From: an uncultured Amphritea sp.
GTDB taxonomy: Bacteria > Pseudomonadota > Gammaproteobacteria > Pseudomonadales > Balneatricaceae
Length of the DNA stretch: 64,000 nt
Assembly (NCBI RefSeq): GCF_937127095.1
Contig: NZ_CAKZLP010000059.1
Coordinates: 1,128 to 65,127 of the forward strand
Direction of reading: 5' to 3'
Shown: one piece after another, positions 1-64,000 of the stretch
Position numbering within the stretch: the first letter of the stretch is position 1
Layout: every line of letters begins with the position of its first letter
Translations under genes and position numbers: made by a program
Notes under the pieces: generated by a model
Databases searched by the model: none
What the model was told of the DNA's origin: nothing
Seen by the model: the letters and a program-made list of their open reading frames with translations, nothing else

Positions 1-20
1 TCCGCGCGACCTGTGCGCTG

Positions 21-1184
21 ATGCGCTCGATTCATGAGCTATTCTGGGCGTTGATTTTTTTGCAGTTTTTTGGTCTTCATCCGCTAACGGGTTTGCTGGC
101 GATCGCGGTTCCTTATGCAGGTGTTTTTGCCCGCATGTATGCGGAGATTCTTGATCAGGCTCCAAAACAGCCCACCGATGCCTTGCCCGCAGGCAGTGGT
201 TTTCTCAGTGCGTTGCTGTTTACCCGTTTACCGCAGGCCTGGCCCCATCTGGTCAGTTACACCTCATATCGTCTTGAGTGTGGTATTCGCAGTAGCGCGA
301 TTTTGGGCTTCGTCGGACTGCCTACGCTTGGATACTATCTGGAATCCTCCTTTTCTCAGGGATATTACCCTGAGGTTGCGGCGTTGATGATTCTGTTTTA
401 TCTGTTAATTGCGACCAAAAAATTCTGGCTCAGACGCTGGACTCTGCCGTTGTTTTTACTGGGAGCGCCTTTTTTTATGGGCTCGGGGATGCCGATTATC
501 TGGGGTAATGTCGGGCGCTTCTTCTCCCAGGATATTATTCCGGCTCCTCTGCGCAGTGATGATGCAACACTGCACTCTCTGGGAGAGTGGGCTGGGACTA
601 TTTTTATTGATCAGGCGCTCCCCGGAATCTGGAATACATTACTGTTATCACAGATTGCGCTGGTGGTGACCGGATTGTGTGCGCTGCTGCTTTTTCCATT
701 GATCAGCCGTCACTGTTTTGGTCCTGCCGGACGTTTTCCTGGCCATATTTTACTGGTGGTGGCACGTTCTACCCCGGAATACCTGCTGGCATACATATTA
801 TTGCAGTTGCTGGGGCCCTCTATGCTTCCTGCGGTGATCGCGCTGGCCATTCATAATGGCGCCCTGATCGGTTATCTGACCGGGCGTAATAGCAATGAGA
901 TACAACTTAGAGCGGATGCCCCTGGCAGACGTGTCGACCGTTATTTTTATGAACTTCTGCCGCGCAGTTATCCGGCGTTTTTATCTTTTATGCTCTATCG
1001 CTGGGAAGTGATTATGCGGGAGACCGCTATCCTCGGAATTCTGGGCATTCAAACCATCGGTTTTTATGTTGATAGCGCGATCCAGGAGATCCGCTTCGAT
1101 GTTGCCCTGCTGCTGATTCTGATTGCTGCGATGATGAATATCCTGGTTGACCTTTTGTCCCGCAGGATTCAGCAGCGCTTCTGA
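21..1184 (+). CDS. PhnE/PtxC-family ABC transporter permease (two permease repeats), probably 5'-truncated by the window edge
   Basis: Repeated YRLECGIRSSAILGFVG / YRWEVIMRETAILGILG motifs typical of PhnE-type permeases; frame stays open upstream to base 3. Confidence 0.8.
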   Translation: MRSIHELFWALIFLQFFGLHPLTGLLAIAVPYAGVFARMYAEILDQAPKQPTDALPAGSGFLSALLFTRLPQAWPHLVSYTSYRLECGIRSSAILGFVGLPTLGYYLESSFSQGYYPEVAALMILFYLLIATKKFWLRRWTLPLFLLGAPFFMGSGMPIIWGNVGRFFSQDIIPAPLRSDDATLHSLGEWAGTIFIDQALPGIWNTLLLSQIALVVTGLCALLLFPLISRHCFGPAGRFPGHILLVVARSTPEYLLAYILLQLLGPSMLPAVIALAIHNGALIGYLTGRNSNEIQLRADAPGRRVDRYFYELLPRSYPAFLSFMLYRWEVIMRETAILGILGIQTIGFYVDSAIQEIRFDVALLLILIAAMMNILVDLLSRRIQQRF

Positions 1185-1553
1185 CGTTAGTCTCTCATTC
1201 AGCCCATTCCGGGGCTTTTCGAATGCAACGGTTTACAGAGTTCTATTTTGAATATCATCTCCATGATGGTGCGATTGACAGCATCGTTAGCCGAATGCTG
1301 TCGCCGTTTTGGGTATCTCATTATTTGATTTGTTGTGTGAGCAGATGGTAGATTGCTGCTCAAATAATAATTTAAACACTTGTTTGGTTTTTTTTGTCAT
1401 CTTTGAATTGACCCTGGTAGAACCTCTTCTATGTCAGAAACGTTTGTTCCGTTTCGGCCGGTGTCAGGGTGTTTCACAAGCTGTAATCCCGGCAGACCCG
1501 CTCAGGTCAGGTCAGGATTTGAAATACCTAATCAACGCTATCGGGAACCTGAA

Positions 1554-2705
1554 ATGAAATTAGTTCCGTTTGTGAAGTACACGTCATGCGGTAATAACTT
1601 TGTTATTGTTGATGCAACGGAGCAACCTCTGCTCTCCGAGGCTGAGATGTCGCGGTTTGCTTTTCAGGCGACCAATACCAGCTTTGGCGTCGGCTGCGAT
1701 AACCTGCTGGTTATTCAGCGTTGCAGTGTCGAAGTATTAAAGTCGATTGCTGATTCAAGAGGTTATTGGCACCGGCAGCCGGAAGCCGATCAGGCAGATT
1801 ATCTGTTTCGCATGTTTGAGCCGGATGGTGAAGAAGCTTTGTGTTGCGGTAATGGCTTAATGTGTGTTGCCAGTCATCTTTTGAATCAGCATGGTGTGTT
1901 TTCTGCCTCTATCCTGACGGAAATTCCCTTACATACCCCGAAAGTTATTCAGATTGGTGCGGGAAGTGATCAGCAGGGCGGCTGGGTTAATCTCGGACAC
2001 CCGCGCCGAACACCGGTTGAACTGGCTGCGTTTGGGCACTCACTTGCCTTCAGTCCGAATATTGACCTTTACCCGGAGATCATTATCCGCTTTCGTGCAG
2101 GTGATCTGCGTAATGTCGGCAATGCAACCCAACTGAAAATCAAAGCGCATCTGGTGTTTACCGGTGAACCCCATTTAGTGATCTTTCCGGATATTGATTT
2201 CTCCATCCCTGAACTGGCCGATTACATTTTCAGCAGTTCTGACCAGTGGCCAGTCAAAGATCGCCGTGAAAGTTTTGGTACCTGGCTGGTGGAGCATATC
2301 GGACAGTACCTTAATAACCACTATAAAACGTTATTTCCCGCCGGTATTAATGTCAATCTGGCTCGTCAACAAAGCTCCCGCGTGATTGAGAATCGCTGTT
2401 TTGAGCGGGGAATAAACAGGGAAACCCTTGCCTGCGGTACCGGCGCATTGGGTGTCGCTTATGTTTATAGTCAGATAAATCAGCTGGATTTGGATGAGAT
2501 TGATGTTCTGCCACACCGTTGCCGTTGGCACGACAAACAGGCGCAGATTCGAATACATCGCACTGATAGCGGGTGGTCGCTGGCAAGTGGCCCTGTGCTG
2601 CTGTTTGATGGGGTTTATCGGTTGTTATCTGTCAGTCATCCGGTGGTTGAACACCTCTCTGCTCAGCAGGATGACCCGGCTGAGCTTAAAAGGCTGACCT
2701 CATGA
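1554..2705 (+). CDS. DapF-like (PLP-independent) amino-acid racemase/epimerase, ~383 aa with insertions
   Basis: KYTSCGNNF, GVGCDNLLV, CCGNG (catalytic Cys 1), GEPH, ERGINRETLACGTG (catalytic Cys 2); similarity begins at ATG 1554, not 1431. Confidence 0.8.
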   Translation: MKLVPFVKYTSCGNNFVIVDATEQPLLSEAEMSRFAFQATNTSFGVGCDNLLVIQRCSVEVLKSIADSRGYWHRQPEADQADYLFRMFEPDGEEALCCGNGLMCVASHLLNQHGVFSASILTEIPLHTPKVIQIGAGSDQQGGWVNLGHPRRTPVELAAFGHSLAFSPNIDLYPEIIIRFRAGDLRNVGNATQLKIKAHLVFTGEPHLVIFPDIDFSIPELADYIFSSSDQWPVKDRRESFGTWLVEHIGQYLNNHYKTLFPAGINVNLARQQSSRVIENRCFERGINRETLACGTGALGVAYVYSQINQLDLDEIDVLPHRCRWHDKQAQIRIHRTDSGWSLASGPVLLFDGVYRLLSVSHPVVEHLSAQQDDPAELKRLTS

Positions 2706-4366
2706 GGGATAATTTAAGCGATGCCGGACCGATCAGACGGCTGTTCGCTGGCGGCCTGCAGCTGTGGTGTGTGCAGGCACTGGCGGTTTTTCTGCTGTTT
2801 GCCGCCTATCAGCGCGGGGAATTTGATATCCAGTTAAAATCGATAGCGGGTTGGGGGGCCGCTGCGACGCTGGTCTCAACGCTGTTATTGATGCTTGTGC
2901 TGCTCTACCGCCGTCATATGAACCCTCTGAGCGGTAGAGATGTCAGTCGGCTGATGATAGGGCTGAGTAGCGTTTCACTACTGTTACTTAGTTTGCAGCA
3001 TGTCTGGTTTGGTAATGTTGACCTCAATTTGTTTGATCTGGCGACGGTTATATTAATTTCGTTTCTGGTGTCACTGGAACTGGCTGTGTTGCAACAGAGC
3101 CGCTGCCGTTACCAGCTGCAGGGTTCTGAACGTTATAAGCAGATGCGGCCAGCGATCTTCCTGTTTTTGTTTGGCATCGATCTGTCGATGGCGTTTATTC
3201 CGTTGCATATGGAAGCGCTGCCCCGCAGTTTTAGCGGATTCAGTCCGGACCTGTTGATCGGCTTGCCGATATCGGTTGAGTTTTTCTGCGTTGGCGTTGC
3301 GATTTTGTTGTGTGGTGTGTGGCTGGACAAACAGGGTTGGAAGCCTCCGTTTTATACCGGCCTTGCTCTGACCGGGCTGGGCTGTCTCTATTCCTGGTTG
3401 GCACCCGATGCCGTGCAGTTCATTCTCTCCCGGGGGATATTAGGGTTCGGTTATGGTCTGACGTTGTTAGCGTCCCAGAGTTACGTTATTCGGCAAACGG
3501 ATAATCGGAATAAATCCCGGGGGCTGGCGCATCTGTTTGCCGGGCTCTACTCCGGCAGTATATGTGGTGCCGCCACCGGAGCTGTTCTCGCCGATCAGTT
3601 TGGTTATGGCCCGGTATTTCTGCTGGGTGCCTTTATCGTGTTCAGCGTGATGCTCTATGGCCGGTTAGTGCTGACGCCGGTCCCGGTTGCCCCGAAATCG
3701 CCGGACGTGCAGCAGACAGACAGTGTAACACCGCGCACAGCGACCTCCTTTATCAGGTTTCTCGGTGATCGTCAGGTATTGGCGGCGGTGCTGTTCAGTA
3801 GTATGCCCGCGTCAATCGCGGTGGTCGGTTTTCTTAACTATTTTAGTCCGGTTTACCTTAACCGGGCTGGGGTTGATGATGCCTCCATTGGTCAGGTGCT
3901 GATGCTGTTTGGCGTGATTCTCGCACTATTTGGCCCTGCTATCGGCCGTTTTGCTGATCTGAGTGAAACGAAGCGCATCCCGATCATCCTCGGCTGTCTG
4001 CTGGGTGGTTTAGCTTTTATGGTTTTCACTGTATTTGATGGGGTTATGGCGGTTACTCTGGCGATTCTGTTGCTGGGGCTTTCCAACTGTCTGGTGTTAT
4101 CTTCCCAGAGCGCGTTTGTCCTGAAGCAGCCGGTTACCACCGAGTATGGTGAGGGTAAGTCGATGGGGATATTCCGTTCCAGCAGCCGCATCGGCCAGAT
4201 GCTCGGCCCCGTGTTGTTTGCCAGCATAATAGCCATGGCTGATATCGAATACGGAGTGATGCTGTTTGGTGCGGCCTATCTGATTACAGCGGTTCTGTTT
4301 GCTGTGCTTACCTGGGCGCCAAAGGTTCGAATGACCTCTCAGGTTAAGGCCGTTTCTAATGAATAA
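2702..4366 (+). CDS. MFS transporter with an extra N-terminal membrane segment (~145 aa)
   Basis: 12-TM MFS pattern from MRPAIFLFLFGIDLSMAF; motif-A-like GVWLDKQGWK and GRFADLSETKR; ATGA overlap with the upstream gene. Confidence 0.85.
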   Translation: MRDNLSDAGPIRRLFAGGLQLWCVQALAVFLLFAAYQRGEFDIQLKSIAGWGAAATLVSTLLLMLVLLYRRHMNPLSGRDVSRLMIGLSSVSLLLLSLQHVWFGNVDLNLFDLATVILISFLVSLELAVLQQSRCRYQLQGSERYKQMRPAIFLFLFGIDLSMAFIPLHMEALPRSFSGFSPDLLIGLPISVEFFCVGVAILLCGVWLDKQGWKPPFYTGLALTGLGCLYSWLAPDAVQFILSRGILGFGYGLTLLASQSYVIRQTDNRNKSRGLAHLFAGLYSGSICGAATGAVLADQFGYGPVFLLGAFIVFSVMLYGRLVLTPVPVAPKSPDVQQTDSVTPRTATSFIRFLGDRQVLAAVLFSSMPASIAVVGFLNYFSPVYLNRAGVDDASIGQVLMLFGVILALFGPAIGRFADLSETKRIPIILGCLLGGLAFMVFTVFDGVMAVTLAILLLGLSNCLVLSSQSAFVLKQPVTTEYGEGKSMGIFRSSSRIGQMLGPVLFASIIAMADIEYGVMLFGAAYLITAVLFAVLTWAPKVRMTSQVKAVSNE

Positions 4367-5933
4367 CCGGCAGGTCGCTCCAGCGATGGGTATGGCTCAG
4401 CAGTTGCTCAACACGGTGCGTAAACAGGTTCCGGTGGTTGACAGGGTGTTGACGTCATCCGGTGATTGTTCGGTGTCTGAATATCTTCAGCAGATCTGTG
4501 AAGTCAGTCAGCAGAGTTATCAGTCGCGCTCAGATGTGGCTGAAGTGATGTACGAATATATAGCTCCTCTGTTGGGTGAACAGATGGCAGAACGTGCTGC
4601 CGCCGATTTTCTGCAACATCCGGTTGCACTGACAACCAACCATCATGGGGTTGATTTTTTTGCCCAGTCGGTTCAGGGCAGCTTGCTATTTGGGCTGGCT
4701 AAACGGCAGATTGAAGGGGTGACTACCATCCCGGTATTTTCCTGTGCGAATATCCCTCTGGATAATATTACCTATCCCCGAGGGGCTCTGCTTTATGGCT
4801 GTGATAGCAATGGGGCTAACTGGCCATTAAGGGTGCCTCTGTTTTCCAATAAGCTGAGGCGTCAACCGGTCGCGCGGGTTAAAGGGCTTGACCGGTCGAT
4901 GATACAGCAGGCGGCTAAGCGGGTGCGTGGAATGGTGGAAAAAGCGCTGAATCCTGTGCTGTTTGAGACGTTGCTGAACCTTCTGGAGAGTGAATATCTG
5001 GCTGAAGATGTGGTGTCGCAGAAGCGCTACTCTGCCCAATCTGTGATCTTAAACCAGCGTATCTGGACTCGACTCTTCTGCTCCTCTGCTACTATGCCTG
5101 ATCTGGTGACTATTGAGCTGGAGAAGCTGGCCGAAGGGTTATTGCTTAAAGACCTGCAGCACGATAACAGTCTTGCCTCGGTGTTATTTGCCGGGCCGCT
5201 GATAACAACGCTCTTCCAACGACTGGATACTATTTCCGGATGCTGGAGCCGGACGTTGCTGGAACAGCGTTGGGCCGACAGGCATTCAGCCGAACCGCTG
5301 AAAACGTCGGCTTGTGGCACCTTTGGTTTCTGGGGTGTTGATAGTCGTTTTCGCCGGATTCCACTGATGTTAAGTGAACGGTTGGGTCAGCCAATATTAT
5401 TAGGCTGTGATGATAATGGTGAGGAGTATCACTATAGCCTGGAGCCCACGGCGCTTTCTCAGGCTTTGCGTGATGGGCGGCTAATGCCCTCGGTGTTCAG
5501 CTGTTTTCTGGTTATCGCGCTGGCACGGGGAGTGACCTGTTTGGGGGGGTATTATCAGGCAGAGTATCTGCCGCAGATGCAGACGGGTGTTGCTGAGGTG
5601 TTGCAGCAGCATGATCTGGCTGAACTAGCAGTGCAGATTTCAGCGAGTGTTACCGACAGTTATCTATCGGGTATGCAGGCGATTATGGTTGCAGAGGCTG
5701 ATACTTTGTTGCCAGCGGGGCTGGTTGAGATACTGAGCAGTGGTGCAATCACCGCGGCGGAGCTTGAGTTGATCGCAAATATCAATCTGCGTGATGCGCA
5801 TTACGCCTCACTGGCAGAAACCGTCGCTGATGTTATGCCGACCGGGCAATTGGGAGACCACTGGCTTAAGCCATTGATGATAGATCAGTGGGATTTACTT
5901 TCAGCGAAAGTCGCTTTAAGACGGCTGAGTTAA
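4359..5933 (+). CDS. Uncharacterised 524-aa soluble protein, possibly a distant BshC-like/HUP-fold ligase
   Basis: Long ORF with host-like codon use overlapping the MFS stop; motifs LTTNHHG, IPVFSCAN, RLMPSV...LGGYYQAEYLPQ; functional call is by-eye inference. Confidence 0.5.
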   Translation: MNNRQVAPAMGMAQQLLNTVRKQVPVVDRVLTSSGDCSVSEYLQQICEVSQQSYQSRSDVAEVMYEYIAPLLGEQMAERAAADFLQHPVALTTNHHGVDFFAQSVQGSLLFGLAKRQIEGVTTIPVFSCANIPLDNITYPRGALLYGCDSNGANWPLRVPLFSNKLRRQPVARVKGLDRSMIQQAAKRVRGMVEKALNPVLFETLLNLLESEYLAEDVVSQKRYSAQSVILNQRIWTRLFCSSATMPDLVTIELEKLAEGLLLKDLQHDNSLASVLFAGPLITTLFQRLDTISGCWSRTLLEQRWADRHSAEPLKTSACGTFGFWGVDSRFRRIPLMLSERLGQPILLGCDDNGEEYHYSLEPTALSQALRDGRLMPSVFSCFLVIALARGVTCLGGYYQAEYLPQMQTGVAEVLQQHDLAELAVQISASVTDSYLSGMQAIMVAEADTLLPAGLVEILSSGAITAAELELIANINLRDAHYASLAETVADVMPTGQLGDHWLKPLMIDQWDLLSAKVALRRLS

Positions 5934-5998
5934 TGTTATTCTGTTTTAAACGGGCGTATACAAAAAAATAATGTTCCTGTAAGCGTATAGGAGAGGAT

Positions 5999-7147
5999 AT
6001 GCGATCTATTAAGTATTTTGGTCTGGTGTTGCTCTGGCTGTTAATCATGCCTGTAGCCCAGGCAGGTGACAAAGGGATCTTTTCAACCGCACCGGTGACG
6101 CATAACGGTGAGCGTTGGAGAATCGGTTATTTTGAGGGTGGCGAGTATGTCGACTATCAGAAAATACTGGTCGAAACCGTCAAAGGGTTGATGCAGCTGG
6201 GCTGGATTAAAAAAACAGAAATCCCCGCACAGCAAGGGGAGCAGACAGATCAGTTATGGCAATGGCTGCAGCAGGGGGTGCAAAGTGAATATGTTGAATT
6301 TGTCGCAGATGCCCACTATTCCGCGCAGTGGGACGAAACCACACGTGCCCAGCTAACTGAGACGGTTATTGATCGTCTCAATCAGGGAGATATCGACCTG
6401 ATGATCGCGATGGGGACATGGGCAGGTAAATCTCTGTCTAATGACCGCCACCATACTCCGACAATGGTTTTATCCACCAGTGATCCGCTGTCCAGCGGGA
6501 TAATCAAAAGTGTTAGCGATTCAGGGTATGACCATGTTCATGCCACGGCTGATCCTAACCGTTATGACCGCCAGGTGAGGGTTTTTGATGATATCGTCAA
6601 CTTCAAAAAACTCGGTGTTGCTTATGAAGACACCAAAAATGGGCGCAGTTACGCTGCCCTGGATGTAATTGAAAAACTGAGCCGCGAGCGGGGCTTCGAA
6701 GTTGTTGGCTGTCACACACTGAGTGATATTAGTGACACTGCTCGCGCTGAGGCGAGTGTAGTGAGTTGTTTTCGTAAACTGGCATCAGAGGCTGACGCTA
6801 TCTATGTGACCGTGCAGGGAGGAGTGAACGGAAATAGTATTGGTCAGTTGGTCAAAATTGCCAATGAATATCGGGTGCCAACCTTTTCACAGTCCGGCTC
6901 TGAAGAGGTAAAAAAAGGATTGTTGCTGAGTCTGTCCCAGGCGGGATTCCGCTATGTGGGTGAATTTCACGCATCTACATTTGCTAAAGTATTTAACGGC
7001 GCTCTGCCTAATCAACTGACGCAGCTGTTTGAAGAACCACCGCGCATGGCGGTAAATCTGAAAACGGCTGAGATCGTTGGTTTTAATCCGCCGTTACTGC
7101 TGCTGGGTGCCGCGGATGAGGTCTACCGGGAAATTCCTGCAGAATAA
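5999..7147 (+). CDS. Periplasmic ABC-type substrate-binding protein (ABC_sub_bind-like), copy 1
   Basis: Signal peptide ending VAQA; WRIGYFEGGEY, AMGTWAG, DPNRYDRQV, GRSYA, VNLKTAEIVG. Confidence 0.8.
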   Translation: MRSIKYFGLVLLWLLIMPVAQAGDKGIFSTAPVTHNGERWRIGYFEGGEYVDYQKILVETVKGLMQLGWIKKTEIPAQQGEQTDQLWQWLQQGVQSEYVEFVADAHYSAQWDETTRAQLTETVIDRLNQGDIDLMIAMGTWAGKSLSNDRHHTPTMVLSTSDPLSSGIIKSVSDSGYDHVHATADPNRYDRQVRVFDDIVNFKKLGVAYEDTKNGRSYAALDVIEKLSRERGFEVVGCHTLSDISDTARAEASVVSCFRKLASEADAIYVTVQGGVNGNSIGQLVKIANEYRVPTFSQSGSEEVKKGLLLSLSQAGFRYVGEFHASTFAKVFNGALPNQLTQLFEEPPRMAVNLKTAEIVGFNPPLLLLGAADEVYREIPAE

Positions 7148-7174
7148 AGCCATATCAAGGACATAGTACTGGCG

Positions 7175-8332
7175 ATGATAGTTAAACGAGGAAAGAAGAG
7201 GCTGTGTGCCTGGCTGGCAGGGATGCTTTTGCTACTGTCAGGGGTTGCGCTTCATGGGGCCGAGTTGGGTGACGCTCCTATGCTTAATCAAGGCCAGAAA
7301 TGGCGTGTGGCCTACTATCAGGGGGGCGAATATTATGATTATTACCAATATCTGAAGGCCACTGCTGAGGGGTTGATGGCACGGGGGTGGATCGCTCCAC
7401 AGACTATTCCCAATGAGCTGACAACCGCCTGGGATCTGTGGCATTGGCTAACAGAGACTGCGCATAGCGATTACCTTGAGTTTCTGTCGGATGGTTTTTA
7501 TAGCGCAGGCTGGGACCGGGGCTATCGGGTGGAGTTGCATGAACGGGTTATAACCCGGTTAAATCAGCATGGAGAGGTCGACTTGCTGTTAGCCATGGGC
7601 AGTTGGGCGGGGGTCGATATGGCCGTTGATCGTCACTCTGTTCCGACCATGGTGGTGTCTGTTAACGATCCCCGCAGTTTAGGTCTTATTCGTGATCAGG
7701 GGGAGGCCTATGAGCATATCTATGTTACCGAGGACCCACAGCGTTATGAGCGCCAGGTCTCCCTGTTTCACGACCTTATTCGCTTTAAAGCTCTGGGGGT
7801 CGCCTATGAAGACAGCTTTGAAGGCAGAAGTTACGCTTCAATTGAGATGATCGAGAGGTTAGCTCAAGAAAGAGGCTTCAAAGTGATTAGCTGCTTCACC
7901 CAAAGTGATGTAACCGATCAGGAGCAGGCTAACGATTCGGTGATTGGCTGTTTCAGCGATCTCGCCGAGCGGGTCGATGCGCTCTATGTGACGACACAGG
8001 GTGGGGTTAATGATGAAACCATTCCTGTGCTGGTGGAGATTGCTAATCAGCATCGTATTCCAACTTTTTCACAGTATGGTCAGCGTGAAGTGAAACAGGG
8101 GTATCTGATGAGCCTGTCGCAGTCCGAAGGGTTTATAGATGAGGGCAAGATACTCTCTGATGTTGCAATACGTATCTTGAAGGGCGCCGAGCCTGCGTCA
8201 TTAGAGAATCATTCGGCAGAGGCAAACCGGATAACCCTTAACCTGAAAACGGCAGAGCAGATTGGGCTTTACCTGAATGCAGAACTTTTAGCCGCAGCTG
8301 ACCAGCTTTACTGGCAAATAGAGCAACCTTGA
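7175..8332 (+). CDS. Periplasmic ABC-type substrate-binding protein, paralogous copy 2
   Basis: Signal peptide; WRVAYYQGGEY, AMGSWAG, DPQRYERQV, GRSYA, LNLKTAEQIG align with copy 1. Confidence 0.8.
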   Translation: MIVKRGKKRLCAWLAGMLLLLSGVALHGAELGDAPMLNQGQKWRVAYYQGGEYYDYYQYLKATAEGLMARGWIAPQTIPNELTTAWDLWHWLTETAHSDYLEFLSDGFYSAGWDRGYRVELHERVITRLNQHGEVDLLLAMGSWAGVDMAVDRHSVPTMVVSVNDPRSLGLIRDQGEAYEHIYVTEDPQRYERQVSLFHDLIRFKALGVAYEDSFEGRSYASIEMIERLAQERGFKVISCFTQSDVTDQEQANDSVIGCFSDLAERVDALYVTTQGGVNDETIPVLVEIANQHRIPTFSQYGQREVKQGYLMSLSQSEGFIDEGKILSDVAIRILKGAEPASLENHSAEANRITLNLKTAEQIGLYLNAELLAAADQLYWQIEQP

Positions 8333-8341
8333 GTACTGAGT

Positions 8342-11203
8342 ATGTTGTCCAGTTTCAAATTTAAAATTATCGCCCTGATTGTTGCAGTGCTGTTGTGTAC
8401 TGCAGCCGGGGTGATGTATTTCACCCAGCGGGATGTGGGGCAGGCGATGCTGGTGGCAGAGCAGAAATCTGCGCGCAACGTGCTGCAGCTGGCTGATCTG
8501 AATATCCGTGCCGGGTATGAGCAGCTGATCAGCGAAAAGGTAGATATTCTCAGTAAAATCAAAGCGGATATGCGTCAGTTGACACGTCTGGGACAGACGG
8601 TTCTGGATAGCTATGCCGGGGTCTCGGCGAAGGGTCTGCTCAGTGAAGATGCTGCTAAAGAGATTGCTCGCCAATGGCTGTCGGATGTGACGTTTAATAA
8701 TGGTGACCTGATCCTGTTTGGTGGGGATGGGGTTATTGTGGGGTCAACTGATTCGAAGCTTACCGATACCTCGATAGCGGGTTTGCGAGACCTTAAGGGA
8801 CGCCAGATACATCAGGCGATGCGTTTTGACCAGTTAAAACCTGAGGGTGACAGCGGTATCTTTTTCTGGCACAAGCCCGGTGAGCCCGAGGGCGGGCGGT
8901 ATATGGGCTATTTTCTTCCGTTAGCAAACTGGGGCTGGACCATGGGGATCATTGTCAGCTTTGCGGATGTCGAGGAGGAGAGCCAGAAACAGATGAACCG
9001 TATTGTGGATGCGCTGCGTCTGACCTTCAATAAACTTCAGGTTGCTGAGACTGGCTATGCAATTCTGTTTACGGGAGATCGAAAAATACTGATTGAGCCT
9101 CCCAGACAGACTCTGAGTGAAACGATTTCGACGGATGATCTCGACTGGAATAAAGCGGGGGTACTGGAGCAGATTATTGCCGCGGATAAACGGGGGGCCG
9201 ACTCTGTCAGCCATCAGAGTGCGTTTACCGGGGGGCGGCAGGTACAGATTTTCTTCAGTTATTTTAAAGCGTTTGACTGGTATTCCGCAGTGGTGGTGCC
9301 GGTTGAAGAGATTGCGGCACCGGGTCGGGCGGTGGTGGCTCAGCAGAGCCTGATTATCGGATTGATATTTCTGGCCAGTATCAGTGCTGCGTTTATTCTT
9401 GTTTTCCGCATGGCAGCACCGCTTAATAGTCTGGCATCTTATGCCAAATCACTGCCTGATCAGGATTTTATTCGTCCCGGCGAACAGAGTCAGAAAATAC
9501 TCAGGCTGGCACGGAAAAACCCCGATGAGATTGGCCGTCTGGCAGAATCATTTCTGTTTATGGAAAAGGCGATCAGGTGCACCATTCAACAGGTGCATAA
9601 AGAGAAAGAGATTGCGATTGATGCCAGTAAAGCGAAAAGTGAGTTTCTGGCAACCATGAGTCATGAGATCCGTACGCCGATGAATGGTGTGCTGGGAATG
9701 ACCGATCTGGTGCTGGATACCGATCTGACCAATGAGCAACGACGCTTTATACAGATGATTCGCTATTCCGGCGAAGGTTTGCTGGAGATCATCAATGACA
9801 TTCTCGATTTCTCCAAAATTGAAGCGGGGAAATTGCATCTGGATTACCGGCCACTGAATCTGGCCGAGCTGATTCAGACTCAGGTTGCAATTCTTAATCT
9901 TCAGGCGCAAAAGAAGGGGCTGACTCTGACCTGTAATCTGCCCCCTGAGCTGAACATCGTTATCATAGGCGATACTGTCAGGTTGCGTCAGGTGCTCACC
10001 AACCTGATCGGTAATGCGATTAAATTTACCCGGGATGGCTCAATTAAAGTCACCGCGGTGGTGTTTGAAGAGACCGATCAGGATATCTCTTTTCAGCTAC
10101 GGGTTGCGGATACCGGTGTGGGCATCTCCCCTGAACATCAGAGTATGATTTTTGAATCCTTTGCTCAGGCTGATAACACCACAACGAGAAACTATGGTGG
10201 CACCGGGCTCGGCTTGGCGATCTCTCGACAGCTGATTGAGATGATGGGTGGGTCGATAGATTTTTCCAGCGAGCCGGGTCGAGGCACCACCTTCTGGTTT
10301 GGTTTGAAGCTAGCGAAAACTGACCTGCTGCCTGAATCGGAACTGTCTGAGCTTGAGCCCCTGTCTGCCCAGGGGGGTATTGAGGGGCATATACTGCTGG
10401 TAGAGGATCATCCTGTAAATCAGGAGTATGCACTGCAGACCCTCAGAGGATTAGGTGTAGGTGTTGATCTCGCCGCAAATGGAGTGCAGGCGTTAAAGAT
10501 GATCTGCGAGAATGACTATCAGCTGGTGTTGATGGATTGTCAGATGCCGGAGATGGATGGCTATCAGGCGACCACCGAGATTCGCAAACGGGAAGCCACG
10601 GAGCAACGTCCCCGTCTACCGGTTATCGCGCTCACCGCGAATGCGATGGCGGATGACCGTCAGCGTTGTCTGCAAGCGGGGATGGATGACTATCTGGCAA
10701 AACCGTTTGATAAACAACAGATTACGCATATTCTCAAACACTGGTTGCCGAAGAGTGTAACGGACGATACCGGTGTTACCTCCACCGAGGCTGATCACCC
10801 GATTAGCTATACCGACCGGCCGTTTTCCCTCGATAAAGCGGTCATCGATGAACATGTGATATCGCAGCTAATTGAGATGGATGCTAATGGTGCTTTTCTG
10901 CGCAAAATTATTGATGCCTATCTGGAAAAATCCCCTGATGATCTGAGTCGCTTGACAGTCGCATTGTCAGAGCAGAATCCTGAGATGCTGAGAGTTGCTG
11001 CACATAGTTTCAAATCCAGTAGTTATAACCTTGGTGCGACGACGCTGGCGGAGCTATGTAAAGCGTTGGAAAAGGTTGGCCGGGATGGGGTGCTGGAGCA
11101 GGCGCCAGTATTGTTGCAAGAGATAGAGAGTGAGTATCAGAAGGCCGAACAGATATTGATGACCATCAGACAGACAGAAGGCGCGCATGACGGACGTAAA
11201 TGA
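8342..11203 (+). CDS. Hybrid sensor histidine kinase (TM-Cache-TM-HAMP-HisKA-HATPase-REC-Hpt)
   Basis: H-box [55 protein letters not shown], Hpt AAHSFKSSS. Confidence 0.92.
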
Positions 11204-13436
11204 TAACAGGCCGACCCCGTTCCGGGTGCTGGTGGTTGATGATGATCTCACCGCCCGGATACTGGCCACCCACTCACTCGAACAAGAGGGGTTTGAGGTT
11301 CTGTTAGCGGATAATGGCGTTATTGCGCTGCAGACCTTTCAGGAGGCACAACCAGATATTGTTCTGATGGATGTGGAGATGCCGGGTCTTAACGGCTTTG
11401 ATGTCTGTCGTCAGTTGCGCAGTATGCCCTGTGGAAAATTGGTGCCGATTCTGATGGCAACTGGCCAGGATGATATCGATTCCGTCCGGCAGGCCTATGC
11501 TGCCGGAGCCACCGATTTTGTCTCAAAACCCTTCAACTGGAAGGTGCTCGGACACCGTCTCAATTATATGATTCGTGCCAGCAATACTACTGAACAGTTG
11601 CGCCAGTTGCAGAAGAGTGAAACGCGCCTGGGTAATGCTCAGCGGATTGCCCGGCTGGGCAACTGGGAGTGGCATCTGAAAAGCGGGGAGATCTACTGGT
11701 CGGATCAGTTTTACCAACTGCTGGGTGGTAAACGGGGGCGGACTCAGACCGGTATGCGCACCTTTTTACGTTGTGTTCCTGCGAATGAAAGGCCGCAGCT
11801 ACGACACTGGTTCAAACAACTGCTGAACTGTCGTTACTCCGGCTTTATGTCCGGGATTAATCACAGTATCAGTCTGGCCGGGCAGGATGTTAAGAATGTA
11901 CAGCATCAGGCTGAGGTTTTTTGTGATGATCAGGGCAATGCCACGATTATTGCCGGAACTATGCTGGATGTGTCTGAGCTGAAGCGGGCACAGGATCAGG
12001 TACTGAAACTGGCGCGATTCGACAGCCTGACAGGCCTGTCAAACCGCAGTGTCTTCTGTGATCGGGTGCAGTTGGCAATCGATCAGGCCGAACGCAGAGG
12101 AGGCCTTGGCGCAGTACTGTTTCTTGATCTGGATAATTTTAAGCGAATTAACGATACCTTTGGTCACGGCATTGGTGATCTGTTATTGCAGGAGGTGGCA
12201 CAACGATTGACGCAAAGTGTTCGTTATACCGACCGGATCAGTGATGACTCAGACGCGGGTGCTGCTGAGCAAACCGATTTAGACCACCGTGTTGATCTGT
12301 ACACGCACAATAAAGATCGGCAGGTCCGGGTCCCACTGGTGGCCCGGTTTGGCGGTGATGAGTTTACCGTTTTGCTACCGGAGATTAATCAGATTCGGGA
12401 TGCTGAAAATGTTGCCCGCAGGGTTCTCGAATCGATAGGCCTTTCAATTGACCTTGCCGGTCATGAGGTGGTGATTACTCCCAGCATTGGCATCGCTATA
12501 TTTCCCCATCATGGGGAAAACGTAGACAGCCTGATGAAAAACGTCGACGCCGCTATGTATTATGTAAAGCATACGGGTAAAAATGGCTATGAGCTGTTTG
12601 TGAAGTCGATGAATGTCGTGGCTAAGCGTCGGCTGGAACTGGAAAGTCATCTGCGTCATGCCATTGAAACGAATGAGTTGTCACTTAACTATCAGCCTCA
12701 GGTTGATATGCGCAGCGGTAGAATCGTCGGGGTTGAAGCTCTGCTGCGCTGGAACAGCCTCCAGCTGGGTTTTGTCTCGCCGGTTGAGTTTATTCCCATC
12801 GCGGAAGAAACCGGACTGATTACTCCTATTGGCGAATGGGTGATGCGTGAAGCCTGTCGGCAAACCCGGCAGTGGCAACTGGACGGGCTGCCGCACATCC
12901 GGGTGGCGGTTAACCTGTCCGTGCGTCAGTTTGCCAAGCAAAACCTGGAAAAACTGGTGAGTCAGGTGTTGCAGGACACGGGCTTGCCAGTTAACTGTCT
13001 GGAGCTTGAGATCACTGAAAACATGCTGATGGATGATGTTGAAGGGTCAGTTGAGACTCTGCACCGCTTAAAAGCGCTGGGTGTGCAGCTGGCGATAGAT
13101 GATTTTGGCACCGGCTATTCCAGTCTCAGCTATCTGAAGCGCTTTCCTATCGACCGGTTAAAAGTGGACCGCTCTTTTATTACCCATGTGACCACAGACC
13201 CCGGCGATGCCTCGGTCACTCAGGCGATTATCGCCGTGGCTCATAATCTGGGGTTGAGCGTTACGGCAGAGGGTGTGGAGGAAGAGGCTCAGCTGGCTTT
13301 TCTGCAGCAATACGCCTGCGAAGAGGTGCAAGGGTTCCTGTTCAGTAAACCGCTCAAGGCGGATGATCTGGCCACGTTGCTCAGAACCACCAACGGCTAT
13401 ATGTCACTCAAAACCGCGAGGACCACTGAGGACTAG
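11187..13436 (+). CDS. REC-PAS-GGDEF-EAL c-di-GMP enzyme (response regulator)
   Basis: [18 protein letters not shown]; ARFGGDEF; VEALLRW; [10 protein letters not shown]; ~35-aa acidic insertion before GGDEF. Confidence 0.92.
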
Positions 13437-13634
13437 GCTCCGCTGCTTTGTCACTGTGGACAGAAGCAATACCCCCAGCGTTTCTGTCCATTCATAATTT
13501 TTACTATCCTATTACCACTCTCCACCCCTGTGTTTTCGTTATTTTCTCCTGTTTATCACGTAATTATTCGTTTTTAACGCTTCATTCAAAATAGCCAGTC
13601 TACACTGTCTTTAAACAATAAAATAAAGGTGGTG

Positions 13635-13885
13635 ATGAGCTATCTCATCTTGCCAGTGCTTCTCTGACAATGTTTTCCCCTACCTCCAGGATAGTGTAGA
13701 TCCTGATTATGCGGTTGAGCTGGTGAAACAGAGCTTAATTATTTTATTTGGTCAGCTATTAGCTCTGCATTCGGTAATCAGTCGTAGCCGGGTACTGGAA
13801 CTGGAGCAGAATTACCGTTGAGGTACAGGTATTTCATTGGGATGGGCACATCAATGTCTATGTATTTGATGCGGTAAGCTGTTGA
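13635..13885 (+). pseudogene. Frameshifted PepSY-domain protein remnant (BqsP/Q-like)
   Basis: Pieces in three frames: MSYLILPVLL; DSVDPDYAVELVKQSLI...SRVLELEQNYR*; EVQVFHWDGHINVYVFDAVSC*. Confidence 0.55.
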
Positions 13886-13909
13886 GCAACGATAAGGAGA
13901 GTCATCGTC

Positions 13910-14023
13910 ATGCGTGTTCCTGACTTTGATAATAATGCCCGGGAGTTACAGTACTTTCTTGCGCACTGTACTCAATCCGGTTGGAGGGACAACCGTTTGC
14001 AGGCAGAAGGACTAGTATCATGA
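13910..14023 (+). pseudogene. 37-aa ORF, probable remnant of a deleted response regulator
   Basis: AAGGAG RBS; MRVPDFDNNARELQYFLAHCTQSGW loosely resembles a REC N-terminus; its TGA overlaps the kinase ATG (ATGA 14020-14023). Confidence 0.4.
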
Positions 14024-15384
14024 TTTCGGTTGGGCAGTCTCTGGAGCAGCAGATTCGGCGAGGGCTGATGATCCTTATGCTACCGGCGTTTGTCTGTCTG
14101 CTGTTGTTGCTGCATCTGACGATGAACCGCATCACCGATGAATATGTCGGCTCCCGGCTGGGAGATGATGTCGAAAATATCATCACTGCACTGAAGTGGA
14201 CGGATAAGGGGTGGCAGGTCGATGACCACCAGGTTCCCGAAGCGTTCAAGCGTGTCAAAAGTGGTCATTACTTTGTGGTGCGTTGGGATGGCGGACAGTT
14301 ACGTTCCCGCAGTCTGTGGGATACCACTCCTGACGTTGAACTACTCCCTCTGGGCAGGCAACAACAGTTTCAGGTTCCCGGGGTTGGTGAGGAACGGTGG
14401 ATGGTGTGGCAGCAGGGCGTTCGCAAAGAGGAACGGGACTTTAGCATCTGGGTCGCTGAAGATATTACCTCGTTTATCGCTATACAGCGTGACTATGAAT
14501 ATTCCCTGCTGACCATCTTAGTCGGTTTAAGCCTGTTGATCATGTTGCTGCAACGGCGCATTTTACACTGGGGGTTTGCCACGCTTAAACCGATGCAAAC
14601 CGCTTTGTTGCGGGGAAAAATTGACGGTGCGCTTAATTTGCCGAAAGGGGTGCCGGTGGAAGTTCAGCCCCTGGCGGATGCGATTGAACGTCTGGTTGAT
14701 CATTCCAGGAAGCAGTTAAGCCGTTCACGAACCGCAACCAGCAATCTGGCCCATGAATTAAAACTGCCACTTCAGCATCTTCAACTGCTGGCTGCCGCGA
14801 CAGAGGTTGAGGATAACCGCGACAGCCTGCAGCAGATATATACTCAGCTACAGCGGCGTATTGATGGCGAGTTACGACGTGCGAAAATTTCCGGTTCTCC
14901 AGCACCGGTCGATCTGTTCAATCCTCAGGAGGAGCTGCCTTATCTGGTGCAGCTATTAAATCGAAAGCGGGAGGGCGATGCGATCGAGCTGGTGCAGCAT
15001 ATTCCGGAGTTTGCTATTCCGTTTGACCGGGATGATATGTTGGAACTGGTGGGCAACCTGCTGGATAATGCCTGGCAGCATGCTAACTCCAGAGTGTTGC
15101 TGAGTATCAGGGAGAGTCATGGCTTCTGGACCATTATCGTCAGCGATGATGGTCCGGGTATTGCGCCGGAAAAGATTAAGGCGATGACTCTGAATGATTA
15201 TCGGGAAGATACCCCGGAGGGTGATAATTATGCGCTGGGGTTATCCATATGCCGTGCAGTCGTGAGCAGCTATGGTGGAAAAATGCAGTTGCATGCGGCA
15301 CGTTTAGGTGGGTTGCAGGTTATTATCGATATTCCTCTGTCGGGTAGTGAACCCACGGAAGATGACGATAAGAGCGCAGAATAA
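14020..15384 (+). CDS. Orphan sensor histidine kinase (BqsS/CarS/QseC-like) with degenerate G2 box
   Basis: RSRSLWD periplasmic motif, NLAHELKLPL, GNLLDNA, DDGPGI; G2 reads NYALGL. Confidence 0.8.
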   Translation: MISVGQSLEQQIRRGLMILMLPAFVCLLLLLHLTMNRITDEYVGSRLGDDVENIITALKWTDKGWQVDDHQVPEAFKRVKSGHYFVVRWDGGQLRSRSLWDTTPDVELLPLGRQQQFQVPGVGEERWMVWQQGVRKEERDFSIWVAEDITSFIAIQRDYEYSLLTILVGLSLLIMLLQRRILHWGFATLKPMQTALLRGKIDGALNLPKGVPVEVQPLADAIERLVDHSRKQLSRSRTATSNLAHELKLPLQHLQLLAAATEVEDNRDSLQQIYTQLQRRIDGELRRAKISGSPAPVDLFNPQEELPYLVQLLNRKREGDAIELVQHIPEFAIPFDRDDMLELVGNLLDNAWQHANSRVLLSIRESHGFWTIIVSDDGPGIAPEKIKAMTLNDYREDTPEGDNYALGLSICRAVVSSYGGKMQLHAARLGGLQVIIDIPLSGSEPTEDDDKSAE

Positions 15385-15434
15385 AGTGTCTATGTTTAGC
15401 CTTTGTTATCTTTATATCTGGCGGCTGCTTTTTT

Positions 15435-16304
15435 TCAGACTAAATGTGTTGCCAGATGATCAACCAGCATCCGGACTTTGGAGGATAGATGGCGGTTATG
15501 AGGGTAGAGTGCCCAGACCCCTTCGCTGGAGTGTTGGTAGTTTTCCAATAGCGAGATCAGTTCACCCTCTTTAATATAGGGCTCGACATAGTAATCAGGC
15601 AGTTGGACGATGCCGATCCCTTTCAGGGCCGCGTCCAGCAGTGCCTGACCACTGTTACAGTGCAGATTGCCACTGACCCGGATATTACGCTCCAGTCCCC
15701 GTTCAAGAAAACGCCAGTAATCCAGCGTGCCCAGCAGGCAGTTATGATGTTTCAGCTCGTTCAGCACATGGGGTTCGCCATGGGTCGCCAGATAGGCAGG
15801 CGATGCACAGACATACAGCTGTCGTGAGATCAGTTGCCGGGCGATCATGCTGGAATCTTCCAGCTTACCCAGACGGATCGCCAGGTCGTAGCCGGATGCG
15901 ACCAGATCGACGGTCTGATTGGTCAGATGACACTGCACCTCCAGTTCCGGATAGAGGCGGATAAAGTCATTGATCAGTGGGGCGATTTTTTGCTCCCCAT
16001 AGGTTGCGGGGGCGGTGATCTTCAACTTACCCCGTGGGGTATTCTGCAGGTTTGTCACGGCTCGTTCTGCCTCTTCCAGCCCGTTTAGCAGTTGCCGACA
16101 ATATTGATAATAAGTTTCGCCCGCCTCAGTTGCTGTCACCTTACGGGTCGTACGGTAGAACAGTTTGGTGCCCAGGCGGTTTTCCAGTGCGCTGATCTGG
16201 CGGCTGACCTGTGCTGTGGAGATGCCCAGTTTCTTGGCCGCAGCGGTGAAGCTTGTGGTTTCAGTGACGGCAATCAGTTCAGAAACCCCTTCCCAACGGT
16301 TCAT
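15435..16304 (-). CDS. LysR-family regulator divergent from frmA
   Basis: HTH SFTAAAKKLGISTAQVSRQISALE; LFYRTTRKV. Confidence 0.93.
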   Translation of the reverse strand: MNRWEGVSELIAVTETTSFTAAAKKLGISTAQVSRQISALENRLGTKLFYRTTRKVTATEAGETYYQYCRQLLNGLEEAERAVTNLQNTPRGKLKITAPATYGEQKIAPLINDFIRLYPELEVQCHLTNQTVDLVASGYDLAIRLGKLEDSSMIARQLISRQLYVCASPAYLATHGEPHVLNELKHHNCLLGTLDYWRFLERGLERNIRVSGNLHCNSGQALLDAALKGIGIVQLPDYYVEPYIKEGELISLLENYQHSSEGVWALYPHNRHLSSKVRMLVDHLATHLV

Positions 16305-16373
16305 TGTTACATTTTCGTAAAAGTATATTGATAAAGCGCTAGATTATATTGTTTCTATTAACAACTACAATAG

Positions 16374-17564
<1,191 letters not shown>

Positions 17565-17617
17565 CCGTCAGCGATCGGCTGTCGTCGTACAGGCGACAGC
17601 CCTTGAGGAAAGCATCT

Positions 17618-18460
17618 ATGAGTCTTGAACTTGTAAGCCAGACAAAGAGCTTTGGTGGTTGGCATAAACAGTATAACCACCCCTCCTCGGTGCTGGGTGT
17701 GAGCATGCGCTTTGCTATCTATCTGCCGCCGCAGGCCCAGAGTGGTGAGAAGGTGCCGGTACTGTACTGGCTTTCCGGGCTGACCTGCAGCGATGAAAAT
17801 TTCATGCAGAAAGCCGGAGCACAGCGCATTGCCGCTGAACTGGGTATCGCCATTGTGGCGCCGGATACCAGTCCCCGTGGCGATGGTGTCGCCAACGATG
17901 AAGGTTATGATCTGGGGCAAGGTGCAGGTTTCTACGTCAATGCGACAGAAGCCCCCTGGAGCGAGCATTACCGGATGTATGATTACGTCGTCGAGGAGCT
18001 GCCAAAACTGATTGAAGCGACCTTCCCGGTGTCGCAAAAGCGTGCAATCGCCGGTCACTCAATGGGTGGTCACGGTGCGCTGATGATCAGTCTGCGTAAT
18101 CCTGGGCGTTATTGCTCGGTTTCCGCCTTCAGCCCGATTAGTAATCCGGTCAGTTGTCCGTGGGGACGCAAAGCGTTCACCGCCTATCTGGGCACCGATG
18201 AGAGCAGCTGGCAGCAGTATGATACCACGGTGTTGTTGCGCAATAATCCGGTACCGCTGCCTACCCGGGTGGATCAGGGATTGGCCGACGATTTTCTGGC
18301 AGAACAGTTGCAGCCGGAAAAACTGGCTGCAGCCGCCGCTGAATCGGATTACCCGCTGCAGCTTGAACAGCATGAGGGCTATGATCATAGCTACTACTTC
18401 ATCGCTAGTTTTATTGAAGAACAGCTCAGGTTCCACCATCGTTATCTGCTGGTTGATTGA
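17618..18460 (+). CDS. fghA: S-formylglutathione hydrolase
   Basis: LYWLSGLTC, GHSMGGHGAL, HEGYDHSYYFIASF. Confidence 0.95.
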   Translation: MSLELVSQTKSFGGWHKQYNHPSSVLGVSMRFAIYLPPQAQSGEKVPVLYWLSGLTCSDENFMQKAGAQRIAAELGIAIVAPDTSPRGDGVANDEGYDLGQGAGFYVNATEAPWSEHYRMYDYVVEELPKLIEATFPVSQKRAIAGHSMGGHGALMISLRNPGRYCSVSAFSPISNPVSCPWGRKAFTAYLGTDESSWQQYDTTVLLRNNPVPLPTRVDQGLADDFLAEQLQPEKLAAAAAESDYPLQLEQHEGYDHSYYFIASFIEEQLRFHHRYLLVD

Positions 18461-18493
18461 TAACGGCCAGATTTATGTTTTGAGGTATGTTTT

Positions 18494-18518
18494 GGGGCTC
18501 TGTATGAGCCCCTTTTTT
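18494..18518 (+). terminator. Rho-independent terminator after fghA
   Basis: GGGGCTC-tgtat-GAGCCCC followed by T6. Confidence 0.75.
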
Positions 18519-18534
18519 ATATCTTATGGACGAA

Positions 18535-19338
18535 CTAACTGAAAAAACTCAATAGCAGGGCAATCAGCGAGTCGCTGCCGCTCTGATACTGATCGAACAG
18601 CAGTTTGGCAGACATAATCAGTGTCACCACAACCACCAATGGCCGGATCAGACGGGTGCCCTGATTCACCACCATACGTGCGCCTATCTGGCCACCAATC
18701 AGTTGCCCGGCCGCCATAATAAATCCCGCCAGCCAGAGTATATTGCCTCCCAGCGCGAAGAAAATCAGTGCAGCAAGATTAGAGGTAAAGTTCAGAATCT
18801 TGGTGTGAGCGGTGGCCCGTGACATGCTGAAACCGAGTAGTGAGATAAAGCCAAGCGCAAAGAAGGTGCCGGTGCCCGGCCCGAAAAAGCCGTCATAAAA
18901 ACCGATGGCTGTGGTAAACAGAAAGGCGAACAGAGCGTGACTGATTTTCCGCTCCCGGTCCAGGTCACCGATCCGCTTGGAAAACATAAAGTACAGTGCG
19001 ATGATCACCAGCAGGAGCGGCATCACCGAGGCCAGTAGCGAGGTATCCAGCTGCTGCACAATCACCGTACCCGACACTGCCCCGAGAAAAGTACAGAGGA
19101 TCATCAGCTTCATCTGAGTCAGGTCGACCAGCTTTTTACGGACAAAGTAGACTGAGGCGGCGAATGTGCCAAAACTCCCCTGAAGCTTATTGGTCGCCAG
19201 CGCCTCCACCGGGCTCATACCGGATGCCAGTAATACCGGCAGGGTAATCATTCCGCCACCGCCGGCGATCGCATCGATAATCCCCGCGCCAAGTCCGGTC
19301 AGTACGAACAGCAGCGCAAGTGTCAGGTCCAGCTCCAT
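18535..19338 (-). CDS. TSUP (TauE/SafE, YfcA-like) membrane transporter
   Basis: IDAIAGGGGMIT, ATNKLQGSFGT, GFYDGFFGPGTG. Confidence 0.9.
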   Translation of the reverse strand: MELDLTLALLFVLTGLGAGIIDAIAGGGGMITLPVLLASGMSPVEALATNKLQGSFGTFAASVYFVRKKLVDLTQMKLMILCTFLGAVSGTVIVQQLDTSLLASVMPLLLVIIALYFMFSKRIGDLDRERKISHALFAFLFTTAIGFYDGFFGPGTGTFFALGFISLLGFSMSRATAHTKILNFTSNLAALIFFALGGNILWLAGFIMAAGQLIGGQIGARMVVNQGTRLIRPLVVVVTLIMSAKLLFDQYQSGSDSLIALLLSFFS

Positions 19339-19436
19339 CAATATCTCCCTGTTTGAAACATCGCACTTTAACAGCCGCGCCCTGTCTGTAATAGCTAAAT
19401 TCAGAGGGGAGATTGATAAACCGGTTGTCGTTCCGC

Positions 19437-21551
19437 TTAAACCTTAAACCGGCTGATCAGGTCGTTTTGAGCTCTGCCCATCGAGGTCATCTCATCGCTG
19501 AGTCGGGCTGAATCTTTAGCCAGTTCGGTGACCTCATCGGCAACCGTGCGGATAGTCTGCAGGGTCTGACTGATATCGCCGGCCACCATGCTTTGCTCTT
19601 CGGCCGCAGTGGCAATCTGGGTCGAACGGTGGGTAATCTCTTCCACGGCGCTGCCGATGGTATCAAACATGTTGCTGGCATCGAGCACCTGCACGGCGGA
19701 GTCTTTGGCTAACGATGAGCTTTCCTGAATGCTGCTGACCACCGAGCTGGTGGCCTTTTGCAGGTTGTTAATAACGGTTTCAATCTCGCTGACCGAGGTT
19801 GCTGTACGTGCGGCCAGTGCCCGGACTTCATCGGCAACCACGGCAAACCCACGGCCCTGGTCTCCGGCTCTGGCGGCTTCAATTGCGGCGTTAAGTGCCA
19901 GCAGGTTGGTCTGTTCTGCTACCGAACGGATCACCAGTAGTACCTCTGCAATATTTTCACTGTCGGTGGCCAGCCCCTCAACCTGAGCCATCGACACCTG
20001 CATCTGTTGCGCCAGTGCTTCAATGTTGTGGGTGGTTGTTTTGATCGCTTGTCGTCCGGAAAGTGAGGCCTGCTCTGCCCGGTGAGAGGCATCGGCTGCG
20101 TGGGCTGCATTTTTTGCCACATCCACTGATGACTGAGACATCTCCTCAGACGCGGTCGCAACCATAACGATCTGTTGCTGCTGTTGCTCGACGTCGTGGT
20201 TGGTTTTGAACGCAAGTTTAGTCGCTTGTTCCGATTTGGCGAGTGCTTCCTTAATGGAGTAGGCCATGCTTTGTATCATCTCAGCGAGCTGGGCAACAAA
20301 TAGATTAAAGTGGCCGGACAAGACACCGACCTCATCCTGTGACTGCACGGTGATGCGTTGAGTCAGATCACCTTCGCCGCTGGAAATTTGTTCTAAGGCG
20401 TCGGTTACCTGTCGCAGCGGTCTGGTAATACGGATGGCTAGCCAGATGACGATCAGTGAGCCAAACAACACGATCAGCAATCCGGCAATAACAACGCCGG
20501 TGGTCTGCTGGTTTTGCCCCTGTTTTAGCACAGAGATTACGCTATCGACCTGTTGTAATACATGGCTGGCCGGGACGTCAATATAGAGTTTCCAGGTGGC
20601 CAGTTTATTCAGATTGAGGTGACGGATCAGGGTGTAACGTTCATCGTTCTGTTGTGTTACCGGCTGGCTGAGCTGAACATCCCGTGGTAGCAGGTCGGTC
20701 ACCTTTTCACCGGCAGTCCCTTTGTTCTGACTGTCGGCTACCAGGGTATCGGATGCTGAGATCAGCATCACCCGGCCCTGACCGTCCGCCAGTTTACGGC
20801 CAAAGGCTTGCGCCGATGCCTGCATCTGAGACAGCGGCAGATCGATACCGATCACCCCGACCAGGCGGTCTGAAAAGTAGATCGGCACGGCGATTGATGT
20901 CATCAGCGTTTTTTCGCCATCCACTTCATCGGTATAGGGGTCGATAATGCAGGGGCCTTTGCGTTCAATCGGACAGCTGTACCAGCTATTGTAGGGTTGT
21001 CCACTGCTGCTGGGGGTCGTGTCGCTGATCATCTGTTCGGTGAGGATTTCCTGAACCGCTTCTCCTTTAGCATTATGGGCCCAGTACACCGCGAAACGTC
21101 CGGCATCATTGGAGGCGAGGTCTGTTTCACCTTTATGTTCGTTATCGGCACCATCTAATGCTTTGGGCAGGAAAACCGCGTAAACGCCGAGTACATCCGG
21201 GTTATTCTGCAGCGTGCCGGCGATATACTGGTTGATAATATGACGAACATCATCCGAGGGAATATAGAGTGAGCGAAACTGTGTCCTCAGAAAGGCTATA
21301 TCACGGGCATAGCCAGCAGCGGCTAGCGCGTTGGAGGTAAACGTATTCTCAATACGTAACTCCTCTGCAGTGGCAAAGGTTTCCATCTTATCCTGAGCCG
21401 CACTGCTCAGGGCCGGTTCGATGGTGTTACGCAGCTGTTCCGTCGTGGAGTTGATCAGCAGGGTCGAGATAATCAGCTGGATGATCACGGTTAACCCCAA
21501 TAAAAGGGCCACTGGAAGGGATATTTTACGTACTAACGAGGTCCAGCTCAT
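19437..21551 (-). CDS. Methyl-accepting chemotaxis protein (dCache-HAMP-MA)
   Basis: [31 protein letters not shown]; periplasmic WYSCP..IIDPY. Confidence 0.95.
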
Positions 21552-21649
21552 AGATCACCTGTTGTGTAATAAGCAGATCATCGTCTTATCTAACGGCTGG
21601 ATGTTCAATACCCATCATGGGGTATGGATAGGATCGATTAAAAGATCGA

Positions 21650-22663
21650 TCAGCTTTCTGGCCGCAGGCTTTCTCCTGCCTCCAGGCGAAAAGGAAGGTC
21701 TATCACGCGCTCCGTGACCGGCTTTCCCTGCAATCGGCTCAGCAGGTTTTCCGCTGCCAGTCGTCCCATCTCCTCGCGGGGGGTAACCACTGTTGCCAGT
21801 CGGGGAACCATCGCCCCGGAGATATCGTGGCCGTGAAAACCGGCGATGCCAATCTGCTCGGGTACCGGTATGCCCTGGCGCTGGCACTCATAGAAGGCAC
21901 CGATGGCAAGGTCATCATTGGTGCAGAAGATACCATCCAGCGAAGGGCGTTGCTGCAGTGCCTGACGCAGCAGTAGTGCTCCGCGGGTAAACGATGATGC
22001 TTCTTCCGTCTGCAGACTGAAAGGCTCCAGGTTGTGTTTGCGCATCGCCTGTTCATAACCCTGTATTTTAAGGCGGGTACGGGCGTCCATGCGGGCGGCG
22101 AAATACACGATGTTATGGTGGCCCCGACTGATCATCAGTTCAGTCATCGCAAATGATGCTGCGCTGTTATCGAAGCCGATCGCCTGCTCAATCGCGGGAG
22201 AGACCGAATCCATCATCTCGATAACCGGCACCCCGGCGGTTTTGATCATCCGGCGGACCCGTTCAGTATGGGCACTTTCCGACAGAATCAGACCGTCGAC
22301 GTTATACCCCAGCAGTGTGGCAATCCGTGCTTCCTCGGCACTCTGGCTATAACCATAGTGGGCCAGCATGGTCTGATATCCGGCGGGTTCCGTGACGGAT
22401 TCAAAACCGCGGATCACCTCAGAGAACACCTGATTGGTCAGCGAGGGCACCAGAACGCCGATGGCATGGCTCTTGGCACTGGAGAGCATGTCGGGCACCT
22501 TGTTAGGGATATAACCGAGTTCATCCAGTGCGCTCTGGATCTTTTCATGCAGCGCGATCGAGACCTGTTCAGGCTTTTTCAGGTAACGACTGACGGTCAT
22601 TTTGGTAATACCAACGCGATCCGCGACATCCTGTAGAGTGGGTCTTTTTTTCTTCGCTGTCAT
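21650..22663 (-). CDS. gntR: LacI-family gluconate repressor
   Basis: RPTLQDVADRVGITKMTVSRYL; VLVPSLTNQVF; next to gluconokinase. Confidence 0.88.
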   Translation of the reverse strand: MTAKKKRPTLQDVADRVGITKMTVSRYLKKPEQVSIALHEKIQSALDELGYIPNKVPDMLSSAKSHAIGVLVPSLTNQVFSEVIRGFESVTEPAGYQTMLAHYGYSQSAEEARIATLLGYNVDGLILSESAHTERVRRMIKTAGVPVIEMMDSVSPAIEQAIGFDNSAASFAMTELMISRGHHNIVYFAARMDARTRLKIQGYEQAMRKHNLEPFSLQTEEASSFTRGALLLRQALQQRPSLDGIFCTNDDLAIGAFYECQRQGIPVPEQIGIAGFHGHDISGAMVPRLATVVTPREEMGRLAAENLLSRLQGKPVTERVIDLPFRLEAGESLRPES

Positions 22664-22680
22664 GGTTAGCCCGAAATTTC

Positions 22681-22694
22681 TGTTACGCGTAACA
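22681..22694. promoter_or_regulatory. GntR operator upstream of gntR
   Basis: Perfect palindrome TGTTACGCGTAACA matching the TGTTA-N4-TAACA GntR consensus. Confidence 0.8.
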
Positions 22695-22702
22695 TATTAC
22701 CT

Positions 22703-22751
22703 TCATCGGCTGATCAGGCAAAGCGGGTTTTGTTTGCCTGATCAGCGATGA
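22703..22751. terminator. Long hairpin between gntK and gntR
   Basis: CATCG(G)CTGATCAGGCAAA ... TTTGCCTGATCAGCGATG. Confidence 0.6.
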
Positions 22752-22758
22752 GGATGTT

Positions 22759-23262
22759 TTAGTTGTCAGCGGCGCTGCGGATCTCCAGTGCGTTCAGAAT
22801 TTCATCGATCACCTGTTCGACCGGCTGATCGATACCGATCTCAAGCGCTTCGCCAGGCAGCGGCTCAACTAATTGCTGAAACTGGTTTTCGAGCATCTCC
22901 CGGCCATTGAAATAGTGGCCTTTACGGCTGCTATGACGTGACCAGATCGTTTCGATATCGCCCTTCAGGTAGATCAGCTGCGCATCATTGTTATGGCACA
23001 ACTGTTCACGGTACTGCGGTTTCAGGCTTGAGCAGGCCAGCACCAGATTATCTTCGTTGATGATCAACTGGTTCAGGGTCTGCAACCAGCCATGACGATC
23101 CTCATCATTCAGCGGTATTCCCTGACGCATCTTCTCGACGTTTTCCGGCGGATGAAAATCGTCGCCATCAAAGAATGGCACCTGCAGGTGTTCTGCCAGT
23201 AGTGAGCCAACCCGTGACTTACCACTACCGGAGACGCCCATTACAATGTACTTATTGTTCAT
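22759..23262 (-). CDS. gntK: Gluconokinase
   Basis: MGVSGSGKS, DGDDFHP, PLNDEDR, LACSSLK. Confidence 0.93.
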   Translation of the reverse strand: MNNKYIVMGVSGSGKSRVGSLLAEHLQVPFFDGDDFHPPENVEKMRQGIPLNDEDRHGWLQTLNQLIINEDNLVLACSSLKPQYREQLCHNNDAQLIYLKGDIETIWSRHSSRKGHYFNGREMLENQFQQLVEPLPGEALEIGIDQPVEQVIDEILNALEIRSAADN

Positions 23263-23274
23263 AGCATCTGCCTC

Positions 23275-24597
23275 TTACTTCCACCACAGCGCCAGCTGAG
23301 GAAAGGCGATAACCAGTCCCAGTGCCAGCACCTGAAGTGCGATAAAGGGCACCAGCGCAGAGAAGATCTCACCCAGACTAATATCTTTAGGGGCAACCGA
23401 TTTCAGGTAGAAGGCGGCAGGTCCGAAAGGTGGCGACAGGAAAGAGACCTGCATATTCAGACAGAACACCACGCCAAACCAGATCGGGTCCAGTCCCAGG
23501 TTGGTGATGATCGGTACGAAGATCGGCATGGTCAGCAGGGCAACCCCGACCCAGTCCAGGAACATCCCCAGCACCAGCAGGATCGCCATCATGATCAGTA
23601 CCGTGGTCATTACATGGCCGTCGCTAAGTGACAGAATCACGGATTCAACAAAGTCGATACCACCCATCAGGTTGTAGACACCGACCAGCGCACTGGCACC
23701 GATGCCGATCCAGATGATCATGCCACAGGTTTGCATGGTGGCTTTGGCGCTGTCTTTGATCATCTCAAAATTCAGCTCACCGCGAATCAATGCGCTGAGC
23801 ATAATGCCCACCACGCCCAGCGCCGAGGCTTCGGTCACCGATGCGATGCCGGTGTAGATGCTGCCCAGTACGATGGCAACAGTCAGGCCCGGGAAGAACA
23901 ATGCTTTGAGGTAGTTGATATCCCGTTCATCATCGGCGGCCATCTCCTCTGCTGAGGGCAGCGGTGCCAGTGACGGATTCAGATAACAGCGGATCAGTAC
24001 ATAGGCGACATAAAAACCGGCGAGGATCGCCGCGGGCAGAAAGGCCGCTTTAAACAGTTCACCAATCGAGACGCTGGCGGTCATGCCGTAGATGATCAGC
24101 ACGATACTGGGGGGCATCATGGTGCCCAGTGCTCCGCCAGCACAGGTGGTGCCGATGGCCAGCTTGCGGTCATAGCCCAGACGTAGCATCTGCGGCAGTG
24201 CGAGAATACCCAGCAGTACCGTCTCGCCACCAATCACCCCGGACATTGAGGCGAGAATAACGGCGACAACCAGGGTCTGTACCGCCACTCCGCCGCGCAG
24301 TTTACGGCCCACTTTTTTCATCGCATCAAACAGATCTACAGCGATGCCGGAACGGTCCAGCAGCGCTGCCATCAGTACGAACATCGGCACCGCCAAAAAG
24401 ACGTAACCATTCACAAAACTGTACATGCGGCTGGTGATCAGTGGCATCGCATCGACACCAAACCAACCGATGGTGAACACCAGTGCTACCAGCCCGGTGA
24501 CGAACGCCAGTTGCATACCGGTGAGAAGAAGACATATCAGCAGCCCTAACATCAGCAGACTGCCGTAGGCGATACCGATTACAGAGAGATCAAACAT
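23275..24597 (-). CDS. TRAP transporter large subunit DctM
   Basis: LAVPMFVLMA, GGALGTMMPPS, SPPFGPAAF. Confidence 0.92.
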   Translation of the reverse strand: MFDLSVIGIAYGSLLMLGLLICLLLTGMQLAFVTGLVALVFTIGWFGVDAMPLITSRMYSFVNGYVFLAVPMFVLMAALLDRSGIAVDLFDAMKKVGRKLRGGVAVQTLVVAVILASMSGVIGGETVLLGILALPQMLRLGYDRKLAIGTTCAGGALGTMMPPSIVLIIYGMTASVSIGELFKAAFLPAAILAGFYVAYVLIRCYLNPSLAPLPSAEEMAADDERDINYLKALFFPGLTVAIVLGSIYTGIASVTEASALGVVGIMLSALIRGELNFEMIKDSAKATMQTCGMIIWIGIGASALVGVYNLMGGIDFVESVILSLSDGHVMTTVLIMMAILLVLGMFLDWVGVALLTMPIFVPIITNLGLDPIWFGVVFCLNMQVSFLSPPFGPAAFYLKSVAPKDISLGEIFSALVPFIALQVLALGLVIAFPQLALWWK

Positions 24598-25171
24598 CGG
24601 ATACCTCTCCACGATTTATCCGTCCCAGCTGACGGAAATCGTCAATCAGGTGGAGCAGAAACTGAATAAACATCACGCATACGACTAACAGAACCAGCGC
24701 TTTTGATAATGCCGGGAACACCGGGTTCCAGGCTGAACCTGAACTCTCCAGGTGCAGCTCTCCCAGCGGCGTTAGCCAGGCATTGGTGGTCATCATCCAG
24801 GCACCATAGGCCAGCATTCCGGCGAACAGCAGTCCTCCCAGCGCATGAAAGATATTCAGAAAACAGCGGGTGCGGGGTGAGACCACATCATAGATCAGCA
24901 CCACCCGGACATGCTTGTTGTTGGCCAGCGCGTAGGCGCCGCCGATAATAAACAGCGAACCGCCAATAAAGGCTGCAGATTCATGCACCCAGATGGTGGG
25001 GGCGTTGAACAGATAGCGCATCAGAATTTCGAAAAACGAGATCGCGACAGTGAACACGAACAGCAGGCTCAGCAGGTTGCCCACCCGGAGAATAGCGCGG
25101 TCCAGCCAGGTGCGGCCAGGTGCGTCTGCTTCTCGAACCGCTTCTTTGTGAATGCGTTCTTGAGCTTTCAT
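24590..25171 (-). CDS. TRAP transporter small subunit DctQ
   Basis: RYLFNAPTIWVHE, HVRVVLIY; 4 TM. Confidence 0.9.
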   Translation of the reverse strand: MKAQERIHKEAVREADAPGRTWLDRAILRVGNLLSLLFVFTVAISFFEILMRYLFNAPTIWVHESAAFIGGSLFIIGGAYALANNKHVRVVLIYDVVSPRTRCFLNIFHALGGLLFAGMLAYGAWMMTTNAWLTPLGELHLESSGSAWNPVFPALSKALVLLVVCVMFIQFLLHLIDDFRQLGRINRGEVSDV

Positions 25172-25243
25172 AAGAGTAATCCAGGGAATTAAGTGGGGCC
25201 GAACGCCCCACAGTCAGTTAACGGACAGCGCGGGGAGAGCCGC

Positions 25244-26257
25244 TTAGAGCAGGCCGTTTTCTTCAAGATAAGCGGTGATCGATTGATACACTTTCATCGC
25301 GTTATCCGACTCCTTAGCAAACTCTTCCCACTGGGAACGGGCGATCGCACGGAATTTTTTACGCTCTTCAGCAGACCAATTGTGGATGGTGATATCAGGA
25401 TTGTTTTGGGCTTCTTTCACCGCCAGTTGATCGGCGATACGCAGCTGAGTGGTGATGTCCTGAGCAAAATCACGTACAGATACCGTCAGGATCTCCTGCA
25501 GGTCTGCGGGCAGTTTGTCCCATTTCTTCTGGCTGACGGAGACGTCAATCAAGGGCAGTGAATGGAAACCCGGCTGTACCGGATGGGGTGCGATATCGTT
25601 CAGACCGGCTTTCTGGTTAGTCGAGAACACCGTGTAGTCAGCGGCATCAATAACCCCCTTGCTCAGCGCAGTAAAGACCTCGGAACCCGGCAGGTTAACC
25701 GGTGCCGCACCGGCCGCGGCAAATACTTTCTGCACCAGCCCTTCCGGTGCACGCAGCTTCAAGCCCTTAAGGTCGGCAACGCCATCGACCGGCACTTTAG
25801 AGACGAAAGATTCAACACCGGTGGTCGATCCCCCGACAAATTTCACGCCGTAGGGCGCATAGAGATCAGTCATCACCTGATAACCACCACCATAGTTGAT
25901 GTATTGCAGTAGCTGAGAGGTGTCAGACCAGGCGCCAACCGTATTGCCGATCAGGCCGAACGCAGGGTCTTTGCCGGAAAAGTAAGCGGTGGCCGTGATG
26001 TGACCATCGAGAATACCCATCTTGATCGCATCGAGGGTTTCGGTGTGTTTGATAACGCTACCTACTGGCAGCAGTTTGATCTCAAGGCGTCCGCCGGACA
26101 TCTTGCCGACCCGCTCCGCCCACTGTTGCTGAATCTGGAAGTTCTTGTCACCTGATGGATCTGACGATTGCATTTTAAAGGTAAAGTCAGCGGCGAAGGC
26201 AGAGACAGAGATCAGACCGGACAGCGCTGCGGTCAGAAGCTTGGAAGAGAGTTTCAT
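25244..26257 (-). CDS. TRAP substrate-binding protein DctP (probably gluconate)
   Basis: Signal peptide SAFA; DLKGLKLRAP, EVFTALSKGVIDA; under GntR operators. Confidence 0.9.
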   Translation of the reverse strand: MKLSSKLLTAALSGLISVSAFAADFTFKMQSSDPSGDKNFQIQQQWAERVGKMSGGRLEIKLLPVGSVIKHTETLDAIKMGILDGHITATAYFSGKDPAFGLIGNTVGAWSDTSQLLQYINYGGGYQVMTDLYAPYGVKFVGGSTTGVESFVSKVPVDGVADLKGLKLRAPEGLVQKVFAAAGAAPVNLPGSEVFTALSKGVIDAADYTVFSTNQKAGLNDIAPHPVQPGFHSLPLIDVSVSQKKWDKLPADLQEILTVSVRDFAQDITTQLRIADQLAVKEAQNNPDITIHNWSAEERKKFRAIARSQWEEFAKESDNAMKVYQSITAYLEENGLL

Positions 26258-26330
26258 CTGTAAGTTCCTGTGCTTTTTTATTCTTGGGTAAGTGTAGGTG
26301 AACAAGTGACAGATTCACAAAATGGCACGT

Positions 26331-26365
26331 TGTTACCGGTAACATTTGTGACTTTACCGGTAACA
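26331..26365. promoter_or_regulatory. Two tandem GntR operators upstream of the TRAP operon
   Basis: TGTTACCGGTAACA (26331-26344) and CTTTACCGGTAACA (26352-26365). Confidence 0.85.
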
Positions 26366-26440
26366 TTTGCATAAATCAACTGAAAATAACTCTGCTTTAT
26401 ATTTCAGGCCCAGGGATGAGCGTCAGTGCCGGGCGGCTAT

Positions 26441-27775
26441 TTATGACGCCAGAGAGAGAACCTGATCCAGCTTTTTAGCGTTGTAGGGGCTGTTTGGACG
26501 CGCCATCAAACGTTCGTTGACCAGTGCTCTCGCCAGCGGTTTTCTGCCGGCGCGTATGGCGGCTTCTAATAACGTTCGGTCGAAGATATCCCGCTGCGCA
26601 TGGCTGCCACCGAACTGTGCGGTTGTGTTTTTTATCGGCAGCAGTTTAGCGATGGTGGTGTGGTAGTCACCCTGAGTAAATGAGTAGATCGCCTCGCATA
26701 CCGGTAACCCTGTCTGCAGTGACATGCTGTGGTTGGTGGTCGTCTTATCCCCAAACAGTGCATAGTCTTTAAGATCTGATAGCAGTGTTCTGGCGGCGTC
26801 ATGATCGTTATCTGCGGCAAAGGCGATCATTGCATGGGCATCGTTAAATGCGTAGAACTGCTGGTCGCTTTTTTGCTTCCAGGAGTCGGTAAGCGTCTTC
26901 GCCCGGTTTCCCAACTCTTCATCTTCAAGATAGAGTCGCCATAGCACAGATGACGCGTCAACTAGTGCCATGGGGATCGGTTCTATGTTTTCCCAGTGGA
27001 CAAAATTATCGTAAACCTCGACCGCTTTACCTAAGTCACCGGTTTCCAGCAGGAAAAGTCCCTGATGGATGGCATTATGCGAAACCATCACATTATCGTT
27101 CTGCCAGTGTTTCTCATATGCCTGCATAAAGCTGGCACCCTGCACGTATTTATTTTGCATCTCCAGTGCATGGGCGACCGCGTGTATGCCCCAGATATCC
27201 TGAGGATTAATCTGAACCGCTTCCATCGCGACATGTTCTGCCCGTTCATAATGTCCGGCTTCTTCCAAGCCAAAACTGAGCATCCCTAACAGAAATCCAT
27301 ACAGGGGATGCTGTTTATCCCAGTCTGGCAGCACCCGGCAGACCCTGCCGCGCAGGTTGAGCGCATCCCCAAGAAAGAAGTCCAGCTGGTGGCCGCTGAG
27401 CAGTGCCATAATATCCATCGGGTATTCGATCAGAATCTCATCCAGTTGCCTGGATGCTCCAACCAGGTCGCCCTTAGCCCAGGTTTGTAACGCGCTAACG
27501 TGCATTCGCTCTCGCGGGGTCAGGCCGGATGCATCGATTGTGGCTATGGCCTTCAGACTCTCTAAGCACCATTGAAGGTCGTCACGGTCGGTGGTCCACA
27601 AATTGATATGACCGTTAAACACCTGTCCCATGACGAAGTCTGGTTCGGCTTCCAGCATCTCAATCGTGGTCGGCACCGGATTCTTAAAACGGCACAGATC
27701 AGCAATGGCAGTATTGTAGAGACTCAGCGTTGAGTTGCTGTGGACGGTGACTTCTAAGTTGGTCAGATCTTTCAT
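26441..27775 (-). CDS. TTC38-like tetratricopeptide-repeat protein
   Basis: FGLEEAG, WGIHAVAHALEM, FNDAH, GGSHAQRDIF motifs recalled for the TTC38 family. Confidence 0.75.
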   Translation of the reverse strand: MKDLTNLEVTVHSNSTLSLYNTAIADLCRFKNPVPTTIEMLEAEPDFVMGQVFNGHINLWTTDRDDLQWCLESLKAIATIDASGLTPRERMHVSALQTWAKGDLVGASRQLDEILIEYPMDIMALLSGHQLDFFLGDALNLRGRVCRVLPDWDKQHPLYGFLLGMLSFGLEEAGHYERAEHVAMEAVQINPQDIWGIHAVAHALEMQNKYVQGASFMQAYEKHWQNDNVMVSHNAIHQGLFLLETGDLGKAVEVYDNFVHWENIEPIPMALVDASSVLWRLYLEDEELGNRAKTLTDSWKQKSDQQFYAFNDAHAMIAFAADNDHDAARTLLSDLKDYALFGDKTTTNHSMSLQTGLPVCEAIYSFTQGDYHTTIAKLLPIKNTTAQFGGSHAQRDIFDRTLLEAAIRAGRKPLARALVNERLMARPNSPYNAKKLDQVLSLAS

Positions 27776-28175
27776 GAGACGGCTCCTTCGTTCTTTACTT
27801 GAGTAACAGCTGATCAGAAATCACCTGGACATCTGTATGGGTAGTACGCACCAGACTGGTGCTGGTCGCTGCAATGGAGTCTCGGTAAGCACTACGGTAT
27901 TGCGGGCAGTGCCCGGCACCCCGTTCAGGTATGCTAAAACCTCAATACCCGGGGTATGTTGCTTCGATTAATGCAATTTTTGATCCAGCCGCTATCGGTT
28001 GACCGGAGCTTACAACGGATCTGATGTTTTTTGGCTAACGGTGTCTGGTTTGGTTGCGGTCAGCAGATGAAACCGCAGGGGAGGTAGGTTCAAGGCGGAC
28101 TGTGTTGATAACCGTGTTTAAATTAAGTGGTAAACATAACAGCTCTAGTTCATAGCTCTAGCTGATCGTTCGGGC

Positions 28176-29099
28176 TCACAACTCAAGGCCAAAGGTTGGA
28201 CTATCCTCATCAAGTTGCTTAACAAAGTTGCTGATCAGTTCCTGCACTTTAAGCACTTCAGGGCGTTCGTTATGTTCCAGAGATGACCAAAGCGCGATAT
28301 CACGCCGAGATGAGGTAACGTCATCCACCCTAAGCATCTGTTCCGGAGCGATCTCTTGTGTCATCAATGCTAAGCGGGCGGGCAACCAGACCAGCATATC
28401 GGTGGTGTTTAGCAGATGGATCACCGAGCGGATGCTGCCGGTAAAGGCCATCTGTGCAGCATTGGCATCGGTCACTTCAGCCTGACGGCCAAGAAACCCG
28501 GCACTGGCCCCGGCGATAAACCACTTTTGCCGGGCGATATCCTCTTTAGTGACAGGCTCTTTTGATCCGATCAGTTTTGATTTTTTACCGGCAAAAATAC
28601 CAGACCGGTCGCGGAACAGAATCTGACGGTCCAGGGATTTCTGTGACACTGACAAATGTGCCGGTGCCAGCAGAAAATCTAACTCACCATCCTGTAGCAG
28701 CGAGATCTGTGCGGCGGCGGAACCGGTGCGGAAATGAAACGCATAGCGTTTTTCCTGCATAAAGTAATCGGTCATGTTACTTACTGTGGCAAACTCCCAG
28801 AGCGGATCGATACCGACGACAAATTCGCTTTTATAACCGCTGTGAAACTGGCGGATAACCTCTTCGCCCCTGACCGTTTCTGCCAGAATCCGTTCACCAA
28901 TCTGCGACAGCCGCGCTCCGATCTCCGTAGGAATAACACCATAACGGGTGCGCTTTAACAGCGGTGCTCCCACCTTCATTTCCAGTTGCTGGATGCTGCG
29001 GGTGAGGGTGGGTTGTGTCACATGCAGCTGTTCACAGGCACTGGTGAGAGAACCTTGTTTGACCACGATGGCTAATTGCTTCAACAGGTTAGGGTTCAT
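28176..29099 (-). CDS. LysR-family regulator
   Basis: GSLTSACEQLHVTQPTLTRSIQQLE. Confidence 0.9.
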   Translation of the reverse strand: MNPNLLKQLAIVVKQGSLTSACEQLHVTQPTLTRSIQQLEMKVGAPLLKRTRYGVIPTEIGARLSQIGERILAETVRGEEVIRQFHSGYKSEFVVGIDPLWEFATVSNMTDYFMQEKRYAFHFRTGSAAAQISLLQDGELDFLLAPAHLSVSQKSLDRQILFRDRSGIFAGKKSKLIGSKEPVTKEDIARQKWFIAGASAGFLGRQAEVTDANAAQMAFTGSIRSVIHLLNTTDMLVWLPARLALMTQEIAPEQMLRVDDVTSSRRDIALWSSLEHNERPEVLKVQELISNFVKQLDEDSPTFGLEL

Positions 29100-29462
29100 G
29101 TATGCGTATTCTTTGTGTCTGGGGCTAAAAATTGATTATTCCTTATATTGTCCGTGGTTTAAAGTGATCATTCTAATAATAAGAACGGTAGATTGATGAT
29201 GCAGCTCTATGGTGAAAGTTCTCATCGGGGTAATCCCCGTTTCTCAGGTCCTCAGGATCATTTTGTGCCGCCGGTTAAAAGGTCATCCCCTTTAAAGAGT
29301 GAAGTACAGGCTTCAGGGCTATTACTTTAGGACAGATGATTTACCACAGCACTTAATTCAGCCGACACTAATAAACCCCAGACTATACTCATATAAAAAA
29401 GAGGGCATTAGCGTTAAATTCTAATAAAACAGAACAAAAATAATCTAAATGGAATCTATGCA

Positions 29463-30482
29463 ATGAAAAAATTAATTCTAGGCAGCGTTCTGGCTTTGAC
29501 AGCAGGTGCTATGGTTCAAACCGCTCAGGCAGCAGATTTTACTTTGCGTCTGGCACACTTCTTTCCACCGGTTGCCGCGATACACAAAAATGTTGCCCAG
29601 GCGTGGGCGGATAAAGTAGTGGCCGACTCCAACGGTCGCATTGCGGTGGAGGTGTACCCCTCTTCAACGTTGGCTAAACCCCCGGCGCTCTATGATGCGG
29701 TGACCAACCGTATCGCTGATGTGTCATTGACGGTTCAGGGTTATACAGCCAACCGTTTCCCACTGACTCAGGTGGTTGAACTGCCGGGTATTACCAAAAG
29801 TGCAGCCCAGGGTTCCTGTATTATTCAGCATCTGTACGATGAAAAACTGATCAGTGAAGAGTATAGCGATACCAAGCCTTTGTTCCTCTTCACCCATGGC
29901 CCCGGCCATATTCATACCACCGAAAAACTGATTAAAGAACCGGCTGATTTTGAAGGGTTGAGAATCCGCCGTCCTACTGCAGTGGTGGCAAAACTGTTGG
30001 AAGGGCTGGGGGCTCAGCCGGTCGGAATGCCTGCTCCACAGGCATTTCAATCGGTTCAGCGGGGCGTTATCGATGGCGTCGCGCTGCCATGGGAAGGTCA
30101 GTTGACGTTTCGTATGAATGAACTGACCCCTAAACATACTGAGGTGGGTGGTTTGTATACCCTGTCGTTTCTGGTCACCATGAACAAAGATGTATACAAC
30201 AGTATGCCTGCTGATCTGCAGAAGGTGATTGACGATAACTCAGGTGAAACCTGGTCTCAGATCGCTGCCGGTGTGTTTGACGCCGCTGATGTCAGAGGAC
30301 GTGAGCAGGCGGTATCGCTGGGTCATGAGATTTATACGGTTGAAGGGGGCAGTGAAAACCCGGCCTGGAAACCTGTTTTAGATAAAGCGTCTGAAGACTA
30401 TCTGGCCGAGCTGGAAGCGAAAGGGCTACCTGCACGGGCTGTCTATGCACGTGCCAAGGAACTGGCTGCAAGCTGCCAATAA
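29463..30482 (+). CDS. Orphan TRAP substrate-binding protein (DctP family)
   Basis: LRLAHFFPP, DFEGLRIRRP, QRGVIDG; no dctQM adjacent. Confidence 0.88.
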   Translation: MKKLILGSVLALTAGAMVQTAQAADFTLRLAHFFPPVAAIHKNVAQAWADKVVADSNGRIAVEVYPSSTLAKPPALYDAVTNRIADVSLTVQGYTANRFPLTQVVELPGITKSAAQGSCIIQHLYDEKLISEEYSDTKPLFLFTHGPGHIHTTEKLIKEPADFEGLRIRRPTAVVAKLLEGLGAQPVGMPAPQAFQSVQRGVIDGVALPWEGQLTFRMNELTPKHTEVGGLYTLSFLVTMNKDVYNSMPADLQKVIDDNSGETWSQIAAGVFDAADVRGREQAVSLGHEIYTVEGGSENPAWKPVLDKASEDYLAELEAKGLPARAVYARAKELAASCQ

Positions 30483-30506
30483 CCGCGCTTAAATCTGCCA
30501 GTTAAT

Positions 30507-30548
30507 AAACCGGTGTGGCCTGTTAAATCAGACCGCGCCGGTTTTTTT
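30507..30548 (+). terminator. Rho-independent terminator
   Basis: AAACCGGTGTGG...CCGCGCCGG followed by T7. Confidence 0.7.
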
Positions 30549-30581
30549 ATGACCGCTCGGAACCCTCACAGTCAAAAGGGC

Positions 30582-30647
30582 TTGGGCTAACGGGGTTGAG
30601 CTAAAGGATTGGGCTAAAAAGGGTGGAGCTAAAAGGCGCCGCTAAGG
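30582..30647. repeat. Degenerate 13-15 bp tandem repeat with a GCTAA core (5 copies)
   Basis: GCTAA at 30586, 30600, 30613, 30628, 30641, mostly within TKGRGCTAAA. Confidence 0.55.
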
Positions 30648-30649
30648 AG

Positions 30650-30982
30650 TTAGCCGCAGCACTTTTTGTATTTCTTACCACTGCCACAGGAGCAGGGCGC
30701 GTTTCTTTCCGGTGTTTTTTCGATCTGCACGGTTTTAGGTGTGGCTAACATCGCTGTCAGCTCAACAATGTTCTCTTCACTTTCCGTATCAACAACAATG
30801 GTCGCTACCAGATCATGTTCCGCCACCATCGCTTCCACTTCCAGCTTGCGCGCTTCAGAGGTAACACTCAGCCACAATGGGCTGCTTTCGCTGCCCGGCT
30901 TAACTTTCGCCTTGGTGTTGTAACCACTCTTACCGTAGTTACCCATAATATCGGGAGTACCTTTATAGAAACATTTAGACAT
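30650..30982 (-). CDS. PBPRA1643-type SWIM/SEC-C motif protein
   Basis: C-terminal RNAPCSCGSGKKYKKCC; PLWLSVTSEARKLEV. Confidence 0.85.
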   Translation of the reverse strand: MSKCFYKGTPDIMGNYGKSGYNTKAKVKPGSESSPLWLSVTSEARKLEVEAMVAEHDLVATIVVDTESEENIVELTAMLATPKTVQIEKTPERNAPCSCGSGKKYKKCCG

Positions 30983-31212
30983 GGGTGACTCCTGAAGTTG
31001 TGTCATCGTGCTGAGGGGGCGGCATTCTAGCAGGAAACGGAGGGAAGCGGTGAATTGATTGATCTCATTCTCAGGTTGGGGCGTATAGTCTATTGCGCTT
31101 TGTAGTGTAAATCAGGACATGTTCACTGAGTCAGACTATTTTTCACGGGGAATGGTTCTTCACGTATAAAGCTAACGATTCCTTTAGTCTTTATGATTTG
31201 CTCTATATGATT

Positions 31213-31242
31213 TACTTATAGGTTTATATGAACCTATAAGTA
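31213..31242. promoter_or_regulatory. Perfect 12-bp inverted repeat, candidate operator of the wHTH gene
   Basis: TACTTATAGGTT-tatatg-AACCTATAAGTA, 78 bp upstream of ATG 31320. Confidence 0.6.
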
Positions 31243-31319
31243 GTTCGTTTGATCTGATGTAAGTGCACAAGGCTTAATAGGTCTTTGGCTTCAAGTCGGT
31301 AATCTAAGCGAGTGAGGCG

Positions 31320-31670
31320 ATGCTGGAAGGTATTTTAGGCAATATTAACAAAGAACGGGTGCTCGTTTATGTGATCGCACGTGGCCAAGGCTATCCTCGA
31401 GAGATCGCTACATTCTTTGATGCACCCCTTACGCCTATTCAGAAGCAAACAGAGAAGCTGGAAACCGCAGGAGTACTTTACAGCCGGTTTGTCGGTAGAT
31501 CCCGAGTCTATGCACTAAATCCAAGGTGCGTATATATTAACGAACTGAAGGCATTGATAAACCGGATACTGGAATTCTATCCGGAAGATGTCCAGAATGC
31601 TTTGATGAATAACCGTCGTCGTCCCCGCAAACCTGAAAAGCCATTGACGAGAACCGGTGCTAATGGATGA
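31320..31670 (+). CDS. Winged-helix (ArsR-like) protein, candidate antitoxin
   Basis: GYPREIATFFDAPLTPIQKQTEKLETAGVLYSRFVGRSRVYALNP; 8-bp overlap with the next gene. Confidence 0.7.
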   Translation: MLEGILGNINKERVLVYVIARGQGYPREIATFFDAPLTPIQKQTEKLETAGVLYSRFVGRSRVYALNPRCVYINELKALINRILEFYPEDVQNALMNNRRRPRKPEKPLTRTGANG

Positions 31671-32215
31671 TTTGGCTGTAATCCATAAAGGTATTAGCGC
31701 CAGAGATCTGGCAGGATTGATTGCTTCACATCTGGCGCTAAAGGGGATTGATGTGACTCTGGTGGGTGGAACCTGCGTATCAATCTACTCAGATAATTTC
31801 TATCAATCTGACGATCTGGATTTCGTTGACCATTCCTATTACTCCCAGCAAAAAGCTCAAAGGTGCCATGTTAGAAATTGGATTTACACCGATTGGACGA
31901 TACTACGAACACCCGGATTCCCCCTTTGTTGTTGAGTTTCCGCCGGGACCCTTGTCAGTGGGTGATGAGCCTGTCCGAAAATGGGCAACGTTGGTTACTC
32001 CACTGGGAACCTTCACATTAATAACGCCGGAAGACTGTATAAAAGATCGTCTGGCTGCTTATTTCCATTGGAGTGACAGGCAGGCTCTCGATCAGGCAGT
32101 GTGGGTTGCCAACGATCAGGTTGGGAAATATAGCCTTGAAGAGATTGAACAGTGGGCTGAGCGGGAAGGGGAAGTAGAAAAGTTTAAGAAATTTATCACT
32201 CGCCTGGACGGCTAA
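31663..32215 (+). pseudogene. Nucleotidyltransferase-like protein (candidate TA toxin) split by a +1 frameshift at ~31837-31840
   Basis: Frame 1 LVGGTCVSIYSDNFYQSDDLDFVDHSY continues in frame 2 as TPSKKLKGAMLEIGF...EFPPGP...DCIKDRLAAYFHW; removing one T gives a 183-aa ORF. Confidence 0.65.
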
Positions 32216-32307
32216 AAAGACCTGCTCCCCCTTATTTACCAGAATGCCATGATGTTGCAAATAGTGGGGAAGCAGCGGTTCTGTCCACGTTAAATGAAGG
32301 TGCCTCT

Positions 32308-34029
32308 ATGAAAAATCGATTCTCCCAGGAAAATTCGGCAACCGTTGAGACCCTCGAAGATCTCGCCGCGTTGTCAAACTACTCGCTCATGGACAGGCTC
32401 AACGCCGACCCTAAGGCGACAGCAAACGGAGATGATCATCAGCCGCGGCAGGTGTTCTCGGGTCACTATGTCCCGGTAAAACCCACGCCAATCGCCGATC
32501 CGGAGTACATCACTCACAGTAAAGCACTCTTTAGTGAACTGGGTTTTGCTGACACTCTGGCACAGTCGGACGACTTTATGCGGATGTTCTCCGGTGATCT
32601 CTCTCAGGTGCCTGCGCCTCTGCGCAGGGCTGGCTGGGCCTGTGGTTATGCACTGTCTATCTATGGCACTGAATACTATCAGCAGTGTCCGTTCCAGACC
32701 GGTAATGGCTACGGTGATGGTCGTGCAGTGTCCGTACTTGAGGCGGTCATCAACGGCAAGCGCTGGGAGATGCAGCTCAAAGGTGGCGGCCGGACGCCTT
32801 ACTGTCGTGGTGCGGATGGTCGTGCCGTGCTGCGCTCCAGTATTCGGGAGTTTCTGGCACAGGAACATATGCATGCCCTTGGCGTGTCAACCTCCCGCTC
32901 GCTGAGTCTGTATGTGTCTAAAATTGAGCAGGTCCGGCGGCCCTGGTACACAGAGGGTTCGCACTCGTTGGATCCTGACACCATGGTATCGGAGCCCGTC
33001 GCCATCTCAACCCGCGTCGCACCGTCGTTCCTGCGGGTCGGCCAACTGGAGCTGTTCGCTCGTCGTGCCCGCAAGCAGGAACACCCGCAAGCGCTGCAGG
33101 AGCTGGAGATGATCGTGTTACACCTGATCGAACGGGAGTACGCTGACGTTATTGACACGACACTGAGCCTCGCCGAAAAAGTGGTGCTGCTCGCGAGTGA
33201 ATTCCGCGATCGCCTGACCTCGCTGGTGGCGAACTGGATCCGTGTCGGTTACTGCCAGGGCAACTTCAACAGTGATAACTGCGCTGCCGGTGGTTTCACC
33301 CTTGACTACGGCCCCTTCGGATTCTGCGAGCTGTTCGACCCGCAATATCAACCCTGGACCGGCGGCGGTCAGCACTTCTCATTTCTCAATCAGCCCGCGG
33401 CAGCCGAACGTAACTTCCACATGTTCTGGACTGCATTGCGGCCGTTGCTGATGTCTAATGACAATGCTTTGCAGCAGCTCGACGAGATTCGCAGCGGTTT
33501 TGATGCCGTGATGCAAACGAAAATGAGACAGATGTGGGCGACCAAACTAGGACTGGACAGATTCGATATGGCGCTGTTCAGAGAGCTTGCCGCATTGATG
33601 ATGGAAACCTCCGTGGATTACACCATCCTCTTCCGTGAACTCTCGCATCTACCTGACGACATTGGGCCACTCAGGAAAAGCTTCTACAAAGGCGCGGCCT
33701 ATCAGGCAGACCCGGAAGCGATGGACCAACGCTGGTCAGAGTGGCTGACAACATGGAACGCGCTGATCGACAGCCAGCCTCTCTCCCGTGATGAGATCTC
33801 TGTGCAGATGAAAGGCGTCAATCCAAAATACAGCTGGCGCGAATGGTTCGTGGTGCCCGCCTATCAGCTGGCAAGTGTTGGCAACTACGCACTGGTGCGG
33901 GAACTGCAGGAGGTGATGACCCAGCCCTACGCTGAGCAATCAAAAGAGGTGGAGGATAAATACTACCGGCTGAAACCGTCTCAATTCAGTGAACTCGGCG
34001 GGCTGTCGCACTATAGCTGCTCGTCGTGA
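32308..34029 (+). CDS. selO: SelO/YdiU-family protein adenylyltransferase
   Basis: [43 protein letters not shown]-terminal SCSS. Confidence 0.93.
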
Positions 34030-34163
34030 ATTTTTAGCAGCGGGTGGGTGGTTACTGTTGGACTGCCCCGATACCTTTCTACATCTTAATAAACAGATCT
34101 GTTTCCTTGGTTTTTCTTTATCCTGGGCGTACCCAGCGCCCTTTCTTTTGTGACTGTCTGTCG

Positions 34164-34448
34164 TTAACGCTTAAGATCCCTGTAGAAATTTTCATGACTG
34201 CCCAGAGCGATCAGTTGTAGTGTCAGTTCGCCCTCTTCGAAGCTGTAACCCAGAAGTGTGAGCTGACTCACCATTTTGAACTTATATACGCGCAGATAAG
34301 CCAGATCACCTTTCTTTTGTTCTCCGGCCTCCGGGGTCATCTGTAGTTGTTTGACGGCGCTGTCTAAGTCTTTTTTCTGGTTTGCTTTGAGCTTTTTGAC
34401 TGCTTTAGAGAAAGAGCGGGTCTGCAGAATCCTGATTGTCTCAGCCAA
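34164..34448 (-). CDS. ParE/RelE-family type II toxin
   Basis: GEQKKGDLAYLRVYKFKM...LGSHENFYRDLK. Confidence 0.85.
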   Translation of the reverse strand: MAETIRILQTRSFSKAVKKLKANQKKDLDSAVKQLQMTPEAGEQKKGDLAYLRVYKFKMVSQLTLLGYSFEEGELTLQLIALGSHENFYRDLKR

Positions 34449-34662
34449 ACTGGTATTCCTCTACCAGACCTGCATCAGCTTCAGCCTTTGCGATCATAGA
34501 GTTGCGCACAAATTCGTAAGTCAGATCCGGGTTCTCTTCCATGATACGACCGATCTTCGCCCAGTGTTCAACCTGCTTGGCAGCAGAACGACTCATGACT
34601 TCACCCATGATTTTGGCGTTAGAGACTAGCTCTTGATCAAGACGTAAGTTTGCGGTGGACAT
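34441..34662 (-). CDS. ParD-like (RHH) antitoxin
   Basis: SRSAAKQVEHWAKIGRIMEENPDL; upstream of and overlapping the toxin by 8 bp. Confidence 0.85.
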   Translation of the reverse strand: MSTANLRLDQELVSNAKIMGEVMSRSAAKQVEHWAKIGRIMEENPDLTYEFVRNSMIAKAEADAGLVEEYQFG

Positions 34663-34942
34663 GTCACACTCCTGCTAATCAATGTTGTTTATGGCTAAGT
34701 GTAGCATATTGCCTCAATTTGTAGCTATGTGCATCGCTAATGCAAGTCAACTCAAGCAAGAGCTGTAGAGTACAGAGCCTGACTTTTTTCTCTTAATAAA
34801 TAAGGGCGCACCCTTTTCTCATTCTCTGTGTTCTCTGTGATGGAAGGCTCTTCTATCAGCAGGTCGACGGCTGATAAAAGTTAGTCGTTTATGATCATTA
34901 TGCACATATATTGTCAAAATAGTGCTTTATGCACTCATGTCA

Positions 34943-35373
34943 GCCTATTACCGCTTTGTTTTCCTGCGGGCAATGGAGGGCGAACCACCCGCTAAGCGAC
35001 TCAATACAGAGCATACACTGTTTACCATCGGCTACAGTGCTCAACGGGGGATACAGCTTCAGCATCCAGCCTTTGAGGACTATACCAATCAGCTCACCCA
35101 TCCCCGGGATTACGCCCCGTCGCAGACGCTTGGCGCGCAGATGCGAGAGTGGAAGCGTTTCAGTATCGCTCTGCCCGTTCAATGGAGTCAGGAATATGCG
35201 CCGCACTCTATACTGCCGCCTCGTTTACCAACACTCAGCCTGACACCACCGCACAGTGGCTCTGCGAACTAACAGCAACCGCTGTAACCTTCAAAGCCGT
35301 AGCCTCCCCTCAAACCTGGCATTACCCGTTGTCACAGTTTGCCGTCGATGGCGAGTTTCCGTTGCCTGCGTGA
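34943..35373 (+). pseudogene. 5'-truncated, frameshifted RES-domain (NAD+ phosphorylase-type) toxin remnant
   Basis: AYYRFVF...EHTLF...THPRDYAPSQTLGAQMR, then a frame change at ~35145 into VEAFQYRSAR...CAALY; no start and no Xre/MbcA partner. Confidence 0.7.
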
Positions 35374-35428
35374 TGGGTGAGGTTTTGGGCCGGGGGGCTC
35401 AGAAAGAGAGCGATCTTTTAGACCTCAA

Positions 35429-35444
35429 TAAATAAATCTGTCCC
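35429..35444 (+). repeat. Left 16-bp inverted repeat bounding the Panacea TA cassette
   Basis: TAAATAAATCTGTCCC, exact reverse complement of 37067-37082. Confidence 0.85.
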
Positions 35445-35586
35445 GTTTACCCTTTAGTACAAAAAGGGTCGAGCGAAAATCAATAACTCTGACCGCTTGA
35501 TCCGATCCAGAGTTGAAATGGTTTTTTGCGTTGGTCCAAAAATTCCTAGTATTAATAAAAGTAAAACCAAAGAGTAGGCTCATTAA

Positions 35587-36321
35587 CTAAGAGTTATTAT
35601 CTTTAGCTAATTCAATACCTAAAAGCATAATTTCAGTATGGCTATATCCATTGTCAATAACTGAGTCGAGCTCAGCCTTTTGAGTATCATCAAGAAAATG
35701 CATCACTACGTTAGTGTAATTACTAGATGAAGGGAAATCTTTTAGTTTGTCTTTATATCCACATTTCTCAACACATAGGTCTTGGTTTTTTAACGCATCA
35801 ATATCATATAGTAGTGATGAATAGTTACATGAAAGAGGGCTGCAGGGGTCTACCTTATAGGAATGAGACTGGCTTGGCTGAATATTGTGTAAAGGATCAA
35901 GTAAAACGATATTAAAAACGTTCTTCTCATCCCAAAAACCGACAACTCGGCCAAGAGATTTAGAGATCTGAAACTGTAATATCGGGTAGTCTTCAGGGTT
36001 TTCTCTATAGCAAGTGTCTAACCAGTCTAGATCCTTGCGTTGTATTGGAATATTTTTTTGATTCCAGTTTATAGGATGGTAACGCCAGTTATTTTGTTCT
36101 GCTGCATCGGATATAAAATTTTCGATCTCTTTATCAGATAAATCTTTCAACTTGTCTAACAGGGATACGAACCACTTGGGCTGAGACTTATCAAGCCCAA
36201 AGAAATCTATCTGCCTCCAAAAACGCAGAGAAAAAGTCCAACGTAACTTTTCAGGTGGTTTTAGTAATACGGGTTCTTTGGATTTTGAGGGTACAAAATC
36301 CAGAACGGGTAATTTATCCAT
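35587..36321 (-). CDS. Candidate toxin paired with the Panacea antitoxin (possible RelE-like fold)
   Basis: ATG overlaps the antitoxin TAA (TAATG); FQISKSLGRVVGFWDEKNVFNIVLLDPLH; AT-rich. Confidence 0.6.
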   Translation of the reverse strand: MDKLPVLDFVPSKSKEPVLLKPPEKLRWTFSLRFWRQIDFFGLDKSQPKWFVSLLDKLKDLSDKEIENFISDAAEQNNWRYHPINWNQKNIPIQRKDLDWLDTCYRENPEDYPILQFQISKSLGRVVGFWDEKNVFNIVLLDPLHNIQPSQSHSYKVDPCSPLSCNYSSLLYDIDALKNQDLCVEKCGYKDKLKDFPSSSNYTNVVMHFLDDTQKAELDSVIDNGYSHTEIMLLGIELAKDNNS

Positions 36322-36785
36322 TACTGTAGGCGTTGTGCGTAGCACTCACGCATAGTGCTTTCATCAAGCTCAATCTCGCACCGTTCCCAAGAGGCGTAAC
36401 CTTCTCGAGCTTGAACCCATGGTGCTTCACGGTGCGTCATTTCTTCAAGCTGGGGGCCAGAGTATTGAGCATAAATTGATAGTACTCGGTCGATATGGGC
36501 TTTTTCACCCGCATCCAGAGTTTCAGAGTTAAAACCATCAGTGATATCATCGAGAGTGATGTCGGAATATAAAGTTTTACTCGAAGCAAAACGATCATAC
36601 ACTGCACGAGATACTGGACCATGTACCCAGGCTTGGAATTTGCCTTCAAATAGCGCTTCATTTTCGAATGCTAGACGCCAAGCTTGAGCATAGTACATCA
36701 GCTTCTGGAGCTTTAAATTACTTAAGCTTTCTTCAGATGTAATTACCTTCTGAATAATGTAATCACAAGCTTCATTAATGTTCAT
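36321..36785 (-). CDS. Panacea/SocA (DUF4065, GepA-like) antitoxin
   Basis: LSNLKLQKLMYYAQAW, FQAWVHGPV, LEEMTHREAPW; GGAG RBS before ATG 36785. Confidence 0.9.
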   Translation of the reverse strand: MNINEACDYIIQKVITSEESLSNLKLQKLMYYAQAWRLAFENEALFEGKFQAWVHGPVSRAVYDRFASSKTLYSDITLDDITDGFNSETLDAGEKAHIDRVLSIYAQYSGPQLEEMTHREAPWVQAREGYASWERCEIELDESTMRECYAQRLQ

Positions 36786-37066
36786 ATCCGGTCTCCCCAA
36801 TCCCTTAGCGTGGCAAATTTTATCATGAATAACAATAGTAGGTATATCGGCTAATGGTGCTGTATTTTTATCGATAGTTAACATATTGGTGAGTTAGCTT
36901 CAGTGAGGACGCCGATAACTGTCAGATCAAGTCTGAATTAGTACAGTTTAGCTACTTGATATCATCGAAGTTGTTCTCCGAATAATGCTCGGGGTAGTCT
37001 CACTAAAGAAACGGGACCTGTTCGAAGTCAACGCTCTAAATCGTTCCAGTCTGAGTGGCAATAAAG

Positions 37067-37082
37067 GGGACAGATTTATTTA
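37067..37082 (-). repeat. Right 16-bp inverted repeat bounding the Panacea TA cassette
   Basis: GGGACAGATTTATTTA. Confidence 0.85.
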
Positions 37083-37085
37083 ATA

Positions 37086-37174
37086 ACCAGTGGCCGCCGA
37101 TTCCAGAGCTTGAACCGGCACGCTTTTAAGGGCGGGCAAAGATCTTATAGAAAGTGAACCCCCTATGTCTTTCC
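37086..37174 (-). pseudogene. Decayed copy of most of tRNA-Leu(CAA) (old long att remnant)
   Basis: Collinear blocks ACCAGTGGCCG, GAACCGGCACGCTTTTAAGGGCGGG (25/25 with 50707-50731), TGAAcCCCCTATGTCT (15/16), TTCC; indels at the T-arm, anticodon arm and D-loop. Confidence 0.8.
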
Positions 37175-37194
37175 TGCCCAAACCTCAGACACAA

Positions 37195-37236
37195 AAAAGC
37201 CCCGTTTCTTTAGGTTAAAGAGTAACGAGGCTAAAA
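37195..37236 (-). terminator. Rho-independent terminator (minus strand)
   Basis: AGCCTCGTT..TCTTTA-ACC-TAAAGA..AACGGGGCT followed by T6 on the minus strand. Confidence 0.65.
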
Positions 37237-37238
37237 AC

Positions 37239-37355
37239 GTGGCCGGATTGATTGTTGCAGCCTGTTGGCTGCAACAACCCCTTTGGGGCTGCGCCGCAAG
37301 CGGCTTGTCCAAAGAGTTTCCTGGAAACTCTTTGTCGAACCTCCGGTTCTCGTCC
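37239..37355 (-). other. Five-hairpin structured element interrupting a tRNA T-loop-like GGTTCGA/ATCC sequence
   Basis: Hairpins TTGTTGCAGCC/GGCTGCAACAA, CCCC/GGGG, GCCG/CGGC, CAAAGAGTTTC/GAAACTCTTTG, GAACC/GGTTC; flank GTGGCCGGA matches the tRNA 3' stem. Confidence 0.65.
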
Positions 37356-37369
37356 GACGATTCAAGAAC

Positions 37370-37410
37370 AAATAAAAAAGGGCCCTACAATGCAGGACCC
37401 TTTTTTATTT
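37370..37410. terminator. Bidirectional terminator just beyond the att repeat (probably the native tRNA-Leu terminator)
   Basis: AAATAAAAAAGGGCCCT...AGGACCCTTTTTTATTT. Confidence 0.75.
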
Positions 37411-37415
37411 GTTCG

Positions 37416-37432
37416 TGGTACCAGTGGCCGGA
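37416..37432 (-). repeat. att core, 17-bp direct repeat of the tRNA-Leu 3' end
   Basis: TGGTACCAGTGGCCGGA identical to 50687-50703. Confidence 0.92.
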
Positions 37433-37481
37433 ACTGGTACTAAACACGCTCAGAAGCCTTCTGAGGCGCTTGTTACCATCA

Positions 37482-37528
37482 AATCAATAGGTTAAGACGT
37501 TTCAAGTCTGACACTCAGCTCTGACACC
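37482..37528 (+). promoter_or_regulatory. IHF site plus two integrase arm-type repeats (left end)
   Basis: AATCAATAGGTTA fits WATCAANNNNTTR (37482-37494); TCTGACACT (37507) and TCTGACACC (37520), 13 bp apart. Confidence 0.7.
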
Positions 37529-37539
37529 AGGAGCTGAAA

Positions 37540-39093
37540 ATGGGTATTCCTTTCACCTACAAAGACTCGCATGGGACATACTATGTGCGGTATGTTATTC
37601 CTTCTCGTATTCGTACTCATCTACCGGGAATACGGCGAGATTTGCGTAAATCGCTCAGGACAAAAGAGCGACATCAGGCGCGGCTGAGAAGTCGCAGGTT
37701 TGTTGTCGAGATTGATCGGCTGATAGGAGAGTTTGAATTGCAAGGGTGTAGAGCTAAAGAGTATTACCTGTCGTTGATTACAGCAATTGATCCGTTTGGT
37801 AATGAGATGAAGATTGAAGGCAAGGATCTTCAAGAAGAGACGCAGGCTTACATCGAGCTTCAAACTGCTTGGGCTCAGATGAGTCAGGAGCATAAAGATG
37901 CTGTTCAGAATGCGGATTACCTTCGTACTTATCCTGAGTGTCAGCAAGGAAGCCAGTCAGTCGATGAAATGATTGACGTATTCATTCGTGATAAGAAAGG
38001 TGGAATCGATGAGAACTCACTGACTGACCTGATTGGCTCTTTGGAGTTGTTTCGTAAATTCGTTGGAGACCGGCCTATAAAGCAGCTAACTCGGGCGGAT
38101 GTACGTAATTTCAGGGAGTCCGTTCCGATGATTCCGTCTAGGTACTATCTGAATAAGGGGCTGGCGGAAATGTCGTTTCAGGAGCTGGTTGATAAGACCG
38201 AAATAGATGGGCTGAAGAGAATGAGTGACCGCACTATTGGCAAGAAAATAGAGGCGGTGCGGATGCTTCTGAAGTGGGCACATGAATCAGCAGACTTTCT
38301 TACAGAAGACCTGTCAGGGCCGTTGAAGAGAAAATATGTTGCTACTGCTAAGAATTCTACTGGTGGCACATTTATTCCCTTCACGGATGACCACTTGAAC
38401 AACCTTATTGGTTGTTACCTTTTTACAGGCCCTCTCCCTACGCGTCTGAAAACGGTCTCGCCTTATAAGTTCTGGTTGCCCTTGATTGGCATGTATTCAG
38501 GTGCTCGATTGGAGGAGATCTGCCAGCTTCACCTTCAAGATATTGTTGAGAACGATGGTATCCATATGCTTCGCATATCGTCGGTTGATGATGAAGGTAC
38601 TGGAAAGAAGGTCAATATAAAGACTGCTTCATCACATCGAGAGGTGCCAATTCATAGTGAGTTGATTCGGATAGGCCTCTTGGACTTTGTTGATGAGTTA
38701 CGGGACAGCAAAGAGACGCGGTTGTTCCCAGATCTCAGCAATGAAAATCCGAAAAATCGCTATGGTTATGCGGCAACAAAGTGGTTCGGGGACACGTTAC
38801 GCAAGAGTATCAAGTATGAGAAAGGCCAGGGGTACTGTTATCACAGTTTCCGGAAACTCTTCATTCAGCGATTACAAAATGTAACAGACGTGCCGAGAGA
38901 GGTTCGTAAGGCGCTTGTAGGGCATTCTATCGGTGGTGGCGACACTCATGAGATCTATGAAGGTAGGTACAGTCCAGAGGTGCTGAAACAAAATATCGAG
39001 AGACTAGAGTATCTCGGCCTCGATCTGTCTCACGTAAGCTGGGATGACTTTAAAAGGCGTGTTGCTGAATGGCATGCCAAGCGAGGAAGGTAG
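37540..39093 (+). CDS. Tyrosine recombinase/integrase with a DUF6538-like N-terminal domain
   Basis: YSGARLEEI, KTASSHREVPIH, HSFRK, LVGHS, EIYEGRY. Confidence 0.92.
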   Translation: MGIPFTYKDSHGTYYVRYVIPSRIRTHLPGIRRDLRKSLRTKERHQARLRSRRFVVEIDRLIGEFELQGCRAKEYYLSLITAIDPFGNEMKIEGKDLQEETQAYIELQTAWAQMSQEHKDAVQNADYLRTYPECQQGSQSVDEMIDVFIRDKKGGIDENSLTDLIGSLELFRKFVGDRPIKQLTRADVRNFRESVPMIPSRYYLNKGLAEMSFQELVDKTEIDGLKRMSDRTIGKKIEAVRMLLKWAHESADFLTEDLSGPLKRKYVATAKNSTGGTFIPFTDDHLNNLIGCYLFTGPLPTRLKTVSPYKFWLPLIGMYSGARLEEICQLHLQDIVENDGIHMLRISSVDDEGTGKKVNIKTASSHREVPIHSELIRIGLLDFVDELRDSKETRLFPDLSNENPKNRYGYAATKWFGDTLRKSIKYEKGQGYCYHSFRKLFIQRLQNVTDVPREVRKALVGHSIGGGDTHEIYEGRYSPEVLKQNIERLEYLGLDLSHVSWDDFKRRVAEWHAKRGR

Positions 39094-39159
39094 CCTTATC
39101 AGAGTGCTACATAGAGGATCGTCGGACAAGTCAGTTTGACTTTAAAGGTCTGAATCTGG

Positions 39160-39199
39160 ATGATAATAATCAATAGTTCCTAATCTAGATTATTATCAT
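39160..39199. promoter_or_regulatory. Perfect 12-bp inverted repeat directly before the serine recombinase 1 ATG (res/operator-like)
   Basis: ATGATAATAATC-N16-GATTATTATCAT. Confidence 0.6.
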
Positions 39200-39985
39200 A
39201 TGACAAACACAAAAACACCCTTAGCTTATGTTCGGGTATCTACTAAAAAACAGAGTACAGAAGGTTCCTCACCAGAGTCTCAATTTGAGATTATTGATCA
39301 GTTTGCAGGCTCTCATGGCTACCAGATTAATTCTAATGATCGTTACATGGAAGTAGCGTCTGGTCTCCGTCAGAGGCAGTTAGCTCGTGCAGGGGCTCTC
39401 AGAGACATCGTGCAGCGTGCAATTGAAGAGCAGAGGCCAATCGTAGTCACACGTGTTGATCGTCTCACAAGGTCGGTGGCCGTTTTAAAGGAGATCATTG
39501 ATTCCGGCATAACGATCATCGAAGCAGAGTATAACGATACGATCAGCCCTGAGCGTGCTATCTCTTATTTGAACAAGACTGACCGAGAACGTCAGAAAAA
39601 GCTGAATAGTCAGCAGATCGCCTATGACAGAAAACGAGTTCGCGACGAAGGAATGGGCAATCCGGACATTGCTGCAGTCCAGAAACGTGCTGCTGCTGCC
39701 GTAAAGTCGGGTGCTGATACATTCATGCGAGAGACCTTTCCTTTGATCGAACCTCTTATTGAGCAAGGTATGAATCCGAACCAGATCGCTAAGGCTTTAA
39801 ATGAACGTGGTGTGCCAACACCCCGGGGAGCACCGTGGAGTCGAAACGCCGTTACTAATTTGATCGGGCGTCACCAGGAATCAGAGTCAAAGCTCGCCGA
39901 TCCAGTCAAAAATCGGCCCCACAGTTCTGGAGACCTGAATCCAGAAGGCTATGCAGACCACCCTGATTTTGGACTATTTTCGTGA
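39200..39985 (+). CDS. Serine recombinase (resolvase family) 1
   Basis: LAYVRVST, VASG, TRVDRLTRS; C-terminal AKALNERGVPTPRGAPWSRNAV. Confidence 0.88.
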   Translation: MTNTKTPLAYVRVSTKKQSTEGSSPESQFEIIDQFAGSHGYQINSNDRYMEVASGLRQRQLARAGALRDIVQRAIEEQRPIVVTRVDRLTRSVAVLKEIIDSGITIIEAEYNDTISPERAISYLNKTDRERQKKLNSQQIAYDRKRVRDEGMGNPDIAAVQKRAAAAVKSGADTFMRETFPLIEPLIEQGMNPNQIAKALNERGVPTPRGAPWSRNAVTNLIGRHQESESKLADPVKNRPHSSGDLNPEGYADHPDFGLFS

Positions 39986-40677
39986 TCGGTTCCAGAATCT
40001 ACCCTGTTAACGAGCGAGGTTCGCGATCAGGGGGCTCTGGTGTGCGAACGCCGGAATAATTGACCTCTTGTGGGGTTTGTTCTCCGCGTCGAATACAGGG
40101 CTTCTCAGGGCGTTAGAGGGATAGATAAAGGTTGATCGTCTACTGCTCCCTATGCCGTCTGTGAATGTTATAGGTGACAACCACTTTAGTGACCCGGATG
40201 AATCCTTTCAGCCCACCCACGGTTCTATGTGCCCTTATACAAGTAGTGCGCAGCGAACCACACACTCAATGTTGTTTTTTGTTTGTCATATGTTGTCGGT
40301 TTTTTCGGTTTTTTTAAACATAGGCACCCTTCCAAGTATAAGAAATCTCACGGATCAGGGTCGGTTGTTCCTGCCTGACGAGTTTCAGAAATTTACCCTT
40401 ATAGTAGCCTCTTTCATCCTTGAACCCTCATGATCACTGGGCCGGAAATCTCCTGAACCAGAAATGATCGTTTTTTGACACACATAGGACAAACAAACGA
40501 CAACATGTCATCAACTCTTAATCAACTGACAGTGGCTGGGATGGGATAGAAAGAAGTGACCGAGGTATAAGATTGCAGGTATAGTTTCGCTACGAACCAA
40601 GTAACACACATGACACCGGAGAACGATACAGGCACGCAGCCATAATCGTTTCAGGACGCTTGTTAACAAGGATTGAC

Positions 40678-43182
40678 ATGCCATTAACGCTTAACCAACT
40701 TGAACGTCACCTCTTTAACGCTGCCGACATCCTTCGCGGCAAGATGGACGCTTCTGAATTTAAAGAATATATATTCGGGATGCTGTTCCTGAAACGGTGC
40801 TCAGATGTGTTTGAGGAACGGCGCGAACAGGTGATCAGAGAGCAGATTGCCAAAGGTAAATCACCTGAAGAGGCAGAGCAGGTTGCCGAATCAAAGCTCT
40901 GGTACAAAACCAGTTTTTACGTGCCCGGAAGCTCCCGGTGGGATTTCCTGGTCAAAGAAGCGCATAAGCATGTGGGTGATCACCTCAACGAAGCCCTGGG
41001 CGGTCTGGAGCAGGGTAATACCAGTCTGCAGGATGTGCTGGAGCACATTGATTTCAACCGCAAGGTGGGCCAGAGCAAGCTGCCAGACATTAAACTCCGG
41101 GCGCTGATCAATCACTTCAACAAGCACCGGCTTCGAGATCAGGATTTCGAGTTTCCTGATCTGCTGGGTGCAGCCTACGAATATCTGATTGGCGACTTTG
41201 CCGACTCTGCCGGTAAGAAAGGTGGTGAGTTCTATACGCCCCGTTCTGTGGTGCGGATGATGGTACGACTGCTCAAGCCTGAGCAGCACCATAAGGTGTA
41301 TGACCCCTGTTGTGGCTCTGGCGGTATGCTGATCGCTTCTAAAGAGTATATCGACGAGCATGGAGGTGAAGGTTACAGGCTCGACTGCTACGGTCAGGAA
41401 GCGGCAGGTACTGTCTGGTCCATCGCTAAGATGAATATGCTATTGCATGGCATCACCACTGCCAACCTGCAGAACGATGACACACTGGAGAAGCCCCGGC
41501 ATGTGCAGGGGGGCGAACTGGTGCGCTTCGACCGTATCCTCACTAATCCACCGTTCTCTATCAACTTCGGCAGCAAGGACAAAGATGAGTCGGGACAAGA
41601 GGTATTCCAGCCCCTGTTCCGCAGTGAACGCTTTAACTACGGTGAGGTGCCGCTTGGTTCCAAGAAGGCGGATCTGATGTTCCTGCAGCACATGCTGGCG
41701 GTGTGCGCACCGGGTGGCATGGTTGCCACTGTACTGCCTCATGGAGTGCTATTCAGGGGAGGTGATGAGCAGCGCATCCGTGCAGGAATCATCGAGGATG
41801 ACTTGCTGGAAGCGGTAATTGGCCTGCCACAAAACCTGTTCTATGGTACCGGTATCCCTGCCTGTATTCTGGTGTTGCGACAGCGTGGCAGTGAAGGAGC
41901 CCATCAGGTCAGTAGCAAACTGCCTGTTAATCAGGGCAAGGTACTGTTCATCAATGCGGACCGTGAATACTTCGAGGGCCGGGCGCAGAACTACCTGATG
42001 CCCGAACATATCGAGAAGATCGCAGCCACCTACGAGGCATTCGCCAGTGGCGAAGGGAAAGATATCCCGGGCTTCGCCAGCATCGTCAGCAGCGAGACGC
42101 TGCGTGAGAATGGCTACAACCTCAATATTCGTCGCTACGCCGATAACGCGCCACCACCAGAGCCCCATGATGTGCGTGCTCATTTGTTAGGCGGTATCCC
42201 TCAGGCTGAGCTTGATGACAAGCTGACGCTGTTCCAAGCTCAAGGTCTGGACTCTCACGATCTATTTGAATCCAAGCAAGATGATCCCGGCTATCAGGTG
42301 TTCCGTGAGAGCATCGACCAAAAGGTAGCGATCAAGCCCGCTATAGAGCAGAACGCAGGCGTCACCGCCCAGGAGCAGGCACTGCGCGATGCCTTTGAGA
42401 ACTGGTGGTGTGCTCATAGCCAGAGCATTACCGCGCTGGCTGAGCACAAGGCTTATGCCAAGTTGCGGGCTGAGCTGATCGACAGTTTCAACGTCGCCCT
42501 GCAACCGGTGGGGATGCTGGACGACTTTCAGATCAGCGGCATGATTGCCGGGTTTTGGTACGCCCAGCGTTATGACTTTCAGACCCTGATGGCTCGCGAC
42601 ACTTTTGGCGTGATCGACGCCTGGCGCACCAGCATCATCACCGCTATCGACGACAGCACCAGCAAAGACGACCCGCTAGAGCACAAGCTGGTTAAGTTCC
42701 TGCTGGCTGACTTTATCGACACACTGCAGGCGCTGGAGCGCGACAAGGCCGAGCTGGAGAGCCAGATCAAGACCGCCGAGGAGAAGTTACCCAAAGAGTC
42801 CGATGAGGATGAGGAGAGCGACGCTGAGCCCCTGAGCGAGGCAGAGATTGTCACACTCGAAAAAGAGATCAAGGCGTGGAAGAAAGAGCGTACTGCGTTA
42901 ACCAAACAGATCAAGGCGCAGCTGGCTGAGTTGCCTGCTCAGCTTAATGCGACGGTGGATGCGCTGGATAACGTCCAGGCCGCCGAACTGCTTCTAACCA
43001 TCCTTCATAGCGATATGCAGATCATCGTTGAGCGCTATATTAGTGCCCAGCGCCAATTGGTGATTGAGGCGGTGGAAAAGTGGTGGGACAAGTACCAGGT
43101 GACGCTGACCGAGATCGAACAGGCGCGAGACAGAGCGGCGCAGAAGCTGACTGGGTATCTGGGAGATCTAGGGTATGTTTGA
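40678..43182 (+). CDS. hsdM: Type I R-M methyltransferase subunit with a long C-terminal extension
   Basis: AADILRGKMDASEFKEYI, GEFYTPRSV, YDPCCGSGG, NPPF (N6-mA motif IV). Confidence 0.95.
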   Translation: MPLTLNQLERHLFNAADILRGKMDASEFKEYIFGMLFLKRCSDVFEERREQVIREQIAKGKSPEEAEQVAESKLWYKTSFYVPGSSRWDFLVKEAHKHVGDHLNEALGGLEQGNTSLQDVLEHIDFNRKVGQSKLPDIKLRALINHFNKHRLRDQDFEFPDLLGAAYEYLIGDFADSAGKKGGEFYTPRSVVRMMVRLLKPEQHHKVYDPCCGSGGMLIASKEYIDEHGGEGYRLDCYGQEAAGTVWSIAKMNMLLHGITTANLQNDDTLEKPRHVQGGELVRFDRILTNPPFSINFGSKDKDESGQEVFQPLFRSERFNYGEVPLGSKKADLMFLQHMLAVCAPGGMVATVLPHGVLFRGGDEQRIRAGIIEDDLLEAVIGLPQNLFYGTGIPACILVLRQRGSEGAHQVSSKLPVNQGKVLFINADREYFEGRAQNYLMPEHIEKIAATYEAFASGEGKDIPGFASIVSSETLRENGYNLNIRRYADNAPPPEPHDVRAHLLGGIPQAELDDKLTLFQAQGLDSHDLFESKQDDPGYQVFRESIDQKVAIKPAIEQNAGVTAQEQALRDAFENWWCAHSQSITALAEHKAYAKLRAELIDSFNVALQPVGMLDDFQISGMIAGFWYAQRYDFQTLMARDTFGVIDAWRTSIITAIDDSTSKDDPLEHKLVKFLLADFIDTLQALERDKAELESQIKTAEEKLPKESDEDEESDAEPLSEAEIVTLEKEIKAWKKERTALTKQIKAQLAELPAQLNATVDALDNVQAAELLLTILHSDMQIIVERYISAQRQLVIEAVEKWWDKYQVTLTEIEQARDRAAQKLTGYLGDLGYV

Positions 43183-44488
43183 AAAAGTTCCGTCTGGCTG
43201 GCAAGTGGTTTCGGTTAAAGACTTAATCGATACTCACTTCTCAGGGCCTAGCCCAACCTGTGAGGAAAGGAATATCCAGACTGAATCAGAATGGGGGGTA
43301 TTTAAGACCACCGCTGTTACATGGTCAGGCTTTAATGAATTTGCCCATAAGACTTTGCCTCAGAGCTACTGGGGGCAGAAACATCTCGAAGTTAAAGCTG
43401 GGGATGTGCTCGTTACCAAAGCGGGTCCGCGTCATCGTGTGGGTGTGGTCGTTCATGTGCCCGCTACCCAGCCTCGATTGATCGTCTCTGGAAAAATGAT
43501 AGGGCTTCGACTTAAGGCAGAGTATTGTGAATCGGATGTGATTGCAGGTTTGCTATCGCAGGCCGAACCCCAGAAATATTTGGATGATCGCAGCACAGGC
43601 ATGGCTGAGTCGCAGGTTAACTTTACGAATACGGCATTGTTAAATACCACCTTATTGCTTCCCCCGAAAGAAGAACGGGCTCTAATTTCTGAAATTGGGC
43701 AACAACTCGAGATCCAAATCCGTCAGACCGAGGCTATTGTCGCCAAGTTGCAGCAAGTGAAGCAGGGCCTTCTGCGTGACCTGCTGACCCGAGGTATTGA
43801 TGCCAGTGGGCAACTGCGCCCGCCCTATGAGCAAGCGCCGGAGCTTTACAAGGAGTCTCCACTGGGTGAAATTCCGAAAGAGTGGGACGCGCGAACACTT
43901 CAAGAAATCAGCTCAACACCAATTTGCTACGGAATAGTTCAGGTCTTTGGATATGTGGCAGATGGGGTTCCTGTTTTAGCAATAAGAGACTTGCTTGGCG
44001 ACTACTCGACGAACATCCACCGAACAGCTCATTCAATCGATGCGGGATATACTAGAAGTCGGGTTAAAGGTGGTGATGTGCTTATATCAGTGAAGGCTAC
44101 GATTGGACGCATTGGAGTGGTGCCGAATCATTTTGAGGGTAATATCAGCCGGGATATTGCCAAAATTCGACCTTCGGCTGGTGTGAGTTCTAATTTTTTG
44201 TGTTTCTTGCTACGTTCGCCCTTAGGGCAAAAGACGCTTGAATTGTCTCAAGTTGGTACGACCCGTGCTGAACTATCGATAGCCCCTTTAAAAGAACTGT
44301 TCTTTCCCATTCCCCCCCTAAAAGAGCAAGAAAGGATTGATACAGTCATTAGCAGTCATGAGGCATTAATCAAAGAAAACGAGTCAAATCTGACGAAGTT
44401 GAAGCAACAGAAATTTGGCTTAATGGATGACCTGCTTACTGGCAAAGTGCGTGTTAATAAAATGACCAAGCAACAGCTGTCGAGCTAA
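43175..44488 (+). CDS. hsdS: Type I R-M specificity subunit
   Basis: Two TRDs; conserved LPPKEER/PPLKEQERI; central GEIPKEW; GLMDDLLTGKVRV. Confidence 0.93.
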   Translation: MFEKVPSGWQVVSVKDLIDTHFSGPSPTCEERNIQTESEWGVFKTTAVTWSGFNEFAHKTLPQSYWGQKHLEVKAGDVLVTKAGPRHRVGVVVHVPATQPRLIVSGKMIGLRLKAEYCESDVIAGLLSQAEPQKYLDDRSTGMAESQVNFTNTALLNTTLLLPPKEERALISEIGQQLEIQIRQTEAIVAKLQQVKQGLLRDLLTRGIDASGQLRPPYEQAPELYKESPLGEIPKEWDARTLQEISSTPICYGIVQVFGYVADGVPVLAIRDLLGDYSTNIHRTAHSIDAGYTRSRVKGGDVLISVKATIGRIGVVPNHFEGNISRDIAKIRPSAGVSSNFLCFLLRSPLGQKTLELSQVGTTRAELSIAPLKELFFPIPPLKEQERIDTVISSHEALIKENESNLTKLKQQKFGLMDDLLTGKVRVNKMTKQQLSS

Positions 44489-44511
44489 CCCCAAGGGTAA
44501 GGAGGACAAGG

Positions 44512-47500
44512 ATGGGCCCCGAATACAAACTAAGCGAAAAACCGCTGATCGACCAGTTGGTGGCCATGGGCTGGACCTATGCGGCAGGTGATCTGGATGA
44601 TCCTGCCGTCACCGGTCGCACCAGCTTTGCCGAGGTGCTGCAGAGCAGTGTGTTGCGCGAGCGGCTTAAAAGTATCAATACCCGCCATATGGCGAATGGC
44701 TCCCGCGTAGAGTGGTTGGATGAGGAACGGATCAGTAGCGCAGTGTCAGCCTTGAATCGTATTGCCGCGCCGCGTCTGATGGAAGCCAATCAGATCGCCA
44801 CAGAGCTGCTCACTGAAGGCTTTGTGGTTGATGGATTAACAGACTGGGATGGTGGACGTTCCCGCACCATCCATTACATCGACTGGGATACGCCGGCTAA
44901 TAATCAGTTTACTGTCATCAACCAATTCAAGGTTAAGTGTCCGCCGGGGCATGACAGTACCAAGCAGCACATCATTCCTGATCTGGTGTTGTTGATGAAC
45001 GGTATCCCGGTAGTGGTGATCGAGTGTAAGAGCCCCACTGTAGCCGAGCCAATGGTTGAGTCGATAGATCAGTTACGCCGCTACTCCAATCAGCGCTTCG
45101 CCAATGGTGAAGTGAGCGATAACGAAGGTGCTCCGGCACTGTTCCAAACCAATCAGTTCCTGCTGGCTACCTGCTTCGATGAGTGCCTTGTGGGTACCAT
45201 TGGTGCGGGTACAGATCATTATCTACCCTGGAAAACCGTTGCTAGCTGTGAGGCACCGACACAGACCGAAAAAGAGGTTGCTGAGCGATTGGGTGTGGCT
45301 GTGCTCTCGCCGCAACAGCGTACGGTGGCTGGGATGCTCGATAAAGCCAATCTACTGGACATCATTCGCCACTTCACCCTGTTTATGAACACCGGCGGGC
45401 AGACGATAAAACTGGTGTGCCGGTATCAGCAGTATCGTGGAGTGGTTAAAGCGATTGATCGCCTCAAACGTGGTGAGACTCGCTCCCAGGATGGTGAGTA
45501 TGATCGTCGTGGAGGTATCGTCTGGCATACACAGGGTTCCGGTAAGTCGCTGACTATGGTTTTTATGGTTCGCTGTATGCGTACTGACCCAGATCTTCGT
45601 CGCTTCAAAGTGGTTGTGGTTACTGACCGTACCGACCTTCAAAACCAGCTTTCAGGTACTGCCACTCTGACTGGTGAATCGGTACAAGTTGCTAACAATA
45701 GCTCCGCGCTGAAGAACATCCTGCGTCAGGATGGGCCGGGATTGGTATTTGCCATGATCCAGAAGTATCGCGACCCTTCACCTCAAGGGCAGGCGGCTAA
45801 GCTCGGTGACTTCGAGCTACTGAACGCAAGTAAGGACATTTTGGTGATGGTGGACGAGGCACATCGGACTCAGGCGGGAGATCTTCACGCCAACCTGCTG
45901 GCTGGGATTCCTAACTGCGCCCGGATAGGCTTTACCGGTACCCCGATCATTATGGGTGAGAAGAAGCGCACCCATGAAATCTTCGGTGAGTTTATCGACA
46001 AGTACACTATCCGCGAGGCAGAGGCTGACGGGGCTACTGTGCCGGTCCTTTACGAGGGGCGTACGGCACAGGGCGCGGTTAAAGATGGCAGCAGCCTTGA
46101 TGAGCTTTTCGAAGATTTCTTCGCTGATAAGAGCGCTGAAGAGCTGGAGGAGATCAAGAAGAAGTACGCCACCAAGGGCAACGTGTTGGAAGCCCCGCAG
46201 CTGATTGATGACAAAGCGCGGGATATGTTGCGTCACTACATTACTAATATCCTTCCCAACGGCTTCAAGGCTCAGGTAGTAGCATACAGTCGTCTCGCTG
46301 CTGTGCGTTACAAGGGGGCTTTTGAGAAGGCACGCGATGATCTATTGGATGAGGCAGATCACCTCAGCTCAGAACTTAAAGGGCTAGATGATGAGCAGCT
46401 GTGTCGCAAATCGCCTAAGATGCAAGCGCTGATCCAGGCTTGGCGTTACCGTGAAACTCTTTCCAAGCTGGAGTTTGCCACCATCATATCCAGCAGCAAC
46501 AACGATGGCGCGGAGTGGACTGAGCATACAGATCGTTCTGAACAAGATAACGCCATTGCCCGGTTTAAAAAACCTTTATTGGGTGACCAGAAGAAAACGG
46601 ACCCTCTGGCGTTTCTGATAGTTAAATCTATGTTGTTAACTGGCTTCGATGCGCCTATCGAGGGAGTGATGTATCTCGACCGCTCTATTCGTGAGGCAGA
46701 ACTGTTGCAAACCATTGCTCGTGTGAACCGCACTGGCTTTGGTAAGTCAGCAGGCATCGTGGTGGACTATTTCGGTGTTGCCAATCATCTCAAAGCGGCG
46801 CTGGCTGCTTATAGCGATGACGATGTGGATGGGGCTCTGCGTAGCCTGAAAGATGAGATCCCGGCGCTGCGTGATCGACATATGCGTGCTGTGGATGTAT
46901 TAAGGGCGCGAGGTATTGAAGACCTGTCCGATCTGGAATCCTGTGTCCAGGCGCTGGACAGTGAACGTGTTCGTCAGGAGTTCGGGGTCAAGGTAAAAGC
47001 ATTTATGCAGAGCCTGGATTTGGTATTGCCCCGCCCAGAGGCTTTGCCATTCACCCCGGATGCCAAACAGTTGGCGATGATATACGCCAGTGCTCGCCGC
47101 CGATACCGCGATAGTGTAGTGCTGGGTAAAGACATCGGTGCCAAAGTGCGCAAGTTGATCGACGACCATGTGATCTCGTTAGGGATTGATCCTAAAATCG
47201 CACCGGTTAATCTGACTGATGCCACATTCGCCGATCAACTGAATCAGGTTAAAGAACTGGCGGCCTCCTATAATGCGGACCCAGAAAAAGGTAAGAAAGC
47301 GGTGGCGTCGGAGATGGAGCACGCAATACGTAGCCATGTGCAGCAGAAGTTGGACGAGGATCCGGTTTATTATCGTAAGCTCAGCGAGCGTCTGAAAGAT
47401 ATTCTGGAGGGTATGTCGGGCCAGTGGGATGAGCTAATTGCAGCGCTGCAGACCATTATTGATGAAGTTAATAGTGGCAGCACCGTTCACGAGGAAGGAA

Positions 47501-47817
47501 TGCCGGATGTTCCTGAGCATTACCTTCCATTTTATCGGATGCTGCGGGCTATTAAGTGTGGCGATAGTAAGCCTGATCTTGCCACTGAAGCCGATCTTAT
47601 TCAGCTTACCGAACATCTGGTGGAGTACATCACCAGAGAGGTGAAGACGTCAAGCTTCTGGGAGCCCCACCGCCGCCCTATGCAGGAGGCTCTGGAACAG
47701 GAGCTATTCGAGCGCATATATGAAAGCGAGTTACTGGAGTTCGACCAGATCGAGCCATTGGTGGATAAGCTGCGAGATCTTGCAAAGGCAAATAGCTACA
47801 AACTGGAGCGGGTATGA
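44512..47817 (+). CDS. hsdR: Type I R-M restriction subunit
   Basis: PDLVLLMNGIPVVVIECK, HTQGSGKS, DEAHR, MLLTGFDAP. Confidence 0.95.
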   Translation: MGPEYKLSEKPLIDQLVAMGWTYAAGDLDDPAVTGRTSFAEVLQSSVLRERLKSINTRHMANGSRVEWLDEERISSAVSALNRIAAPRLMEANQIATELLTEGFVVDGLTDWDGGRSRTIHYIDWDTPANNQFTVINQFKVKCPPGHDSTKQHIIPDLVLLMNGIPVVVIECKSPTVAEPMVESIDQLRRYSNQRFANGEVSDNEGAPALFQTNQFLLATCFDECLVGTIGAGTDHYLPWKTVASCEAPTQTEKEVAERLGVAVLSPQQRTVAGMLDKANLLDIIRHFTLFMNTGGQTIKLVCRYQQYRGVVKAIDRLKRGETRSQDGEYDRRGGIVWHTQGSGKSLTMVFMVRCMRTDPDLRRFKVVVVTDRTDLQNQLSGTATLTGESVQVANNSSALKNILRQDGPGLVFAMIQKYRDPSPQGQAAKLGDFELLNASKDILVMVDEAHRTQAGDLHANLLAGIPNCARIGFTGTPIIMGEKKRTHEIFGEFIDKYTIREAEADGATVPVLYEGRTAQGAVKDGSSLDELFEDFFADKSAEELEEIKKKYATKGNVLEAPQLIDDKARDMLRHYITNILPNGFKAQVVAYSRLAAVRYKGAFEKARDDLLDEADHLSSELKGLDDEQLCRKSPKMQALIQAWRYRETLSKLEFATIISSSNNDGAEWTEHTDRSEQDNAIARFKKPLLGDQKKTDPLAFLIVKSMLLTGFDAPIEGVMYLDRSIREAELLQTIARVNRTGFGKSAGIVVDYFGVANHLKAALAAYSDDDVDGALRSLKDEIPALRDRHMRAVDVLRARGIEDLSDLESCVQALDSERVRQEFGVKVKAFMQSLDLVLPRPEALPFTPDAKQLAMIYASARRRYRDSVVLGKDIGAKVRKLIDDHVISLGIDPKIAPVNLTDATFADQLNQVKELAASYNADPEKGKKAVASEMEHAIRSHVQQKLDEDPVYYRKLSERLKDILEGMSGQWDELIAALQTIIDEVNSGSTVHEEGMPDVPEHYLPFYRMLRAIKCGDSKPDLATEADLIQLTEHLVEYITREVKTSSFWEPHRRPMQEALEQELFERIYESELLEFDQIEPLVDKLRDLAKANSYKLERV

Positions 47818-48506
47818 TCCTGCAAGTTGATGACCTTGAAATTCCTGTGCGCGAAAGCACCAGGCGCAAAACGCTCCAACTAACTGTTGAACGAGACAGC
47901 TCGCTGTCGCTAAGTTCTCCGGTGGGCGTCAGTGCCGATGTGCTAGAGTCTTTCGTGCGGAGTAAGCAGTTATGGGTCTACAAGAAACTCGCCGAAAAAG
48001 CGCTTATGAATAAGCAGGTGCGCCATAAGAAATACGTTCAGGGAGAGGGCTTTCTCTATCTTGGCCGCCATCATCGGTTGAATTTAGTTGACCTCCAGAC
48101 AGAACCACTAAAGTGGGTAAATGGGCGCTTTCATCTGCACAGTGAAGCGCTCCCTGAAGCGCGTAAGCACTTTATCCGGTGGTATAGCGGGCGAGGAAAA
48201 AAGTGGCTCTGGCAGCGTGTACAGGACTTTGCTCAACGCCTTGAGGTAAACCCCTCAGGTATCAACGTACAAGATCTCGGTTATCGCTGGGGGTCATGTG
48301 GTAAGGGCGGTCGTCTTTACTTTCACTGGAAAACTATTTTGCTTCCGGCACGCATTGCTGAGTATGTTGTAGTGCATGAACTGGTTCATCTTCATGAGCC
48401 GAATCATTCTGCTGAGTTCTGGCTTCGTCTTGAGCGAGCCATGCCAGACTATGAAGAACGTAAGCAGTGGTTGGCTGAGCACGGCATGGATGTAGAGGGG
48501 CTCTGA
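47814..48506 (+). CDS. M48/SprT-like (YgjP-type) HEXXH protein associated with Type I R-M
   Basis: RWGSC, YVVVHELVHLHEPNHSAEFW; ATGA overlap with hsdR. Confidence 0.9.
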   Translation: MILQVDDLEIPVRESTRRKTLQLTVERDSSLSLSSPVGVSADVLESFVRSKQLWVYKKLAEKALMNKQVRHKKYVQGEGFLYLGRHHRLNLVDLQTEPLKWVNGRFHLHSEALPEARKHFIRWYSGRGKKWLWQRVQDFAQRLEVNPSGINVQDLGYRWGSCGKGGRLYFHWKTILLPARIAEYVVVHELVHLHEPNHSAEFWLRLERAMPDYEERKQWLAEHGMDVEGL

Positions 48507-48621
48507 ACCTTGTTGTAGCAGCTTTGCTGTCAGGGTAAAGTCGGTAAGTAACTGATTACTTAATTGTTTTTTTGTCATCTTTAGCTATCGTGCTCCATGA
48601 GTTGATAATGGAGATACGAAG

Positions 48622-49149
48622 ATGAATTCACTTTATCAGGCAGGTTTAAAGGTAGCTGTGACAGCACAGGTGCGTTTTCTTGAAGAGTTGCTTCGTCGGT
48701 GGCTAATCGGCCAGGGAAGCCTGTGCGGCCATATAAAGTTCCTCTACCGGATTGAGTTTCAAAAGGATGCAGCCGTTTATGTTGGTACCGGTTCTGCAGC
48801 TCGTCTGGCTAGTCGAGTATCTGGGAAGGTGCTGCAGTACGATAACTCTGATCTGGAAACTCGCACTAATGTGGCGCTTGAAGCTGGACAAGAGCGACAG
48901 CTTGTATGTGCTGGATTATTTCAGGTTCGATACTCAAACGATATTGGCTCTGACATTGAGCGGCTAGAAAAACGTAGATGTCAGGATGCCGGATTAATAT
49001 TACTAAACCGGAATGACATTTACAGGCCTGTTGGCAACTATCACATAGTTAGTAGTCAGGCTTGGTTGAAAGAAGCAGGAACGTGTCTTTACCACCAACT
49101 TGGAAAAGGTGATATAAAACTCAGAGATGCGCTCCTAATGGTAGGCTGA
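48622..49149 (+). CDS. Hypothetical protein with GIY-YIG-like motifs
   Basis: FLYRI-x8-YVGTG...R...IERLEK...LLN pattern; RBS GGAG. Confidence 0.5.
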   Translation: MNSLYQAGLKVAVTAQVRFLEELLRRWLIGQGSLCGHIKFLYRIEFQKDAAVYVGTGSAARLASRVSGKVLQYDNSDLETRTNVALEAGQERQLVCAGLFQVRYSNDIGSDIERLEKRRCQDAGLILLNRNDIYRPVGNYHIVSSQAWLKEAGTCLYHQLGKGDIKLRDALLMVG

Positions 49150-49178
49150 AAAAAGCCCGCATTTCTGAAGGTGATGCT

Positions 49179-49216
49179 GTATCGTTACGTTAAATGTTCG
49201 TTTAACAGTTTGATAC
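49179..49216. promoter_or_regulatory. Imperfect palindrome upstream of serine recombinase 2 (res-like site)
   Basis: GTATC..GTTAAA-tgttcg-TTTAAC..GATAC. Confidence 0.5.
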
Positions 49217-49234
49217 ACACTCCGGGGGCCAGGG

Positions 49235-49930
49235 ATGAATAACGATAAGTTGATCGCATATTACAGGGTTTCTACATCGAGACAGGGTAAAAGTGGTCTG
49301 GGTCTTGAAGCTCAGCGTCATGACGTAGAAGCTTACGCTGCAATGACTGGGCAGGCTGTTAGTGCTGAATACACCGAAATTGAATCCGGTGGCAATAATG
49401 ACCGACCTGAGTTGCTGGCGGCTATTGAACGATGCCAGTTGATTCGTGGGCGTTTAGTGATTGCTAAGCTAGATCGTCTGTCTCGCTCTGTTGGCTTTAT
49501 CGCTCAGCTTCAAGACTCCGGAGTTCCTTTTGTCGCTTGTGATATGCCAGAGGCTAATGAGACGATGGTTCAGATGATGTCAGTGATGGCTCAGGCTGAG
49601 AGGAAGGCTATATCGATCCGTACTAAAGCGGCTTTAAAGGCTGCTAAAGCGAGAGGCGTGACGTTGGGTAATCCTAGGTTGGCAGAGGCGCGAGCAGTCC
49701 GTACCGGTGATGTGACGCTGAAGGCGCGTACCGCTCGCTCTGAGAAGGCTGAGAAGCATGCTTCACTGGTGATGAGTGAAATTCAGAGAGCGCGTGTAGA
49801 AGGGCGGTCGAGCTTGGGTGAGCTATCAGTCTGGTTGAATGAACAAGAGATCGCTACCCAACGAGGGTGTTTATGGACTAGGGCTGCTGTGAGTAGAGTC
49901 CTAAAACGGTTTTCTGAAGGTGTACTTTAA
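49235..49930 (+). CDS. Serine recombinase (resolvase family) 2
   Basis: IAYYRVSTSRQGKSGLGLEAQR, AKLDRLSRS, GVTLGNP. Confidence 0.92.
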   Translation: MNNDKLIAYYRVSTSRQGKSGLGLEAQRHDVEAYAAMTGQAVSAEYTEIESGGNNDRPELLAAIERCQLIRGRLVIAKLDRLSRSVGFIAQLQDSGVPFVACDMPEANETMVQMMSVMAQAERKAISIRTKAALKAAKARGVTLGNPRLAEARAVRTGDVTLKARTARSEKAEKHASLVMSEIQRARVEGRSSLGELSVWLNEQEIATQRGCLWTRAAVSRVLKRFSEGVL

Positions 49931-50555
49931 AATTATGAACTTATTACTTAATTATAGAAAAATGCTCGCGTTTATTGATCCCAAGGTTCATGAGTTCGCT
50001 TCTGCCGGTAGTCAAAGAAGTGCGGTTGCTGGTGCGCTGTATGATGTAGCTAATGAGCACGCGAAAGGCATCTGTCTCTTGTTTGAAGGACACTGCAGCG
50101 CTTCGGGTTTTGCTTTGTTGAGGATCTTATTCGAAACTTATATTAGGGCAAGTTGGCTATTACATTGTGCGACAGAGAAGGAATTCGAAACTTTTATAGA
50201 GAAAGACAAGATTCAACTCGAAGGTAGCAGCAAGCGTCTTACGTTTGCCGCTATGGTTAAAGCGGTCGAAGCAACTAGAAAGTGGCCGAGTACTCTGACT
50301 GATATTAGGGCTGAAACATGGAGTGCTTTTAATAGCTATACCCATGGGGGGCAGTTACAAGTAACAAGAAGATATGATGGTGTCACTATTCAGCCGCATC
50401 ACAACCCACAGCAAGAAGAAGAAACAATCCAGTTTTCCGCGATGATTCTGTTTTTGACCTTCTGCGAAATAGCTGAAATGTCAGATAGTGATGAATTGAA
50501 TCACCATGTTGCAGAGCTTTATGACATGATAAGCCCTTGGTGCTTCAAGAGTTAG
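49920..50555 (+). CDS. DUF6988/DUF5677-like, possibly HEPN-fold protein
   Basis: ALLRILFETYIRASWL and WSAFNSYTHGG; overlaps the recombinase 2 stop. Confidence 0.55.
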   Translation: MYFKIMNLLLNYRKMLAFIDPKVHEFASAGSQRSAVAGALYDVANEHAKGICLLFEGHCSASGFALLRILFETYIRASWLLHCATEKEFETFIEKDKIQLEGSSKRLTFAAMVKAVEATRKWPSTLTDIRAETWSAFNSYTHGGQLQVTRRYDGVTIQPHHNPQQEEETIQFSAMILFLTFCEIAEMSDSDELNHHVAELYDMISPWCFKS

Positions 50556-50602
50556 TTTGACGACGCAATTTTAAAACTTTAATTAACTGCTGAGTGCCGG
50601 AA

Positions 50603-50624
50603 ACTGACACTAAGGTCTGACACT
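50603..50624 (+). promoter_or_regulatory. Two integrase arm-type repeats (right end)
   Basis: ACTGACACT (50603) and TCTGACACT (50616), 13 bp apart, same motif and spacing as the left end. Confidence 0.7.
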
Positions 50625-50686
50625 ATTGATAATAATGATTCGCTGGAACGCCATAGGGCGCGTTATACGGGGCGTTTGTAAAACTT

Positions 50687-50773
50687 TGGTACCAGTGGCC
50701 GGACTCGAACCGGCACGCTTTTAAGGGCGGGGGATTTTGAATCCCCTATGTCTACCAATTCCATCACACTGGC
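50687..50773 (-). tRNA. tRNA-Leu(CAA), 87 nt, CCA encoded
   Basis: GCCAGTG acceptor, D-loop GGAATTGGTAGAC, anticodon arm GGGGA-TTCAAAA-TCCCC, long variable arm, GCCGG-TTCGAGT-CCGGC, ACCA. Confidence 0.96.
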
Positions 50774-50788
50774 ACAAACGTGGAGCGT

Positions 50789-50816
50789 ATTATACGTCTC
50801 GTTTTCGGCCGGTCAA
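50789..50816 (-). promoter_or_regulatory. Sigma70 promoter of tRNA-Leu
   Basis: TTGACC-N16-TATAAT on the minus strand, followed by a GC-rich discriminator. Confidence 0.8.
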
Positions 50817-50895
50817 TGCGATTAGTGAAATATCTTTGAAATCGTTGCGTCACAGCCTCTTCATTCAAGCAGGAGGCTGCGACAAAGCCCTGATT

Positions 50896-51669
50896 TCAAC
50901 GTTCGACAAAGGCCCGTTCAATCACATAGTGTCCCGCATCGCCGTGGCGGGCTTCTTCAAAGCCCATTTGATCCAGCAGGCGGGTGGTGTCTTTGAGCAT
51001 ACTGGGGCTGCCGCAGATCATAAACCGGTCATTCTCAAGGCTCAGGTCGGGCAGGCCCAGATCCCGGGTGAGTTTGCCGGTGGCGATCAGGTCGGTCAGC
51101 CGGCCCTGATTGCGGAACGGTTCGCGGGTGACGGTGGGGTAGTACAGCAGCTTGTCGCTGACCATATCACCGAAGTATTCGTTGCTGGGCAGGTGCTCCT
51201 GAATCACATCGGCATAGGCCAGCTCTGACAGCTGACGAACCCCGTGGGTGAGAATCACTTTGTCATATTGTTCATAAATTTCCGGATCTTTAATGATGCT
51301 CATAAACGGCGCCAGGCCGGTGCCGGTGCTGATCAGGTAGAGATGCTTGCCTGGCAGCAGATGATCATTGATCAGGGTGCCAGTGGGCTTGCGGCTGATG
51401 AGAATCTGGTCGCCGACCTGAATGCTCTGCAGTTTAGAGGTCAGCGGGCCGTCCTGGACCTTGATGCTGAAGAATTCCAGCTGATCTTCGTGATTGGCGC
51501 TGGCAATGCTATAAGCGCGCATCAATGGGCGGCCTTCATGTTCCAGACCGATCATGGTGAAGTGACCGTTTTTGAAACGGAAGCCGGGGTCTCTGCTGGT
51601 GGTAAAACTGAACAGAGTATCGTTCCAGTGATGTACGCTGAGCACCTCTTCACGACCGATGTTTGACAT
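50896..51669 (-). CDS. fpr: Ferredoxin-NADP+ reductase
   Basis: RAYSIAS, GPLTSKL, TGTGLAPF, MICGSP, IERAFVER. Confidence 0.95.
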   Translation of the reverse strand: MSNIGREEVLSVHHWNDTLFSFTTSRDPGFRFKNGHFTMIGLEHEGRPLMRAYSIASANHEDQLEFFSIKVQDGPLTSKLQSIQVGDQILISRKPTGTLINDHLLPGKHLYLISTGTGLAPFMSIIKDPEIYEQYDKVILTHGVRQLSELAYADVIQEHLPSNEYFGDMVSDKLLYYPTVTREPFRNQGRLTDLIATGKLTRDLGLPDLSLENDRFMICGSPSMLKDTTRLLDQMGFEEARHGDAGHYVIERAFVER

Positions 51670-51814
51670 GGACCTACCTCACACTTATTCGACTGATAAC
51701 ACTGTTGATTCAGGTTATAAAAAAGGGGTTATCTATTTCCTGAGTGCATAGTAGATCGCTCTGCTATATTGTTAAAGACGATTATTATGGTAACAGTTAT
51801 CGGAAAAACAGGTT

Positions 51815-52693
51815 ATGAAGTATAGCTTACGGCAGTTAGAGGTGTTTCTGGCGGTCGCCCATTTCGACAATATCTCCCGCGCGGCGGAGAGTTTGTCGAT
51901 GTCGCAATCGGCGGCCAGTGGGGCATTGCGTGATCTTGAGTCACAGTTTGATATCCAGTTGTTTGACAGGGTGGGTAAGCGGCTGAAGATCAATGAGCTG
52001 GGGCGATTGCTGCGTCCCCGGGCGGAAGCGTTGTTAGAACGGGCCCGCAGTCTGGAACAGGATATGGCGCAGCATGAGGCGGTGGGGCAGTTGAAGATCG
52101 GTGCCACCATGACCATCGGCAACTATCTGGCGGTGGGGCTGATCGCCCGTTACCTGGACGAGCAACCCCGGGCTAAGCTGGACCTTCAGGTGGCCAACAC
52201 CTCGGCCATCGCCGCCCGGCTGGTCAATTTTGATCTGGATATCGGACTGGTGGAAGGTGAGGTGCAACACCCTGATCTGGAGGTGATTCCCTGGCTGAGT
52301 GACCGGCTGGAGGTGTTCTGTGCCCCGGGTCATCCGCTGACGCAGAAACTTCAGCTGAGTGATACCGATCTGCTCTCGGCGCGGTGGATATTGCGTGAGC
52401 AGGGCTCCGGCACCCGGCAGGCGTTTGACTGGGCGCTGCATGGTTTATTGCCCAACCTGAATGTGTTGCTGGAACTTGAGCACGCAGAGGGGATTAAACA
52501 GACGGTGGCGCAGGGGTTGGGAATCGGCTGTTTATCGCGGATCGCGTTACAAGAGTCGTTTGAGCTGGAAACCCTGGTGCCCTTGCGGGTCGCCGGACGT
52601 GATTTCAGTCGCCAGCTGTATTTGGTGATCAACAAACATAAGTATCGCAGTGCGGGGATCGAACGCTGGATCGAGTTGTGTCATCAGACCTGA
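51815..52693 (+). CDS. finR: LysR regulator divergent from fpr (FinR-like)
   Basis: ENISRA-like DNISRAAESLSMSQSAAS; LREQGSGTR; synteny with fpr. Confidence 0.8.
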   Translation: MKYSLRQLEVFLAVAHFDNISRAAESLSMSQSAASGALRDLESQFDIQLFDRVGKRLKINELGRLLRPRAEALLERARSLEQDMAQHEAVGQLKIGATMTIGNYLAVGLIARYLDEQPRAKLDLQVANTSAIAARLVNFDLDIGLVEGEVQHPDLEVIPWLSDRLEVFCAPGHPLTQKLQLSDTDLLSARWILREQGSGTRQAFDWALHGLLPNLNVLLELEHAEGIKQTVAQGLGIGCLSRIALQESFELETLVPLRVAGRDFSRQLYLVINKHKYRSAGIERWIELCHQT

Positions 52694-52725
52694 TGCTTGC
52701 TTGATGAGGCTCGATTAAAGAGTTC

Positions 52726-52762
52726 TTACAATAAAGGGTTTGGATTTTACAAATTTCTTACA
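52726..52762 (+). promoter_or_regulatory. TTACA direct repeats, candidate OmpR/PhoB-family box
   Basis: TTACA at 52726, 52747 and 52758 (21- and 11-bp spacing) upstream of the VWA gene. Confidence 0.45.
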
Positions 52763-52855
52763 AAATCGATAACCTGATCTGACTTTTCTCTGTCTGACTG
52801 AGCGTAGAGTCAATACAACGGTGGAAGGGCTCCACTATACTCTCAACTCAGGAAT

Positions 52856-54208
52856 ATGATCATGAACTCTCAATCTGACAACTATATGCTAAGACGAACG
52901 TTGCAATCATTCGGATTGTTTTTACTGAGCCTGTTGCCGCTGCTGGCCCAGGCGAATCAGGTGAATCTGAATATTAATCTGGCCACTCCGGTGATGGAAG
53001 CCGGGCAAAGTCACCGGGCGTTTATTAAAGTATCGCTGGAAGGCTTTAAACAGCAGGATAAACAAGCCCGGATACCGGCCAATGTGGCGATTGTATTGGA
53101 TAAGTCGGGCTCCATGGGCGGCGATAAAATTCAGTATGCCCGCGAAGCCGCTATCATGGCGATTAAGCGACTTGATGAGCGGGATACCGTCTCGGTGGTG
53201 AGTTACGATTCACAGGTGCAGGTGGTGGTGCCAGCGACCGAAGTGCATAACCAACAGGCTATTTATGCTGCGATCCGTAATATTCAGGCGGATGGCAATA
53301 CCGCGCTGTTTGCCGGCGTGAGTAAAGGGGCAAATGAACTGCGCACGTTTCTCAGCCGGAACCGGGTAAACCGGGTTATTTTGCTCTCCGACGGTTTGGC
53401 CAATGTTGGCCCGCAGTCGGCGTCTGAACTGGGGGAGCTGGGGGCTTCGCTGGCGAAAGAGGGGATCAGTGTCACCACGATAGGTCTGGGCCTTGGTTAT
53501 AACGAAGACCTGATGACCCGTTTGGCGGGTTACAGCGATGGTAATCACGCGTTTGTCGAAAACGCTGAAGATCTGGCGTCTGTATTTCAGTATGAGTTTG
53601 GTGATGTACTCTCCGTGGTGGCCCAGGGGGTCAATATTGAGATTCGTTGTCGCAACGGTGTAAAGCCGATTCGGCTGTTGGGACGTGAGAGCGAGATTAT
53701 TGGCGACCGGGTGACAACCCGCCTGAATCAGTTGTATAGCGAGCAGGAAAAGTTCGTTATTCTTGAGGTCGAAGTTCCGCAACAGCAGGCTGAAACGGAG
53801 CTTGAACTGGTGGCGGTGCAGGTGCACTACGATAATCTGTTCACCCAGAGCGAGGAGCAGTTATCCGGCCAGAGTATCGCCCGTTTCAGTGGTTCAAAGC
53901 AGGAAGTGAAGGCCGCCCGGGATGATAAAACACTGGAAGCGGCGGTTGAGCAGGTGGCTAATGAATATAGTCGTGATGCGATTAAAGCACGGGATAGCGG
54001 TGATCTGGAAGGAGCTAAAAAGATCCTTCAGGATAGTGCATCCTATCTGGGTTCTCAGGCGGAGTCGCTGAACTCACCCAAGTTGCAGAAACAGGAAGCG
54101 GAAGCTCTGCAGGATGCCGACTCTCTGGAGCTTGAGCAGGACTGGAATAAACAACGTAAAGAGCTGAAGGCACGACAGTATAAGCGTGCCACCCAGCAGG
54201 CGTATTAA
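52856..54208 (+). CDS. Secreted von Willebrand factor A domain protein (YfbK-like)
   Basis: Signal peptide LLAQA; MIDAS DKSGSM, GNTAL, LLSDG. Confidence 0.85.
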   Translation: MIMNSQSDNYMLRRTLQSFGLFLLSLLPLLAQANQVNLNINLATPVMEAGQSHRAFIKVSLEGFKQQDKQARIPANVAIVLDKSGSMGGDKIQYAREAAIMAIKRLDERDTVSVVSYDSQVQVVVPATEVHNQQAIYAAIRNIQADGNTALFAGVSKGANELRTFLSRNRVNRVILLSDGLANVGPQSASELGELGASLAKEGISVTTIGLGLGYNEDLMTRLAGYSDGNHAFVENAEDLASVFQYEFGDVLSVVAQGVNIEIRCRNGVKPIRLLGRESEIIGDRVTTRLNQLYSEQEKFVILEVEVPQQQAETELELVAVQVHYDNLFTQSEEQLSGQSIARFSGSKQEVKAARDDKTLEAAVEQVANEYSRDAIKARDSGDLEGAKKILQDSASYLGSQAESLNSPKLQKQEAEALQDADSLELEQDWNKQRKELKARQYKRATQQAY

Positions 54209-54283
54209 TACACGTATAGCAACAGAGTGACCTGGGGATTGAACGTCAGCGTTTAATCCCCGCTCACACCACCGGAAGGATCT

Positions 54284-56065
54284 GTGAACAGACGAACACC
54301 CCTATTACTCGCCGTTATTATCGCTGTGCCGCTGTTATTGCTGGCCTGGTTTGGCGTGCGCTTGCAGCTGGACCAGCAGCAGGTTGTCGCTCACCAGTTA
54401 AGTAATCTGGCTACTGAACGGTTGCAGAGTATTGATGCTCAGTTTCAGGAACATTTTTTCCGCTTGCAGCAGCTTTTTATTCGCCAGACAGAAATATTGC
54501 AGCAGGAAACTGCAGGGCAATACCGGGTTGAAACGGTGCGCCGGTTTATCCAGCAGTCGGCTGCAGTAAAGCAGGTCTTTGTACTATCGCCCAGCGGCGA
54601 GCGTCTGTTTCCTCCATCAGACCAGCCGTTGAATCATCAGGAGCAGGAGTTTGTCGCGCTCACCCGTAATCTGCTGCGTGAACCTGAGCGTTTTACTATG
54701 CCGACACCGGATCCGGTAGGCGGGATAAACCAGAGATATTCCGGGGGGAGTAATGACACATTAAAGAGCGCCAGACTCAGTAGTCCGGTGGCGCAAAAAA
54801 ACCGCTACAGCTCGGATGTTGCCGTGCAGGGGTTATCTGAGTCTGCCGGGCTGAACGCGCCGGAACCACCCCATGGCTGGATTGCCTGGTACGCTGAAGT
54901 GGGGTTGCAACAGATTTTCTGGTTGCAGGATAGTGACGGCAATACCGTGGGTTTTGCACTGAACTCCGCGCGGTTGTTATCGGACCTGATCGATCTGCTG
55001 CCGTCCAGCACGGTTGCCGGTGTCGCGGCGGATGTGTCGATCGCGCCGCAGATGGATAGCGAGATCCGTCTGGTGAATGACCGGGGCGAAATTGCCTATA
55101 GCTGGGGCGGCGGACAGGTCGCTGAGAGTGGGCAGAAACCCTTGCAAACAGTACCGTTGAGTCACCCTTTGGCGAGCTGGCATCTGGCCTACTATACCTC
55201 TGAGCTACCGGTGGCCATCACTGGATGGCTGGGACTGATCGTTTTGTTAGTGTTGCTGGCTGCGGGTTTATCGACGCTGGCTTACCTGTTGTATCGCGAA
55301 CATAACCGCGAACTGAGGCTGGCGGAACAACGGGTTAATTTTGTCAATCAGGTGTCTCATGAACTGAAAACACCGCTGACGAATGTGCGTTTATATACCG
55401 AGATGTTAGAGCAGGAACTGCCCGAGGATGAGCCGGTAGCGCAACGTTATCTGGGGGTGATCAGCAGTGAGGCGGGGCGGTTGTCCCGACTGATTGAGAA
55501 TGTGCTGAGTTTTTCACGATCGAAACGTGAGGGTGTCAGTGTCAGATATCAGCAAGGGGTTATCGATAACTGTATTGGTCAGGTGGTGGAACTGTTTACG
55601 CCGGTCTTAAGTGCGCGGGCATTAAGTATCCGCTTTACCGCTGAAGCTAAGCAACTATGTTATTTTGACGGTGAAGCGCTGGAGCAGATTCTGAATAATC
55701 TGCTGAGCAACTGTGAAAAATATGCTTCAGAGGGGCGTTTCGTTGATATCAGTAGCTGGCAAGAGGAGCGGTCGGGTTGTTTGCAGAGTTATATCCGGGT
55801 GCGGGACTATGGCCCCGGTATCCCGATGAATGACGCAGACAAAGTGTTTGAGCCTTTTTACCGTGGCAGTGAGAAACTGACAGACGGCGTCAGTGGTACC
55901 GGTATCGGGTTGGGGTTGGCGCGTGACCTGGCTCGGGCGCATCGAGGCGATCTGGCTGTGGAGTCGTGTCCCTCGTCAGAGGCGTCTGGCTCCAGCTTTT
56001 TACTGACGCTGGTAACCCCCGTTGTTATCTCCGCTGAAGAGCTGGACAACAAGCCCGATTATTAG
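54284..56065 (+). CDS. Sensor histidine kinase
   Basis: VSHELKTPL, NLLSNCEKY, DYGPGI, GTGIGLGL. Confidence 0.92.
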   Translation: MNRRTPLLLAVIIAVPLLLLAWFGVRLQLDQQQVVAHQLSNLATERLQSIDAQFQEHFFRLQQLFIRQTEILQQETAGQYRVETVRRFIQQSAAVKQVFVLSPSGERLFPPSDQPLNHQEQEFVALTRNLLREPERFTMPTPDPVGGINQRYSGGSNDTLKSARLSSPVAQKNRYSSDVAVQGLSESAGLNAPEPPHGWIAWYAEVGLQQIFWLQDSDGNTVGFALNSARLLSDLIDLLPSSTVAGVAADVSIAPQMDSEIRLVNDRGEIAYSWGGGQVAESGQKPLQTVPLSHPLASWHLAYYTSELPVAITGWLGLIVLLVLLAAGLSTLAYLLYREHNRELRLAEQRVNFVNQVSHELKTPLTNVRLYTEMLEQELPEDEPVAQRYLGVISSEAGRLSRLIENVLSFSRSKREGVSVRYQQGVIDNCIGQVVELFTPVLSARALSIRFTAEAKQLCYFDGEALEQILNNLLSNCEKYASEGRFVDISSWQEERSGCLQSYIRVRDYGPGIPMNDADKVFEPFYRGSEKLTDGVSGTGIGLGLARDLARAHRGDLAVESCPSSEASGSSFLLTLVTPVVISAEELDNKPDY

Positions 56066-56077
56066 ACAGGAAGGGAT

Positions 56078-56764
56078 ATGAAACTGTTAATTGCTGAAGA
56101 TGATCTGCATATCCGCCAGGGACTGACGACCTTGCTGGAGTCTGAAGGGTATGAGTGTATAGCGGCGGCGGATGGTGATGAGGCCTGGGGGTTATATCAG
56201 CAGCATCTTCCGGATCTGGTGCTGCTGGATATCATGATGCCAAAGCAGGATGGCTATGCGGTGTGTCGACGTATTCGTCAGCATAGTGAAGTGCTGCCGG
56301 TGATCTTTATCAGCGCAAAATCGGAAGAGATCGATCAGGTGTTGGGGCTTGAATTAGGCGCTGATGATTACATCAAAAAACCCTTTGGCAGTCGTGAAGT
56401 GATCGCCCGGATACGAGCGGTGACACGACGCACTCTGCGTCCGCGAGCGAATATAGCTGAAGATGATAGTTTTGTTATGGATGACCTGCAGATCAAACCC
56501 TCTGAGTTTCGCGCGTTACGGGGTGATCAGGTGATTGAGTTAAGCCTGAGGGATGTGAAAATTCTGCGGCTGTTATTTGAACTGAAAGGCAAGGTGGTGG
56601 ACCGTGATGCGCTGTTCAACCACTGCTGGGGACGGGACTATTTTGCCAATAGCCGTACACTGGATCAGCATATATCCAAACTGCGCAAGGCGATTGAACG
56701 GAATGCCAGAGCGCCGCGCATCATCACCACGGTGCATGGCATCGGTTATCGCTTTGATGACTAG
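56078..56764 (+). CDS. OmpR-family response regulator
   Basis: IAEDD, LLDIMMPKQDG, GADDYIKKPF, TVHGIGYRF. Confidence 0.95.
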   Translation: MKLLIAEDDLHIRQGLTTLLESEGYECIAAADGDEAWGLYQQHLPDLVLLDIMMPKQDGYAVCRRIRQHSEVLPVIFISAKSEEIDQVLGLELGADDYIKKPFGSREVIARIRAVTRRTLRPRANIAEDDSFVMDDLQIKPSEFRALRGDQVIELSLRDVKILRLLFELKGKVVDRDALFNHCWGRDYFANSRTLDQHISKLRKAIERNARAPRIITTVHGIGYRFDD

Positions 56765-56775
56765 TAGGACGGGTT

Positions 56776-56807
56776 AAAGGAGGATCTGCACAGGCAGAGC
56801 CTCCTTT
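56776..56807. terminator. Bidirectional terminator between convergent genes
   Basis: AAAGGAGG(A)TCTGC-acag-GCAGA(G)CCTCCTTT. Confidence 0.7.
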
Positions 56808-56817
56808 ACTCAAGAAT

Positions 56818-57798
56818 TCAACTCTTTTCCTGCTGCGCCAGACGTTCCTGCAGTTTCAGTTCACGGCGTTTACTGCTGGTATCATTGGCATCGGCGCCCA
56901 GGTGAGCTTCACCGCGCTGCTCTGCCAGTTGCATCTGTTTCTGCCGTTCAATAAAACGCTCGCGCTGTTCATCGCTGAGGCGGTCATAGCAGTTCGGGCA
57001 GCTGATACCCGCCTGATATTGTTCGCTCTGCATCTGCTCAGCCGTCAGGGGCAGGCGGCAGGCGTGACACTGATCGTAGCTGCCTTTCTCTAGCTGATGA
57101 TTCACCGTCACCCGGTTATCAAACACAAAGCATTCTCCTTCCCATAGCGAATTGTCCTGGGGTACCTCTTCGAGATACTTGAGGATACCTCCCTCCAGGT
57201 GATAGACCTCATCAAAACCCTGCTCTTTCAGGTAGGCGGTGGATTTTTCACAGCGGATACCGCCGGTGCAGAACATCGCCACTTTACGGTTTTTCTCTGG
57301 ATCGAGATGCTCTTTCACATACTGAGGAAACTCGCGGAAGGTCTCGGTGTTCGGGTTAAGCGCTCCTTTAAAGGTGCCCACCTGAACCTCGTAATCATTA
57401 CGGGTATCCACCAGAACCACCTCCGGGTCTGAGATCAGCGCGTTCCAGTCCTGGGGTTTAACATAGGTGCCGACCACCCGTTTCGGGTCGATCCCCTCTA
57501 CGCCCATGGTGACGATCTCTTTTTTCAGCTTTACCTTAGTGCGGTGGAAGGGGTTGCTGTCATCTATCGATTCTTTATAGACGATATCGGCCAGCCGGGG
57601 ATCACTTTGCAACCAGTTTAGCAGGGCATCAATCCCTGCACGGCTGGCGGCGACGGTGCCGTTAATCCCTTCGCTGGCGAGTAGCAGGGTGCCGCGTACG
57701 TCGTTATCGAGCATGACTTTGTGTAGCGGTTCACGCAGGGTTGCAAAATCTTCAAGTGCGACAAATTTATACATCGCGCAGACAATCGTCTGTGACAT
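56818..57798 (-). CDS. trhO: Rhodanese-domain tRNA uridine(34) hydroxylase (YceA family)
   Basis: [41 protein letters not shown]. Confidence 0.93.
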
Positions 57799-58166
57799 GG
57801 GTTCTCCTCAGCCGGTCGGAACGTAAATCCGGAGCCTTTGGTGTAGTAAAACAGGGTTGATTGAATAAGGGGCGCCATTGTACCCGCATCCGCGGCTGAT
57901 GAAGACGGACAAAAAGTAGGTGTTACTGATTGGCTTTTAGCTCCCGTCTGGATGGTGATTAACAAATGGCGATTAACGAGTGACTGCGGTGGGGATGGGC
58001 ATCCGTTGCTTTGGTTGAGCGAAAGGCGGCGCAGTTAATATGTGACTCATTTCTCTGGGATAGTCGCGTTTTGCGTGTTTATGCGCTTAGATATACAGGA
58101 CAAGGATGAAATAAAAAAAGAACAGGGAAGGAGTTCGTCGGATTTTCTCAGCTTGAGGACCCATAT

Positions 58167-59255
58167 ATGCAAAGTTTCACTAAAACGCCGGTTGGCGGTT
58201 ATGTTAGTTCATTGGTCATCCTGAGCGGTGTATTAAGTACGATGTTAAGCGGCGCGGTACAGGCTGCAAATGAGACGCTGACCAGCGTCAAAACCGATAC
58301 GACGATTACCCTGGATGGCATGGCAGAAACTGCCTGGGATAACGCCTCAGCACTGAGTATACGGCTCGATAATATGCCCTATAAAGCCGACAACTATGGC
58401 GGTATGACCAGCACCAGCGTGAAGTTGAAGTCTCTTCACGATGAGAACTTCATCTATTTTCTGATTCAGTATGATGATCCGACTAAAAGTCTGGCCCGTC
58501 ACCCCTGGGAAAAACAAGCCGATGGTAGCTGGAAGCAGTTGAAAGATAAGGATCAGACCGGCCACGATAATGTGTACTATGAAGATAAGCTGGCGCTTTT
58601 CTGGGATATAAATGCCCGGGGATTTGCCAAGAAAGGTTGTGATGTTGCCTGCCATATGCAGGATGATGACGGTAAAATTAATGGGTTTGATCAGAAGGGC
58701 AAAGCCCCGGGGCGTAAATATACCCGCGAAGGTCAGACGATCGATATGTGGCACTGGAAAAGTGTCCGTATGAATCCATTGGGGCTGATTGATGATCAGT
58801 ATGTCGACAGCGTAAATGATCCTGCAGTCAATAGTAACTGGGGCCGGCATGGCGACACTAAAACCGGCGGTGGCTATGTTGATAACGTTAATGCTGAGAA
58901 AACCGGGCCTGCCTTTATGAATCGAACTCAGGGCAGTGTTGATGGTTATACCATTACACCGTCACAGAAAACCCCGTTTGTGGATACCTTTAAACCGGGT
59001 GATCAGCTACCGGGCATCATGGCTGAAGCGTTCACCGGTTCACGGGGCGATATCTGGTCAAAAGGTGAGTGGAAGGATGGCAAGTGGACGATCGAGATTA
59101 AACGGTCTCTGGTGACCAGTGGTGACAAGGCTGAGATTCAGGATGTGCAGTTCAGTGACCTGAGTAAAACCTACAACTTCGGTATCTCGGTGTTTGATAA
59201 CTCGCAGATTAATCATCTTTATCATGAAGGCGCCTATGATCTGATCTTTAAGTAA
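58167..59255 (+). CDS. Periplasmic ethylbenzene-dehydrogenase-gamma/DOMON-like heme protein with a CX3CH motif
   Basis: Signal peptide AVQA; YYEDKLALFWD, GCDVACH, DMWHWKSVR, WTIEIKRSL, FGISVFDN. Confidence 0.7.
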   Translation: MQSFTKTPVGGYVSSLVILSGVLSTMLSGAVQAANETLTSVKTDTTITLDGMAETAWDNASALSIRLDNMPYKADNYGGMTSTSVKLKSLHDENFIYFLIQYDDPTKSLARHPWEKQADGSWKQLKDKDQTGHDNVYYEDKLALFWDINARGFAKKGCDVACHMQDDDGKINGFDQKGKAPGRKYTREGQTIDMWHWKSVRMNPLGLIDDQYVDSVNDPAVNSNWGRHGDTKTGGGYVDNVNAEKTGPAFMNRTQGSVDGYTITPSQKTPFVDTFKPGDQLPGIMAEAFTGSRGDIWSKGEWKDGKWTIEIKRSLVTSGDKAEIQDVQFSDLSKTYNFGISVFDNSQINHLYHEGAYDLIFK

Positions 59256-59356
59256 CGAACGCGTTATGACCGCTGATGTTTAAATAAATGAAAGCGCTTT
59301 TCCTCAGTATGGGAGAGCGTTTTGCTGTCAGATGCTGTTATTTTTTAGGATGATCT

Positions 59357-60100
59357 ATGCGCATCAATACATTCAATTTTTCTGCAAAACTTGGGCTGTC
59401 CGGGTTTCTGATTACCGTTATTTTGGGGGCGCTTAGTGCAGTCACCCTGATCGGTTTACTCTATTCGCAGCATGACCGGGGCTTTAATATTCCGGAAATG
59501 GACAGGGTGCAGTCACACTACAATGATTCGCAGCTGATCTCGGCGATGAAAGGAACGATGTACCAATATGTCACCGAGGATGGTGATATTGATATCATCG
59601 CAAAATGGATAGCCGATGGCGCCAAAGATGATGACTTCTTCAAAGATGAAGTGATGTATATCATTGGGGAAGACTGTCAGAAATGCCATAGCCGCAACTC
59701 GCAGATGAGTAATGCGATGCCGTCGATGCCGTTCAGCAGCTACGAGGATATTGTGCAATATACTGAAGGTGGGTATAGCTGGACGAAGATGGCAAAAACA
59801 GCGCATATCCATCTGTTTGGTATCTCTGTATTTTTGGTGATCGTGTCGCTGATCATGGCTCACAGCAGCTATCGGTCATGGATAAAAACCCTGTTGATCT
59901 CGGCAGCCTGGATTTCGTTGTGGCTGGATATCGGCTCCTGGTGGCTGGCTAAATTCTACAGCGGTTTTGCCTATGTTATATCGGTGGCGGGCGGCGTTGA
60001 AATTGGTGCAATTTGTGCCATGAGTGGGCTCTGCCTGTTGAATCTGTGGTTCAGGTTACCCGCGGTGGTGCTGGAACCTTCTGACCATCCACCTCAGTGA
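59357..60100 (+). CDS. Membrane protein with one c-type heme motif
   Basis: N-terminal TM, periplasmic CQKCH, then AHIHLFG and three further TMs. Confidence 0.7.
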   Translation: MRINTFNFSAKLGLSGFLITVILGALSAVTLIGLLYSQHDRGFNIPEMDRVQSHYNDSQLISAMKGTMYQYVTEDGDIDIIAKWIADGAKDDDFFKDEVMYIIGEDCQKCHSRNSQMSNAMPSMPFSSYEDIVQYTEGGYSWTKMAKTAHIHLFGISVFLVIVSLIMAHSSYRSWIKTLLISAAWISLWLDIGSWWLAKFYSGFAYVISVAGGVEIGAICAMSGLCLLNLWFRLPAVVLEPSDHPPQ

Positions 60101-60121
60101 GTGACTGAACGGTCTATACTG

Positions 60122-60151
60122 AAACGGAGCGTCTTCCATGACGCTCCGTTT
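60122..60151 (+). terminator. Terminator hairpin
   Basis: AAACGGAGCGTC-ttccat-GACGCTCCGTTT. Confidence 0.75.
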
Positions 60152-60389
60152 CTGTCTGTATTGAGCCTTTCTGGTGGAACTTTTTTATACCCGGCTTTTC
60201 ATATTGTTTGAGTGAAGGTCCCTGATAACCTCCTGTGCGTATAATCTTGTCTGAGATCATCCTTTGTCGTGGGGAATATAGCTGAAATTTACCCGCAGAT
60301 CGGGTAGCATACGCACCCTTTTGTCAGCCGGGTGTCGGTTTATGCGTCCGCTTGAGTTACATAAACGAGTTTCAGGTTAACGTTTTTCT

Positions 60390-61466
60390 ATGCAGGTTAA
60401 AGATTTCCATTTTGATCTTCCCGACGATTTGATTGCCCGCTATCCATTGGAAAAACGCAGCGACAGCCGTTTATTCTGTGTGGATGGTAATAGCGGCGAG
60501 TTTCAGCATCGACAGTTTTTCGAGGTGCTGGATCTGCTTGAGCCCGGCGATCTGGTGGTGTTTAACAACACCCGGGTAATTCCTGCGCGGATGTTCGGTG
60601 AGAAATCTTCCGGCGGTAAGATTGAAGTATTGATAGAACGTGTGCTGGATGAGCGTTCCGCCCTGGCGCATATCCGTTCCAGCCGGTCACCTAAGCCGGG
60701 TGCTGAACTGACCATGGATGGCGGCCTCAAGGCCACCATGGTCGCCCGTCATGATGACCTGTTTGAGCTTGAGTTTGATCTGCCAGAAGGCCATCTGATT
60801 GAAGCCTTAGAGCAGTTCGGACACATGCCGCTGCCGCCTTATATGAAGCGCGAAGATGAACTTTTCGACCGCGAACGCTATCAGACCGTATATAACGAAA
60901 AGCCGGGCGCGGTGGCTGCGCCGACGGCTGGTCTGCATTTTGATGCTGCTTTGCTGAGTAAGCTGGAAGAGAAGGGGGTTAATAAAGCTTTTGTTACCCT
61001 GCATGTGGGCGCGGGCACCTTTCGTCCGGTCAAAGTCGACAATATTCAGGATCATAAAATGCATGCTGAATATATCGAGGTGCCAGAAAATGTTTGTCAG
61101 GCGGTAAGAGATACGAAAGCACGGGGTAAACGGGTGCTGGCGGTGGGAACAACCTCGGTACGCTGTCTGGAAACCGCCAGTAAATCCGGCGATATAGAAC
61201 CGTTTTTTGGTGATACGGATATTTTTATCTTCCCAGGCTATGAGTTTCGTACCGTGGACTTGCTGATCACCAACTTCCATCTGCCTGAGTCCACCCTGCT
61301 GATGCTGGTGTCAGCGTTTGCCGGTTATGAGCATATGATGGCGGCCTATACAGAGGCTGTAGAGCAGCGGTATCGCTTCTTTAGTTATGGCGATGCGATG
61401 TTTTTGTCGAAAAAGACCGATAGCAATGTGACCGGGTTAACCGAAAAAACAGTGACTAGCCTTTAA
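60390..61466 (+). CDS. queA: S-adenosylmethionine:tRNA ribosyltransferase-isomerase
   Basis: [44 protein letters not shown]. Confidence 0.97.
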
Positions 61467-61523
61467 TTTATTTTATTCAGCCTTATATAGGGAGAAGATC
61501 GCAACTCCCCAGGCGAAACCTGA

Positions 61524-62693
<1,170 letters not shown>

Positions 62694-62734
62694 TTTTAAA
62701 TTTTTGATTTTATTAAATATTAGGAGAAGCCTTA

Positions 62735-63070
62735 ATGAGCTTTTTAATCGCTACAGCTGAAGCTGCAGATGCTGCCGCACCGGGTGGTTTAGATCCAAGC
62801 ATGTTCAACCTGATTTTTCTGGTTGGCTTCGGTGTTATTTTTTATATGTTCATGTGGCGCCCACAAGCCAAACGAGCTAAAGAGCATAAAGCATTGCTGA
62901 GCGGACTGAGCAAAGGTGATGAAGTGATCACCGCAGGTGGACTGATCGGCAAAGTGGCTCGTCTGAATGATGACTACATCGTACTGAGCGTAAATGACAC
63001 AACTGAGCTGACTTTTCAGAAGACTCATGTGAGCGCTGCGCTGCCAAAAGGCACCATTAAGCAGATCTAG
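62735..63070 (+). CDS. yajC: Preprotein translocase subunit YajC
   Basis: MWRPQAKRAKEH, KGDEVITAGG. Confidence 0.96.
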   Translation: MSFLIATAEAADAAAPGGLDPSMFNLIFLVGFGVIFYMFMWRPQAKRAKEHKALLSGLSKGDEVITAGGLIGKVARLNDDYIVLSVNDTTELTFQKTHVSAALPKGTIKQI

Positions 63071-63085
63071 TAACCAACCCATATC

Positions 63086-63111
63086 AAAACGCCACTATAG
63101 TGGCGTTTTTT
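63086..63111 (+). terminator. Terminator hairpin between yajC and secD
   Basis: AAAACGCCACTA/TAGTGGCGTTTT followed by T. Confidence 0.65.
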
Positions 63112-63255
63112 AAATGTGGTGGAACAATGTCTGTTATTAGTAGGCGTTGTTCTTTTAACTGTTTAAATCTAAACAATGGTGCCCGGTCGGAAGTGCGCGT
63201 TTTTTTGCTAGAAAACGTTTGCTCAGATGTCCGGGCTAGTTAGGGACAGAGCGCC

Positions 63256-64000
63256 ATGCTCAATAAATATCCACTGTGGAAAAATGCGCTGATCGTGCTG
63301 GTATTGCTGATCGGTGGCATCTACGCCGCGCCCAACCTTTTTCCAGACGATTATGCTGTTCAGCTTTCCGGTAGCCGGGAATCGAATATTGTTAACCAGC
63401 CGCTGCTGGATCAGGTGAAACAGGCTTTGCAACAGGCTGATATCAGCGTTAAAGGTGAAGAGCTGACTGATAACGGCGGATTGTTACGCTTTAAGGACAG
63501 TCGTACTCAGCTTGAAGCGAAAGAGATTATCAGTCAGACGCTGAAAGAGGACTATGTCGTGGCCCTCAACCTGGCGCCCACGACGCCGGAATGGCTGCGC
63601 TCTCTGGGAGCCGGGCCGATGAAACTGGGTCTTGATCTGCGCGGTGGTGTGCACTTCCTGCTGGAGGTGGATATGGTGTCTGCGGTGGCTCAGCGTCTGG
63701 ATGTCTATGTCAGCGAGATTAAAACCAAACTGCGGACCGATAAGCTGCGTTATCGCTCCGTTGAACACCGTGAAGATGGCAGTCTTGAACTGAAATTTTC
63801 CGCTGCGGACGCGCGTGATCAGGCCGCTACTCTGCTGCGTAAAGATTATTCCGAATTTATTATCAATACCGAAGATCTGGATGGCGCGTTCTACCTCACC
63901 ATTAATCTGCTGGAAAGCAAGATCCGTGAGATCGAAGACTACGCCATCAAGCAGAATCTGACGACCCTGCGTAACCGGGTGAATGAGCTGGGTGTTGCAG
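63256..64000 (+). CDS. secD: Protein translocase subunit SecD (3'-truncated; not in the ORF track)
   Basis: MLNKYPLWK, YAAPNLF, MKLGLDLRGGVHFLLEVDM, QNLTTLRNRVNELGVA. Confidence 0.96.
   Translation, partial: MLNKYPLWKNALIVLVLLIGGIYAAPNLFPDDYAVQLSGSRESNIVNQPLLDQVKQALQQADISVKGEELTDNGGLLRFKDSRTQLEAKEIISQTLKEDYVVALNLAPTTPEWLRSLGAGPMKLGLDLRGGVHFLLEVDMVSAVAQRLDVYVSEIKTKLRTDKLRYRSVEHREDGSLELKFSAADARDQAATLLRKDYSEFIINTEDLDGAFYLTINLLESKIREIEDYAIKQNLTTLRNRVNELGVA

Follow-up and report, generated by a model that had tools for sequence, protein, structure and literature searches.

Seven genes at positions 1554–13436 of our window, the whole 64,000-nucleotide stretch of an Amphritea genome that was analyzed, raise the question of whether two enzymes and a transporter make and release the molecule that the neighboring binding proteins and kinase sense. 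ORF calling placed all seven on the forward strand (Table 1). A preliminary description had proposed such a circuit, with closely packed genes. Its junctions were reproduced exactly (an ATGA overlap at 2702, an 8-bp overlap at 4359, and a 17-bp overlap at 11187), and ORF coordinates and junction sequences returned the same gaps of 65, 27, and 9 bp. The first ORF ends at 2705 and has alternative starts at 1431 and 1554, of which the latter (MKLVPFVKYTSCGNNF) aligns with DapF N-termini. The best explanation is that the seven genes form one operon of two separable halves acting on the same small molecule.

Table 1. Features of the operon and its leader, with window coordinates.
Feature	Position	Strand	Basis
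Candidate promoter	1325..1354	+	Inside conserved upstream block, ~200 nt 5' of first gene
DapF-fold PLP-independent amino-acid racemase/epimerase, 383 aa	1554..2705	+	PF01678 DAP_epimerase, 65 bits
MFS permease, 554 aa	2702..4366	+	MFS_1 at residues 151-476
524-aa cytoplasmic protein, undescribed family	4359..5933	+	No domain or fold match
SBP1, periplasmic PF04392 ABC_sub_bind protein	5999..7147	+	PF04392 match, signal peptide
SBP2, SBP1 paralogue, PF04392	7175..8332	+	PF04392 match, signal peptide
Hybrid sensor kinase TM-dCache_2-TM-HisKA-HATPase-REC-Hpt	8342..11203	+	Pfam, TM helices, phospho-site motifs
Response regulator REC-PAS-GGDEF-EAL	11187..13436	+	Pfam and NCBIfam

In 10 Amphritea loci, an upstream block (TTATTTGATTT..GATGGTAGATTGCTGCTCA..ATAATTTAAAC) is kept 5' of the first gene, and within it lies a candidate promoter. 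This comprises a -35 element (TTGATT, 1325–1330), an 18-nt spacer, and an extended -10 element (TGG-TAGATT, 1346–1354), which together are a weak consensus match and were not among the sites listed by the promoter scan. A sigma-54 promoter was rejected by inspection, since the GG-GC spacing of the conserved TGGTAGATTGCTGC is wrong and the extended -10 fits better. No riboswitch or other known RNA was found in the 370-bp leader or the rest of positions 1–16500. A promoter-like site also lies within the 65-bp gap 5' of SBP1. In a marine metatranscriptome, short contigs with at least 99% identity cover five operon genes and the SBP1/SBP2 junction; this is a single dataset of very low depth with possible DNA carry-over, too little to prove co-transcription of all seven genes. 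Two downstream genes were considered and set aside as members of the unit: a kinase gene (13981–15384) found in one Amphritea subclade only, and a LysR gene (15435–16304) that is a conserved flank even at sites without the cluster. The upstream phnE is part of a phosphonate transporter.

We compared 41 long loci, each with at least 8 kb on either side of a homologue of the 524-aa protein. An MFS gene was present in 39, a racemase in 39, an SBP in 38, and an orthologous dCache domain in 36, figures that are conditional on the 524-aa protein through which the loci were gathered; the reverse test covers one family. The co-occurrence of enzyme/MFS genes with sensing genes in other genomes, on which the preliminary description had staked its reading, was borne out: 31 of the 41 loci combine a racemase, MFS, PF04392 SBP, orthologous dCache kinase, and c-di-GMP regulator, in rearranged orders. 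Gene order and strand vary, with the kinase upstream or downstream and on either strand. The loci come chiefly from Gammaproteobacteria and several families of Thermodesulfobacteriota, and include Oceanospirillaceae, Psychromonadaceae, Hahellaceae, Competibacteraceae, and Chromatiaceae; variant forms occur in Moduliflexota and Bacillota. Carriers in culture include Amphritea species, Marinobacterium jannaschii, and Hahella, as well as Psychromonas ingrahamii, recognized by its epimerase homologue. Because the grouping is conserved in other genomes, it is not a product of chance, and the enzyme and sensing halves are probably coupled in function.

By its model scores, the first gene product is a DapF paralogue and not the cell's diaminopimelate epimerase. 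It fell below the cut-off of the DapF equivalog model TIGR00652 (108.6 versus 114.65 bits), and a whole-genome search gave it 103 bits versus 312.8 bits for the true DapF, which lies on another contig. The window protein and 13 relatives keep both catalytic cysteine motifs, CGNG and ACGTG (ETLACGTGA). Two residues of DapF, N64 and N157, are replaced by Glu in the operon racemase, and Q44 by Asn; all aligned cluster members read RMFEPDG for RIFNADG and GEPH for GNPH. In DapF, N64 and N157 (Haemophilus numbering) are the asparagines in contact with the distal carboxylate of diaminopimelate. With its acidic distal pocket, the operon racemase may act on a substrate with a basic side chain. Its PDB sequence matches include O-ureidoserine racemase.

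In other genomes, the DapF-like enzyme is joined to REC, EAL, or MFS domains. Epimerase-EAL fusions form at least five protein clusters, and two of them sit in canonical gene clusters with an MFS, a 538-aa homologue, SBPs, and a dCache kinase. The epimerase-REC fusion (L013/P0365) and the epimerase-MFS fusion are single cases from metagenome bins. Short pathways with a comparable first enzyme are known: CntK (staphylopine) and DcsC (D-cycloserine) are likewise two-cysteine PLP-independent racemases that supply a D-amino acid to a product that leaves the cell, and CntK is accompanied by an MFS exporter. However, CntL/CntM and DcsG are unrelated to the 524-aa partner, and neither pathway owns a sensing module.

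The 524-aa protein had no sequence match in Pfam, NCBIfam, or the PDB, the last searched with both the single sequence and a profile. No shared Pfam family was matched among 21 members of its family at E-values up to 10. AlphaFold2 produced a model with a pLDDT of 89 and a pTM of 0.90; when it was compared with the PDB in Foldseek, the best match had E = 0.32, with none below 0.3. The label of putative ligase that this protein had carried is a guess that gained no support: no known ligase fold was matched, and the protein is not BshC-like; homology to BshC (bacillithiol cysteine ligase) was ruled out by sequence, profile, and fold searches. The family comprises 1125 clusters at 50% identity and has 58 invariant columns, including NHHG, GGYYQxEY, C129, C394, H481, and D491.

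Its genomic partners were more informative. In 37 of the 41 long loci, the epimerase gene lies directly 5' of the MFS and 524-aa genes, in fixed order with ends overlapping or abutting. An alanine racemase replaces the DapF-like gene in L053, and an Ala_racemase_N protein does so in L040, L050, L065, and L070; the L040 homologue had no record with an identical sequence. P0241 and P0249 are themselves fusions of alanine racemase with the 524-aa domain, and after P0249 come a PF04392 SBP and an MFS with the N-terminal domain. Remoter homologues adjoin Asp/Glu racemases or MR/MLE epimerases, so the partners span DapF-fold, PLP alanine (neighboring or fused), Asp/Glu, and MR/MLE types. Across these loci, racemization appears to be the constant of the cluster, and the 524-aa protein, by the same comparison, is a racemase-partnered enzyme. 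The family is constantly partnered by racemases, of at least four and probably five unrelated types, and we therefore propose that it acts on D-amino acids. The earlier suggestion of a D-residue in the compound is strongly backed by these replacements and fusions. That its chemistry involves an amide bond to the D-amino acid is a guess.

Whether the pathway builds a compound or dismantles one is suggested by the remaining neighbors, which point in both directions. A SAM methyltransferase gene lies inside the cluster in five loci (L022, L027, L032, L041, and L094), P0250 joins another to the 524-aa domain, and a homologue paired with an Asp/Glu racemase was found in a polysaccharide synthesis locus. 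These, with a LysE gene near one epimerase-EAL/kinase locus, are hints of biosynthesis. Other homologues adjoin M20 or M29 peptidases or lie in polysaccharide-utilization-like loci with TonB receptors, PL14 lyase, and esterases, which suggests breakdown rather than synthesis.

Together with the MR/MLE neighbors, the peptidase and polysaccharide-utilization settings favor a different account of the operon, which we regard as a serious competitor, though a less likely one: that it senses and takes up an outside ligand, such as a D-amino-acid conjugate that other organisms release. SBP1 would deliver the ligand to the MFS, with the N-terminal domain of the latter as a docking adaptor, and would also report it to the dCache kinase. 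The 524-aa enzyme would cleave or convert the compound, the racemase would return the D-amino acid to the L pool, and c-di-GMP would adjust attachment or motility toward the source. However, two enzymes alone would not reach central metabolism unless their product were a common amino acid, and the five clusters with a methyltransferase and the REC and EAL fusions of the racemase fit control of a first biosynthetic step better than salvage. Catabolic operons are usually induced by their own substrate, and no transcription factor was conserved in the cluster among the annotated loci, which also speaks against uptake.

The transporter bears on the same choice. Hydropathy indicates three extra N-terminal TM helices before the MFS_1 core. 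Most MFS relatives instead carry an N-terminal membrane domain of 430–500 aa with two large loops, and this domain, reminiscent of the small subunits in TRAP and TTT transporters, favors uptake. The Amphritea protein has lost those large loops, which counts against it, as does the need for an SBP-dependent MFS importer, of which we know no example. The MFS core is 52% identical to its L044 homologue, and the N-terminal part is unconserved. With one or two exceptions, loci that contain the MFS gene have it directly 5' of the 524-aa gene; the order differs in L053 and L087. No PDB relatives of the core from which a direction of transport could be inferred were found, inspection of the alignment showed no antiporter motif C, and NCBIfam returned only weak matches, exporters and importers mixed. 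On the reading of a self-made signal, the MFS would export the compound.

The two binding proteins match PF04392 at 55.5 and 69.8 bits (cut-off 25.9) and are 47% identical to each other. In a phylogenetic tree, SBP1 formed a clade with 100/100 support and SBP2 a separate clade of 42 rows, also with 100/100 support; by this tree, the two are ancient paralogues, of which SBP2 evolves faster. Conservation within the cluster is highest in SBP1 (55–67% identity across phyla), as expected if the ligand were a fixed external one, and SBP1 is the one part common to full, sensor-only, and kinase-less (enzyme-only) loci; both points favor uptake. SBP2 was found only in loci with the dCache kinase, wherever the flanks were long enough to tell. 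Binding proteins with such a dual use, in transport and sensing, are well known from MBP/Tar and ChvE/VirA. The PDB relatives of SBP1 are 3lkv, 6hni, and 3lft, and in their family the ligand of solved members is L-Trp, L-Tyr, or L-Phe (PMC10443332).

The operon encodes neither a permease nor an ATPase of a matching ABC type, and no conserved ABC component appeared among the annotated neighbors in related loci. All three PF04392 proteins of the genome adjoin sensor kinases, and none adjoins an ABC permease. The binding proteins are thus orphans, as the preliminary description had it, that travel with the kinase and not with an ABC transporter, and both would bind the hybrid kinase. This distribution also bears on the idea that the locus merely juxtaposes a metabolic operon and an ordinary two-component c-di-GMP system, with SBPs that serve an ABC transporter elsewhere. 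The ability of the halves to exist apart and the promoter-like site before SBP1 are in keeping with that idea. Nevertheless, the linkage holds across phyla despite rearrangement, the racemase carries fused REC and EAL domains, no PF04392 protein of the genome stands beside an ABC permease, and the promoter block of the full operon is kept in a species that has SBP1 alone. We disfavor two unrelated neighbors and consider them highly improbable.

The kinase has TM helices at residues 9–27 and 337–355 that enclose a periplasmic dCache_2 domain, and orthologues of this periplasmic domain were found at full length and 30–96% identity in 36 of the 41 long loci. The signaling motifs are intact. They comprise the H-box SHEIRTP, the N and G boxes, the REC aspartate in LMDCQMP, and the Hpt motif HSFKSS in the kinase, and GGDEF at 389, EAL at 517, DDFGTGYSS at 638, and EGVE at 695 in the regulator, which is translationally coupled to the kinase gene by the 17-bp overlap. 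The regulator lacks an RxxD I-site and carries an insert of ~35 aa within the GGDEF domain. It is predicted to make and/or break c-di-GMP, all GGDEF-EAL motifs being present; the sign of the response is likewise a prediction. A c-di-GMP output, which the preliminary description had also proposed, persists in distant taxa through other domain architectures: L013, L022, L027, L032, and L073 encode REC3-GGDEF with GGDEF-REC-HD-GYP or REC-HD-GYP. To judge from these loci, the output is conserved in function, not in architecture. An NtrC-type output was discarded as a general feature, as it was present in one locus only (L017).

Variant loci show how the halves come apart. At the same site, the three metabolic genes are missing from two Amphritea species, whose order is phnE-SBP1-kinase-regulator-LysR, and in another Amphritea variant, SBP1 stands alone directly behind the same promoter block. 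SBP1 accompanies the MFS and 524-aa genes without a dCache kinase in L040, L042, L053, L065, and L070. The epimerase-MFS-524-aa block is gained and lost as a unit, apart from SBP1-kinase-regulator. The single circuit proposed earlier therefore stands in part: the halves are co-conserved, but they are separable, as both sensor-only and enzyme-only loci exist. Producers with eavesdroppers and one SBP that serves both uptake and sensing would explain this separability equally well.

The locus with the LysE gene combines this exporter with an epimerase-EAL protein, dCache kinase, regulator, and SBP, and has neither MFS nor 524-aa gene. Such a set would suit an Lsr-like cycle of making, sensing, and retrieving, in which the racemase alone makes a free D-amino acid signal that leaves by another exporter, the SBPs and kinase sense it, and the MFS and 524-aa enzyme re-import and inactivate it to close the signaling window. 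The independent coming and going of the metabolic block is compatible with that cycle. However, the fixed gene order in 37 of the 41 loci suggests a single pathway, and the LysE adjacency is one case, with an unrelated gene between LysE and the regulator. We consider the Lsr-like cycle improbable.

Weighing these observations, we regard a self-made, exported signal as the best single reading, at a little less than even confidence; the sensed ligand would then be produced by the cell itself. The receptor-only Amphritea relatives, the fusions of racemase to signaling domains, and the lack of an ABC partner would count in its favor. SBP1 in loci without a dCache kinase and the large N-terminal domain of most MFS relatives would fit an SBP-assisted importer and count against export. 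A cytoplasmic two-cysteine DapF-fold racemase would convert an L-amino acid to the D form, the 524-aa enzyme would convert this amino acid into, or from, a derivative, and the MFS would move the compound across the inner membrane. In the periplasm, SBP1 and SBP2 would bind it and then dock on the kinase at its dCache_2 domain, and a His-Asp-His relay through the kinase REC and Hpt domains would phosphorylate the REC-PAS-GGDEF-EAL protein and shift c-di-GMP. The likeliest direction would be from making through export to sensing, in an autocrine or paracrine circuit akin to Rpf/DSF and LuxPQ. Direct feedback of the signaling pathway on the racemase may exist in some lineages.

The preliminary description could match the locus to no described system, and our search agrees: the searchable literature gave no account of this gene cluster, with only a survey of SBP ligands bearing on its parts. 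The nearest relatives share portions of it. In LuxP/LuxQ, which senses AI-2 in Vibrio, a hybrid kinase with a double PAS/Cache-type periplasmic part likewise learns of a small molecule through a periplasmic binding protein, and the two genes are adjacent, as here. In contrast, the Amphritea operon has PF04392 rather than LuxP-type proteins, two ancient paralogues rather than one, an Hpt domain fused to the kinase, a c-di-GMP output instead of LuxU/LuxO, and candidate synthesis genes in the same operon; the kinase reached 324 bits with the LuxQ model NF041947, whose cut-off is 1200. The Rpf/DSF cluster of Xanthomonas (RpfF, RpfC, and RpfG) also combines an enzyme that makes the signal, a REC- and Hpt-containing hybrid kinase, and a response regulator for c-di-GMP turnover, and distant versions of the present cluster share its use of REC-HD-GYP. 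However, it has no binding protein and its fatty-acid signal is made by a crotonase, whereas here a racemase, a protein without a fold match, and a transporter are found. In the NspS/MbaA system of Vibrio cholerae, norspermidine, an amine that the cell makes itself, is relayed to c-di-GMP turnover by an orphan binding protein in the periplasm; it differs in that the target of NspS is a membrane GGDEF-EAL protein, reached directly and without a kinase relay, the protein families are others, and the synthesis genes lie elsewhere. TorT/TorS pairs a binding protein with a hybrid kinase containing REC and Hpt, as here, and for the cytoplasmic part of the kinase no named model scored higher than the TorS model TIGR02956 (436 bits against a cut-off of 676.5, over residues 419–937 only). 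The TorS periplasmic domain is not of the Cache type, however, and the system responds to TMAO and acts through the DNA-binding regulator TorR.

The fullest form of our proposal, which we advance tentatively and with some doubt, is an unrecognized cross-phylum signal: a D-amino-acid derivative made by a racemase and a new-fold enzyme, exported by the MFS, and read by SBP1 (with SBP2) and the dCache kinase into c-di-GMP, with both producers and receptor-only listeners. Release of D-amino acids has long been suspected of regulating biofilms. If the circuit is autocrine, that release would gain a defined receptor and a link to c-di-GMP, and bacterial quorum sensing would be extended by signals of a new chemical class and by a new family of synthases. 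If uptake is the true function, it would instead hold the first binding-protein-dependent MFS transporter. With culturable carriers and natural sensor-only relatives at hand, the question is directly testable. Whatever the direction of transport, the locus points to a large family of proteins without a known fold (~1100 clusters at 50% identity) and would give PF04392 binding proteins a role in signaling.

ORF calling exactly reproduced the seven adjoining plus-strand genes and the junctions claimed in the preliminary description, and the phospho-acceptor and catalytic motifs of the kinase and regulator are intact. We prefer position 1554 as the start of the epimerase gene because MKLVPFVKYTSCGNNF lines up with the N-termini of DapF. 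The source is an Amphritea species (Oceanospirillaceae), and near homologues of the window proteins all come from Amphritea. The gene upstream of the operon, phnE, encodes a phosphonate permease with no relation to the PF04392 proteins. The only evidence of expression comes from a single marine metatranscriptome, in the form of short contigs of near-identical sequence; one contig spans the SBP1/SBP2 junction. Within the regulator, an acidic insert separates two Pfam-matched halves of a GGDEF domain that has no RxxD inhibitory site. An extra histidine-kinase gene follows the operon. HATPase_c is its sole recognised domain, its PhoQ/QseC-like matches are weak and no response regulator gene adjoins it; it is restricted to the two-SBP Amphritea subclade and missing where LysR directly follows the regulator gene.

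Features of the operon and of related loci
Feature	Sequence	Position	Strand	Details
Candidate extended -10 promoter	window	1325-1354		within conserved upstream block
Gene 1, epimerase	window	from 1554	+	DAP_epimerase-fold protein (domain scan)
Junction	window	2702	+	4-bp ATGA overlap (ORF calling)
Gene 2, MFS	window		+	MFS_1 permease (domain scan)
Junction	window	4359	+	8-bp overlap (ORF calling)
Gene 3, 524-aa protein	window		+	no domain match (domain scan)
Gene 4, SBP1	window	5999-7147	+	PF04392, signal peptide (domain scan)
Gene 5, SBP2	window	7175-8332	+	PF04392, signal peptide (domain scan)
Gene 6, kinase	window		+	dCache_2-HisKA-HATPase-REC-Hpt; Cache domain bracketed by two TM helices (domain scan)
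Junction	window	11187	+	17-bp overlap (ORF calling)
Gene 7, regulator	window		+	REC-PAS-GGDEF-EAL (domain scan)
Intergenic gaps	window		+	65, 27 and 9 bp (ORF calling)
Acidic GGDEF insert	window	12190-12300		~35 residues, about 343-380
Extra histidine kinase	window	13981-15384	+	467 aa; 545-bp gap after operon
Third PF04392 locus	L080 (contig C10)	83-3494		
Split gene calls	L093	12025-17546		one metagenome contig
Asp/Glu racemase locus	L091	8001-11288		
Asparaginase and racemase-like genes	L070	13131-15291	-	
Polysaccharide-utilisation-like loci	L058; L059; L082	6998-19475; 5272-16671; 1-10196		

We fetched 75 genome loci through the 524-aa homologue that each encodes, searched them with every window protein, and counted components in the 41 having at least 8 kb on either side. 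The MFS gene was present in 39, any racemase in 39, a DapF-like gene in 37, at least one PF04392 protein in 38 (two or more in 32) and a full-length orthologue of the kinase periplasmic domain in 36. The complete set, with a c-di-GMP response regulator added, occurred in 31/41. The grouping is thus conserved, at frequencies conditional on the 524-aa protein through which the loci were collected. The epimerase, MFS and 524-aa genes keep a fixed order with abutting or overlapping ends; the kinase and regulator lie downstream in 23 loci and upstream in 13, on either strand. Carriers span Oceanospirillaceae, Psychromonadaceae, Hahellaceae, Competibacteraceae, Ectothiorhodospiraceae, Chromatiaceae, an Olavius symbiont and several Thermodesulfobacteriota families, with variant forms in Moduliflexota and Bacillota. 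Because its distribution is rare and patchy (1/201 sampled genomes of the order, 8/121 of the family, 6/10 of the genus), we regard the cluster as an accessory module.

The metabolic genes (epimerase, MFS and 524-aa) and the sensing genes (SBP1, SBP2, kinase and regulator) probably act on one molecule. Signal circuits classically place the synthase next to the sensor kinase. That layout here, together with the absence of a conserved transcription factor, favours an autocrine circuit, for which we would put the chances a little short of even: the metabolic half would make a compound which, once exported, would be sensed by the binding proteins and kinase, changing c-di-GMP.

A natural series at one chromosomal site in Amphritea, between phnE and a LysR gene, separates these parts. 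The site holds the full operon, SBP1-kinase-regulator alone (two species) or SBP1 alone (one species). That receptor-only relatives exist is a further point for production and sensing of a signal. A conserved block precedes the epimerase in the window and ten relatives, and in the SBP1-only species it lies directly upstream of SBP1, which argues for a single promoter driving the entire operon, the shorter forms being probable deletion derivatives. Several loci keep the MFS gene, 524-aa gene, SBP1 and racemase without the dCache kinase, three of them with other sensor proteins close by. SBP1 thus stays with the MFS even where the kinase is absent, as would suit uptake and processing of an outside compound, a reading we hold less likely but take seriously. 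Most MFS homologues also carry an extra N-terminal membrane domain of 430-500 aa with two large loops, again favouring uptake; it could dock a binding protein. A mixed, Lsr-like scheme is improbable, and we give equally little credence to readings other than those weighed here.

As judged from sequence, the window epimerase is a paralogue and not the housekeeping DapF; it scores below the DapF equivalog cut-off, and a genuine DapF gene sits on a different contig of the genome. Both catalytic cysteines are retained in it and in 13 relatives. RIFNADG is replaced by RMFEPDG and GNPH by GEPH, at positions which we take to hold the distal carboxylate of diaminopimelate in DapF, so the pocket would be acidic, pointing to a substrate whose side chain is basic. 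In locus L013 the DapF-like enzyme has a C-terminal receiver domain, and L073 joins it to the MFS. It ends in an EAL domain in at least five protein clusters, two cases lying within otherwise canonical clusters (MFS, a 538-aa homologue, one or two SBPs); the epimerase-EAL cluster of L094 adds a methyltransferase and the dCache kinase. One fused EAL domain has every catalytic motif; in two others DDFG reads DNFG or DNFA. The REC and EAL fusions suggest that in several lineages the first enzyme would be directly controlled by the same phosphorelay or second messenger. Such joining of metabolism to signalling makes two unrelated neighbours very unlikely, and we give chance adjacency almost no weight. 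The regulatory domains on the first enzyme, and a methyltransferase inside five clusters, fit the autocrine circuit.

SBP1 and SBP2 are 47% identical. Their sole solved relatives are 3lkv, 6hni and 3lft, and solved members of that family bind L-Trp, L-Tyr or L-Phe (PMC10443332). Two clades with 100/100 support make up a maximum-likelihood tree of 99 binding proteins. Each two-SBP locus contributes one protein to each clade; single-SBP loci carry the SBP1 type, except L036, a truncated contig. Among loci with flanks long enough to tell, SBP2 was seen only alongside the dCache kinase. Across phyla SBP1 keeps 55-67% identity and is the most conserved cluster protein; divergence is fastest in the 524-aa protein, SBP2 and the kinase sensor domain. 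The genome's third PF04392 protein has a TonB-dependent receptor on one side and an sCache_4-HAMP histidine kinase on the other, making it a second such binding protein with a sensor kinase partner instead of an ABC transporter.

The c-di-GMP output claimed for the operon recurs in distant clusters, where the kinase has neither REC nor Hpt and the regulators are built differently from the window's: those of L013, L022, L027, L032 and L073 are REC-REC-REC-GGDEF plus GGDEF-REC-HD-GYP or REC-HD-GYP. The output function is kept through non-orthologous parts. In L093 the dCache domain and the remaining kinase, and likewise REC-PAS and GGDEF-EAL, are separate gene calls, reflecting either a true split architecture or frameshifts of long-read assembly. 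The operon resembles LuxPQ and TorTS in pairing a binding protein with a hybrid kinase, NspS/MbaA in linking a binding protein to c-di-GMP, and Rpf/DSF in clustering synthase, hybrid kinase and c-di-GMP regulator. As first suspected, it belongs to none of these systems, its proteins falling well short of the curated model scores, and we found no account of this gene combination in the searchable literature.

The 524-aa protein has 58 invariant columns among 21 homologues (38-72% identity) and is evidently real and under strong constraint. A profile search returned 1125 family clusters at 50% identity, of which 565 had E values no higher than 1e-30. None of the 21 members matched Pfam or NCBIfam even at E = 10, and neither the single sequence nor the profile matched PDB sequences. 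The AlphaFold2 model is confident (pLDDT 89, pTM 0.90); its best Foldseek match in the PDB reached only E = 0.32. A resemblance to BshC was dropped, having no support from Pfam, NCBIfam, PDB sequences or Foldseek against the PDB.

Where the DapF-like gene is missing, other racemases appear: a PLP alanine racemase directly upstream in L053 (Bacillota), and an Ala_racemase_N protein adjoining the binding protein in L040, L050, L065 and L070. In our representative library, P0241 and P0249 fuse a complete alanine racemase to the 524-aa domain, truncated P0251 joins the tail of one to it, and another protein fuses it to a SAM methyltransferase. Downstream of one alanine racemase fusion gene come a PF04392 protein and an MFS with the N-terminal domain. 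A more distant homologue lies next to an Asp/Glu racemase within a polysaccharide synthesis locus (L091), an anabolic context that favours production of a signal; the two genes overlap, among glycosyltransferases and a Wzx-type flippase, which would fit a D-amino acid attached to glycan. Other distant homologues adjoin MR/MLE epimerases plus M20 or M29 peptidases, and paralogues beside peptidases or within degradative loci count towards uptake. The 524-aa family pairs with at least four and probably five racemase or epimerase families unrelated to one another, which is hard to explain unless it works on a D-amino acid or on some compound that contains one. Our guess, compatible with all contexts, is that it makes or breaks a D-amino acid amide bond. 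In L070, an Ala_racemase_N variant, an asparaginase gene (type I/II) neighbours the racemase-like gene and shares its strand; in L040 a lysine-2,3-aminomutase-like radical SAM gene and a canonical 329-aa PF04392 protein lie nearby. Either observation may hint at the amino acid involved.

The remotest homologues (about 30% identity) occur in L058, L059 and L082. These loci hold TonB receptors, a PL14 lyase, esterases of AXE1 type, a rhamnosidase and an HTH-cupin regulator, and lack genes for an MFS, a binding protein and a racemase. The family may play a wider part in carbohydrate-linked chemistry. We rate the circuit as of a kind already known, a binding-protein-assisted two-component c-di-GMP circuit, here with linked metabolite genes; the 524-aa enzyme family appears new in itself.

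Follow-up and report, generated by a model that had tools for sequence, protein, structure and literature searches.

Protein X (P0001), the product of a gene at positions 4,359 to 5,933 of the forward strand, is not a detectable relative of BshC, and the likeness of its motifs to those of BshC is no more than chance. The protein belongs to an unannotated and widely distributed family (1,159 representatives at 50% identity) which is encoded in a conserved, patchy, accessory module spread by horizontal transfer. The reading of this module that we favour, although we would not yet call it probable, is that X makes a small molecule from the D-amino acid of a racemase, and that this molecule is exported and then sensed by binding proteins and a kinase. 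All positions refer to the window, i.e., the whole stretch of 64,000 nucleotides that was analyzed.

Gene cluster of the window and its counterparts

Seven co-directional genes of the window, all on the forward strand, were separated by gaps of 9-65 bp or overlapped by 4, 8, or 17 bp. The racemase and the transporter that the first-pass annotation had placed next to X were both found upstream, in overlapping reading frames. The gene at positions 1,431 to 2,705 encodes a PLP-independent racemase/epimerase of the DapF fold (PF01678, E = 6.9e-18), with a likely true start at 1,554 that gives a protein of 383 aa (383-414 aa in its homologs). It scored 108.6 bits against TIGR00652, under the cut-off of 114.65, and a canonical dapF scoring 312.8 bits was present on contig 24 of the same genome; the gene of the window is therefore an extra paralog and not the housekeeping dapF. 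An MFS transporter of 554 aa (positions 2,702 to 4,366; PF07690, E = 4.5e-35), for which a close solved structure was not found, shares a 4-bp ATGA overlap with the DapF-like gene and an 8-bp overlap with the gene of X, and is translationally coupled to both neighbours.

Downstream of X, two paralogous periplasmic binding proteins of family PF04392 were encoded at positions 5,999 to 7,147 (E = 6.7e-15; Sec signal peptide, N-terminus MRSIKYFGLVLLWLLIMPVAQA; relatives 3lkv, 6hni, and 3lft in PDB) and 7,175 to 8,332 (E = 3e-19; signal peptide), and an ABC permease or ATPase partner for them was absent from the cluster. Proteins of PF04392 with solved structures bind L-Trp, L-Tyr, or L-Phe (PMC10443332). 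These genes are followed by a hybrid sensor histidine kinase (positions 8,342 to 11,203) with transmembrane, periplasmic dCache, HisKA, HATPase, REC, and Hpt regions, and by a REC-PAS-GGDEF-EAL response regulator with c-di-GMP output (positions 11,187 to 13,436) whose gene overlaps that of the kinase by 17 bp. Promoter and terminator scans gave no excess over the shuffled expectation.

The context of X was surveyed in 79 genomic loci, and neighbour families were tallied over 814 ORFs of 81 loci. In 45 of the 51 loci with enough flank, the gene next upstream of X was that of the MFS transporter; a PF04392 gene occurred at 3 kb or less downstream in 53 of 66 (103 such genes in 62 loci), a kinase homologous to that of the window in 46 of 81, many of these loci being incomplete, and c-di-GMP-type regulators in 38. 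Three loci (L001, L002, and L003) matched the gene order of the window. In the cluster of L003 the kinase is followed by a plain REC gene, and a REC-GGDEF-HD-type gene lies upstream. In L004 and L006, X occurred without the MFS transporter or a binding protein. The recurrent neighbours among the 81 loci were limited to X itself, MFS, PF04392, kinase, racemases, c-di-GMP regulators, GNAT-like proteins, and methyltransferases, and no ABC permease, ATP-grasp protein, or adenylating enzyme recurred. A Ddl-like gene near L001, considered as an ATP-grasp partner, was not recurrent and was discarded. Linkage of the putative enzyme with an exported binding protein and GGDEF/EAL proteins was also present in loci of Gammaproteobacteria, Thermodesulfobacteriota, and Bacillota.

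A racemase was found near X in 43 of the 51 adequately flanked loci, and its type varied. DapF-type racemases accompanied X in 45 loci, a 355-aa protein with only the Ala_racemase_N domain in seven, and a full alanine racemase was encoded as a separate gene beside X in one (L082) and fused to X in P0240 and P0250 (L004 and L005). When the racemase types were placed on the tree of X, each had changed at least twice, and thus the racemase has undergone non-orthologous displacement several times. Around 15% of the adequately flanked loci had no racemase nearby, and the Ala_racemase_N-only type covered only some of them. A class III aminotransferase was rejected as a fourth type, as it occurred in just two close relatives (L066 and L067). 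Putative tailoring genes were linked as well: a SAM-methyltransferase gene was directly downstream of X in five loci and fused to it in P0253, and a GNAT-like gene lay between the MFS gene and X in nine.

The first-pass annotation had taken X for a possible amino-acid ligase and the likely biosynthetic core of the cluster, partly from its motifs and partly from its neighbours. The gene context supports the view of X as an amino-acid-linked enzyme and as the core of the module, since X occurs beside or fused to racemases of three unrelated types and, in most genomes, has a transporter on one side and binding proteins on the other; the motifs lend it no support.

Protein X and its family

The reading frame of X was open and began with ATG, giving the 524 aa previously assigned, and it contained the three motifs reported before, in the same order: ALTTNHHG (residues 90-97, positions 4,626 to 4,649), IPVFSCAN (residues 124-131, positions 4,728 to 4,751), and the block RLMPSV-x15-LGGYYQAEYLPQ (residues 374-406, positions 5,478 to 5,576), in which RLMPSV corresponds to residues 374-379 (positions 5,478 to 5,495) and LGGYYQAEYLPQ, starting 15 residues after it, to residues 395-406 (positions 5,541 to 5,576). 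The protein is predicted to be cytoplasmic and of alpha/beta type. In the first motif a predicted strand (89-93) leads into an N94-H95-H96-G97 loop, where H95 showed no variation across 124 sequences; in the second, a predicted strand (123-128) is followed by C129 and then by a conserved IPLDN-TYP-G loop (N136, P140, and G142). The third block is predicted to form a short strand, a helix ending at R390-G391, and a strand at 393-396 that includes C394, with G396-G397-Y-Y-Q400-x-x-Y403 at the start of a helix; G396, Q400, and Y403 were invariant in the 124 sequences.

Every motif thus falls at the C-terminal end of a predicted beta-strand, the usual place of the active site in alpha/beta enzymes. 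When 44 and 124 homologs were aligned, the columns with no or almost no variation fell mostly in the motifs (N94, H95, G97, D99, C129, N136, P377, R390, G396, Q400, and Y403), and the invariant polar residues were H95, Q227, E255, D265, Q400, and Y403, plus N94, N136, and R390. Judging from the predicted secondary structure, the invariant residues may share one pocket. C129 was invariant in the 44-sequence set and conserved at less than 90% in the set of 124, which weakened the case for this residue as a cysteine nucleophile.

X and 43 relatives gave no match in Pfam, NCBIfam, PHROGs, or PADLOC, and PDB sequence searches with X alone, with a 44-sequence profile, and with a 124-sequence profile returned nothing real; matches to an "oocyte-expressed protein" (E about 0.5-1) were dismissed as noise. 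A nucleotide-binding motif was not recognisable in X, and literature searches on the module, on PF04392 proteins with kinases, and on D-amino-acid autoinducers yielded no account of the family. The absence of a catalytic family match in every library searched would fit X being not an enzyme but a cytoplasmic protein that regulates the signalling system or serves as its scaffold. We consider this very improbable, however, in view of the polar residues kept invariant at strand ends, of the fusion of X with a racemase in some members and with a methyltransferase in another, and of the fusion with alanine racemase at L004, where signalling genes were absent nearby. Within the genus, 17 of 24 genomes carried X, and none of the 17 other genera of the order did; the family occurred as well in Thermodesulfobacteriota, Bacillota, Bacteroidota, and others, and the branching of its tree disagreed with taxonomy. 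Culturable carriers include Marinobacterium jannaschii DSM 6295 and Amphritea atlantica DSM 18887.

Comparison with BshC and class I synthetases

X had been read by eye as a distant BshC, which is a candidate bacillithiol synthase. This claim failed in Pfam, HMM cross-search, hhalign, and Foldseek alike, the results of which were at noise or decoy level or empty. The comparison sets consisted of 10 BshC sequences from Bacteroidota and 14 archaeal sequences of class I lysyl-tRNA synthetase (LysRS). The consensus motifs of BshC (V.TGQQ.G; V.P.FW.A.EDHD; P..FS..V..RP..QD...AYVAGPGEI.Y.AQ) had few scattered letters in common with X. None of 44 members of the X family matched PF10079 at E ≤ 1 (curated cut-off 27 bits), and a six-frame search of the own genome with the same model returned no BshC whereas three control genomes were positive. 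An HMM of the 10 real BshC sequences gave 4.3 bits or less against 256 X proteins. In hhalign, X aligned to the same 10 sequences with probabilities of 0.34% (A1) and 2.2% (A3), in two differing registers, and with scores of 20-27 as compared to 22 for reversed-sequence decoys. The BshC structure 4WBD was not among the 50 Foldseek PDB matches listed for either model of X. BshC and class I LysRS share a Rossmann-like core, and the hhalign and HMM tests were equally blind to this positive-control pair; these two tests therefore do not bear on a relation at the level of fold, and what is excluded is membership in the family.

X and BshC are alike in their length class of about 540 aa, in being cytoplasmic alpha/beta proteins with a known or presumed action on an amino acid, and loosely in the order of their motifs (strand-T-x-polar-polar-G; P-x-F; P-x-x-F-S; Gly-rich turn before a helix). 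They differ in the signature residues of BshC (TGQQ, FW.A.EDHD, and GPGEI.Y.AQ) and in their context, which is thiol biosynthesis with bshA and bshB for BshC and racemase, MFS, binding proteins, and kinase for X. The match by eye was a false lead, and X proteins should not receive a BshC-like annotation.

At the level of fold, two AlphaFold models of the family were compared (pLDDT 92 and 90), the second being that of a full-length member with 32% identity, which was chosen as a divergent replicate over domain-only refolding, since Foldseek derives its E-values from local alignment and refolded domains would not have improved them. Foldseek searches of both against PDB and of one against BFVD gave nothing at E ≤ 1e-3, so the structural match to BshC or an aminoacyl-tRNA synthetase expected from the first-pass annotation was not obtained at significance. 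The top PDB match of model 1 was class I LysRS (1irx_A; E = 0.042, prob 0.94), a weak one (TM 0.34, rmsd 10.7, 420 columns) and the sole synthetase among the matches listed for this model. It was not repeated with model 2, whose top E was 0.99 and for which synthetases and BshC were absent among the matches listed. The top BFVD match (A0A345MNG5, prob 0.98) is an unnamed protein. Cross-tests of X against class I LysRS (PF01921 family) by hhalign and HMM were at the level of noise.

These data bear on the possibility that X is a very divergent HUP-fold ligase, similar to class I synthetases or BshC, which would activate an amino acid with ATP and attach it to an acceptor. We regard this as distinctly unlikely. 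The 1irx_A and BFVD matches are in its favour, as is the layout of the protein: compared with the textbook HUP fold of class I synthetases (PF01921, 1IRX), X likewise has conserved loops after core beta-strands, its strand-His/Gly loop-helix (89-101) and strand-GG-helix (393-400) match the class I arrangement, and its third and fourth core strands are separated by a large insertion, at the place that CP1 takes in these enzymes. Moreover, linkage to a racemase implies that the substrate is an amino acid, and the cluster has no further energy-supplying enzyme that is conserved. Against this stand the weakness and isolation of the 1irx_A match, its absence from the matches listed for a second confident model, and sequence tests that were all noise. 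Unlike class I synthetases, X also lacks a KMSKS motif and any evidence of an anticodon-binding domain, and its likeness to the HIGH signature is partial. After strand 89-93 it reads T-x-N-H-H-G-V-D, with H95 invariant and G97 conserved at 90% or more (invariant in the 44- and 38-sequence sets), and with Val at the fourth position where H-x-G-H has His. No KMSKS-type lysine loop was found and no lysine occupied an invariant or near-invariant (≥90%) column of any alignment; the loop nearest to the KMSKS position is a conserved Y-L-S-G-M-Q (435-440). A ligase of this kind would be compatible with a signal pathway, to which it adds a specific claim on fold and chemistry.

Proposed function of the module

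In the signal pathway that we favour, X would be an enzyme with a D-amino acid as its substrate. A dedicated racemase, here the DapF-fold paralog, would supply this D-amino acid, and X would convert it to a small product, ligation or condensation being the leading guess; in some lineages a GNAT-like acyltransferase or a methyltransferase may modify the product further. The MFS protein, which is co-translated, would export the product, and the two orphan PF04392 proteins would capture it outside the cytoplasmic membrane. On sensing it, they would signal via the dCache hybrid kinase to the REC-GGDEF-EAL regulator, and c-di-GMP would change. It is well established that binding proteins can drive kinases (PMC8050422). 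In this scheme the cell would make a signal of its own and detect it with a dedicated receptor, a logic close to that of ScrABC. Some observations speak against this pathway. As the cluster has no conserved energy-supplying enzyme, activation of the substrate would fall to X, in which a nucleotide-binding motif was not recognisable; L004 and L006 have X without the MFS transporter or a binding protein; and some loci have no racemase nearby.

As racemases work in both directions, these genes would serve equally for uptake and breakdown of a compound containing a D-amino acid. In this main rival explanation, which we hold to be unlikely but in need of serious consideration, the MFS protein imports the compound from the environment, X cleaves or transforms it, and the racemase turns the D-amino acid set free into the L-form for assimilation; the binding proteins and the kinase sense the same external compound and steer behaviour under c-di-GMP control. 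The MFS transporter could equally be an importer, long-form MFS partners have an extracytoplasmic loop of ~180 aa that could be a sensor, and the invariant His, Glu, Asp, and Tyr of X would also suit a hydrolase or lyase; nutrient-sensing binding proteins are common (PMC8050422). Conversely, the module lacks a conserved transcriptional regulator, and its output is c-di-GMP and not induction of the operon; methyltransferase and GNAT-like genes and fusions usually belong with the tailoring of a biosynthetic product and not with breakdown; and the coupling of racemase, MFS, and X, together with the fusions of alanine racemase to X, fits channelling to a product. Even a catabolic module would make X a new enzyme acting on compounds that contain a D-amino acid.

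Staphylopine biosynthesis (Cnt) provides a precedent for part of this arrangement, its DapF-fold racemase CntK being a histidine and not a diaminopimelate racemase (PMC11602996). In both systems a DapF-fold racemase feeds, or would feed, a biosynthetic enzyme whose product leaves through an MFS exporter. This combination in staphylopine (PMC11602996) and the conserved His and Cys of X would agree with a metallophore pathway, in which X makes a chelator from the D-amino acid and the binding proteins recapture the exported molecule as a metal complex. Such a role seems to us highly improbable: no counterparts of CntL (nicotianamine-synthase-like) or CntM (opine dehydrogenase), no ABC importer, and no metal regulator recurred among the 814 ORFs of 81 loci, and the binding proteins are of PF04392, a family that binds amino acids, and have a kinase rather than a transporter as their partner.

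For the signalling pathway, the closest parallels in logic were ScrABC and LuxS/LuxP-LuxQ. In Vibrio parahaemolyticus, one operon encodes ScrA, an enzyme proposed to make an extracellular signal, the periplasmic binding protein ScrB, and the GGDEF-EAL protein ScrC, which turns over c-di-GMP (PMC10269520). The window presents the same type of linkage across its genes from 1,431 to 13,436, with a putative signal-making enzyme, periplasmic binding proteins, and c-di-GMP output in one operon. ScrA is an aminotransferase-family enzyme whereas X has no Pfam family match; ScrB acts on ScrC without an intermediate, whereas the X module would interpose a dCache hybrid kinase and a phosphorelay. The X module in addition contains a racemase and an MFS transporter and uses PF04392 binding proteins. 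With LuxS/LuxP-LuxQ (AI-2) the module would share a self-made small molecule and the control of a hybrid histidine kinase through a periplasmic binding protein. The synthase and binding-protein families are unrelated, and the X module differs in having synthase, exporter, and receptor genes in one operon and c-di-GMP as output.

A further-reaching proposal, that X represents a new enzyme family, maybe with a fold absent from PDB, whose product from a D-amino acid is a new class of diffusible signal within a widespread, horizontally mobile c-di-GMP cassette for signalling between cells, appears possible but doubtful to us. If true, an unrecognised enzyme family and D-amino-acid signalling chemistry would extend over more than 1,000 sequence clusters in several phyla, and would be unusually tractable, with the genes for producer, exporter, and receptor side by side. 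Orphan PF04392 binding proteins beside kinases would gain a function, and the non-canonical D-amino acids released by bacteria an additional natural role. The hosts of such a cassette would be marine and sediment bacteria (Oceanospirillales, Psychromonas, Hahella, Competibacter, Desulfobacterales, Syntrophobacterales, and some Bacillota and Bacteroidota).

Sequence and predicted fold of the X family

The open reading frame at 4359-5933 (+) was confirmed and encodes a protein of 524 aa, which we call X, as we do the large family to which it belongs. Its translation contained the four motifs that the first-pass annotation had read as a BshC-like series, in the same order and with the same spacing: ALTTNHHG (residues 90-97), IPVFSCAN (124-131), RLMPSV (374-379) and, 15 residues after the latter, LGGYYQAEYLPQ (395-406). 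These motifs were also the most conserved blocks of the family. A word-indexed search recovered over 214 homologs of full length (500-555 aa), every one named 'hypothetical' and none with a Pfam domain, and an exhaustive profile search gave 1,159 representatives at 50% identity, 577 of them with E ≤ 1e-30. In an alignment of 124 sequences (mean column identity 31%), H95, Q227, E255, D265, G396, Q400, and Y403 were strictly invariant, and N94, G97, N136, R390, G391, C394, and C295 were conserved in at least 90%. Pfam, NCBIfam, PHROGs, and PADLOC gave no match to any family member tested, and no PDB chain sequence was matched by X as a single sequence or by either of two profiles (44 and 124 sequences).

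The BshC relationship was examined with 10 real BshC genes from Bacteroidota genomes and 14 real class I LysRS genes. The BshC motifs cited in the annotation were roughly correct as compared with the real consensus (TGQQ; P.FW; P..FS..V...GPGEI.Y.AQ); the similarity of X to them was not significant, its hhalign scores being at decoy level. The 44-sequence profile was aligned with BshC at a probability of 0.34% (P = 0.18) and the 124-sequence profile at 2.2% in another register (X 382-513 against BshC 110-229), and reversed-sequence decoys scored on par (22 vs. 20-27 for X and BshC). Cross-searches of HMMs, with filters off, between X and the BshC or class I LysRS sets reached at most 4.3 bits, and PF10079 had no match in the genome of the window, control genomes being positive. 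X is not a BshC member, and this assignment was rejected, none of the defining features tested having been found. BshC and class I LysRS share a Rossmann-like core. This pair was equally invisible to the same sequence tests, which thus exclude X from the family while leaving room for an ancient common fold.

A confident AlphaFold2 model of X was obtained with the 44-sequence alignment as input (pLDDT 92.2, pTM 0.92), and structures were compared by Foldseek alone. Nothing in PDB matched the model at E ≤ 1e-3; the best match was the class I LysRS 1irx_A (E = 0.042, prob 0.94, TM 0.34, rmsd 10.7, 420 columns), the only synthetase among the 50 PDB matches listed, which did not include BshC. In BFVD, one unnamed 511-aa protein appeared at E = 3.3e-3. 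The replicate model of a Bacillota member 32% identical to X (locus L082; pLDDT 89.8, pTM 0.91) gave a best E value of 0.99 against PDB, with neither a synthetase nor BshC among the matches listed. Thus, the HUP fold proposed by the annotation is favored by the 1irx_A match of one model, whereas the L082 replicate speaks against it, and the evidence for placing X among class I synthetase/HUP proteins ranges from ambiguous to negative. X would be unlikely to be an ATP-dependent ligase on a very divergent HUP-like scaffold: the structural lead is a single borderline match that was not reproducible, because the L082 model gave no synthetase, and X lacks the HIGH and KMSKS signatures.

The secondary structure of X is alpha/beta, and every conserved motif comes after a predicted strand (89-93 before NHHG, 123-128 before C-x-N, 248-253 before E255, and 393-396 before GGYYQ). 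This placement is as would be expected for the active site of an alpha/beta enzyme and does not in itself identify the fold.

Gene neighborhood and racemase partners

Genomic context is the strongest evidence on X. The order in the window is DapF-like gene, MFS gene (2702-4366), X, two PF04392 binding protein genes, dCache hybrid kinase, and REC-PAS-GGDEF-EAL regulator; the DapF-like and MFS genes overlap by 4 bp (ATGA), and the MFS gene in turn shares 8 bp at its 3' end with X. The L001 locus of an unclassified gammaproteobacterium and the L002 locus of Hahella had this gene order too, and a Thermodesulfobacteriota MAG (L003) had the same genes with its sole binding-protein gene placed upstream of the racemase. 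In a species-level genome collection that yielded 79 loci, X was immediately preceded by an MFS gene in 45 of the 51 with enough flank and had a racemase nearby in 43 of 51, and a PF04392 gene was located at most 3 kb downstream of it in 53 of 66; these fractions are lower bounds because many loci are from MAGs with short flanks. Unsupervised clustering of the 814 ORFs flanking X recovered as recurrent families X (78 loci), MFS (63), PF04392 (62; 103 genes), dCache kinase (46), DapF-like (46), and c-di-GMP-type regulators (38), plus three minor families; ATP-grasp enzymes, adenylating enzymes, ABC permeases, and ABC ATPases were not among the recurrent ones. Upstream lies a PhnE-like phosphonate ABC permease gene (21-1184), a neighbor specific to Amphritea and outside the conserved module; clusters of that region (216, 301, and 495 aa) occurred in 8-12 loci only, in the upstream regions of Amphritea loci L007-L015.

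The racemase partner of X has been exchanged several times. In the distant members P0240 (898 aa) and P0250 (887 aa), X is joined to an entire PLP-dependent alanine racemase in one polypeptide, and in L005 such a fusion has a HAMP sensor on one side and, on the other, a PF04392 gene and then an MFS gene. In L082, from a Bacillota MAG, X is flanked by a stand-alone alanine racemase gene, which runs into its start, and by a PF04392 gene behind it; seven loci without the DapF-like gene contain a 355-aa protein with Ala_racemase_N only. In a maximum-likelihood analysis, the X tree required at least two changes for each of the full-Alr and Alr_N-only labels and showed strong clustering of the DapF label. 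Histidine racemases HisR and CntK are DapF-fold enzymes with other amino-acid substrates (PMC11602996). The DapF-like protein of the window scored 103 bits against TIGR00652, under the cut-off, and the canonical dapF (312.8 bits) is on another contig of the same genome, so that the former is a dedicated paralog.

Three unrelated racemase types, together with the fusions, argue that X either depends on a racemised amino acid or supplies one. X is probably an enzyme acting with the substrate or the product of the racemase; a non-enzymatic role is unlikely. The racemase linkage and the fusions support the amino-acid-linked role that the first-pass annotation had proposed, whereas the BshC homology on which it was based was not borne out (hhalign and HMM scores at noise).

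The probable start of the DapF-like gene (1431/1554-2705) is the ATG at 1554 (MKLVPFVKY..., 383 aa, the length of homologs) and not 1431, from which translation would add 41 N-terminal residues that had no counterpart among its relatives. The class III aminotransferase fold includes some amino-acid racemases. A gene of this fold adjoins the PF04392 gene in L067 (12870-14264, -) and L066 (19771-21141, -), two close relatives from the clade without a racemase nearby, and could be a fourth racemase solution in these two only.

Other partners were optional. In five loci (L045:11533-12201, L031:11610-12242, L039, L047, and L058), the gene immediately after X encoded a SAM-methyltransferase of about 212 aa, and in P0253 (731 aa) a methyltransferase was fused to X, which suggests that the product is methylated in some lineages. 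Nine loci (including L048:9147-9953 and L057:8957-9772), all without the DapF-like gene, had a member of a 268-aa family with a weak GNAT match (PF00583, E = 3.4e-4) between the MFS gene and X. Both look like tailoring enzymes. Outside Amphritea, the MFS partner of most lineages has 760-850 aa (L001:5672-7954, L003:5525-8008, L057:6424-8979), with one N-terminal TM helix, an extracytoplasmic loop of about 180 aa without Pfam match, and a 12-TM core; this form looks like a 'sensor-MFS chimera', and the MFS protein of the window (554 aa) has no such loop.

Putative sensing genes and a possible pathway

Both PF04392 proteins of the window carry Sec signal peptides, and their closest solved relatives are 3lkv, 6hni, and 3lft; in a survey of solved binding proteins, PF04392 ligands were L-Trp, L-Tyr, and L-Phe (PMC10443332). 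Their genes have no transporter partner and precede the kinase with its periplasmic dCache domain, whose phosphorelay, from gene order and domains, ends in the GGDEF-EAL regulator. Control of kinases by binding proteins is an established principle (PMC8050422). In Vibrio parahaemolyticus, the ScrABC operon combines an enzyme, a binding protein, and a c-di-GMP enzyme, with an autoinducer-like product (PMC10269520). The X module would follow the same logic as ScrABC and LuxS-LuxPQ, although its parts are unrelated to theirs.

We tentatively propose a pathway in which the racemase would make a D-amino acid, X would turn it into a small molecule that in some cases is methylated or acylated, the MFS protein would export this molecule, and the PF04392 proteins and the dCache kinase would sense it, thereby altering c-di-GMP; as a complete chain, this is quite possible rather than probable. 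The main rival, an uptake or catabolic module, draws on the reversibility of racemases and on an MFS transport direction that could be either, and appears rather doubtful. Metallophore synthesis by the module is unlikely. Within the proposed signaling pathway, the final regulator (11187-13436) has a split GGDEF Pfam match (residues 277-349 and about 384-466), leaving an insertion of about 35 residues in the cyclase domain; judged from sequence, its GGDEF may be degenerate, with the EAL phosphodiesterase as the active output.

Distribution and novelty

A search of the searchable literature found no description of the X family or module. We regard X as a new protein family by comparison with Pfam, NCBIfam, PHROGs, PADLOC, PDB, and BFVD, its function being inferred from context only. 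X was present in 17 of 24 Amphritea genomes, with one copy each, and in another Amphritea genome it persisted only as a 49-residue C-terminal remnant (G087:C37:299089-299232), which suggests a recent loss of the module. It was absent from 17 other genera of the same order and was found in Psychromonas, Hahella, Motiliproteus, Marinobacterium, Competibacter, many Desulfobacterales and Syntrophobacterales, and some Bacillota and Bacteroidota; the X tree was incongruent with taxonomy. The module is accessory and laterally moving.

A full X with GNAT-like and PF04392 genes was also observed on a 6-kb contig (L064) of a MAG labeled Candidatus Micrarchaeota (G003), a genome that carries an archaeal class I LysRS, and reflects a horizontal gain by an archaeon or, alternatively, faulty binning.
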